The notes beneath the pieces are model-generated. The model was not told the DNA's origin, did no database searches, and saw only the letters and a program-made list of their open reading frames with translations. The translations under genes and the position numbers were made by a program. Positions 1-64,000 of a stretch of 64,000 bases of DNA are shown here, piece by piece (positions within the stretch are counted from its first letter, which is position 1; the number at the start of each line of letters is the position of its first letter). The DNA lies in NCBI GenBank assembly GCA_051362555.1, contig CM120649.1, forward strand, positions 2,108,001-2,172,000. The letters are read 5' to 3'. The DNA is from Lingula anatina. Taxonomy: Eukaryota; Animalia; Brachiopoda.

Positions 1-535
1 CTGCTTTGAATGTATTTATTATGTATATCTTTATTGTAGAAATAAATCTGTTAAAAAAATCGCACAAAGAGCGTGGTGGCTGTGGAGGTTGCTCAATGCA
101 TATGGAAGCAGAGAGGACGTACATGCATCGCTTTGGTTGCACAATGAAAGCTCAATGATCGTCCAGTTGTTGGCACGCAAATTATTATTTTTTAACTTTC
201 AGATGAGGTTGTGCTCGGGTATTTTTTTTTTTTACCATGGAAGAAAATCTACGGGTTACAGCAACTTGAGGTCTCATATCGTCCTCCAATAAGTATTTCT
301 TTTCTAAAATCCTGAACCGATCAAAATTAGTATTTTGCTTTTTTTCACGATGCAGTTAATTGGGCAGTTTTTTTTTTTTTTTTTTGCAGAATGCGTATTC
401 TTCTTTTGAAAATATTGTAACAATAGTAATCTGACCTATTACCAATCCATGCAGACCATGCATTACTGTAGTTTGAAAAATAAGTTTATTCTGAATTATT
501 TGTTTTGTTTTCTGGAGACGTTTGTAATTAGGTTA

Positions 536-1499
536 GGCCACACTTTTTTATTTTTATGGATGACATCCTCTGGGTACCCCAAAATCGGTGCGCGAGGGCG
601 AAAAAAAAAAGTCCAAAAAAAATACTGCTTAAGTAAAGGAATGCTGTCAGTACACAGCTGGAAACACAAATTTTACCACAGAAACACGTATCAATCTAAC
701 AATATGTCTTTATCCATGCTCTAAAAATATTAAAGCAATGTGAATACTTCGTAGATATGTAAAAAAGTCATGAATAGATATACTTCATATTACCAAATCT
801 ATTTAAGGTTATTTCATGAATTCAGTTGGTATAGCAATCAATAAAACAAATATCAATCAAACAGTGTGTCTTTATTTGTATTCTCAGAATATTAAAGCAT
901 TTTGAACACTTCACAGAAATGTTTAAAAAATGATGCAAAGATATGCTTAATACTGCCAAATCTATTAAAGGTCAATTCGGACGATGCCATTTTGTCTACT
1001 TCAACTCACACGAAGCAGCCAAACTGTCAGGTGGCCTGTCCCACCTTCAGCCCACCAAATACCTCGACGCCCTTGTCGTCCCTTTTTTCGCTACAGAAAA
1101 CCTGGTATAAATGTGCAGCTTTGTACAGAATGTCACAGAAATTTTTCGGCGGCCGCCAGCCTTTCGCACAATTGTAAAAAGGTGATATCTCCATGCCAAA
1201 TATCAATGGCATACCAATCCAAAACGATGGCGCCCGTTCTCTTTATTACTTTAATTGTTGAGTTATTTGAAAGTAATCCTAGAGATGAATTTGACGGCAA
1301 AGTGGATGCATTTCCATGTAGCGAAAATACACATGCGCAGAAAGCTCATTTCCTGGCAAATTCAATAACGACATTTGCCACAACCGACTTTGTTGGGGGC
1401 TGGGGGGGGGGGGGGGCTTTTTTTTTTTTTTTTTTTGGAGAACGGGCGAAAATCGGTGCGCGCGCAGGATGTCATCCATAAATTTTAAAAAGTGTGGCC
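536..1499. mobile_element. Non-autonomous PIF/Harbinger-like DNA transposon (MITE), copy 1
   Basis: Terminal inverted repeats GGCCACACTTTTT..ATGGATGACATCCT / AGGATGTCATCCAT..AAAAAGTGTGGCC, flanked by a TTA 3-bp TSD (533-535, 1500-1502). A related copy lies in inverted orientation at 42097-43009. Confidence 0.85.
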
Positions 1500-2049
1500 T
1501 TACCGGATTAGAATTGATGAAAGCATATTTAAAGTCAGAATATGTCACAGGACGCCAAATCAACCCCCATCGGTCTTGCAGGAGGCAGAAAGATCGTAGA
1601 ATGGTCATTACTGATGTACGATAAAGGTGCCTTTGTGTACAATGAACGCAAAAAGGATGCACAACTGTAGCTCAAACATCGCAATGGACGCCGTGGCTTC
1701 CTCATGAGACAGACAGACAGACCGCTCAGAGGACGCTTAGGTCGCTCAGACGTCTCTCGCAGGTTATAGTAGGCTTGTTAAGGGGTCAAACGCTGCATTT
1801 TATAGTACAAATGTCTAACTTGGCATAAATGTTTCTTGGGCCAAAAAAATTTTTTTTCATCCAAAGAGACATGCTCTATCGATGCATAAATTAGCATAAA
1901 GTATGCAAATTAGGTGCCAAAATATATAACATTATAACATATTAACAAGTAAAAACTACATTCAGTCCTTCAACGGACGCACAAGGGAGGCCAACGCAGA
2001 TTGGACGCCGTCCAAACCAGTGTAAAGGGAGCTTTGCGTACTGTTGTTC

Positions 2050-4680
2050 CAGTTATACATCTTTTACGGATATGAATAAAAGGTATTGCTCTACTTCACG
2101 GTCATTTAAGCTGTAAAATCCGACAGAATTAAATATTTCCACTTCGCACCTGCTTCTTAGTCGATTAAGAACTTGCCTCATTATTACGGATTGTATTAAT
2201 GCGACAATAAAATTCATTACACATACAGGTGATATATTTCTATATATTGGGAGAGAGTTCATGGAATAGAATAGTTAAGTCTGTGTTTATAGTGTTATTT
2301 TACATTGTTGTTGTAAACATGAACGCCGCTACCTAGCTCTCTCTCTCTACTTTTATTTATTTTGTGTATTTATTTACTGTATTTCAGTCTTTCGCTATTT
2401 ATTATTTCATTATTATAAATCCATTTCTTTCTTTTCACTATAGTTTCACCAGTAACACAATCACTACGAGTTATTACATTCAACGACATTAAAGTGCGTG
2501 ATCAATAAAGGCAGGACTGAAAACAAATGTTCTGAGTTTTTTATTATTCTCAGGTCAGCGTCAGGTAACAGAACCTGGCAATAGGCCTAAAACAACACCT
2601 CCTCTACGGAGAAATAAAAATTGTTTTAACAAACATCAAACGCATATGGCAGGAAATTGTAAGTAGTAATCGTCTAGTAATTGAGTAGTGAACAGAAATT
2701 TAGTTTGTGAACGAGATTGATTTATGAGAAGTTACTTGTTAACGCACTTTTAAGCTGAAGGCGGTGGGCGGCTAGGTAGGCACTTCCTGAACAGAAATCC
2801 ACTGACAAGCTTTAAATGAGAATGGCTAGTAGCACAGTCTGCACCTGTGGTAGGCCAAGAAGTTGTATAGACTTCTTTGGTAGGCCTAGTGGAGAGTAAA
2901 ATCTTAAAGGACAGCGTCACTTTCTTGGGCCTTAGAATAAATAATTGATGATTTCTAGGCATTCGTAGTCAATTTTTCTGCGCATTTTGATAATTAAGGG
3001 TTAAAGATAAAAAAGACAGTCAAAAGTTTATTGACAGCGCCCTGCATCCGGGCGTGATCGAATACAAATACATGAATTAGTTCACAGAGTCATTTCCAGT
3101 TATAGCTGCAATAATCTCTTTGAGCGGCGACTGTATATAAACAGGGCCGGTAGATGAATTTCATTTTTTAAATTCAACTATGGTTTTAACCATAGAAACT
3201 GTTTATTCAAATACAAAGTGAAGGTGATTCAAAATCTGAAAAGGCAAGCTCTTATTTAGTGTAGTTAACGAATGACTTAGGTTGGAAAAAGGTTTTTGAA
3301 CAGAATCTGGCCCAATTATGGATCAATATAACCCAAAACATTTCCCACCGAAGTCCACCCATGGCAAAGTGCCAAAATTACAAAATGGCTGCCAGTGCAG
3401 AAGGGAAGATAATAAGTGGGCATCTCATGAAAACTGGGAAACTATCATTTCTAATGTTCAAAGGCATGGCTATTCATTTGCAAAAAGTTTGGAATTCATC
3501 AGGGTTGAAGGACATGTCTAAATTTAAAAGTCAATCTCAAAAAGGGAAAATAGCATAAAGTACAACAACTTTCTTTATTCTTTCTAAAATTCCATTTTTA
3601 ATGAATTTTCTAGCTGCTATTTAGAACCACATACAAGAGACCATCTTTATAAGTCAAATTTAGTAAGTTTTGTGATCCCAAAAACACATACCAAGCTACT
3701 TAAAATACCTGTATGCCTTGATGGCCAAATCTCTTAATGAGGTGTAAATTGAAAAGTTTTAACTTAAAGGGCAACACTTTTAGGTGATAAAGGTCATATA
3801 TGCCAGGCTCTATCTTAATAATGGCTTGAAATGTAAGTACATCATTTGCAAAACTTTAATTTGCGAGGAATGCACACTTAAAACAGATTTATGTCTTCAA
3901 ACACGTGACAAGATTGAAAAAAGTATATACTGATACAGATGTGAGACAATTTTACACTCAGGCATGCAAAAATATGCCTGTAAGCAGAAACACATGCACG
4001 TTAAAATAGCTTCCGCTGTCAGTTATCCCAGCGGCAATTACAAGGCAACATGCAGGACCATGCTGTTATCTGCACTGATTGTCCCATTAATGCCCCTATT
4101 TCGCACAGACCACGAATCCCACGATTCGCCAGGAATTGACAACTTTCAGTATTCGTGGTTGAATCGTAATCAGTTCGTGAAGTTCTTAACAGATTCGTAT
4201 ATATTCGTAGTCAGTTCTTGCAATTCTTGAACAATCGGGAATTCGTGGCCAAAATTTTGAGCTGTTCAAAATTTTGGCCACGAACTCCCGATTAAAAAAA
4301 ATCGTAGTTAATTCGTAGCAAATTCGTATTTCATTCTTAGGCATCGTAACATCGTAACTGAATCATAATCGATTCGTAGGCATTCGTATGTATTCTTAAC
4401 TCATTCGGGGATTCGTGAATCCCTGGATTTACCTCGAATCGGATAGGAATCAGTCACGAATCCCACGAATATTCGCCGAAGCGGAAATACAACGAAATGT
4501 CAAGAATAGTCCTGAAATCACTTTTATTTGTACCCAATTCAGGCATGCTTAACTGATTCCATATTGATTTGAAACGTTCATGCAGTATTCGTAATAGATT
4601 CTTGTAAATCCTAGTGAGTTCTTGACAATTTTCGTGCGATTCCAGCCGAATCCCATGAATACTCGTAACACTATCGCAAC
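2050..4680 (+). repeat. Local segmental duplication, unit 1 (paralogous to ~8370-11455 and in part to ~22100-22550)
   Basis: Colinear shared blocks: 2540-3015 ~ 9670-9960 ~ 22100-22550; 3230-4680 ~ 9975-11455. ORFs 3964..4230 and 10738..11004 are near-identical. Boundaries are approximate. Confidence 0.85.
4091..4678. mobile_element. Truncated copy of the MITE at 10865-11582
   Basis: Same left TIR TGCCCCTATTTCGCACAGACCACGAATC, preceded by TAA, and the same internal CGAAT/ATTCG repeats; the right end is missing. Confidence 0.8.
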
Positions 4681-5769
4681 AAAATAAGAACAAGCCTTGG
4701 CAGGTTGAATAATATGTAGTATATGGAAAAGATGTTAAAATTACTACCCTTGAAGCAAATGGGGTGACCCAGAAAAAAAGGCCTATGTATTTTTAAAATC
4801 AGAAAAACAATTCTTGCTCTGGTAAAACAACATTTACACATTACCAAAATTTATTATAAAATGTTGGCATTAGCAGTGTCAATTCCATTGATTTTGGATG
4901 AACATGTTAATGGCAAAATGCTCTGTACATCATAATAAAAATCTATAATAAATATCAATCTAAAACAATGAAAAAATCACAATGGATTCAAATTCAATTA
5001 GAAAATGGATAAATCAAGCACATTTAAAGCAAAAATCTGTATTTTATCTGTTTTACCTGTTGAGCATAATAAAAATTTGATGTTGAATTTGCAGTTAAGC
5101 ATAATGGACTTTGGCATCAGAATTGGCAGTAGCCTATTTTGTGCATTGTTATTGTCTGCTTTTTGTCTGTACATTTGACAGCTTTGCTGCCTTGTTTTTT
5201 AATTGCTGTAGATATAATTCCCTGTCATAAGTCTGTAAAGTAACTTCATAAATTGGCAATAACATAGGTTATATTGTTTAACCTTACATGAACGACTGTC
5301 CTCTTATACCCCTTAAAGGATTTGCGTCATGCCGTCAGAATGGCCTGAACGGAACATATTCTTCAGAAAACATGCCCAACTAACGGTATCTTTATTCAAA
5401 TACACAAATTAAAAGCTCATTTTGTAAATTTTTGGCTTTAAAAAACGTCCTGAGAGTTAATGAGCTACGTGGTCATGTGGTCCGATGACGACAATCGTGC
5501 CACCGGAGAACAGAGCGTGCTTAGCTGTCAAACTGAGCTGCATTGTCTACCTGTAAGATGACTTCTCTGGCTTCTGATAAAAGTTTATACTCGTTCAAAT
5601 CTCTTACCCGAGGGGTCTTAATCCTCGTGGGGCTGTGTAAAACCATTTCCCGTCTAGTCAATTCTTTAACAAGCATTTAATTATGGTTATCCCAAGTTGT
5701 ATAAAACACTGCATTTGAATGAGTTAAGGGTACTGTTGATTATTGGATATGAGTTCCATGTTATCTGTG

Positions 5770-6446
5770 AAATTCAATTAATGTTATAAAACCGCTGACA
5801 CTCCGTCTTGCATACTTTTATTAAACTAAGGTAAACAATGCCCGTTATCCTTACAAGTCATATCTTAATCATCCATCTTACTGCAACTTCCTTTACCTCT
5901 TAATTAGAGGGTGAAATGGCATTCAATTTGTCTTGTTTGTATCGAACGCACTCTAAGCTTTACTCCAGTTATCTCAGGTAAAAAATCTACCTGTGCGTTA
6001 ATTTCAAAGAGCAGCTCCCGTAGACCTGAGGGTACTAGATAAAATCTGAACACCAAATTTATCGAGGAGTTAGAGAAAGAAAGGAAGAATTTTTCCTGCA
6101 CAGCTTCATAGGAATATAAACACGGACTTGATCCAGCTTAGACCTCCAAACTAACAGGGTGACATGGGCAATTTTCACAAACAAATCATAAAACTATATT
6201 AGCCGCCTTTAAAATAAATATACCGTTCTGGGTAAATTAGAACATTATTAAATCGCGATAATATTTTTGACTTAAATGATGATTTTATTATTTATATTTA
6301 TATTTGGAAATTAAGCTACTATATGAGGTATATTTGCTGTGATTACGCTGTCCTTCATGTTTTGCGTAAGTCTACATTTTGCTGTACGTGCTTGTAATTT
6401 TCTAAAATCTGTGCGTACAGTTTTTGCAGGTCTGGTTACGCCCCTG
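5770..6446 (-). mobile_element. Partial copy of the CAGGGGCGTAAC-TIR non-autonomous DNA transposon family
   Basis: The reverse complement matches 23689-24460 (terminus GGTTACGCCCCTG; ORF 5904..6101 resembles ORF 24151..24351). Confidence 0.75.
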
Positions 6447-8369
6447 TTACGTGCTGAGAGTCTATTTGGCAATTAGTTCCTTAGGTTATTTAAATAGAAT
6501 TACAGTGTAAAATTTTCAACAAGATGTTGGCGAAACAGCCCTTTACTCTGTGTAGATATTTCCCCCGTCAAAGTTTGTCTGAAATTATCTTTCAATCTTT
6601 ACTCTTTCAAAGACAGTATAAAGTTATCTGACATATTTTCGTGTATACTTAATGACAAGCCAAGTGTCTCCAGTTCATTCCGTACTCAATTTTACACAAG
6701 CAAATTTTTTCTTGGGTAGACCTTTATAGCACGGTGTTATAAGCTTACAAATTTGCAAAAAGTTTTGCGTACAGACGCAGAATTTGCGTTTCAAGTTACA
6801 AAATGATCAATCTTTTAACTTATTTAATATTTCAGATGAAATAATCTTCAGAAACAAATCCTCAAAGCATAAACGAATTAGGATTACGAACCATTTTATT
6901 ACAGCAGTTCCCATTTTTTCTTTAATATAACGCTCTTTTTCCTGTTTTCCTCAACACGTTTTCTTCCACGGAAGTATAGCCTGGGTATATGCATGCTTCA
7001 AGATATCCTGAGAGCAATTCCTTTTATTAATGTTCGCGGCCGTGTTTGAACTTAATTGTTTAAATATTGATTTTTAACGTCATTTACAAATACCAATAAA
7101 ATAACCCCATGAAATAAATGAGATATATTGAAAAATATAAAGGCCCACCAAGACGAGTTTCACACCTGTTATTACCTGGTTTAGGAATTGCAGCGGTGCA
7201 AAATTAAGAGGTTTTATTGTTAACGAGCTCTTGGTCAAATACAATGCATTTAAAAATGCATCAGCAATTAGTAAGCTTGCCAACTGATGACAGCATCTAA
7301 AAGACTATCAGCTTTTGATATGATCTAAAACACCTGAGTAGACTGAGATCGCAAGCATCGTCACCGAAGTTAGTAATTTAGTCATGCACGGAAGACCGTC
7401 ACAGACAAAGAAAGATAGTCAAGGAGTGCTGAAATTTTGGTGAATCCCACGGCAACACAGTGAGGCATAAAGAAAATTGCTCAACTCCGTTCAACACAAC
7501 TTTCCAAAATTATTCTGTCTGTTTGCACCATGCAGCTGAATTAAGTCTCATTGACCTTTATCCTCATTGTCGTCACACCGCGTGTTGCTTCATTTATGCA
7601 TATTGAGGTGAGGTTTACTAAAACGCTTTTTTACTACTAACAGATTGTTTTTATAATTTTTAAATGGCGGGAATCGATTAAAATATACCTCTAGTGTATA
7701 GATTGAGTGCTGAATCTTCAAAATTCGAGAAATGGATTTTTATATGACCATTCTCCTTTAAACTTAAAGTTGGATTACACACAAAGTTCCTGTAATGAAG
7801 CACAATCTTAATAAAAACAATGTGCTTACTTTAATACTTACGTATCATGTAAAATCTAATGCTACGGAGGCGATTGTGCTTGTTGCACCCTACTAAAACA
7901 TTCAACTTTTAGCACACGTGTTTCAAAGCTCACCTTAAGTGCCTCTTTAAGTTTCTTTAAATGTAAATCCTACACTTTATAGACAGACACGACTGGGTGA
8001 CATTAATGCGAACCTAAGGATGTGCAATGTCCGCAGACGCAATTTAATTATGACTTAACAAGGTATATATGTATTAATCAATTTTTATATTCTGAAATAA
8101 AATTTTGTTGCTCATTTATTTTCATCAGCAACGATATACAATAAGCAGGCTTTTCTTCAATTGCTTTCTGGACACTGAAGGTCATGACAATCTGGAGCAT
8201 AAGGCCTAATAAGAGCTAGCATGGAATTTCAGTTTTATTTTAGCGCATGTTCACTGAAAATCCTAAGATAAACGGTTGTAAGATGGGCGGCAGGGTACTT
8301 CCATTTTAACCTAGATCGAGACTGTAACATTGATACCATGGTTACTCTAGTGAGACGCCATCCTTTTTA

Positions 8370-11300
8370 GGTACCAGTTTTACATCTTTTACGGATATTC
8401 TTCTTAATGAATATTAGTGTTAGTAATGATTTAGAAACACTAGGCAAGATCCATTATTACCACTCCACAACTATCGATTTAGAAAAAGGTCGAAGTGCTA
8501 CATAATATATAACTTCAATTGTATGAGAGCGTCAATAAAATTCAATTCTTTGCAAGGCTTTTGTTTACGTGTACACGACTCGCTAGCTTTCTCTTTTTTT
8601 CTTCTGTGTCTGCATTTATTGTATCCCTATCTTTTGTAATTTATTATTTCATTGTTATAAATGCATGCCTTCCTTTTCACTTCAGTTTCACTAGCAACAC
8701 AAGAACGACTAGTCATTATATTCCACTGCATTAAAGTGCATGATCAATAAAGGCGTAATTTAAAAGACAGGTTTTGGGTCATTTTGAGATTCTGTATGCC
8801 AAGAACAACTCGCATGGCCCAACTGATTGGCAGCCGGCGGGTCTCAGTTGGCCAATAGACCTACCACATTGACGATGTACTATGATATCAGCAGGGGCGG
8901 ATTTAGGCCGTCTTCTAAGACTTCCGGAAGACGATCAGGGCTCCGTATCTCGAAAGGTTCGCTATGTTGCGCACGTGCACAAGTGTCTCTATTCCATAAC
9001 CGATTCTATTTCGAGATACGGGGCCATGGAATCGAGACGCTTGCGCACCTGCGCAACATAGCGAACATTTCGAGATACGGAGCCACGATTTTCAAGTTTA
9101 CATTGACGGTTATCGATTTTTTAGGTCAAAATGGACGATGGAGCAACAAAAACAATTTAGAAGACTCAGAAATGATATCTCTGGATCCGCCCTGATAGCA
9201 TCTGGAAAGTCACTTAATTTAAAATACATCAATTGTAGTCCCAGATTTCGATTTTAAAAAAATCAAAGACGGACTTTGCATCATGTTTTCGTTAAATGCA
9301 TGTACTTCAGATTTTGCAGCACTATCTTTGACTATCCGTATGCCTGCCTATGTTGCCATTCCAATCGAATAAATTTGAATGTAGAGGTTTAATCAATAAA
9401 GCTTTAGTCAATAAAACATCCCATTCCCTACCCTAGATAGCAAAAACTGATTTTTGTCGTTACATGTATTTGCATGAATATAGTCGTGATATTTGAAGTT
9501 AACAATTAACTTTTCTTCGGTTGAAGAAGGAACTGCTTTAAGCCCAGTATTGTTAAGTTTAGTTATATATATATTTAGTTTTTTATGTTATTTTATTCTA
9601 AATCAAGATCTAACTGTTTACTTGCTAGGGTTCTATCGACTTTTCAGCTTCGTGCGGACGTCAATATATTCTTTATTCTCAGGCTAGCGGCAGGTAATAA
9701 AACCTCCATTAAGAAGAAAGAGAAACTGTTAACAGGCATCTACACGGATAGTGTCATCGCAGGGAAAAGTAAGTAGTAATCGTCTAGTAGTTGAGTAGTG
9801 AACAGAAAGTTTCATGTAGTTTGTGGCCAAGAATGATATTTGGGCAGTTACTTGTTAACGCACTTTAAGCTGGAGGCGGTAGGGGGCAAGGTAGGCCGCA
9901 CTTAACAGAAATCCATATGCAAGTTTTTGATGAAATGGCTACATCACACGGTCTGTGGTAGGCTTAAGGGATGGTAAAATCTGAAAGTGCAAACTTATTT
10001 ATTTTAGTGCAGTTAACGAATTACTTACGTTTGAAAAATGTTAACACAGGTTTCACACTAGAATCCGGTCCAATTATTGGCCAATTTAAGAGAAAAAAAT
10101 TTCCACCGGAATCCACCCATGGCAAAGTGCCAAAAATACAAAATGGGAGGGTATCTTTTCTAATGCTCAAATGGTTTGGCTATTCATTTGAAAAAAGTTT
10201 GGAAGTCATCACAGTTCAAAGCAATACCTAAATTTAAGTGTCAATCTCGAAAAAAAGAACAAAATAGCTTAAACTACAACAACTTTTTTATTCTTTCAAA
10301 AATCAACATTTTTATAATTTTTCTAGCAATTATTAGGAACTACATACAAGAGACCACATTTATAAATGTTAAACATAACTGACCTAGTGTAAAATAATTA
10401 ATGTCAAGGTCAAATTTAGTAAGTTTTGTGCTCCCAAAAACACATGCCAAGCCACTTAAAATATGCAATGATGTCCAAATCTCTTAATTATGTTTAAATT
10501 GAAAACAAGGAACTTAAAGGTCAACACTTTTAGAAGGTAAAGGTCACATATGTATATCAGGCTCTATCTTAATAATGGCTTGAAATGTAAGTACATTATT
10601 TGCAAAACTTAAATTTTCTAGGAATGCACACTTAAAACAGTTTTATGTCTTCTTTTAGTGAAAAAATGTCACAAACACGTGACAAGATTGAAAAAAGTAT
10701 ATACTGATACAGATGTGAGACAATTTAACGCTCAGGCATGCAAAAATATGCCTGTGAGCAGAAACACATGCACGTTAAAATTGCTTCCGCTGTCAGTTAT
10801 CCCAGCGGCAATTACAAGGCAACATACGGGACCATGCTGTTATCTGCACTGATTGCCCCCTTTATGCCCCTATTTCGCACAGACCACGAATCCCACGATT
10901 CGCCAGGAATTGACAACTTTCAGTATTCGTGGTTGAATCGTAATCAGTTCGTGAAGTTCTTAACAGATTCGTATATATTCGTAGTCAGTTCTTGCAATTC
11001 TTGATCAATCGGGGATTCGTGACAAAAATTTTGAGCTGTTCAAAATTTTGGCCACGAACTCCCGATTAAAAAAAATCGTAGTTAATTCGTAGCAAATTCG
11101 TATTTCATTCTTAGGCATCGTAACATCGTAACTGAATCGAAATAGATTCGTAGGCATTCGTATGTATTCTTAACTCATTCGGGGATTCTTGAATCCCTGG
11201 ATTTACCACGAATCGGATAGGAATCAATCACGAATCCCACGAATATTCGCCGAAGCGGAAATACAACGAAAGGTCAAGAATAGTCCAGAAATCACTTTTA

Positions 11301-11455
11301 TTTGTACCCAATTCGTGCATGCAATAAGCGTATGCTTAACTGATTTCTTATTGATTTTTAACGTTCATGCAATATTCGTAATAGATTCTTTTAAATCGTA
11401 GTTACTTTTTGACAATTTTCGTGCGAATCCCACGAATACTCGTAACACTATCGCA
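8370..11455 (+). repeat. Local segmental duplication, unit 2
   Basis: Colinear similarity to 2050-4680, interrupted by MITE insertions at ~8890-9200. Confidence 0.8.
8892..9194. mobile_element. Small TIR element (CAGGGGCGGAT...ATCCGCCCTG) with a nested ~145-bp foldback (8939-9084)
   Basis: Short terminal inverted repeats; internal arms GGCTCCGTATCTCGAAA..GTTCGCTATGTTGCGCA and TGCGCAACATAGCGAAC..TTTCGAGATACGGAGCC. Similar outer termini occur at 21621-21866. Confidence 0.65.
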
Positions 11456-11582
11456 CCTGTATATTAACTGAATCGTAGAGCGTATCGAATTAGGCCAGAA
11501 AATTTGCAAAATCTCACAAATCCTCACGAATCCTGAAATTTGTCAATTCCTGGCGATTCGTGGTCTGTGTGAAATAGGGGCA
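10865..11582. mobile_element. Complete MITE, probably PIF/Harbinger-like
   Basis: TIRs TGCCCCTATTTCGCACAGACCACGAATC / GATTCGTGGTCTGTGTGAAATAGGGGCA with TWA flanks (TTA left, TAA right; the paralog at 4091 has TAA on the left). Confidence 0.8.
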
Positions 11583-12380
11583 TAAGTTAACAGCGCCAGG
11601 GAGAATCGTATACTCTACCAGATATGTAGTTAGGACAGAGCATTTCAGCAATGTCTATTATTTAGTGGCAACAACCTGTCAAAACCCAGTTTTCTAGAGG
11701 AACATTAAATGGCTGACTCGTCAATGATGGTCCAGGGTAAGTAACACCACACAATAAATATCTTTTGACCCAACAAAGAATGAACCGCTCTTAGAATGGG
11801 TCCATCAACGTATTAACAGTCAATTGCTTCATTGGCGGCATGTCGGATTTTCTGATAAATAAAGATCTCTTCTTGAAGTTTGTTGTTTAGATGGCTCATG
11901 TATTGTGTTCAATGTAATGTTAGTGCAACATTTTCTGGAAACTGTTTTGTAAAATCAATAGCTCATGGCGGCGGTTCAACCCATTTCTAATTTGCTTTTC
12001 ACTACTGTGGCAAACGTATAGGAACAGGTCGATCGTAAATCAGTACTTCAGTAACACAAGAAGGGCTTTCACCACATCCTAATTATGCATCGAAAAAAAA
12101 GGGTCACACTGGCATTCTTTTTTTTTCTTCTTTTGAGGTGCTCAATTGAAAAAAAAAGGTTCAGCAAAAGAACTGTTACATGTACTTGAAGTTAAAAAAA
12201 ATAATAATTATAATTATAAATAATTAAATTAATACACTAATGGTCAGGTTGAACGTTGTTTTAAGTTTAGCCCGGAGACATATAGTCGGCCTCTGAAAAT
12301 GTCCGTACCCTTCACCTTCTAATTCGTAATTTTCATCACATAATTTTTAAGAGGCCTGATCATCTGTGAATTTGGGTATG

Positions 12381-12600
12381 CAGGGGCGTAACCAGACCTT
12401 TTAAAATTGTACGCACAGATATTCAAAATACCCAGATACAGCTAAATGTAGACTTACGCAACAGTTGAAGGACAGATAATATTATATGTGCCAAATATCA
12501 TACCTTAGTTTTCACCCGTAATAAAATCATCACTAAAAGCTAAAAATATTTCTGCGATTTAATTAAGTTATGGTATATTATTTCACCCAGAACGAATGAT
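12381..12600 (+). mobile_element. 5' fragment of the CAGGGGCGTAAC-TIR element family
   Basis: Begins CAGGGGCGTAACCAGACCTTTTAAAATTGTACGCACAGAT, as at 23689. Confidence 0.7.
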
Positions 12601-13547
12601 TTCTTCCAGGATTGGGGTTCAGGCCGTCCAAAATTGCCATCTGTTGCCATCCTTCGAAATATGAGGGCTTCCAGCTTTTCTAAGTAAAGTGCCTTTAACG
12701 GCGAGGGAGATGGGCTGTGTGAAACTAAACAGAAGTATATTTAAAAAAAAAATTAATCTCAAGGGGTAGAAAGGGTTAAACTTAATCGAAAGCGATCTCC
12801 TGCTATATTTCGCGAATGAACTGCCTTGAATGAATAAGAAAATTGCCTTCTCGTCTCGCTCAGATCGCGAACGATCTCCGGTTGACAATCTTTCGAGAAA
12901 GAAGTCCCTTAAACGAATCTGAAAACTGCCTTCTCGCTTTGCTTGGCCAAACATTTTATTTTTTGTTAAAAATACTTTTCCCGGAAAAATATTTGCAGTT
13001 TGAAAAATTTTGTTTACGCCGGTTTTCAGAAACTGCAGAGACTTGTGCTTTTATAATACGGTAAGGAACTACACCTTAGGCCTCCGTTTATCTTCGTTAG
13101 AAAAAGATCAATTAGTTCACTTTTCACATATGAAGCAGCCATTAGATGCCGAAACTGGAAATTCACTCTAGTTCTGGAATCGTTCAAGCCAGAGACATCC
13201 TGTTTGTGGTATTTTGTAGAGCTTATCAAGCTCAACACTGGCAGTGGTGTCTGTTTTTATACGGTATAGAAGTTGCACCTTTTGAAAAAATTCTAACCCT
13301 TTTACATGTGTATCTCCAATGCTGACAGAGAAATACAGATTGTTACAATTGAACTTGAATAGGAAGTCTTATATGCGCAATCTTAATTACTTATATAAAT
13401 CTACAACACCACATATGTGTACACAAAGCTCTAAATATCAACTGACTATGAATAAAGTCTATAGCGTTTATGACCTATTGCCTTCTTTCCACAGGTGTTG
13501 GTGACCTTGCACAGCAGCATAAGTACTATTAAGCTTGTGGCGGAGAT

Positions 13548-14067
13548 ATGGCTGGACTACCAATCAGTAATATTCACCCTGCCCTTGATTTGAAAATAAC
13601 CACCTTGCCATGTATGTTTCAACTTCGCATAGCAGAGAACCCATTGGCATATGCAGTGCTGGGGGCGACAGTTGGATTGGCTGGACTTTCTGCGTTTTAT
13701 CTTCTTCGGAAGGAGGACGTTAGGCGCGCCATCAGGGATGCGATAGTGGGCAACTACAACAATCAAGACCCAGTAGTTAATGATATTAACCCGGGTTCTT
13801 TGCTTGTGAATATTACATGCAAAACCAAAGAAAGTCTTCTGATGCTCGGGCGCCGATATCGTGATGGTTCTCTTGCTAAGGACCTAGAACACGGCTTAAG
13901 ATCAATCGGATACGACAAACCAATCACTGTGACTGCCGAAATAGATGGCAAACCATTTGCATTGGATAAGGTGCACCACGCACAACTACAGGTAATTTTC
14001 TGTAGAAACGTTGTAGACTATAGAAAGTTTATACAAAATCTGCTTATATTATTTATTCATGGCAGGA

Positions 14068-14131
<64 letters not shown>

Positions 14132-15283
14132 GAGGATATAGTTGATTCACTTTGGAAGAGTGCTCTACCCATGGTGACGGACCATAGGGAGCTGGTATAG
14201 AAAGACAAGAAAACGAACAAAGTTAATCTGTTCTCTCCATTTTAATCTATATAAGTCCCTACAGCTGTTTCGGCCTGGAGGCCTCGTCTGGAGGCAAACA
14301 GATCAAAAAACAAAAGAACTTTCTCAGTTGAAACATTTCACTTCCATTGAATTGTGGTAGATGTCGCATTTTACTTAAAGGAATCCATAAAGTGGGTGAG
14401 TTACAGTGTGGGGGCCTGGGGATATGGGGATGTAAAAAGTGCAAAAAGTTCACTTCTTTTTATTATATTTTGCACATTATATGGAGATGTACTGACGTGG
14501 AGGTGTATCATTTCAGGGGAATTAGGGTGAAGGAGATTAACGGTGCAAAACCGTATAGGGATGTAACCTTATAGGGACCTTAATTAAAGTTTACTTCTAT
14601 TTATTGTATTTCACAGGATATACTATAACGTAAAATCCCTTTCAATGTGCATAAAGTTGCTTCCAAGGGCATGAAACCCCGAATGATGTATTTATTTCAA
14701 TTTACTATAATGAAATTTGAAACTTGTGCATCTTGATTTTGGCTTCATACTTTTCATTTTTATGGTTCTTTTGCATTGCGTTCATATGTGACAAACTTAT
14801 ACTGAAAATTCCAAAATCAAGGTTAAAATCATATGGTGACATATCATTTTGTGTAGCTGCACCAGTAGAGTGGAATAAGTTGCCAATTTTTATTAATCAA
14901 ATAGAATCACAAGAATCTTTTAAAAAGGAATTAAAAACTAATATTTTTAAGACATTTTATTCATGAATTTTAAATTTTACAATTTTAAAGAAACCTTGGA
15001 TTTTTTTACTTTTAATTACTGTTTATTACAATTTAGATTAGCTCTTATTTATATAAAATATATCTTAACCATTTTATCTATAAACTTCTTTGTATTTTAT
15101 GTTGTACAGTCTATTGAACATTTAATGGATTTTAGACTTGAAATAAATATATTATATTATATTATTATTATATGTGTTTTCTAGGTGGGGCGAGGTGAAC
15201 ATCGTGGCGAATCACGTGGCAGGGCAGATGCCAGAGACAGACACTCCCAACAACGTCGTGAATCAGAAAAAGAACTTGTATAA
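13548..15283 (+). CDS. Membrane-anchored TRADD-N-like domain protein (coding exons 13548-13991 and 15185-15283, ~180 aa); the first exon is also a candidate 5' exon of the Roco gene
   Basis: Acceptor ..tttccacag|13495, in-frame upstream stop, ATG 13548. Hydrophobic helix LAYAVLGATVGLAGLSAFYLL followed by RKEDVRR, then the motif DINPGSLLVNITCKTKESLLMLGRRYRDGSLAKDLE, resembling TRADD-N-like domains of invertebrate death-fold proteins. Phase-0 donor CAG|gtaatt at 13991. The next acceptor ttttctag|15185 reads VGRGEHRG...EKELV-stop. Confidence 0.7.
14256..14295 (-). ncRNA. Penelope-type minimal hammerhead ribozyme-like motif, core degenerate
   Basis: Minus strand: C-CAGACGA-GGCC-tcca-GGCC-GAA-ACAGCTGT-A-GG. 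Perfect stem II and palindromic stem III; the core is CAGACGA instead of CUGANGA. Confidence 0.55.
14800..14970 (+). mobile_element. L2/CR1-type LINE 3' fragment
   Basis: KSYGDISFCVAAPVEWNKLP...ESFKKELKT resembles the conserved ORF2 C-terminus of the L2/CR1 clade. Confidence 0.7.
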
Positions 15284-15839
15284 GAGATTACCGTTTTGTT
15301 GAGACAACATAGGTAAGCCTACAATATCAGCCTCGATCAAGGCTTTTCCCAGCAAACCGTCTAGACCTGATTTGGACAGCCGCTGGCATCATCCGGACGG
15401 ACAATATATTCAAAGACGTTTGTACGGCTTACAGTTTTATTCATTTTAATTGATTTATTTATTTTATTATTATTATTATTATTATTTATTTATCTATTTA
15501 TTTTGAGAATGACGGTTGGCTTGTCTGGGCGCCCATTGCCGTCGTACGAAATTCTCTTAGAGTGATTTGACGTACCTAGCTTGTTTGATGTGTCCCAGTT
15601 GAATAATATTACTTTGTATTACATTGCTGTGCACGCTTTTATTCAGTCACGACGTAACTTCTACCTAATATTACAAAATACAATAATATGATTCCATTAA
15701 CTTTAAAGTACGTAATCCATGCCGAACGGAGCAGTGACAATTAACCTACCTACATTAGGTAAAACACGAATAGGTGTTCTGGAATAAGTCAGTCAGGTGT
15801 TAAACATAAATATAATCACTTATGTGACTCGTGATATTC

Positions 15840-16045
15840 AACCACACCCAGCACCCAGACCAAACACAGACCACACCCACAACACCTAGAGCACACTGAC
15901 ACCACACTGAGATAACACCCAGACCAAACACAGACCACACTGAGACAACACCCCGACCACACTGACACCACCTCCAGAACTCACCGACACCACAATGAGA
16001 TAACACCCAGACCAAACACAGACCACACTCAACCCAGACCCAGAG
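15840..16045. repeat. Imperfect ACCACAC/CAGACC-rich minisatellite
   Basis: Recurring units such as AACACCCAGACCAAACACAGACCACAC. Confidence 0.75.
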
Positions 16046-16167
16046 AAGACAGGGTTTAACAATAGTTGACTTACTATATGCCTTCACAAAAATGTAAGTT
16101 TTGTTTTAATTTCATGTATTTATAAAGACTATTGTTTTATTTATATTTTGAGAGGCATTTTGTACTA

Positions 16168-17553
16168 CACACACTGGACAAAAGAAGTGTCACCCCCTAA
16201 CTCAGAGTAATAAAAGTAGGCAGATCTTGGGTACTTATAATGCCTGGTCTACTTATAATGTGACTAATGAGTATAAAACCGCTATACCATGGAATTGTAT
16301 TGTTTGTCTTGTACATGTACAGCAAATGTTATTCCTGTCTTCCTCCAATATGGCAAGATACAGGCAATTATCTAACGGCTATAGGTGCAAGTTATTAACC
16401 TGAAGAGGCGGAATATAAGCAATGTCAGAATATCGATACAATTGAATTGTTCAGTCAAAACCGTGCAGAGGGTCTGGTCTCGGTATAGAAACACTGGATC
16501 AAGAGACAAATTGCCTCTGATGGGTCGTCCAAGAAAATATACTGGCCGTGAAGACCGACGACTGATTTTGATGTCGAGGTTGTCAAAGTTCGACACTGCT
16601 TGTCAGTTGACAACACAGTGGAACAATTTCACACATAAGAATGTGTCTGTGAAAATTGCTAGGCGTCGGTTACATGCTCAGAGAGTGTACAGCAGGGTAG
16701 CAAGACTGAAACCTCTTATATCGTTACAAAAAAGGCAACGTAGAGTAAACTAGGGTCAACAGGATCTGGAACTGGACAGTTCATGACAATTGGTCCTATA
16801 TATTTTTTCTGATGAGTGTCGCTTTGGTCTGACCTCTGATGACAAACGGGTACTATGCTGGCAAACTGCTGGTAAAGCATTTGAACCACATGCACTGAAT
16901 TTTCGAACCCGGAGCAGCATATTCATCATGGTGTGGGGCTGCATCAGCATCCATGGCTTGGGCGAATTGATAGTGGTTAATGAAAACATGAATCACTAGA
17001 AATATATCGATGTTTTGGAGTCAGGCTTGCTACCATCTATTACTAACATGTTTGATGACAGGAATTATCCATTTGTTCACCAGGATGACAATGCTCCTTG
17101 TCACAGGCCCAGAGCAGTTGATGATTGGTTTGACCAACAGGACATTCGCAGGGTGATGTGGCCTGCCCAGAGTCCGGATGCAAACATAATAGAAAATGTG
17201 TTGAATGATATGTCAATACTTTTTACAAATGCCCGTCTAACCAGCAAAAAAACTCTGTTATATTCAGTGTTTCATGCTTGGGCCAGCATAAGCCCTGAAC
17301 GCATCAGACAATTATATGAAACCTTGCTTCGTAGACTGGCACCTATTATTAGGTCACGTGGCTATGCCACTAAGTACTAATTTTGGACTTGAAACTGCAT
17401 ATTTTGGTAGAATGTATATTTTGTTCTAATTTTGTGATTTTTTGTGAATTTTGATGTTAATAAAATGATACCAGGAGCATATCATTCCACAGTCATTTAT
17501 CTCCCCCATAGTATTGGCTCAGTAGGGGTGACACTTCTTTTGTCCAGTGTGTG
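16168..17553 (+). mobile_element. Full-length but inactivated Tc1/mariner DNA transposon
   Basis: ~29-bp TIRs CACACACTGGACAAAAGAAGTGTCACCCC / GGGGTGACACTTCTTTTGTCCAGTGTGTG with TA TSDs. Transposase pieces (ORFs 16385, 16790, 17015) carry HTH/GRPRK, FSDE, QDDNAPCH and SPDANIIEN (DDE) motifs, interrupted by stops. Confidence 0.95.
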
Positions 17554-19761
17554 TATTTTGTTTTAGTGAAGTGAAGTGGAATTTTTCAAAATAAAGATAT
17601 TAAAAAACAAGCTGTTGTTCAAAAAGAGTCTAAACAATATCCCGATACAGTCTATTATTACAGTCAGACTTACGACCCACAGTCATCAGCAGTTGGATCT
17701 CTTGCCTCAAAAGTTATGAAACTATATAAGCTGAAAAGAGAAACGAGTCAGGCCAAAAGAACGGTAACTGTACAATGTAACTGCAAAGTTCTTAGAACAA
17801 GCCATCAGTTTGATAATAACAGTGAAGAATTCCGTTGACATATAAGAGAGCTCATATCAAGCTCTGTTTCTCAATAAAGTGATATTGTCATTACAAACAT
17901 TTTCCAAAATATGACCCAAAAAATCTTCAAAGACCAAACGAACCTGTTGGTTCTCATCCAAAGGAAAAAGTCGGGTCCGATGGGGCTATCGTCAGTATAA
18001 GGGAGGGGGTTGGGTGTATATTTGTAAGTTGAGGAACAAACAGAGGAATCCAGACCCTTCTAAGGGAGGTGTTGTTTTATTGACCCCTCTCAAGGACATG
18101 GTGCAGTTTACTTTGACCCTTTCTCCGACACTTCTAAGGGTGAGGCCTTGAAGTTTGATCCCTCTCGCGAACATAGTGTAGGTATCTGCATTGATCCTTT
18201 CTTAAACCCCTCTTATTTAGGGGTGGGGGTAATGTGAATTTTGATTCTTCTAAAAGCCAGGGTGAAATTTCCTCCACATACCTCTTTGATTGGCACAATG
18301 ACGTACACTCTTTGAAAACAAAATGTGAGTCACATTTTTCTGAAAAGTCCTCCGATATTGATACTTTCATATTAGGGGAAGAAATGGGAACTGAAATGAT
18401 TCCAAAATATGGTGCTTGCAAATGTAATTGTAAGGTAATTGTAACTGTATTTGTAAAAGAAACTAGATCTGAATGAAGACTTCAATTTTCTGAGATATTG
18501 CAGTTAGGTGCAATTGATTCAGTAACTGTTTTGTTTGCGATCAACAAACTGAGCACTCGGTGTCATGTATGTACATATATGAGAATGTTCGTGTTGGAGA
18601 AATCAGGGCAGCAACAACAGGGGATTAGCTGATAGCATGATATTGCAGATTAGGTGACAAGAGGTAGGTTTCCTAGTGATTAAGGCACAGATTCAGAATG
18701 ATTCAAGAAGCCACATTCTCTTCACAAGCCACGGGATCAATTTAGTGAGTATAAATTTAACCCTATAATATTTCTGAATTGGTTCCAGGTGAGAAGAAAC
18801 CCCAAGCATCTGTGACCAAAGTGAATGCTTGAACATTATCCTCTAGCGAAACATCTTAATTCAGGTGTTCATCTTTGAAGGTTATAAAATGGGCGTAGGT
18901 CATCGGGTCAACAGAATAAAAAGAAGCAAATTCAAATATTTTTCAATAATTGGAGGACTCTACCGTGAAACTAAAACAAAGAAAAAACATATAAAAGTAT
19001 TTGTTCAGTATACATAAATGTTACAATTTTTGAACGCAAATTACAGAGTTGAAAATACTAGTATCACCATTCTCTGGTCATCAACATTTACTTTCTGTGA
19101 CTAAACAATCTAATATTCTTTATTGTTAATAAGTTGAGATACATGTAGCAATATAATATATATATATAAGATTTAATAAATTCTATACAATTTTGTGCCT
19201 AAATATCTCACCAGTATGTGCCGCGTTCAACAAAATGATCCCCTCCGGATTCTACCGCTGATATTTCTCTGCTACCCTCTACAGCCTGGCCCACACTGCA
19301 TACTCTCAAGGGTTCGTATGACCAACAAAAACTGTTCATTTATGTACATGAAGTGCAGTAGATGTGCATGGTTAGTGCATGGTTAGCACACCCACTGCAA
19401 TACAGACTCTGTTTATACATACCGGTGTAATGTGACAGAGAATCCCTCATGACAGAGAGTCCGCTTCCCATTCATTTGTACAGGAAAACCTTTGACCTAC
19501 TTATAAGGTCAAGCTTTACCCTAACCATTTCAACTATATGTAAGGCTGACTTTCTGTTACATGTTGTAGAAAAATAAGGAAACAACAACTGAAATTGCTC
19601 TTCTTTGTTACTAAGAACAAATAGTCGATCTTTCACGTCAGACTTTGTGTGCAAATGTCTTTGTGATTTTTGAAAAACGTTTGTATACCTCACTTCGTTC
19701 TTCAACAGTGATTACAGTATTCAGATTAAACTCCATTTTTATCTATCTATCTATTTTCATT

Positions 19762-20272
19762 CGCTAGATTCCGCACAATCTGGAAGTCAGAGCAGTACAG
19801 CTTACACACCAAAGTCCATCTTTACAACAGCAGTGTGAAGTCTGGGTCTGAATGTTGGAGAGTTACAAAGTCTGACATGAGCAGAGTAGAGTCCTTCCAT
19901 AACAGGTGTCTCCGCAGAATCTGCCGCATATTCTGGCCAAATAAGATCTCCAACCATGACCTGTACATACTGACAGGGAGCCAGAGTATTGTAGGGCAGA
20001 TCAAGCGACGACGGTTTAAATGGCTCGGCCATGTACTTAGGATGGACGAGAACCGAGTACCAAAGGAAGCTCTGAGATGGACACCACCCGGAAAAAGGAA
20101 GAGAGGAAGGCCCAAGACCACCTGGCGCCGAACAGTGATGGCAGAGCTGAGGGAGGGGGACCTTACATGGGGACAGGCCCAGCACGTAGCCAGAGACAGG
20201 GCCAAATGGAAAGAAGTGAATGTGGCCTTATGTCCCACATGGGACGAAGAGCACTGCTGCTGATGATGATGA
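19762..20272 (+). mobile_element. RTE-type LINE 3' end
   Basis: ORF 19835..20263 (ESFHNRCLRRICRIFWP..KWLGHVLRM..GKRKRGRPKTTW) followed by a (TGA)n tail. Confidence 0.9.
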
Positions 20273-21035
20273 TCTATTTTACTCAAAGTTTAATTGTTTT
20301 ATTCGAAAATAAATAACAACATAGTCTTTTCTTTAGGCACCGCTAAGTTCGTTGAGTTATTGAGAAATAAGAAGCAATGTTTGATTAAGCTATAATTTAT
20401 TGTTTTTGTCTTGTGAGATTTTACAATTAAGGCTGTCCTTGGGCGATTCTAAGAAGCGCTTAACGAGTAAAATGCTCTGTAATTATTGTTTTTTTTTCTT
20501 TTAGATTTTATTTGCAATAAAAATCCTGGAACTCATATGATTAACCAAGGTATCGGGGTCAGTCTATAGAACAAATTAATGGGGGATTCAAACAGACTAT
20601 AGTTCGTATATGGTTGATAGCACACCACAGATAAAACATCCGATAGTGCCAGCATGCGGCGAGAGTACTAATCTTTTGCAATTGGTGTACCTGTGCCACA
20701 TCCAGCCCGGTTAAACAAGTAAAAAGAAAGGTTGTATTTATAAACCTATATTGTTGACAAAGACGGGCAATGTTTGATAACGGTATTAAAATTAACATTT
20801 ACAATCACTGGTGCGGGACAGAGCGCCTGCTACATTTATGAAGATAAAGATGCTTTTGAGCACCTAGATCTACCAGTACGTTGCTTAACAAGCCACGACT
20901 GTATGTAATTTTTTGAAAAATCAACTATGCTTAATGAGCATAGCACTGGAATCTATCGTCAGTCAGAATTAAAGAAAAATAATGTTTATGCAAAAGGGTA
21001 TGTAAACAGCGTAGGCGATTTCAAAGCACATATTA

Positions 21036-21330
21036 TTAATAATAATAATTCATTGTCATATTCATAGCTAAAAGTATAAAATGAGAAATTTCAGTGCGTG
21101 CAGAAGTTACTTTTGATGGCCGTAGTCGATTTGATGACATAGGTAGAAGAAGACTATTCGCTGGGTGACCAGGGTCACCCATGATTGACTTCACTTTCCT
21201 GAGCACTCGTCTCATATACAAACATTCAATTGAGGGCAATTCCCTACCCACAATGCTGCTGGCAGTTTTTACTACGCGATCGAGGCGATTCTTGTCTTCT
21301 GCTGAAGCACCACGTACCGTACCAGCAATA
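21036..21330 (-). mobile_element. Non-LTR retrotransposon 3' fragment (Rex1/L2-like)
   Basis: LDRVVKTASSIVG..RKVKSIMGDPGHPAN resembles a LINE ORF2 C-terminus; AT-rich repeat tail. Confidence 0.65.
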
Positions 21331-21616
21331 TCCCGCACGAAAACGAAGTAGATACTCCAGCGCAGTAGAGTACTGCAATCATACTGCAAACATGCTTCAA
21401 ATCTGCTTCGATTTGGGAGCTGATTAGCATATTTGAAACATGCTTCTATCATGCTGCTAATCTACTGCATTAATGCTCCTCCTCTGTACAACCCTATGTA
21501 ATTTTTGAAGTAGAATTGCAGTAGGCTATGCTGCATTTCTACTGCAAATATGCTCCACACCACTACTGCGTTAATGCTTCTTTGCTACTTCGATACTACT
21601 GCATTTTCTTGCGGGA
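21331..21616. mobile_element. MITE with TCCCGCA...TGCGGGA termini
   Basis: Imperfect TIRs, TA on both flanks, internal CTACTGCA repeats. Confidence 0.6.
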
Positions 21617-21620
21617 TATG

Positions 21621-21866
21621 CAGTGGCGGATTTAGAGGGGGATCAGGGGGGTCCCTTCGATTTCTGGTCCACTCTTGAAATTAGAATTTTAACTAGTTGA
21701 ATCATAGCTCTAAACCGTACCAAATTGTACCGTTCGCCCTCTAAAATACTAAAAATACCCGAACTCCACGCCGAATGGAGGGGGGGGGGGGAATATGGGG
21801 GGGGGGGGTCGGCTTCACATCTGCGGACTCCCCCCCCCCCTTCAAATAATCCTGGATCCGCCCCTG
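21621..21866. mobile_element. Small TIR element (CAGTGGCGGAT...ATCCGCCCCTG)
   Basis: Terminal inverted repeats of the same type as 8892-9194. Confidence 0.65.
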
Positions 21867-23572
21867 TATATGCAACATCATCAAGGATTTCCCTGTGGTC
21901 AATTGTAATTCTTTCCACATAACGCACTAATATCCAATCCATTTTTCCATTTTCTTTTTAAATTTCCCAACTCTTAATTTTTACCTCCTCTTTACTTTCT
22001 TAATAAAACATGAACGAAAATAACAACGAAAATAATGCGGTGCGCCTGCGCAGAAAAGTTTTATCGGATTTTTTTAACTTGGCGGCGCTGATGTCATTAC
22101 TTTATTCTCAGGTCAGTTTCAGGTAACAGAGCCTGACAATAGAACTAATACACGACCTACATTAGGAAGGAGGAGAAACTACAAACAGGCATCTACACGC
22201 AAATAGTCATCACAGGATTTGAATAGTAAGTACCAATCAACCATTCAGTAAGTTTTGAACAGAGAAATTATTTTTACTAAGTTACTTGTTAATGCACTTT
22301 TAAGCTGAAGGCGGTAGGCGGCTGGGTAGGCACACCCTTAACAGATATCAACCGACAAGCGTTCGATAAGGTCACGTGGTTTTACTTGTGGTACAGGTAG
22401 ACCGAGTGGAGAGTCTTCAAGGACAATGTCATTTTCTTGGGGCTAAGAATAATTAAATATTATTTAATATAATTTCTAGGCAACCGTAGTTATTATTTTA
22501 TTTATTTATTTTTTTTTTGCATTTTGATAACTTAAAGGGTTAACGATAAAAAAGAACTGTATGCAGAGGAATAAGATGTTGACGCATGTACAAAAAGGGC
22601 GCTTTTTGAATATTGAAGAAGTGTTTACAGTCTAGCTGTTTATTAAAACCACCAGCGTGAGCGCTGGCGGAACTCGTGGTTTTCGGCCGCTACGTCTCCG
22701 TTCTCCAATAAGATTACAAGGGCCCGTGTCCCCGTCTCCGGGAACAAGGTCACATACCATTTCGGGGTTTTGTCGATACTCCCCCGCACCGCTCCCCCCC
22801 CCCCTCCCCCACACAAATATTCCCCCTAGTAAACTTTTGCATTATTCGCATAGATACGACCCTATATCGATAGATCCCCTCATCTATACATCCCCTGTAA
22901 AATCACCGTTACTCCCCCACTTTAAATTTGATACTCCCCCGCATCGATACTCCCCTTATTCCATGTTTTCATATTATGGACATTTTTCTCATCGAAATTA
23001 TAATAAAAATAGGCCATATAAATTTTACAGTCTGACGTGATAGATTGACATTTCTAATGGAATCTAAGCTGTGGGAGAGTAACAGTGCGTGGGGGTATTG
23101 GTGTGGGGACATTAAGATACAGGGGAGTATGAATGCCAGTAGCATCGTTGCGGGGGAGGGGGGTGGGGGTAATTTGAGATTTGGCTTAGCAAATTATTCG
23201 GCCCTTACTTGAACCACTATAATTATTATTATCTCAACTTTATTTGGTTTGTGGTGCCCTTTGAAAAACTTTGATGAGTTTTGGTAAGTCAATACATGTA
23301 CTAGTATATAAAGTGTAAATACATTGGCCTTTGCTAAAATAATCCTTATTTGGGACGAAGTTGAGAAAAAAAGCCAAATAATGTCAAAGCCAAATTTGAA
23401 TATTCTGTAAAAATTTACAAAGTCCACAATGCTACATCTTAATACAAATGTCCAAATGTGAACTGAATATTTGGGGAGCAAGCCCAGCTTTTTTTAAACC
23501 TATTTTCCTCTTTCTACAGGCGTTGATGGCCTTGATTAACAGCTTAAGATGTACTAAACCTGAGTCGCACTT

Positions 23573-24985
23573 ATGGCTGGAGCACCGACCTCTAACATTC
23601 TCCCTGCCCTTGAGTTGAATATAACCTTTCCATATACGTTTCAACTTCGCATAGCAGACAACAGATTGGCATATGCAGTGCTGGGGACCAGGGGCGTAAC
23701 CAGACCTTTAAAAATTGTACGCACAGATTTTTAAAATTCCCAGCAAAATGTAGACTAATGCAAGAGATGATGATCGAAGGACAGCGTAATTACAGCATAT
23801 GTACCACACATCGCAGCTTAATTTCCATTTTAATGGAATATTATTAAAATAATAAAATCATCATTTAGTCAGAAATATTCTCGCAATTAAAAAAGTTTCA
23901 ATATTCTTATTACCCAGAACGGTATATTTATTTAAAAGGAGGCTAGCTTCGCATATGTGGAACCCCTTCGAATAATCCTGGATCCACCTCTGAGTTGAAA
24001 TAACATACGGTTTCATTCACCTTACATGTGGATGCATGGCTCCCAAAAACAACCAACGACAGAGCTCTGATACATCTAAGTTTAATTATTTGTTTGTAAA
24101 AATTGCCCATGTCACCCTGTTAGTTTGGAGGGGTAAGTTGGGTCAAGTCCATGTCAAAATTCTTTGAAGCTTTGCAGGAAAAATTCTTCCTTTGTTTCTC
24201 TAGCTCCTTCTTTAACCTATTGTCCAGATTTTATCTAGTGCCCCCAGGGTTGCGGGAGCTGCTCTTCGAAAATAACACTCAGGCAGATTTTTACCTGATA
24301 TTTATATCGCCAGCGAGAATGCGTTCAAGAAAGAGGGTACAGAAGAGTTGAGGGCCACTGAACCTTTCAATTAAGAGGTAAAGGAAGTTCCAGTTAGATG
24401 GACGATTAAGATAGGACTTGTTAAGGTTACGGGCATTGTTTACCTCAGTTTGCAAGACGGGGGAGGAGGGGGGTCAGAACAATAGTGCCTATACAATTGA
24501 TACAGAGGGTTCGTACATACAGGTGACTTTAAAAAGCAGAGGATTTTCTTTTGTATTCCGTGAAAAATACACTAAATTTATATAAAATAATATCATGGTT
24601 GGCCAAAAAAATTGTACGCACAGTGCATCCGTGCGTATGCCTAGTTACGCCCATGGGGACGACAGTTGGATTGGCTGGACTTGCTGCGTTTTGTCTTCGA
24701 CGAAGTGAGGACGTTCGTCGCATCATCAGGAATGTGATCGTTGGCAATGACAATGATCAAGACCCAGCAGTTAATGATATTAACCCGGGTTCTTTGCTTG
24801 TGGATATTACATGTAAAACCAGAGAGAGTCTCCTGACGCTGGGGCGCCGATATAGTGATGGTTCTCTGACTACGGACATAGAAAAGGGCCTTAAATCAAT
24901 CGGATACGAGAAAGCAATCACTGTGACTGCAGAAAAAGATGGTAGATCATTTGCATTGGACAAGGTGCACCAAGCTCTACTACAG
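23573..24985 (+). pseudogene. Second TM + TRADD-N-like exon, interrupted by a transposon (pieces 23573-23688 and 24661-24985)
   Basis: Acceptor at 23520 and ATG at 23573 (same 53-nt spacing as the paralog). Removing 23689-24660 restores an open frame MAGAPTSNILPALEL...LAYAVLGTTVGLAGLAAF...DINPGSLLVDITCKTRESL...ALLQ ending at a phase-0 donor CAG|gtaatt. Confidence 0.8.
23689..24655 (+). mobile_element. Non-autonomous DNA transposon (967 bp) inserted in a coding exon
   Basis: TIRs CAGGGGCGTAAC / GTTACGCCCATG; 5-bp TSD GGGAC (23684-23688, 24656-24660). The empty site is visible in the paralog near 13655-13675. Confidence 0.9.
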
Positions 24986-25041
24986 GTAATTTTCAGTAAA
25001 CAAAGAAAGTTTATGCTTATTTATGCCATGGGGTAGTGGTG

Positions 25042-25084
<43 letters not shown>

Positions 25085-25603
25085 TAAACTTTTCTGAGAA
25101 ACATTTTCCAATTGTTTTGTTTGCTGTGTCAATGTCACTTCTTTTTTTCGTAAATTCTAGGTACTTTTTGTACATAGAATTGCATAAAAAATGAGGCCAC
25201 TATTGTAGCACCAACGTGGTGCCCGTCTCGTTGACCGGCTCCGTTGACCCCACTGGCCCCGTCACCAAGTCACCTTTAATTACCGCTTCTCTTCTTAGAC
25301 TACAAGACCTTGTGTACCCATCTCTTGGGTGTAGGGCAAATATGATCTCAACTCAATCCATGAAAATTTTGGACTTTTACTATCGCTGCACTGGTCCAGG
25401 TGAGGCGCTAATTGCAATGAACCCTTGTCTAAAATTTGCAAAATTAAAATATCTCCGAAAACAAAGGAATTATGGGAAAAGTTACTGTAGAAGTGTGACC
25501 GAAAATCATATGTGGAGATTTCAAATATGCCCTAGGATTTGGCCTTTAATTATTTCAAGGTCAAACAGGCCAAATTTAAATGTTCTTAAAATGGGAATTT
25601 TCT

Positions 25604-25648
<45 letters not shown>

Positions 25649-25816
25649 ACTTCATATACATGTAGCTTTCATCCCCATCCCTCTCCCACTAATATTCTGT
25701 TCTGTATTGTCAGCAAAGGTGTCTTACTTTACCAGGCAGGTAAAATTGGTGCTTGGAATGTTAATGGTTCATTTAAAAGAATTGCTTATGAAAGAATTAT
25801 TAAGTTTGATCTACCT

Positions 25817-27170
25817 TAAAGGGATAATAACATTGGCCAAAAAATGAATTTTCCTGGAGCAAGCAACAATTTTCCCATACTTACCAATGGTTAATGAATC
25901 CATTTTTACATTTAAAGTTAGTCCCTGTTTTTTTTTCTAAAAAGTTTGGTTTTTGTTAAAATCTCTTAGGGGGCATTCCCATAGATTTTAGATCGATCTA
26001 TCCACGTGGGGAGTCTCACTGGATTACTGTTAAATAATCCGGCTTAAATGTCCGTCCCGCCTACTACAAGCTGTAAGGGGTAATTAACTTTCGTGCCCGC
26101 TCGGCTGACAGTTATTTAGCTTGAACCCCCAGGGAGTTAGGTCGATCTAGTTGGATCAATCTTATCTCTGGGAATGGGGTCTTAGTGTGGAACCCATCCA
26201 CAGTGAGCTCCAACCAGGCAATTAGCTAAATTGCTGTCCGCTTCGTCGGCTAAAATGTTTGTCCTGCCTACTAAAAACTGTAAAGGGGTAATTTACTTCC
26301 GTGCGCGCTCTGCTGACAGCAATTTAGCGTGAACCCCCAGGGAGTTAGGTCGATCCAGATGGATCGATCTATATCTGTGGGAATGCAGTCTAAGACTTGG
26401 TTCCCATACATAGATCCATCCATCTGGATCGATGTAACTCCCTGGGGAGTCTTACTAAATTGCTATCAAATAACTGGTTTAAATGTCTGTCACAACTACA
26501 CAATCAGCTAGGGGGTAAAGACTATTATCCCCTAACAGCTTCACTAGGTGCAACAGACATTTAAGCCTGTCAAGTTGACACCAATTTAGTGAGACTCACC
26601 AGGGAGATAGATCAATCCAAATATATGTGGGACTGGTCTCTAACTCTGTCCAATTTACTGTGAAAACACCCGGGGGACTAACTAATGTCATTAAGGCTTC
26701 ATTCACATGCAATGTCTATTTTCTAAATTCTATTTTCTATTCGCGGTATCTTATGATCATGGTCTGTGCCCTGAATATCCCGCGGCGTAATTACTGGCAG
26801 CGTGAGCCAGTTACTATAAGTTACTATAAGTAACTGGCTCGCGCTGCCAGTAATTACGCGGCGGGATACTCAGGGCACAGACCATGATCATAAGATACCG
26901 CGAATAGAAAATAGAATTTAGAAAATAGACATTGCATGTGAATGAAGCCTAATACTAGTGCAGGCGTCAAACAGGGTTGCGTTTTCAGTCCCTTACTGTT
27001 CAACATCTTATTCCTGACCTGTTCCTTGACAATAAAAAATACAACCCTGTTCACCTTAGGGACCATTCCCACAGAAGTTAGTTAGTTGATAACAATTTAG
27101 TGAGACTCCCCAGGGAGTTAGATCGATCCAGATGGATCGATCTATGTATGGGAACCCAGTCCTATAAAGA
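25817..27170. repeat. Composite repeat region: Kolobok-like terminus and direct/inverted GGGAGTTAGGTCGATCCAGATGGATCGATCTA units
   Basis: 25817-25965 resembles 59946-60100; the repeat unit recurs in both orientations and again at ~49430-49570. Confidence 0.6.
26695..26949. mobile_element. Foldback MITE (PIF/Harbinger-like), near-perfect 255-bp palindrome
   Basis: ~120-bp inverted arms GGCTTCATTCACATGCAATG... / ...CATTGCATGTGAATGAAGCC, with a TAA TSD on both sides. Confidence 0.9.
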
Positions 27171-27699
27171 TAAACCTTATATATATATACTGTAGGTGAA
27201 GTTGTTTATCAATAAAGAATCTGAAATCTTTGGGAGTTTGGGGTAAATTTGTGCATTTTCAGAGGAGAAGCAGCCGTCAGATACTCAACCAGAAAACTCT
27301 CTTTAATTCTGGGACCGTAAATGCTAGAGACCTCTTGTTTGTTGCATTTTGTAGACCTTGTCAAGTGCAACATTCAAGGCGGTGTCCATTTTTTTTTTGT
27401 TTTTCATACGGTTTCCGGGATTAGTTTGGAACCCCAAAAGCGTGAGCTATTTAAGCCCAGTATGTAAAAAAAATGGTGGGCTAACTATTTTCAAAAATTG
27501 TAGGCTAAATTGTATATACACTGATGCTCATAAGCTATAAGCAACACTTAAATCTTATTTCTCAAATTTCTCAGCAACCAAGCTTTTTATTGAGGAAAAA
27601 TTTGAACAGTAGCTATATATTTCTCTTGTTCATACTTTGATTGCTTTTGGTTTGATTGCTTGTTCTTACTTTGATTACTATGATTGGCGATTCGGAAAA

Positions 27700-28337
27700 C
27701 TTTGATTTGCAAGATCTTATTGTGAATGGAGAGATCATAGAAACAGTTGACAATTGTAACTACCTTGGTGCAGAAATCACAAACAACTCCAATGACAGCA
27801 AAGAGATATAAAAAGGAGACTTGCGATTGCCAGAAAAACAGTGATTAGTCTCTCAAATATTTGGAAGGATAGAGCCATCACGATGTGTACGAAACTAAGA
27901 ATTTTGAAGACCCTTGTATTCCTAGTTGCAACATACGAGTGCGAATGCTGGGTGGTGAAAAAATCGGATGAGAACCGACTAAAATCATTTGAAATATGGT
28001 GCTACAGAAGGATCCTGAGAATTAGTTGGAAAGAACGGAAAACAAATGAATGGGTCTTGGATAAAATTGGAAAAATGACTCTTTTGAACAGCATCAATAA
28101 GCGGAAACTGTCCTCTATATGGGGCATGTAGCTAGAAGCTCAGGGTTGGGAAATGATATCCTGACAGGCATTGTCAATGGAACTAGAAGAAGAGGGAGAC
28201 AACGACGGAGGCTGCAAGACGATATATACAGAGCGGTGGGCTTGACAGTGGCTGTACTTTTCAAGGCTGTTGGAGGCGTACCGTTGCATGTGCCATGGCG
28301 TATCAGCCTTAACCTTTCTGTCTCTGATGATGATGAT
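27700..28337 (+). mobile_element. RTE-type LINE 3' end, frameshifted
   Basis: YLG motif region, TKLRILKTLVF..SFEIWCYRRILRISW, GHVAR..GTRRRGRQRRR, and a (TGA)n tail. Confidence 0.9.
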
Positions 28338-28499
28338 GTTCTTACTTTGAATTACTGGTCTGTGGCATTTGAGTACTATTTACAGTTGGAAAGGATAGAA
28401 TTTGCAATAGGGGTACCACTTGTGAAAAACATAATTTGGGCATGCCATGTGGAGCTTTAAGTTTGGCTAGTTTCATGGGCACAAATCGTTATATTGTAC

Positions 28500-29670
28500 C
28501 AACCAATGGTTAGAAGAAGAAGACTCAATGAGATAATCAGATGGCAAATAATAGGAAGCCATCGTGCTGGGGTGCCAAAGAGACAGATTCCAAGGCAACA
28601 GAGAGTACCACCAATTAAATCAAGTGCCCAAGCTGGTAGCAAATTGGCGCCAAACTCATCATGTATTGGACAAGCCTCTTTCTGGTAGATTAATATTAAC
28701 CGATGCAAGATATAGATGTCTGGTTCGACTATGCCACCAGGACCGGTTCATGTCAGCCAAACAACTGAGAAATATCTGGCCTGGATAAGGAAGAGCTTGA
28801 ATCAGTAGGCAAACAGTTAACAGGCATCTTTTAGAAGCTGAACTTCCATCTAAAAGACCTCGTAAAAAGCCACCTTTGACCAACAGACACAGGCAGATAA
28901 GATTGGCATAAACCAGATACCGAGAAAGATGGAGTCTCAGGATGGGCGAAGGGTCCTGTGGACGAGAGCAGATTCACTTTGATGTATGCAGATGGTCGGC
29001 TAGGAGTATGGAGAGGTCCCAACCAAGCATTTCAGGATGATTGTGTTCTCCCACATGCTCAGGGTGGCGGAGTATCCATCATAGTATGTTGCGGCTTCTC
29101 ATATGATGAATAATTGCCACTACGTCATTCAAGGAAGGTACACTGGTCAACGATACAGAGACGAAATACCATTGGGGTGCAAACAATCACACATTCATGC
29201 ATCTCCAGAAAGGAAAATCATTTTGGTGCAGGACAATTCAGCCATCCATAAAGCACGGTCCGTGGAAGACGCGCTACAACAGCACGGTATCCCATGGATT
29301 GGCCTGCATATTCCCCATTTTTCAATGTAATCGAACATGCTTAGGGTATGGTAGGCAGAGCAGTAAATCAGAGACAATTAACCTCCAGTCGGAAACATAA
29401 GAATGCTCCAGCAGGCAGTAATTGAAGAATATGGAACCCAATTCCCAAAGCAAGCTTGACAGAATTCTGTGGCAAATTAAGTTGCAGGAGACAATGTGAA
29501 GCAGTCATTCAAAACCAGGGAGTCCACACCCAATATTTATTGGATGATAGATGATTAATTATCTATTATCAACAGTTTTCTTTTATTAAAACTAATTCTT
29601 AGATGATTGATTTTTATTTTTTCATGATAAGCTGTTTTAAGCACCACAAAATTTTTGATGTGTGAGCATA
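28500..29670 (+). mobile_element. Degraded Tc1-like transposon
   Basis: Fragments MVRRRRLNE.., KRPRKKPPL, VDESRF, VQDNSAIHKAR in shifting frames; TIRs not resolved. Confidence 0.8.
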
Positions 29671-29884
29671 CTTTCTAGACATATGGTTTGGCATATTTTG
29701 GTACCATTTGGTTTATAAAGTTATTACAATAAGCAATGTGGTGTATTTCATTGACAGAAATATTTAATTTGAATAAGTTTTTAATAAAATATGAAAAAAT
29801 ATGCTTAATCCCACTTACAAATGTTATAATGATCATGACAGAAGAAATTTTTGAAAAAAATTGCAGTGTTGCTTTGCTAATGAG

Positions 29885-29920
<36 letters not shown>

Positions 29921-30115
29921 CCTGTACATTTAGCTATTGCAAAAAAAAAATTGATAAATAATTAAACCTCAGTCATTAAACATATTATGTAATATTGTAT
30001 CGATATTGACAAATGACCTATTTTGTGCATCAGTATTTTACACCTTTTTTCTGTAGGTTTGACATTGTTGCTGACTTGTTTGTCATTCTCTCTGTTATTA
30101 TTATTATTATTTCAG

Positions 30116-30245
30116 GACCAACTAAGACAGGGGCCAGTCAATTATAGCCGAGAGAAGGAATCCATGGAGCAGAAGAAAGATTTGACAGCATTTCATAAAC
30201 ATGTCCCTCCACATGTTATAAAACGATTGAATGAGAAACTCTCTT
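30116..30245 (+). pseudogene. Partial, internally deleted duplicate of Roco exon 30489-31121
   Basis: Own acceptor tttcag|GACCAACTAAGACA; DQLRQGPV-NYSREKESM..FHKHVPPHVIKRLNE versus DQLRQEPV...NYSEKESM..FHKHVPTSVKKRLNE. The upstream intron is duplicated too; in-frame stop at 30272. Confidence 0.75.
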
Positions 30246-30410
30246 TTTTTGTGTTATTTGTTGTTCATAACTAAAATTCAGTGTTGATCTGGCTGTTAAA
30301 CTGTATGTAATATTTTATTGAAATTGGCAAAATAACCTATTTGTGCATCAGTGTTTTATGCTTTTTTTCTGTAGGTTTGACAGTGTTGCTGCCTTGTTTG
30401 TCTTTCTCTC

Positions 30411-30463
<53 letters not shown>

Positions 30464-30488
30464 CATATTGTTAACATCAATATTTCAG

Positions 30489-32891
30489 GACCAACTAAGA
30501 CAAGAGCCAGTCTCTGGTCAGCAACAGGAGCAGCAAGGTGGTGTCTACTTTCAAATGAGAAGGAAATCAGGCCATGACTTCCCACCTTTACCCCCACAAC
30601 AGGACCCTGTGGCTGCTAGGGATCAAGACCAGGGTGCTGCTGACCCTCAGATCATCAGAACTTGGAGAAACCAGGCTCAAAACCAGGCCCATGGGGATGA
30701 TCAGTTGGAAAGGTTACCTACGGCAGTGACACATGGGATTGCTGGGGTTCTAACACAGATCCCCACTAATACAAGCAGCATGCATATTACATTCAATGTT
30801 CAGCAGGTTTACCACAATTACTCAGAAAAGGAATCAATGCCAAGCATGAAAGAGAGAGATGTGACAGCGTCATTTCATAAACATGTCCCTACAAGTGTGA
30901 AAAAACGACTGAATGAGACACTTTCTCAAGATGATGTATGGAACCAAGTAAAGAAGATGTATGGCATTCCAGATGAAACCCCATGTCCTCCTGATGTTGT
31001 GTCTTCTTTGCTGTCTCAAGTTGAGGGTTCTATTGCATCTTTCATCAGTGTGTTGTTAAAGTTAAAGGAACGCCACAGAGGACAGCAAGACATTCCACAA
31101 CATTTGATTGATGAAGTTAAGGTATTTTATCAATTGGTCTAATGAAAGACTCTGAGGTTTAAACTTTTTGTGAAACTTTACACTAAGATTTACAGTGTGT
31201 ATAATATATTTTTTTGGCTTTCAAGATTTTATATTATGTATACCTCTGTGATATCTATTAAAAAAATCAGCAAATCTCTATCTTCACATTCCAAATGACA
31301 TATAATAACTTAATTCATATTTTGCATCCATTTTGTTTTCAATTGCAAAGATTTACTTGCTGCCAGCATGGCGCTTTGCCAAAATTTAAGTTTATGATAA
31401 AGTTTGAAAATGCACATGTCCACACAAACTACTGTCAGTACTTACAATGTACTTGCCTTGTTATTTTTCTTTCCTAGGGTGGACTAAGGAATGAAATGGA
31501 GTATAAGAAACTTAGGCAGAATAAGATACTCTTTGCTGAGGAACTTCATATTGATATTGGAAGAATTTTAGATTACTTCAATCACTATGATATGGTGCCA
31601 GACGAGGAGATTGCATTGCTTAAAAATAGTGTGAAGGAAAATCCACGAGATGCCTGTAGAAAGTTGTTTGAAATACTAATTGCAGGCAGCCCTGAAAAAC
31701 AACCAATCAAATATTTGAAAGATATTCTCAGAAAGTGCCGACATTGGCATCTGGCAGATGAACTCGAAGTTAGCTACCAGGATGTAGAGTATGAATTACA
31801 GAAACAGAGGTGGCCTTCTTGTGAAGAGCCATTGGCGATAGGAATGGCAGCTCTCCCCACACCTGCTACAGGTGAAAACCCTCTTGGAACACATTAAAAC
31901 TATGTGTACAGTGTTTGACAGTATTTATCAAGATTTTTATGCTATTTGGGTCACCGTGGACTAAGAACATATGGTGTGTTACCACATATATTGACATCAG
32001 ATAAAGTAAATCTATATTTACTGATTTTGAGCAACTGATGAAAAACTACAATGAGACATTTTAAAATATGTACCGTTCAGCATCAATTGTGTAAAAATCT
32101 TTTAACAGAAAGATGACAGAAATTTTAAGCAAAACCTAGTGGCCCATGAAACCATCATTACTGTTTGGGGACTTCAGTGTTGATTTGTATTAGATCTCCT
32201 ACAACCTGCTTATGTTCCTCTTTTATAATAGCATAGAAGAGTTTGAAATTTTGCATGCCTGCGGCCAGTTTTGCAGAGTGTACTATGAGTTAAAGAATGT
32301 TTTTAAAAATTTTAATCTGTGCCAGAACGGCATGAAAAAGAGATATTTCCATACAGATTATTGAGAACGCCTGAACCAGTGTCCAACTCCATGTCGACAT
32401 TATTGCGCTAGTTTCCAACATACTTCTTTGACAGAAGCATACTTCGCCAAAGCCCAGCTTTGACCAGCCCAAAGGAACACTAACCAATCAAATCAATGTA
32501 TAATTAATTGCTAGCGACATACCTGACTACGCACTTCTCCAGTCAGATATATATATGAGATCTGAAATTTTGATTCCGGGAATCAGATTTTCATGTTATG
32601 GTTATGGAGATCGGGCTTTTATAATCTATCCCCCCATATTATGGAATGCCTTACCAAATTTTATAAGAAAAGCAGACAACTTCGGCAATTTTGAATCCCT
32701 TCTTAAAACTCACATCTTTAAATCTGTCTTTATCTCTTAGATTTTTTTATATTTTTAATAATGTTTTTTAGTACTGTTGATTTTAAATGGTTTCCAATGA
32801 GTGTCTTAGATTTAAATATCGTTGTGATTTTAATGATTTTAGTTATATTATTTATTATTGTAAGGCACCTTGAGGTAGCACGTAAGGCGCC

Positions 32892-32942
<51 letters not shown>

Positions 32943-35900
32943 GTTATACCGGACAGTTGACAATTTTGTCAGTACATATGCTGCAGCACTTAAGTGATAT
33001 TTTCTGTAAAGAAGGAGGGATGTACATGTATAAGGTCAAGCATGTCTTGGTAAAGAGACAAAGACATGCAAATACATGTAGATTAGTTATTGCAAATTGC
33101 TAGTGAAAAACTTAATTTAAGAAGAATTTAAGGGGAAACAAAATTTTCTATTCCATATGCAAATCTCGGTTATAAATTACAAGTTTAAAGAATTCTGTTA
33201 TTAACAATTATCAATATCCATTGTCAAGTTACATTTTTTTATGTTTAAAAGATTATTCTTTTCATGTATATGTGCCACATTGAAAACTACATGTAATTTA
33301 TGTTTGATTTTACAGGAAATGGTCCAAATGCTCCATCTGAAATTCAAAATTTAGGACCAGAATTCCTTGAGATATATAACAGAGCTCTGAAGGAGGGTAA
33401 AAGTAAAGATTAGTTATTGCAAATTGCTAGTGAAAAACTTAATTTAAGAAGAATTTAAGGGGATACAAAATTTTCTATTCCATATGCAAATCTCGGTTAT
33501 AAATTACAAGTTTAAAGAATTCTGTTATTAACAATTATCAATATCCATTGTCAAGTTACATTTTTTTATGTTTAAAAGATTATTCTTTTCATGTATATGT
33601 GCCACATTGAAAACTACATGTAATTTATGTTTGATTTTACAGGAAATGGTCCATATGCTCCATCTGAAATTCAAAATTTAGGACCAGAATTCCTTGAGAT
33701 ATATAACAGAGCTCTGAAGGAGGGTAAAAGTAAAGTCTGTCGTATAAGAGTCATGTTGCTGGGACACCATAGAGCAGGAAAAACGAGACTTCGAAAAGCA
33801 CTGCTGAAACAGCCTTATGACCCAGAACTTGACTTTGAAACCAATGGTGTCGAAGTTGATCCTAATGTATCAACATTGTCCATAAACAGGTGTATGTCTT
33901 GGGATGCTAATGGTACGTATGAAGTATTATTTTATCCTCTCTCCAAGCAAACACTCTCACATGGTAGCAAACACGCACGCATACATTCACACTCATGTAA
34001 GAACAAAGAATTAATATGGCTGCAATTGTATGAATAAGTGAACAGCCGTGTATCAATCATTAGTTATTTCTAGAAATAGATGTGTGAAAAATTACATAAA
34101 AGCTATGTTGTGTATGTTATGTATCTGTTTCAGATGAAGAAGACTTAAGTCGTTCACTTATAGCTGAAGCCATTAAAGAAAGTAAGTTTTTTTTTTTTTT
34201 TTTTGTGAGAAGAGCTTTTTTAATTTTAAAGGGAATTTCACAGGCAGCATTGTTCAAAGTAAACATCAATTAGTGGAATTATTATCAAGCAATGACTTAA
34301 GTAGTTTCAGGTAAAAGATTTAACGTAGATAGCAGATATTTAAAAAAATTGACATTACACTATACTTTAGTCATATAAATCCCAGACAGCCTCAGTAATC
34401 TGGCCCACGTCTGGCCCAGATCTGGCAACGTCTGCCCAGACAGCCTCAGTAATCTGGCCCACGTCTGGCCCAGATCTGGCAACGTCTGGCAATATCTGGG
34501 CCAGATTTTGCCAGACACTTGCCAGATCTGGGCCAAGTCTGGCAAAGTCTGGCATTTATGCCACATTTTGCCAGACACTTGCCAGATCTGGGCCAAGTCT
34601 GGCAAAGTCTGGCATTTATGCCACATTTTGCCAGATGCTGCCCAGACTTGGGCCAGATATGGTACTTTCATTTTCAATTTTTATTTTCTATTTATTTATT
34701 TTTTATTGACCAGTGAGCTGAATGCATTGAACTGACGTCATTTGATAAATTTTGATTTAATTTATCTCTCTCTCTTTTCTTCAAAGTCCCCTCATAAGTG
34801 TGCTATTTGTTTAATTTGACTTGACATTTGAATGAATTCACTGTTCTAAAACTTTTTTGAACTACTCGTTCCGCTGTTGTGAGATTCCGCTTTTTATGCT
34901 AAGCCGGTCAAGGACCCGGATGTAGCGTTTCTTAGAGTTATGGATATGAAAAAAGCACAAGCGTATCAAACTGATACAATTCGTTGAGTGATTTGATTCG
35001 TGATGCGATTTATTTCGAAGGCATCAACACTGGCGACGAGGATTAACACTAGTGCAAAACTGTGAGCCAACTTTCTTTGAAAAAATGGAGGAAAAATGTG
35101 AAATTACGGAATTCGAACCGTACAGAAGTCCGGAGACATTAGGGTCACGCTCGACGCGATGGCTAGACAGTTTTAACCTCTTCGCTGACGGAAAAGATTG
35201 ATCTTTTCAAAACCAACGGACGGCATGAATAATGAACAAAGATAGAAAATTAAAAATACATGACAGAGGAGACGCGCGCTTATGTTGCATTCAACATAAC
35301 AGGTGTACAAGATATTTTCAGGACTCTCCCAAACACAGGTTAGAAACATGAATATACATTAGACAGTTAACGCTTTGAATGAAATTGGAACACCAGAAAC
35401 TGTGAGTATGATGAAACCGAAGTCATTTGACAAACCAAGCCAGTCTAAACATTACGAGTTTAGACATGAAAAACGAAGTAGAAACGCCCTGACTGAGAAA
35501 ACATGGAACGTTGGATCACTTTGCAAAAGTCTGCAAAACTGAAACTATTATTCATGTAAATGACAGCTTTGAACATGATAATCCAGGAGTGCATATACAT
35601 TTGGTGTGGGAACCAATGCAATATACACAGAAGACATGGAGGAAATAGAGGCGGTGTTAATCTCAGTGTATTACCAGATTCAGGTGCATATTGTAATATC
35701 ATTGATGAAAATACATGGAGAATGCTTAAATCCAAGAAAAATAAATGTGGCTCTTGTGGAGGACTAGAAAACAAACAGTATTATTCATACACGTCTGAGA
35801 AACCTTTAAAAGTGAAGGGAACATTTGAATGTGACGTAAAGGAAGAGACCAGTAGTAGTGAAAGGACATGGGATTTGATATGAGTTGATAAGTTTTGAGA

Positions 35901-38900
35901 ATTTTCAGTGTGGTTTAAGGAATAAAAGTTGGAGTTCATATGCTATTCTGCAAATGTTTGAAAGGACATTTTAAAGACTGAACTGTCAATAAACATGTTT
36001 TGAAAGGACCGTTTCTGTCCAAGAAAGGAAGGGATGTTGTGTTTTGACTTGACATTTGAATGAACTGTTGTTAACTTGGTAGAGTTACTTGTTCCATATT
36101 GTTGATTCCATTAATAATTATAAGCTTGTCAAGGAGCCGGATGTATCATTTCTTAGTGTTATGGATTTGAAAAAAGCGCAAACATTGCAAACTGGTTCAA
36201 TTCATTGAGTGATTTGATTCATGATGTGATTTAATTCAAAAGCATTGATACTGGGGTTTGTTTTTGTGCACATGTAATTCTCTTTTAATTGTACATCTAT
36301 ATCTGTGCTGGAGTATACATATTTTTTTTTTCAGAATTTACATGTATGTACAGTACTGTAGCCAGCATGCAAGTTGAATTACAGTTACTGCATGGTTATT
36401 TATAATTTTGTTATAACTCACCATCATCTAAAAAAACAATGTTTTTTCATTCATTATTCAAGATTTATTCATTACAAAACTACATTCATTAGTGATTATT
36501 ATTATTAATGATATGTTTGAATTAGTTTAAAAATGACAATGTGTGCAAAAATATTTCCCCCTCAAACCCCTCCCCCATGTACATGCATAATTAATTACAA
36601 TTTTTGTAATTTGTGTTAATTCAGATTCGATGAGCAGCTTTGTGTTGAAAAAAAAATTGTTGTTATAACTGTTTTCTTTACATGTATGTAAGTGACATTT
36701 CCTCCTGTTAAGTGTCTGTATATTTACCTTTTTGCAGTGTAGTTTTTTTTTTTTTTTCAAATATACATTGTTTTGTACAAAAAGACAAGGAGTGACCCTT
36801 AATTTGTTACATGTTAGTTGCCAGCAAGGTTATATAATGTGTAATAATTTTGTTTAGGGTTTTAGCACAGAATAAATACTTGAATCTGAATCTTGTATGT
36901 CTTTTTTATAGTAATCTTATTAAATAATTAAAAATAATTAAAAAAAAGAAAAAAAAAACATTCTGGGCCATATGTGGTCCATGTCTGGCCCTTATCTGGC
37001 CCATTTGAATATGATCTGGCCCACATCTGGCCCACATCTGGCATGCCATACATTTGCCAGATATTGCCAGATCTGGGCCGACATCTGGCCATATGAGCAA
37101 ATGTGGACTGGGCCAGATGTGGCAATGTCTGGGCCAGATCTGGCCCAAACATTGCCACATCTGGCCCACATGTGGCAAGCCATACGTGGGCCATACCTTT
37201 TGCCAGACATTGCCAGACGTTGCCAGATCTGGGCCAGACATGGGCCAGATCACTGAGGCTGTCTGGGAATGTACATTATGAATATTGAATATCGTGTTCA
37301 CCAATGTCAAATAATGTATATTAAACTTGTTTACAGGCCTCCAGGCTGATACCAGCAGTGAAAAAGATGGAATTCCTGTGTTAACCACTGAGTATGGTTT
37401 ATGTGACCAGGCACCTGAATTAGAATCAATTACACCAAGACTACCTACAGAGTCAGAGACCAGTATGTTGACACACTCTGCGGACATGGACCCAGGGGAG
37501 ACAGGTGAAAATTTGGATGAAAATTTGGATGAAAATTTGTCAGAACAGGCATCAAATCTTGAATCTGGTCATGAATTCAACATTGATCAGACTGAAATTC
37601 CAGAGGATGCAAAGGATATGCATAAAGCAGTTATGAAATTATTTGAAGGCAAAGGCACGGCAGAAAGAGATGAGTGCAAAGTTCAGCTTTCAATTTGGGA
37701 CTTTGGGGGTCAGCATGTATATTACACTACGCACCAAACTTTCTTGTCACAAAGAGCAATATATTTACTGGTACTGGATGCCAGCAATGAACTTGATAAA
37801 GAGATATCTACATACAAACAGTCCTCTGAGGGACCAGTGCTTGACAAAACAGTGCCTCAGACTGTAAAAGGTAAAGTTTGATCTTCTATGTTAGTGATTT
37901 TTCATAATGTTGGAGTAAAATCCTTTGTGTCAGTGTTCAAATTCAAGAATAAGATAAATGATCAAGGTTATTTATATGAAATTTCATGATTAATTTTTTG
38001 ATGATTATGTACAATTATAAACATGGTCCTCATCAACAATGAAGTAAATTTATTTTAAATTTAATGAACTTTAATTTCAGGTCTTCATACAGGTATATGA
38101 AGTCATATAATTTCTATATCATGTACTGGTCAGTGCTGTTAATTCTGGACAATATTCTGTCTTTTTCAGAACACAGTGACTACTGGTTGGACTCTGTCCA
38201 CAGCTTTACCACTGGTCAAACTGTAGAAGAAAGTGAATGTCCACCTGTGATTATTATTGGTACACATAAAGATAAGCTTACGGAACCTAAGGTAATTATA
38301 AATGTATGAGTCTAAGAGACCGCATGTGTAGCAACATTGGGACTTGGGCATCAAAATTTCAACATGGTGCCGTTCTTGTGAGCATGCTCTCCGCTAAGAA
38401 TATGCATTGTATTTTGATTTATATTCATATATTTTGGGAAAGGTAACATTAAATATCCATGGAAATTATTAGAGGAGAATAGAGATGGGAAAGCAAGCTG
38501 CAATCTTGAATCAGCAGTTAATTAAACAGCGATGGCATTTTTTGTGAATTACACGCCAGAAAATGGGGATCAGATATAGCTCATTTAATAAGTCTCATTT
38601 AAAATTTACGTTACCGGGTCATTATTACATCAGTGGAAATCTCCACTATTTATGTTAAGTCCTTGTACCGAATCTGAATGGAGAAACAAAAATACACGCT
38701 AGCTAGCTGTGGTTTCGTTGGCGCGCGAGTCTGGAGGACATGAAACAGGATTGGATCATAACATCTAATATTAAACGTTCAGATGACGGGAATCCCTTGT
38801 ACATTGTTGTTTTATGAAAGAAAGAGTAATTTTTGTTTTACTCTAATGCCTGTGCTGCAAATGATCCCTGAGATGACCATGCAAAGAACATGACAATACT

Positions 38901-41900
38901 ATTATGAGAGCTTTATTTTCCATAATATACAGCTGTCCCCACTTTTTGGCATGTAACTCACGAAAAACAACTTCATGCCATCGCTGTTTTACCACCAATT
39001 CAGGATCGCGGCAAACCTTCCCAACTCTGTGAAGTAAAGTGTACTCTTCCCTGTATGTGTTTTTATGTTACATTTTCCAAACATTGTGAACGGAAGCAAA
39101 ATATGATGTACCGGTATATTATAAAAGGAGAGCGTGCACACAAGAGTGTTGGCCCCTGTCATTTTGGGGGCCAAATTGAATAGGAATGATCGGACTGAGT
39201 TACCCAACCTCTACGTAACACTCCTAAGGGAGGGGCTGGCAAGGGGGGAGTCTGACTAAATATCACACCAGAGGGGGTGACAGGTTGTCATACCTGTCAC
39301 AACCTCATTATTCCCTGATGAAGTCTGACTGCAAGCAGATGAAATATTGGATGGTAAGATCAGAGAAATATAAGTAGCTATAGACAAAGGAATCTTCACA
39401 AGTCTATTGTTATATTCTGCTTTTTGTCTGTACATTTGACAGCTTTGCTGCCTTGTTTTAATGTAACCTTATATATGTAAAACAAAACACAATGCATATG
39501 CTAAGAGGAAACCGTGCTCCCAAGATTGTTGCCATGTTGCCCATATCCAAATGTTGTTACCCAGTATCGTGGACTTACAGATATATATAGCTGAATAGTT
39601 TGCAAATGCTGACTAATGTATAGACTGGCAATATTGTCTTTTGTACACTGTGTCAATGATGTGCGTGGGTACTCTGTTTTAAAAGCAAAACCCTGGGGTT
39701 GCCTGTGGGCCTCAAATTATTACTCATAAACATATTTATGCTCGAGTAAATTTACTTTAATGGCATAATTTCTTTCTTTTTTTCTTTTTTTTTTTTGCAG
39801 GCAGGACCAGAAATAATGTGCCTCTTTGTGACAAAAATTAATAAAAAAAACATATACTTATTTCCAGATTGATGCATTTTGCAAAAATGTACGGCAACAT
39901 TTGAAAGGGAAGCACAGTCACAACCACCATGTTTATAACAAGAAATACTTTGTGGTCAATGCTACTGATGAAAATGATCCTGAACTGAATGCCCTCAAAA
40001 AATGTATTATGGACATTGCCAGAGAGCAACCTTACTGGGGAGAAGACCATCCTTGCAAATGGCTGGAACTAGAGTCTCAGCTGCACAAACGAAGCAATAA
40101 AAAGATTATGGCTATGAAGCTGGATGACGTCTTAGAAATGGCAGGGAAGGAGCCCATATCCATGACAGACAAGAAAGAAGTCAAAGCATGTCTAGTATTT
40201 CTTCATGCTTTAGGAGAGGTGACCTATTTTGATGAAAAGGGACTTGAGGACATCGTAATTTTAGATCCACAGTGGCTTATTAATGCTTTTCGCTCTATCA
40301 TTACATTGCCTAGGTATGAAGATCGTTCTCCCAAAACACATGATTTTTGGGATAAGCTCCATGAAGAAGCCATCTTGGATGAGAAATTGGTCAATGATGT
40401 TTGGGGTAGCAAACCTGCTGTCTTGGAAAACAAGAAGGCAATTTTGCATGTCATGGAGAAGTTTGATATTATCAGTAAACACCCCATGTGCAGTGAGTCT
40501 GGTTCTGACCAGTATTTCGTCCCCTGTCAAGCCAGAAAAATTCTCGAGGAAACCACATATTGCACTCAAACTTCTCTTTGTTACGAGTCCCAGCAGAAAT
40601 TTTTCCCCAACTGTCTCTTTCATAGGCTTGTAGCTGCTTGTCTACACAGATATAAACTAGGCAATGGTTGTCTATATGCCAACTGTGTACGACTGTCATT
40701 GGATCCTGCTGGCATGCTTGTGCTCACCTTGTGGAAGAGACCATACAGCATCCGTCTTGAGATGAAGGATTTAAATGAGCCCCACTCCTCCAAAGATCTG
40801 TATGTTGCAGCACGGAAATTCATTGAAGAACAGCTAGAGAAGGTGGCCAGTTTATATTGCCCGAATCTTCGTACCAGTTGTCTTATCTACCATGCAGATT
40901 GTAAGAACTGGGTGAAGTTGAGCCCAGATCTGAGAAACTCTTTGTGGAAGTGGCCTAAAATAGGGTGCTCTAGCTGCCATCAGCCATTTTCTGTTGAGCA
41001 TTATCACATATGGTTTGAAGAAGCAGAGGAGGTAAATTTGTGTTTAAAAATAACTACTTAAGTAACTTTTGATATTAACATATAAATTTTGCATAAATAT
41101 ATGAAATACTTTGTTGACATTGAGGAAAAAACAAAGCCTGTTCACAAAATGCCACGTTGGATTAATATCTTAATAAGCAGATGAACATCATAGGGAAGGT
41201 ATTTAAATTATATAAGTTTTATGGGAGATTCTGGCATAAAGTTCATTTCCTATTCTCAGTATATTTTTATTTTTGGTGTAAATTGCCTTTACAGGAAAAG
41301 GCAGGTATTTCTCAATCAAAGGGACACCTGCAGTTTGATCAGGATACTGCTGCTCCTACGAGTGCTTGCTGCAAAAGTCCAATGTCCCTGCAACTCTCTC
41401 CTCAGTCCAGCAGATCAGAAACTACATCAGCACCATCCCAAAGAGGTGCCTCTTTACAGAGGGAAGTCTATTATCATGAGCGATGGAATGTTGAAACCCC
41501 CATCCATACTGAACATGAGGTACCAGGTCAAGGGTACTCTTCCACAGCTGATGGCCAGTCACCTTGGCAAGTTCCAAGGTCAATCTTCCCGCATGGTCAA
41601 GGGCATTCCTCCCTTCAAAGTCAGACATACCTGCAAATGTTCCAAAATCCAAGTCATTTTGAATTCAGAGAACAAAAGTATCAACCACCAGATGAATTGA
41701 AGAACTACAAATTTATAAGCAAAAAACTTTCAGATGAATTAAATGCTGCATTCCAGCAGGATGAAGTGTGGGAAGCAGTTTTGGGATATCCCCGTTATCC
41801 TGAATCAACCGTCCCCAGTGCTGAGGATTTGTTTAGACTAGATGTGCCATCCAGATTTGACATTGTCTTCTGCAAGGTGAACTGTTCTCTGAAACATCTG

Positions 41901-42220
41901 TTGAAGCTGGTGATGTTCTTGAGTCAAGAGGGGCATGTTTCTTCAGCTGTTGTAGTGGAGATGAAGGTGGGTGTCGTTTAGACCATATTGGTAAACTCCA
42001 CTGTTGTTATTGTTAAACTGTTGAAATAAAGAGACAAATTGAATGAAAGTATAAATTCAAAATTTGATCAATTTAAAATACATAATTTTTAGGTTAGGCC
42101 ACACTTTTTTATTTTTATGGATGACATCCTGCGCGCGCACCGAATTTCGTCCGTTCTCAAAAAAAAAAAAAAAAAAATCCCCCCCCCCGCCCCTTCCCTC
42201 CCCCCCCCCCCGCCCTTGCC

Positions 42221-42265
<45 letters not shown>

Positions 42266-45200
42266 CCCAATCGAAGTCGGTTGTCGCAAACGTCGTTATG
42301 CCGGAAAATGGAAGTATGGCTGCTTTGCCATCAAATTCATCTCTAGGATTACTTTCTAATTACAGGACAATTAATTATATAAAGTCATAAAGAGAACGGG
42401 GCCGTCGATTTGGATTGTTATGCCATTGATATTGGGCATGGAGATATCCACTTTTTTTTTACAATTATGCGAAAGGCTGGCGGTGGCCAGCAATTATCGC
42501 CCGGAAAATGCTGTCCGAAGCAGCACATGCCAGGTTTTTTGTAGCGAAAAAAGGGTTGACAGGGCGTCGAGGTATTTGGTGGGCTGTAGGTCGGTCAGGC
42601 CCGTAGCCAGCAATTTCAAAAGGCGGGGGTTCTTTTTTTGAAAAAGTGGACCATTTTCCATAAAAACTTAATGTATCTAGATCAAATTTTACCCAGAGTG
42701 GACCTTTTCCCAGCAAAAGAGGTGGTTCTTTCGAACCCCCTGGCTACGGGCCCGTCTATTCATGACTTTTTTTTACCTTTCTACGAAGTATTCACAATGC
42801 TTTAATATTTTGAGAGCATGGATAAAGACATATTGTTAGTTTGATACGTGTTTCTGTGGTAAATTTGTGTTTCCAACTGTGTACTGACAGCATTCCTTTA
42901 CTTAAGCAGCATTTTTTTTTTTTTGGACTGTTTTTTTTTTTTTTCGCCCTCTCGCACCGATTTTGGGGTCCCCAGAGGATGTCATCCATAAAAATAAAAA
43001 AGTGTGGCCTTATGGCTAAAAATACATTTTTCAAAAAAAAAAAAAAAATACAAGTCATTAGACATTTTTATGTACAGACACAGGAAGTTTGTACATATAG
43101 TTATTACCAGCATCTTTGGTCACTGTGCAGCTTTTACTGTAAACCTAATAAAAGTAAATGCAGATACTGAATGTGTTACTTGTTATTCTCAAACATGCAA
43201 GAATGATTCTAAGGACTAAAATGAGCTTTATCACAAAAAAAAAAGGGAAAATTATTGTACCCCACAGGCGTATTGAAGGGCCTGGCCCAGCATTTTTATA
43301 TACCAACACTTATGGTCTTCTGATGGTCTGCCTGTCCGCGTCATTGCTGTCGCCATCCGACACATGACATTTGTCCCATAACTGCCAAACTGTATTTTTG
43401 TTTTACTTTAAATTTACTGAGTGGCTTTGTTTGAGAAATAGGCCAAGCAAGGAGACAGCAGGAACCTTTAATAATTATAATTGTAATGATAGTTTATTCT
43501 GAGCCCAAAATCCAAATTTGTTCAGGATACTTTACAATGCAAATTGTATATAAATGATAAAAAGGCTAGTAAAAGAAAAGAACAAAAATGATGAAAAGAG
43601 GAAAAATAGATTAAGACAAATAATGTAGAAATTTAAAAAAAATCATTAATGTTTGTTGTAGTTTTCTTCTGCAGTGGTAGTTTTGTAGAACAAAATGCAA
43701 TTGGTTTCCGTTCACCATTTTCGACCTGATACAATGTTCTACCTAAACCATAGCTGCTAGCATCAGAACAGACAACATTAGGTTCATTTGGTTTGATCAT
43801 AAAAAGTCAAAACAGCTGTACAAGTCAACAAGTCTTTCACTCTGTCAAATGCAATTTGTTGTGCCCATCTCCACACACTATCATTTTTATGTACAGACAC
43901 AGATGTATATCATTTTTATGTACAGACACATATAGCCATCACCTGTGTCTGTCGGCGTCGTAATCGCCGTGCACTTTCACCACCGATAACATGATAAGTG
44001 AAAAACCGTTTTACCTTTTGGCTTGAAACTTACAGAACTGATGAACATTCATAATACGCAGGTCAAGTTCGAAAATCAGCATGATTGGGCCATTTTTATG
44101 GAAGTTATTCTGTTGTTTAACTTTTTTCAGCATATATGCAACACTGATAATACGATTAGTGAAAAAACATTTTACCTTTTATCTTGAAACTTACAGAACT
44201 AATGAATATTCATAATACGCAGGTCAAGTTTGAAAATCAACATGATCAGGCTATTTTTATGGAAGTTATGCTACTTTTTCATTTTTTCAGCATATATGCA
44301 ACACCGATAACATGATAAGTGAAAAACCATCTTACCTTTTAGCTTCAAACTTACAGAACTGATGAATATTCATAATACACAGGTCAAGTTAGAAAATCAG
44401 CGTGATTGGACCAATGTTATGGAAGTTATGCTGTTTTTTCACTTTATTCAGCATATATGCAATACCGATAACATATTTCAAAGAAAATAAATTGGCCAAT
44501 TGTCTTGAAATTTACAGGGGTGGTCAGTCTTACTGAAATACAGATGAAGTTTGAAAATAAGCTCGATCAGTTAAGTTTTGGTGAAGTTATGCCTTTTTTG
44601 TATATAATTGTTTTTTTCCTCTGATTTTATTCTTAGGCATGTTAACAATCTCATCTGTGAACTAATTAAATATATAAAGGTGTCTTTTTGACATTTTCTG
44701 AATCTTAACAATATTGTTAGTTGATTATGTAAAAATGATGGTAAACCTGTTATTGTGTATTGTGTAATTAAGTGTCAAAATAATGGAAATAATAATAAAC
44801 TCATATCTTTACAGTTTGTCAGATTCAATCATTCACCATCTTCAGAATCTCAGAATGGAGCAAACTGGACATTTAAAATTGTTCTATTGGTATTTTTCCT
44901 ATGTCAACAATTTTCTTAGTTGTTCATTTAAAAATGACAGTAAATTGATTATTTTGTTATATAAAAAAAAGTGTTGAAAGTGGAAAGGAAATCATTTCAG
45001 TACAGTTATCACTTGTTTACATTTTGGCATTTTGAAGGTGTGACTCTGAACTTCCATGGCCTTGAAGACCTTTCCATGTCACATTTTCTGAATATCCATG
45101 ATACTTTAATTTTACTATTAAAAATTGGTGGTCATTATGTTTTATTGCATAAAAGTTGAAGAAAACCCTATTTTGGAAATCGCTGCCGGAATGACCATTA

Positions 45201-48200
45201 AGGAAAAACCATGTAACTTATGATACTCAAACTTACTGAAAAGTTTCATAAGACTGAAATGCAGTTTGTGTTGGAAAATAAGTTTGATTGTTTTCTGTTT
45301 TAGAAGCAATGCAGCTCTATAGATTGCTATATGGGGCTACTGTTTATGGATGGTGGTAATTGTCCCTTGGGGTAGTCACAAGCTAAATTCAGAGCTATAA
45401 AATCACTTTCCTAATTAATTTCTAAGTGCCCATTAAATAAGATTACATAAAGCACACGTTGAGATTTCCCAGTCCCATAGGTTAAGCTCTCTTAACTGTG
45501 TCACATAATTAGGTGATAATTATGCAGGTAAATGTTTAATATTGCAAAGAAGTTTACAAAAGAAAAAGAATAGATGAATAACAGTGCCTTATTATCCTCA
45601 AACACATTGGGGTTATTCATATCATGTTATTACAGCAAGATTAAAAGTTTGAATAGCAGCTTTAATGGAATATTTTTGTTGTGTTTTCTATTTAATTTAT
45701 TTTTCAAACACTGGCATTTTCAGCTCCCATCCACCTGAAGCTCTTTACATTTTCTGTATTTCCAGATAAGCAGTTGCATTGGTTTTTATGTCTTTAAATA
45801 TAATGTAATATTATTTTATGCACTGTCAGCATTTTTCAAATATTGGGATTTTCATTATGTGAATTTGAACTCTCATGGTCCTGAAACTGTAATCTTATTG
45901 CAGGAGCAGATTGAGGCCGTCTTCTGGGTCTTTCAGATGCCGGTCAGATTTTAAAGTTCACATTGATGGGTATCTGTTTTTTCTGTTGGAAGACCATCAA
46001 AAATGTAGGATGGATCAACAAAGATAATTTGGAATACAGTCAGAAAATATCTTTGGATCTGCTCCTGTTATTGACAATGTCACCTGTTGTGCATGATTAA
46101 AAGTCGGTGTTGATTGACCATGCTATTATAGGCATTATTTATTATTGCGTCAAAATTGACAAAATGAACCATTTTCTGTATTTTTATTTTCTGTTTTTGT
46201 CTGGACATTTGACAGCTTTGCTGCCTTGTTCAATAAGTCAGTTAATGGAGATATGGTATTTGCAAGATCTGGCACAAATCTGCCCAAATTACACCTACTA
46301 CACAACGCAACTCTGGTACGTTTGAAGGGGGTGGTTAACTCAGGTATGGCTTCCACTCTCCCTCTATTTGGCTGTTTACCATTGGCATTTATCACATGCC
46401 CAAAGTACGTAATCTCCGATTTCCCAAATTCGCACTTATCTCTGTTTAAGGGCAACCCTGCATCCTGAATTCTGTTCAAAGCTGCATTTAATCTGTGATT
46501 GTGCTCTTCCTGTGTGGAGCCATGCACAAGAATGTCATCACAGATTACATCCAAACTGGGGAGATCTGATAATAATTCTGTCATTTTCTTTTGGAACACT
46601 TCAGGGGCCATATTAATTCCAAAGGGAACATGAGTAAAGCAGTATCTCCCGAATGTTGTAATGAATGTTGTCAACTTATAACTGTCACTGTGAAGTGGTA
46701 TCTAATAAAAACTCGAAGATGCAACTTGCTCCAAACTTTTGAACCTACTAGTCTGGGAGCAATGTCATCCAAATTTGGTAACATGATATTCTCACGCTTC
46801 ACTGATTTGTTAAGTTTCTTAAAATCGACACAGATTCTGATGTCATCATTCTTTTTATTGACTACGACCATTGGGGCACACCAATCTGTTGGCTGATCCT
46901 GTTTCTGGATAATTCCTTCCTGTTCTAATTAAGTTATCCAGTTTCGCTTTTACTTTATCCATAAGCGGGAATGGAATCCTGCATGCAGTGGATAGACAGT
47001 ATGGCTTGGCATTTTCTTTAAGGGTGATTTTTACTGGTGTACAATTGAGACGACCAGTTGGCCCAAATAAGTCTGCTCTCACTTGGTCCACCTTTACAAT
47101 AACTCCCATAGCACTTGACGTGTTCCAGTCCAGGAGATTGTTCTGTATCCCTTTTACAACGTGCACCGAGAATCAGTACGTTTGCCCTCTAAGATGGGTT
47201 AAAGCATTGAACACGCCTATACAATTTAGTTTGCCTCCTGGACTGTGCAGCATGACACTGGCTTTCTTAAGTGCAGGCTTTCGAATGCTATTGTAAGTCT
47301 TCTCATTTATAACAGTAGTGTCAGCTCCCGAGTCAATTTTGAATGTGACATTCTTCCCACAAATATCTAGGTTAATCTGCTAAGCATCTGCTGAGTCTGT
47401 GCAGACAGTTACATTTTCAAGGAATAAATCCTCTGTCTGTTGTACTTCATTTACAGCCCTGCAGCAAACAGCAAAATGACCAACATGGCAACATTTATGA
47501 CAAGACTTGCCTTTTGCAAAACAGTTTTCACCATGGTGAAGATTACAGTTTTTACATCTCAGAAACTTGGGAACTGAGCTTTGCATACTGGCCTGTATGC
47601 CTCGTAGAGAACTGAACCCTTGAGCTTGACCTCTACCTCTATGTGTACAGAATCCTCTCGGATGACCTCTGCCTACGGGCCTGTGGATATAGCTAGTGCT
47701 CTTATAACCTCTGGTCTGAACTGCTTCTACATTTGTATCTTGGTCACATAATTGATTTTTGACCTGCTCGGACTGTTTACATCTCTCTACTTCCTGTGCT
47801 AACAACAGGTCTGGTAAAAGCTGTAGTTTTTCACTAAGTCTCCTGTCTTGAATTACAAACACAATTTGATCTTAAGTTTGCTAATCTCTGTCCTTAAAGT
47901 TACAAAGTTATGCAATTTCGTACAAGGATCTTAAATACTGTTCAAACCCTTCATGTTTGCCTTGGGTACAGTGATGCAATTTAGCTCTTTTGTGCACCAC
48001 GTTAGTTTTTGGGATGAAGTGATTATCGAAACATTCCATTACCTGTTCATACGTAATCTGTGTTTCTCCCTCATCACCATCTGCATCATTTCCTGAGCCC
48101 TCACATGGTAAATTAAACAAACTGTAGATATGCTTAGCCTCTTTTCCCATTGAGTATATCAATGCACTAATTTGCACGTCGTGGTCTTCACCATTTAGCT

Positions 48201-48708
48201 TTGTGGCTTGTCGATACCGCGAAAATCTTTGCTTCCATTTTGGCCAATCACTCGGCGATGAGAAGTTAAATTGCTCTGGTGGGCTGAACTTCGGCATTTT
48301 CACTTCTGACGCCATGTACAGTACTGACCAAGGTTAAATGTCAATTATTTCTGCAGACTACTTTATCATGGTGTGTATTGATATTTATTTTTATCCGTCT
48401 TTCAGATATGTAGGAATAGGGAAGCTGAGTTTAGTTGTCTACGTCAGAACTTCAGCTTTGTCAAAGGAGAAGTTGACACAGTCCGGTTGTTGGATTATTT
48501 GTATGAGAAAAAAGTTATTAATGAAAACCAGATGGATGAAATTAAAAAAGCAGATACACAGTCAAGGGGAAAAGCATCTGATGCTTTGTTCAAGGCACTC
48601 TTGTCTTGTGACTTGGCGAAGGAACCATTGTGGCACTTCAAAGTGGTATTGAGAAAAGAAGGTCAAGGTCACATTGCAGACAAACTTGAACCTGAGCCTG
48701 ATTTTTAG
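30489..48708 (+). CDS. Roco-family GTPase: helical/death-like + CARD - ROC - COR - helical/death-like + CARD (1379 aa from these exons; start exon lies upstream)
   Basis: Phase-compatible GT-AG exons: 30489-31121, 31478-31871, 33643-33912, 34134-34181, 37337-37870, 38170-38291, 39868-41031, 41295-41966, 48406-48708 (4140 nt, open frame). ROC motifs: RVMLLGHHRAGKT (P-loop), ETNGVEV, IWDFGGQHVYYTTHQTFL, IIIGTHKD. COR: WGEDHPCKWLELE..FLHALGEVTYF..VILDPQWLINAF..FHRLVAAC. CARD-like: LRQNK..ILDYF..LFEIL..HLADELE and LRQNF..LLDYL..LFKAL..GHIADKLE. Confidence 0.9.
32555..32940 (+). mobile_element. L2/CR1-type LINE 3' fragment
   Basis: YGDRAFIIYPPILWNALP..FESLLKTHIF followed by a 3' tail and (AAT)n/(ATT)n. 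Confidence 0.75.
33081..33734 (+). repeat. 327-bp direct tandem duplication spanning the acceptor of the P-loop exon
   Basis: 33081-33407 and 33408-33734 are near-identical (I saw two substitutions). Confidence 0.95.
34381..37267. mobile_element. Non-autonomous CACTA/EnSpm-like DNA transposon in a ROC intron
   Basis: TIRs CCCAGACAGCCTCAGT(A/G)ATCTGGCCCA at both ends, AAT on both flanks, and arrays of subterminal (ATC)TGGC/GCCAGA repeats at 34381-34660 and 36960-37267. The superfamily is inferred. Confidence 0.8.
34799..36250 (+). mobile_element. Internally deleted Gypsy-like LTR retrotransposon nested in the DNA transposon
   Basis: Two diverged ~215-230 bp direct repeats (34799-35029, 36035-36250), PBS-like TGGCGACGAGG at 35031, polypurine tract AAGAAAGGAAGGGA at 36021-36034, protease motif LPDSGAYCNII. 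Confidence 0.8.
39311..39351 (+). ncRNA. Penelope-type minimal type I hammerhead ribozyme-like motif
   Basis: TCC-CTGATGA-A-GTCTG-actgcaag-CAGAT-GA-AATATT-GGA: intact core boxes, stem II, palindromic stem III, short stem I. Confidence 0.6.
42097..43009. mobile_element. PIF/Harbinger-like MITE, copy 2 (inverted relative to 536-1499)
   Basis: Same TIRs, TTA TSD (42094-42096, 43010-43012); 42760-43009 is the reverse complement of ~536-775. Confidence 0.85.
43915..44600 (+). repeat. ~161-bp tandem array (3-4 copies) in a Helentron/HINE-like element
   Basis: Units start near 43981, 44142, 44302 and 44463 (CACCGATAACATGATAAGTGAAAAACC...GGTCAAGTT.GAAAATCA), preceded by TTTTTATG and a GTCTGTC/CGTCG microsatellite-like stretch. 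The family is inferred. Confidence 0.8.
46200..48315 (-). mobile_element. Degenerate Gypsy LTR retrotransposon (gag-protease-RT), antisense in the last Roco intron
   Basis: PBS-like TGGCGTCAGAAGT, gag (WPKWKQRFSRY.., CCHC-like CHKCCHVGHFAVCC), protease FKIDSGADTTV, RT (IRICVDFKKLN, PFGINMAPEVFQ, ICDDILV); stops and frameshifts, no integrase or LTR seen. Confidence 0.92.
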
Positions 48709-49253
48709 GAGGATGAAAAACCAGAGGACACAACACACACAATCAGCTTCAGTGCAAGATAAATCAATATATTTTATAAAAAATACTTTATATACCCTGG
48801 ACGAAAATTTCTTTTGAAAGCAAAGTACAATTCAAATTGTATTTGTAATATTTAAACAAAGTCTTGAATGAGTTCACATGTGTAGTTGTTTCCATCTTTC
48901 AAATTTGTTTAGTTCAGTAAATATATATAAATACATTCTTTTTTTAACTGTACTTTACATGCATATATTAAGGTCTAACCCATTTCAAGATTTATTTCAG
49001 AATCATTAAATAAGTTTTTGTTAATTTGCTGATGGATTATATATTTTGTGGCTGTATGTTATATGCATATATTTGTGTGTTTAACCCATTTCAAAATTAA
49101 TTTTATATAATGCACTTTAGTCAATTTGCTGATGGACCATATTGTTACTATGTACTTTATATTTGTATGTATTTTTATACCTGAGAGTCATGTGACAGTG
49201 TATAAGGAACAGTTCTCACTAAACTGTTCACTATACACTGTCACATAACTTCA

Positions 49254-49296
49254 GTGAAACTGATGAAGTCCCAAGTATTGGGACGAAAACTTTCAT
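49254..49296 (+). ncRNA. Hammerhead ribozyme-like motif in the probable Roco 3' UTR
   Basis: TGAAA-CTGATGA-A-GTCCCAA-gta-TTGGGAC-GAAA-ac-TTTCA: both core boxes and a perfect 7-bp stem II; stem III and the cleavage site are ambiguous. Confidence 0.5.
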
Positions 49297-51958
49297 CCGG
49301 TTATGGTGTAGAAATTGAAGTTTTAGAATTTATCATTATGAATAACACTACTACACAGATCAACTTTCATAAAAAAATAAGTATTTTTTGCCTTTGGTAT
49401 ATCGACCTATCTCCCTTGGGGTTCACGCTAAATAGCTGTCAGCTGAGTGGACACAAAAGTTAATTACCCTCTCACAGCTTGTAGTAGGCGGGACGGACAT
49501 TTAACCGGATTATCTGACAGTAATCTAGTGAGACTCCCCACGGGGATAGATCGATCTAAATGTCTGGGAATACGCCCTTACAGACCTACCCAACTACCAG
49601 ACGTGGCATGGAAGGATCCAGAATTCGCCGTAGATCGGATCACACTGCCAATTTTCAAGGTGTGTGTCAGCACGTGCTTTGAAGAATCAGACGTGGCATG
49701 AGTACCAGGGAAGAGGGCGAGCCCAAAATTTACATTGAATGAGATGAGACTGTGTGTGACCTAATTCCAAGAGATGGGTACACAGGCCCTTGTAGTCTAT
49801 GTGCCAAGTAACCCTTGTAATATTGACTGGACCTCAATGGCCCTTTCAAAAAAAGTTATTAAGCCTTGTACAAGACAAAGTGTTGTGTATAGAGTCACTG
49901 AAAAATGAATGAAATTGGCTAATATAAGTTACATGATGTATATGAAGTGAATTTTCTAGAATATTCAACAAAAATATTTTAATGTTTTGTGGTGACTCCT
50001 AATCTTGATAGAAAATTTTGAATACAAAATTTCTGTAGTATCAGGTGTCACTTTTATGTAACAAGTTAATTTGATTACTTGATAATGAGTTATTTAAATG
50101 AAATTTTGCTTTTATTAAGCGAGTTTTATGAATTTTCATTAAGTGTTTCAAAAGCCTGATCTGTAATAAAGACTATTGATTGCAAATGTAAAACAAGTGT
50201 TTTTGTTTTTTTTTTCTAATGACCATCCTTATTCGTTTGGTTCCAGTCACTGCCCACATGCTCTTATTTAAAGTCCTTATGAAGGAAATTTGGAAACTTA
50301 CACCGTGCCAGCTACAAGTATGCTGGAGGTACCTTGACTTTGGTCTAGAACTGCATAGTCTGGGCTCGTTGTGATAAAAAAAAAATCAGTTATTAAAACA
50401 ATGATGAATTGACTTGACAATTTTTAGGAAGCCAATAACCACAACATGTTTTCCTCTAAAAAAATAGTGCCTATATTTTTGTTCCACATCAAAGATTCAC
50501 ACAATATATAGTTTCATTTAATTACATAAATAGAGAAATGGTGATTATTAACTTTAAAGAAAGTGAAATTTAAAATCTATCAAAAATCAAAACATAATTC
50601 TAAATGTATAGAACAACCTAGCAAAAGCAGCAATAGGGAATATTCTAAAAATCTGATACAAGAAAAAAAAATTCAACACAAATCTGAATAACACACAACA
50701 CTCAATGGGCTACAAACATTTAAAGAAGCCACAATTTAAAAATAAAATTTGGCTCAAGAATTGATACAATACAAGTAAAATACACTTTTCAATGTTACAT
50801 CTGAAGACAGGACTTTAAAGAGAAGCATGTTTTATGATACATACCCTGAGAATTGACTGATCTCAATCACTTAAAGCTGCCTTTCACAGTAACACAGCAA
50901 CATTCTAAAATTTGGCAAAATGTGACCTTTTCTTTAAGATATGTTAAGAAAATTAATTCTAAACTATAAGTGTAATTCTGGAATGCTGTAAATACTACCT
51001 GATAAATCCAATCCTATTATCTACACACACCATATAAGATAAAAGTATTTAACATTATGAATGAGAAAAAAATTTTTTTTACCCTACCATTATAAAATAT
51101 AAAGTTACAGTATAAAATTTTGAATCATCAAAAATTTGTCTCTAAAACAGTAAGACCTTTGAAATAGAATAATTGTCAAATATGAATTATTTTTAAAGAA
51201 AATCATTTTATATACTGGATACATGTGCATATACTTTTCCTGCCAGAAAAAAACATGCAATGAAAAAATCCTGGTGGTAGTGTCACCTAAAACATGGATT
51301 AACAATTTCCCAACATAACCATGGACCTCAAGTATACCAAAGTTACATATATCCACACTATTAACCAAAACCAGTGAAAGAAAAATAGTAAAAGTTGGTT
51401 TAAAATATTCGCAAGAGAGAAATACAATGAAAAATAGATTCAATAAATAAATGAATAAAAGCACTTTGGATTATTGACTTTTTGAGGCAATTCAAGAAAC
51501 TGTTCAACAATTACCATTCAGTGCTAATACAAAAGGTTTAATGTTGCTGACTGCCACCTAATCTTTTTCTACAATCATGTAGAAAGTAAGTCAAATATTA
51601 TCAACCAAACAAATGTATGACACAAACAATTAAATAAGAAAATTAACTGTCATATCATAAACCAAATCTTAAAACACAAGACTTGCTAGCTGAGACAGGT
51701 TGCTGGACTTACTCTTGATAAAGTTCACAAAATCAAATAGCAGAACAATAAAATCTGAATTTCAGAGACAGTATTGGTGATAAGTTTGTTTAAAAACTGA
51801 AATGTTTAATATTTTCCAAAAGCCAAATATGCTCAGAATGGAGAAATTCAAAATATTTTAACCATGAGGCTAAAATGTACCAAAATGAGCTCAGATACAT
51901 GATTGCTATTTTTTTCCTTAAAAGATGTTTCCTAGAATCTCTTTCGATGTCCATTTTT

Positions 51959-54900
51959 CTATTCCTTCTTGGCTCGTAGATTGTACCTTCCTCCCGTGCT
52001 GCGCGGGGTGCTGGCCCCTGAAGAGGGCGCCTGTTTCTTACCCCCACACAGGACCTGCAGTGACTGGGCGAGGAGGGCGAGCCTGATGACCAAGAACACC
52101 CCATTCATCACAAACAGCTGGACCAGCTTGGCGGGGTTGAAATTCTTCAGTCCGGAGATTAGCTCAGGGGCAAACATCATGTACACTGAAAATAAATAGA
52201 TGTTTGATAATTTTTTGTTTATTTACCATAAATATGAAGTGAGTGGGAAGAGAATCATAACTGGGCACTGCATGTCACTTATCCACTGAACTACCTTCAC
52301 AGCATAAACCCCCTTCCCTTATGACTAATGCAAATAATTCACCTGAGCCCCGTTCCAGAAAGAACTTTAGACTGAAAACCAGACTTGAGACCAGATTTGT
52401 TGTGTACATCTGTAGTGGTCTACTACAGTAAAACATGTTGATTAAAAAAGCAGTAATATCTTTCTTGTTATAAAAAATTTCTCAGGTGCAATTTTTCATA
52501 TAGCTGGTCTAGACCTCAAGAACTCTTTGATCAAACTAAACAAAACTAATGGTCAAAAAGTTTGGGCCAACTATCAACCAAATGTTCTTTTGTAAAATAC
52601 CCCTCCAACCCCAGTGAGACTGGAAAATCCTGGGTAAGTCCATTTCTCTTAAAACTTAACTCTGCAGCAAACATTGGGTAAGCTTAAACCAATGTAAATG
52701 CAAGTATGGGTGGGTTTTAAGTATATAAGTAAATAAACACAGTATTACAGTGGGCTCTATACAGGGCTGCTACTGATTCTCAACTCGGAATAAGAATCTC
52801 AATCTTCAGAGATGGACTTCTTAATAAATATGGAAGACTTTGGTGTGTAACTACTGAACTTTTTTTTCTTTTTTTTGGGAGGGGGGATCTTCACCTATTG
52901 CCCAATGTTGGTTTACTTTAAGAGCATGCTCAAATTTTCTGATCCAAAATTAAGAACCTTTAAATCTGCAAATACTTTCACCATTTGAGAACTCACAAAT
53001 TTTACTTAAGGATTAAATTGTCTTGAAATTTTTATCTAAAAATGAATGTTATAATATTTTAAGACTTGATAATTTTATGTTGTTTTCAGTAACTTTTACC
53101 ATTTTCTTTATAGAACATGTATCATTCATAATAATTATCATAATTATTATTAAGCTTTAGGATAAATACTGATTATTTTTAAATACTTTAAAAAGTATCA
53201 GTTGTCTGGCTAAAGAGTTCACAAAGTAAAACCTAGCAAATACTTCACAGCAGAGAAAGGTATGTCACAACAGTTAGTTAACAAAGTAAACAGTACAAAG
53301 ACTATCTCTCACAACCCCAGGATTAAGTAAATCCCATGTTTACCAGGTGTACAAACCTGGTGAACTTTATCATAAGCCCATGGTACATGCTAATATAAAG
53401 GCAACTTCTAAATCATCAAATCTATGTCTGTTAAAATACAGTTTTCCTTAATTTTGTAGTTTGAATTTTTCATTTTTTACTTGTCTATAAGAAATTGTAT
53501 CACCAAGCCAAGTATGAATTGTTGTTATGAACTGTTTATCTAGTCTTAATTTGGTGAGGATTTAGTTTATATTAATTTCCATACTTGCACACGTAAACAG
53601 AGAGCTAATTCCAACCAGTTAAAAACACTCACCTCCGTACAACTCAACGACGAGAAGTACCAGCTGCGCCAGATGCCTCCATTTTTTGTTCTGCAAGATG
53701 GCAGTAATGACGGCTATCGACAGCGAAGTACCCACCACGGCCTGCGCCAACTCAATACAGATCATGTTAGGGTCAGCCACACCGTATCTCTTGTCTGCCT
53801 TGGCGTACTCTTGGACTGAATTATACAACAGTTTTTAAGCTCTATATCGATGAAGAGATTTGGCTTACTTTTGGACAGAATGACAGAATTATAATAGTAT
53901 TCTTTCTTGTGTTATAAAAGTGACCAAGTATTGGCATATTCTTGAACTAATTTACATATCCAGTCACATAAGGGTAGAAATGCTCATCTCTTACTGACAT
54001 CACATGTATGTTTTTAGCCATATGGTGCTCGCTATCTAGAACTAGTCAATACTACTGAAACAGTGTCTACAAATTTTTAACTAATTTACTGATTAGGCTT
54101 TAATTTTATCAGCATGAAGCCAGTATTTGATTTACAGATTTCTTCATACGAAAACAATCCCATTACTGAATTTTGGAGCTTAATTGAAGACTTATTTACT
54201 TCAGAAGTTTGAGGTATTTCATAATTAACCCTGTGTTGTTTCTGGTACATATACTCACACATAAGAGCAACAAAGTTCTTATAGTCCTTGACATTTCCCA
54301 CCAGAGACATGACAGCATATGGAATGCACTGGAATACAAACATACAGCAAAAAAATGAAAAATAAACAGGTTTAAGTTCTGTACTAAATATTTTTATTCA
54401 CTTTTGTTTGTGCAAAGACACTTAATATTAAAATTCTATTCTGGAGTTTTTCTTTTTCTCGTGTTCCTAAATTTTGAAAAAAAAAATTGGCAAGCAAATG
54501 GCACAAAATAAATTCTATAACTCATTATTATATTATAGTACTTTATAAAGCAATCAAGTATCTTTGTATTTTAGAACCCTCCCCCCTCTCCCAATCAAAA
54601 CTCCCAGTATGTGAGAAGCATCGACGCCTTTCCTCACATCACACCCCTGCCGAAGTATTTAAACTCTTATTTTGGAATGAGGCAAGAAGATTTTAACAAA
54701 AATTTTACTAGTGCCCCCCCCCCCCCCCCCCCCCCCCCCAACCAACACCATTCAGAAATAGTTCTGGGAGGAAGTACAGTACTTGTAGCTAATTTGAGAC
54801 TTTCTTTTAATTTTTTAAAACACGTTATCATCTACCACGTATCCTGTTCAGTTCCGTAATGCACTACATAAAGTTTTAAGAGCGACACCGTGACAGTGGA

Positions 54901-55110
54901 ATCGCCGTCGTCGGTTTCCCGCCCGAATTGAACGTCACTTACCATGGTGATATTAACCAAGGCGTTGAAAACCCAAAATCCAAGAGCACATTTATCGCCT
55001 CTAGAAAGCTTCTTGCCGAGCAGCAGAGCCGCTAAAACACCCGCTGCGACTTGCACCAGCAGCGATACCGTTATCACTAACTCTCCCGTATTCATTCCAG
55101 ACCCCGCCAT
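51959..55110 (-). CDS. EBPL: Emopamil-binding protein-like (EXPERA domain membrane protein), 215 aa
   Basis: Exons 55110-54943, 54328-54259, 53815-53633, 52185-51959 join in frame. Motifs FWVFNALVN, QEYAKADKRY..D..ICIE, RHLAQLV..VVELYG.YMMFAPE, NGVFLVI; basic C-terminus RAKKE. Confidence 0.85.
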
Positions 55111-55693
55111 TTCGCTTTCAAATTACGAATGAAGTTATTGTGAAATCCATTTTTTAGTTTTGCATGTTTCATTTTGATGAAAACACCTTTATGTCGGAAA
55201 TCTTAAAATAATAAAAGTGTAACTATTATGACACTGATACTCATATTTGAGGATGTGTGTGATATTTTGAAAGCCTCGTAATTATTTGACGTAAAAATTC
55301 GAAACTTATCTGATATGTGAGGCTCTGCAGGGCTCTGCAATTTGCTCGAGGAATTTAAGCTATGGGCGCTATGATTGGCTAGAGTGTTGTACGTTGGTCT
55401 CTGAAATAAATCGGATAATTTCCTTGCACATGTTCAAATTAAATTTAATTTTATTGCATTTTAAATCGACAAAAGATGGATAAGTCACAACCCAAATTTA
55501 AGTAGGTTTGATCATCTAATTTATTAGAAAAAGGAAAAATGTGACTGAAACCTCAATTCAAGTTCAAGCATTTAGCCCAATCACCGTGATTGTTTCTGAT
55601 GGGTTAGGATAAAAAAATCCAGAAAGAGGCCGGCATTTTGTAAGGAATACAGAAGAAGTAACTTGTGAAATAATCAAAAATTAAGACAGAAAA
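55111..55693. promoter_or_regulatory. Probable bidirectional promoter between EBPL-like and importin alpha
   Basis: Divergent start codons 583 bp apart; oppositely oriented CCAAT boxes (ATTGG 55374-55378, CCAAT 55577-55581). Confidence 0.65.
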
Positions 55694-63260
<7,567 letters not shown>

Positions 63261-64000
63261 AGGATTGGAAACAACATATCAGAGGGCATTGTTGAAGTGT
63301 TAGATGAAGAGAAAGAAGAAAAGAAAGAATGAATGGGTGGATGAAAATGAATGAATGGATGAAAATGGCAGACATATCCTATTCAATATTTTTTCACCAT
63401 GAAAAGAAGGGAGAAAATCAGCTCCTGTCTTAAAACAAGATCTCACCCGTGGATTAATAGGATAATTATTTTACCATGGGAAGAGACAAAAGGAAGAATT
63501 CATTGTTCGTGAATTTTACCATTATCTAAAGTGGAGGAGTTTGGTTTTGATTCAACTGAGTTGCAATCAATTATAAATGAATACAGAACCCAGTCAATAG
63601 ATTTCCTTGTGAAGAGCTAATAAGTTGAAGTACAAGAGGGAAATGAGTTCAGCATCTTTTTATGTCTCAATGCTAAGACAAAATGGAGCACAGAATTTTC
63701 GACTGATTTCAACTGACCTATTCAACTGATGTGTTGAGTGAGTGATAATGTGTTGAGCGACAGTAAAAAAAAAAAAAAGGATGGCTTTGTTATTCTGATC
63801 AGGAGGTGTCAGTGTGGACAAAAACTGATTGACTCGGTTTAACAGGCTTATGATAACATGTGTTCCTTCCCAAATGTGTTACTGTGAGGATGATGGAGTG
63901 CAAGAATGACTGGTTTTTGAGATGTGGGTTGCAAGGGTGAGAGAAGCAACACAAACACGGCACAAGCCAGTGCACATGCAAACACACATTACGGGCCAGC

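What the first reader, a model, noticed from the sequence alone, without database searches (positions are those of the whole stretch)
13495..31121. Tandem 5' cassettes encoding membrane anchor + TRADD-N-like domain that can splice in frame to the Roco body
Seen: the Roco body begins at a phase-0 acceptor (30489) with no start exon of its own. Two paralogous upstream exons (13548-13991; 23573-24985) start with ATG, encode a TM helix with a basic flank plus a GSL-motif TRADD-N-like domain, and end in phase-0 donors. Joining the first gives ~1527 aa: TM-TRADD-N-like-CARD-ROC-COR-CARD. Known: TRADD-N binds TRAF2. Inference: a membrane-tethered GTPase signalling platform recruiting TRAFs and caspases, with variable first exons on a constant body. 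This is the best candidate for an undescribed innate-immune or cell-death system in the window.
Basis: partly seen in the sequence, partly recalled or inferred. Interest (0 to 1): 0.9.

Follow-up and report, generated by a model that had tools for sequence, protein, structure and literature searches.

The report
Duplicated TRADD-N start exons, Roco gene
A marine invertebrate gene for a likely immune or cell-death GTPase has two copies of its start-codon exon; one is broken by a transposon, and the supposed membrane anchor is predicted to lie inside a TRADD-N adaptor domain, so this is likely a variant of a known protein kind rather than a new receptor system.

Summary
The exons, splice phases and the 1527-aa open join are real, and cassette 1 is predicted to fold as TRADD-N (Foldseek E 5e-5; VIA Z 12.3). 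(1) Cassette 2 is no open exon: a 967-bp inverted-repeat element splits it and stops the frame at codon 54. (2) Both cassettes have an acceptor 53 nt before the ATG, so they are second exons of duplicated 5' units. (3) The 'TM helix' (33-53) lies between strands 1 and 2 of the predicted TRADD-N fold, which spans residues 16-147; a membrane-spanning anchor would split the sheet. The closest relative is a Lingula anatina Roco (81% in the COR exon), so the host is likely a lingulid brachiopod. RNA reads (mostly 90-95% alike) show the 31121>31478 splice and read-through past donor 31871, pointing to a short TRADD-N-CARD form; no cassette-to-body junction was listed. TRADD-N+Death+Roco+Death+Death proteins are already catalogued in Acropora (Kaur 2021), whose authors say TRAF is no universal partner. 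What looks new is a conserved glycine-rich hydrophobic insert within this TRADD-N subfamily, shared with a coral. Interest 0.4.

The parts
2352..4678 (+). Third, partial copy of the 5' unit (candidate non-coding first exon near 2545-2658), with no cassette behind it
   Evidence: 80-82% alike to 8594-8754 and 9696-11455; no match to the cassette in 4600-8600 above shuffled scores
9674..9963 (+). Candidate non-coding first exon and intron start of unit 1 (donor-like sites at 9693 and 9768, no ATG in 9684-9768); inferred, not shown by RNA
13495..13991 (+). Cassette 1: acceptor, 53-nt 5' UTR, ATG 13548, 148 aa that form one predicted TRADD-N domain (16-147) with a hydrophobic Gly/Ala-rich stretch at 33-53; phase-0 donor
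22103..22555 (+). Candidate non-coding first exon and intron start of unit 2 (donor-like sites at 22122 and 22225, no ATG in 22113-22225); inferred
23520..24985 (+). Cassette 2: paralog of cassette 1, broken by an insertion; stop at 23732; an ATG at the element's right end (24653) opens 111 aa that lack the first strand of the fold
23689..24655 (.). 967-bp non-coding inverted-repeat transposon with a 5-bp target duplication
29986..30244 (+). Decayed duplicate of the acceptor and part of exon 30489 (acceptor at 30117, large internal deletion)
30489..31121 (+). Body exon: Gln-rich linker and an unidentified ~90-aa helical domain (X); phase 0 on both sides
   Evidence: splice to 31478 seen in related RNA reads
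31478..31897 (+). CARD-like exon; phase-1 donor at 31871 towards ROC, or read-through to a stop at 31895-31897 (short form)
33643..38291 (+). Four ROC GTPase exons (33643-33912, 34134-34181, 37337-37870, 38170-38291)
   Evidence: same order in Lingula anatina XP_023932245.1, 77% identical over model 528-1253
39868..41031 (+). End of ROC and COR exon
   Evidence: Pfam COR-A E 1e-19; 81% to the Lingula protein
41295..41966 (+). Linker and second copy of domain X
48406..48708 (+). Last exon: CARD and stop
   Evidence: Pfam CARD E 1.2e-6, above cut-off

Best explanation
This is a Roco GTPase gene, likely of a lingulid brachiopod, with a tandemly duplicated 5' end: the intact start exon, predicted to fold as one TRADD-N domain, likely splices to the X-CARD-ROC-COR-X-CARD body, the second copy is broken by a transposon, and the product would act as an intracellular immune or cell-death switch rather than as a transmembrane receptor. 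Shown: exon structure and phases, the insertion, the domain matches, the exon 30489-to-CARD splice and read-through past donor 31871 in related reads. Inferred: unit 1 is transcribed from its own upstream exon, skips the now 1.47-kb cassette 2 and joins 30489; a long form (1527 aa) and a short form (TRADD-N-X-CARD, about 498 aa, stop at 31895) are both made at this locus or its relatives. Inferred mechanism: GTP-dependent ROC-COR dimerisation (recalled Roco behaviour) clusters the CARDs, which would recruit CARD caspases or adaptors; TRADD-N would hold the flanking parts inactive until a signal rearranges its Ser-bearing face (model of Kaur et al.); the short form would be an adaptor or decoy; the hydrophobic stretch would be a protruding hairpin that binds a membrane surface or a partner, not a membrane-spanning helix.
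For: Open 1527-aa join with GT-AG sites. The body has no start of its own and only the cassettes offer an ATG with a phase-0 donor upstream. Related unnamed contigs show the same exon plan (acceptor, short UTR, ATG, whole domain, donor: L001, L002) and one contiguous frame joining the module to coiled coil, Ig and a Death-like domain (L003). Model: strands 22-30, 76-81, 85-91, 126-132; GS between the second and third, as in Kaur's definition; whole-domain match 16-147 to TRADD 8-137, 120 aligned, rmsd 3.0, Z 12.3, next unrelated row 6.8. Atlas first hit 0.94 to a 149-aa cluster, 46% TRADD-like_N. ROC-to-CARD exon order matches Lingula XP_023932245.1. Spliced reads 31121>31478: 10 joint reads and 31 loose-end reads in 3 of 4 runs; 24 reads cover 31883, against 36 at 31854. 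CpG o/e 0.72-0.77 in the cassettes and 0.12-0.37 in 7 body exons fits 5' exons of an expressed gene (methylation logic recalled).
Against: No read junction into 30489 is listed (21 loose-end rows shown, 32 not shown; first bin depth under 1.5), and none from 31871 to ROC. Only 1 of 551 laid reads is 99% or more alike, so the reads come from paralogs or divergent alleles and this copy's expression is not shown. The Lingula relative is annotated without this head; an older model puts an unrelated RRM gene in front. No long protein carrying the cassette was found (weak searches). dN/dS between the cassettes is 0.77, not significantly under 1 (p 0.36). Residues 36-44 of the model have pLDDT under 50 and the model has no membrane. 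All partners and the signalling role are inferred.
Confidence: 0.55

Rival explanations
1. Two transcription units: a short TRADD-N-X-CARD adaptor gene ends at the stop 31895-31897, and the Roco body is joined rarely, or to another start.
For: 24 reads cover 31883, 12 nt past the donor, against 36 at 31854, and depth continues to about 32260 on the sense strand in stranded run X4. X-CARD is a repeated unit that ends the Roco body with a stop. The Lingula relative is annotated from the P-loop on. Short TRADD-N+CARD proteins are listed in Orbicella.
Against: The ROC exon begins with a phase-1 acceptor and no ATG before the P-loop helix; the phase-1 donor at 31871 lies 1.8 kb upstream and fits. 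The reads are not from this copy; unspliced RNA could add to them.
Confidence: 0.2
2. A decaying copy: unit 2 was the gene's true 5' end, the insertion knocked it out in this haplotype, and cassette 1 is the left-over head of a neighbouring duplicate that lost its body.
For: Partial duplicates are common here: a cassette-less unit at 2352-4678, a decayed exon at 30117, a 327-bp tandem repeat over the ROC acceptor. 1 of 551 reads matches at 99% or more. Including cassette 2 after cassette 1 gives a stop. Both cassette frames would stay open by chance in 18 of 100 neutral simulations.
Against: The whole 1527-aa frame and all 18 splice sites of the model are intact; no body remnant lies between the cassettes.
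Confidence: 0.13
3. One reading: two working variable exons give membrane-spanning TRADD-N heads on a constant Roco body that recruits TRAFs and caspases.
For: Each cassette has its own copy of a candidate first exon with conserved donor-like sites; equal phases; the hydrophobic stretch with aromatic and basic flank is kept in relatives (19-residue means 1.30-2.08 in 26 rows from 13 clusters); the Ser that contacts TRAF2 in TRADD is kept; the insertion may be absent from other haplotypes.
Against: Cassette 2 is broken; 8 in-frame GT-AG pairs around the element exist, none restores the domain and none has a pyrimidine tract. The stretch lies inside the predicted fold. Kaur et al.: no matching MATH expansions, MATH not a universal partner. 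Two copies at 75% identity give little diversity.
Confidence: 0.12

Closest known systems
Invertebrate TRADD-N + death-fold + AP-GTPase (Roco) proteins, e.g. [quoted passage not shown] 2021, PMC8195603, Figure 4 source data 1)
   Same: N-terminal TRADD-N, a death-fold domain, ROC-COR, then C-terminal death-fold domains; marine sessile host group; Lingula has about 31-33 such TRADD-N proteins.
   Different: CARDs instead of Death domains, an unidentified domain before each CARD, and a hydrophobic insert in the TRADD-N domain. None of the 11 APGTPase rows has CARD or TM. The Acropora sequence could not be fetched, so whether it has the insert is unknown.
Lingula anatina LOC106170327 (XP_023932245.1)
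   Same: ROC-COR-X-CARD, same exon order, 77% and 70% identical over the two matched blocks.
   Different: Annotated from the P-loop on, without TRADD-N or first CARD; longer linker after COR.
Human TRADD N-terminal domain (PDB 1F3V, 1F2H)
   Same: Predicted fold over 120 residues and the GS turn.
   Different: 17-18% identity; about 9 extra residues before the Ser, in a hydrophobic segment; TRAF binding not shown.
Trichoplax Roco proteins with CARD and death domains (PMC4104024, passages)
   Same: Expanded Roco family with death-fold domains around ROC-COR.
   Different: No TRADD-N named there.
Variable 5' cassette genes: clustered protocadherins, UGT1, chelicerate sDscam (PMC4835542, abstract)
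   Same: Tandem 5' units of about two exons in front of one body.
   Different: Only two cassettes, one broken, a third unit empty; promoters and junctions not shown.

Membership tests
TRADD-N superfamily | RRM-like alpha+beta fold with four-stranded sheet and kinked helices | tested here: met
   Predicted model; top hits 1f3v (E 5.2e-5, TM 0.65) and 1f2h; Z 12.3, rmsd 3.0, 120 aligned. Pfam alone is below cut-off (E 0.031).
TRADD-N superfamily | uS motif in the turn between strands 2 and 3 | tested here: met
   G83-S84 invariant in 28 of 28 rows, between strands 76-81 and 85-91; definition.
TRADD-like TRAF adaptor | Binds the MATH domain of a TRAF | not testable with these tools
   No host TRAF sequence was on hand; Kaur et al. 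state that MATH is not a universal partner.
Roco (AP-GTPase) family | ROC followed by COR in one frame | tested here: met
   Pfam Roc E 7.8e-10 and COR-A E 1e-19, both above cut-off; in frame.
Roco (AP-GTPase) family | Intact GTP-binding motifs | tested here: met
   GHHRAGKT, WDFGGQ and THKD read in the model; motif patterns recalled; activity untested.
Single-pass membrane-anchored receptor | About 20 uncharged hydrophobic residues with a basic flank | tested here: met
   23 uncharged residues, mean 1.69, followed by RKEDVRR.
Single-pass membrane-anchored receptor | The helix lies outside the folded domains | tested here: not met
   Strand 22-30 precedes it and the structural match runs from residue 16; based on a predicted model without membrane.
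Variable 5' cassette genes (Pcdh, UGT1, sDscam type) | Several intact alternative cassettes | tested here: not met
   1 of 2 intact in this sequence; other haplotypes unseen.
Variable 5' cassette genes (Pcdh, UGT1, sDscam type) | Each cassette has its own promoter | tested here: inconclusive
   A homologous non-coding segment with donor-like sites precedes each; no RNA was laid there.
Variable 5' cassette genes (Pcdh, UGT1, sDscam type) | Each cassette is spliced to the common exon | tested here: inconclusive
   No junction into 30489 among the rows shown; low depth; 32 rows not shown.
CARD | Match to the CARD profile | tested here: met
   Last domain PF00619 28.9 bits, cut-off 23.9; first domain below cut-off but homologous to the last.

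The most novel reading that the evidence does not exclude
A widespread animal TRADD-N subfamily carries a glycine-rich hydrophobic hairpin inside the fold that works as a membrane-insertion switch: on a signal it docks or inserts into a membrane and brings a Roco-CARD platform there. In lingulids this head is swapped by promoter choice among duplicated 5' units, with transposon insertions switching single heads off between individuals.
Probability: 0.15. Interest if true: 0.75.

Novelty: new variant of a known kind. Interest (0 to 1): 0.4.

Why it matters
Invertebrate TRADD-N proteins are known only from sequence; their partners and triggers are open. This locus adds a CARD-type TRADD-N-Roco with a likely short adaptor form, and points to a subfamily whose conserved hydrophobic insert gives a concrete test (delete it, follow localisation and killing) of how such domains switch. 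It also warns that a hydrophobic stretch next to a short Pfam match can be part of the domain. It is not evidence for a new diversified receptor system.

Tried and rejected
No whole genome is held, so paralogs could not be counted. No RNA holder was listed for the COR exon; nine raw-read runs with the same species label were offered, four were laid on 30462-32700 only; the cassettes and upstream units have no read data. Searches for longer proteins with the cassette found none (260-2000 aa among 2235 candidates; 504-2000 aa among 7995); both are weak. Of 15 hits, P0007 and P0021 were dropped (partial, other domains, not hit by the family profile). The COR exon found no locus in JGI metagenomes. 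The cassette profile has no sequence match to TRADD in the PDB, nor the two CARDs. Domain X stays unidentified: no Pfam, model pTM 0.47, no Foldseek match under E 2, best Z 5.4, Atlas under 0.9; my first guess of a death fold is neither shown nor excluded. No Rfam match in the window. Three look-ups of earlier findings returned nothing. Upstream of the shared non-coding segment, unit 2 shows no similarity above shuffled scores to the other units, so the segment could also be a dispersed repeat. Rejected: cassette 2 as an open exon; cassettes as first exons; a spanning helix in front of the domain.
Full report
Observation. The window is animal genomic DNA with spliced genes. Pfam passes Roc, COR-A and the last CARD; the first CARD (E 0.006) and the TRADD-like_N match (E 0.03) are below cut-off. 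The two CARDs are homologous, and each follows a ~90-aa helical domain, here X, that ends at the same exon boundary. X could not be identified. The order is TRADD-N, linker, X, CARD, ROC, COR, linker, X, CARD.

Host. The closest protein is Lingula anatina XP_023932245.1, 81% identical over the COR exon; the next three hits are at 31-34%. It shares the exon order from the P-loop to the last CARD. The host is therefore likely a lingulid brachiopod (inference). That record starts at the P-loop; an older model joins it to an RRM-containing neighbour through what reads as intron sequence.

Cassette 2 is broken. The span 23573-24985 is 969 nt longer than cassette 1 because a 967-bp element sits in codon 39, with terminal inverted repeats, a 5-bp target duplication and two more copies in the window. 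The frame stops at codon 54. An ATG in the element's right end opens 111 aa without the first strand. Eight in-frame GT-AG pairs flank the element; none restores the domain or has a pyrimidine tract. Apart from the element the frame is open and 75% identical to cassette 1; dN/dS 0.77 is not significantly under 1, and both frames stay open in 18 of 100 neutral simulations. The insertion looks recent and may be polymorphic (inference).

The cassettes are second exons of duplicated 5' units. Both have an acceptor 53 nt before the ATG. A non-coding segment of 300-450 bp occurs three times, at 2545, 9674 and 22103, 75-83% alike, with donor-like sites kept in all three. Two copies precede the cassettes by 3.7 and 1.3 kb; the first has none behind it. 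CpG o/e is 0.72-0.77 in the cassettes and 0.12-0.37 in seven body exons, as expected for 5' exons of a gene with a methylated body (recalled). These are candidate first exons only; no reads were laid there. No body remnant lies between the cassettes. So the layout does recall variable 5' cassette genes (PMC4835542, abstract; PMC3325998, search listing), but with one working cassette, in a region rich in small partial duplications.

The fold and the 'TM helix'. A search of 1.84 billion representatives gave 15 hits; 13 are full-length relatives of 130-287 aa at 27-38% identity; the only named one is from the coral Desmophyllum pertusum. With 26 such rows, the model (mean pLDDT 70.5) matches TRADD-N best (1f3v, E 5.2e-5, TM 0.65); residues 16-147 align to TRADD 8-137, 120 pairs, rmsd 3.0, Z 12.3. 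The Atlas agrees: 0.94 to a 149-aa eukaryotic cluster, 46% of members TRADD-like_N. Kaur et al. place the conserved uS motif between strands 2 and 3; here G83-S84 lies between strands 76-81 and 85-91, so strand 1 is 22-30, whose Leu26 and Ile28 are kept in 90% or more of rows. The hydrophobic stretch 33-53 comes after it. A spanning helix would put strand 1 across the membrane from its sheet. The model shows two short helices with a low-confidence Gly-rich break (36-44). The stretch is conserved: best 19-residue means 1.30-2.08 in the 26 rows, then aromatic and basic residues, and it is doubled in P0011 and P0012. A surface-binding or insertable hairpin, or a partner-binding surface, is the better reading (inference; the model has no membrane).

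Relatives keep the exon plan. Three unnamed metagenome contigs carry the module. L001 and L002 show acceptor, short UTR, ATG, whole domain and a donor-like end (phase 2 there); L003 reads on in one frame of 548 aa into a coiled coil, an Ig domain and a Death-like domain (E 0.005, below cut-off), as a spliced transcript would; L002 has a caspase-domain frame upstream. This supports splicing of such an exon to death-fold exons. No single chain with this module and ROC-COR was found.

RNA. Four of nine offered runs were laid on 30462-32700, 6-30% of each run read. Of 551 reads, 1 is 99% or more alike, 36 are 95-99% and 514 are 90-95%, with several haplotypes: paralogs or divergent alleles. The stranded runs read the + strand. 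The splice 31121>31478 is seen (10 joint and 31 loose-end reads, 3 of 4 runs). No junction into 30489 is among the 21 loose-end rows shown (32 not shown; depth under 1.5 in that bin), so the key claim stays open. Reads run on past the donor at 31871: 36 at 31854, 24 at 31883, 17 at 31913. Read-through gives a stop at 31895, a short TRADD-N-X-CARD form. No 31871>ROC loose end is among the rows shown.

How it likely works. See Best explanation: a Roco switch with CARDs at both sides and a TRADD-N head, plus a short form; partners and triggers are inferred from family knowledge.

What is known. PMC8195603 (abstract, sections 8, 10-13, 16, passages, searches in supplementary file 4, which is cut when stored; file 13 not searched; 60 of 77 Lingula places seen) reports TRADD-N expansions in sessile marine animals, brachiopods included, with shuffled immune and death-fold domains. 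Its table has 11 APGTPase rows, four of them Acropora TRADDN+Death+APGTPase+COR+Death+Death, and 28 TM+TRADDN places, none with AP-GTPase. It says that MATH is not a universal partner. Trichoplax Rocos with CARD and death domains are described (PMC4104024, passages), as are exon shuffling and alternative splicing in brown-algal Rocos (PMC11378527, abstract). Searches for TRADD-N with Roco (2 papers), Lingula with Roco (7 listed, one relevant) and TRADD-N with membrane, hydrophobic, coral (20 of 6871 listed) showed no description of this gene or of the hydrophobic insert; subscription journals are not covered.

Verdict. Real gene, correctly pieced together, with the right fold call; wrong on two working cassettes, on first exons and likely on the membrane anchor; the architecture is a known theme. 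The residual novelty is the hydrophobic insert in a widespread TRADD-N subfamily, the short form, and the duplicated 5' units. New variant of a known kind; interest 0.4.

Noticed in passing
window 33080-33735: 327-bp tandem repeat with 2 differences that duplicates the acceptor and first 92 nt of the first ROC exon (33316 against 33643); recent duplication or assembly error.
   Followed up: partly
window 46150-48333 (-): Broken gag and reverse-transcriptase remnants of an LTR-type retroelement (Pfam), ending about 70 bp before the acceptor of the last CARD exon.
   Followed up: partly
window 16385-17380, 19730-20263, 27796-28460, 28659-29460: Tc1-like transposase pieces and LINE-like ends fill the stretch between the cassettes and the body (the last piece by eye only).
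   Followed up: partly
window 30849-31121 and 41688-41966: Unidentified ~90-aa helical domain, twice, each time directly before a CARD exon; kept in the Lingula relative.
   Followed up: yes
window 2352-4678: Third copy of the 5' unit with no cassette; its candidate exon alone has an ATG.
   Followed up: partly
L002 909-1592: Caspase-domain frame with QGH where the catalytic QAC motif is expected (motif recalled), about 6 kb upstream of a related TRADD-N exon.
   Followed up: partly
P0011, P0012, P0037: The strand-plus-hydrophobic-stretch unit is doubled inside the domain; P0012 also has a long GQLAAGGA repeat.
   Followed up: no
window 59156-60073 (+): Armadillo-repeat exons that look like importin alpha (Pfam Arm; name from recall), with a 69-bp tandem repeat over an acceptor at 59655-59795.
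   Followed up: no
window 51900-52160 (-): A reading frame for a small hydrophobic membrane protein on the opposite strand, convergent with the Roco gene; not identified.
   Followed up: no
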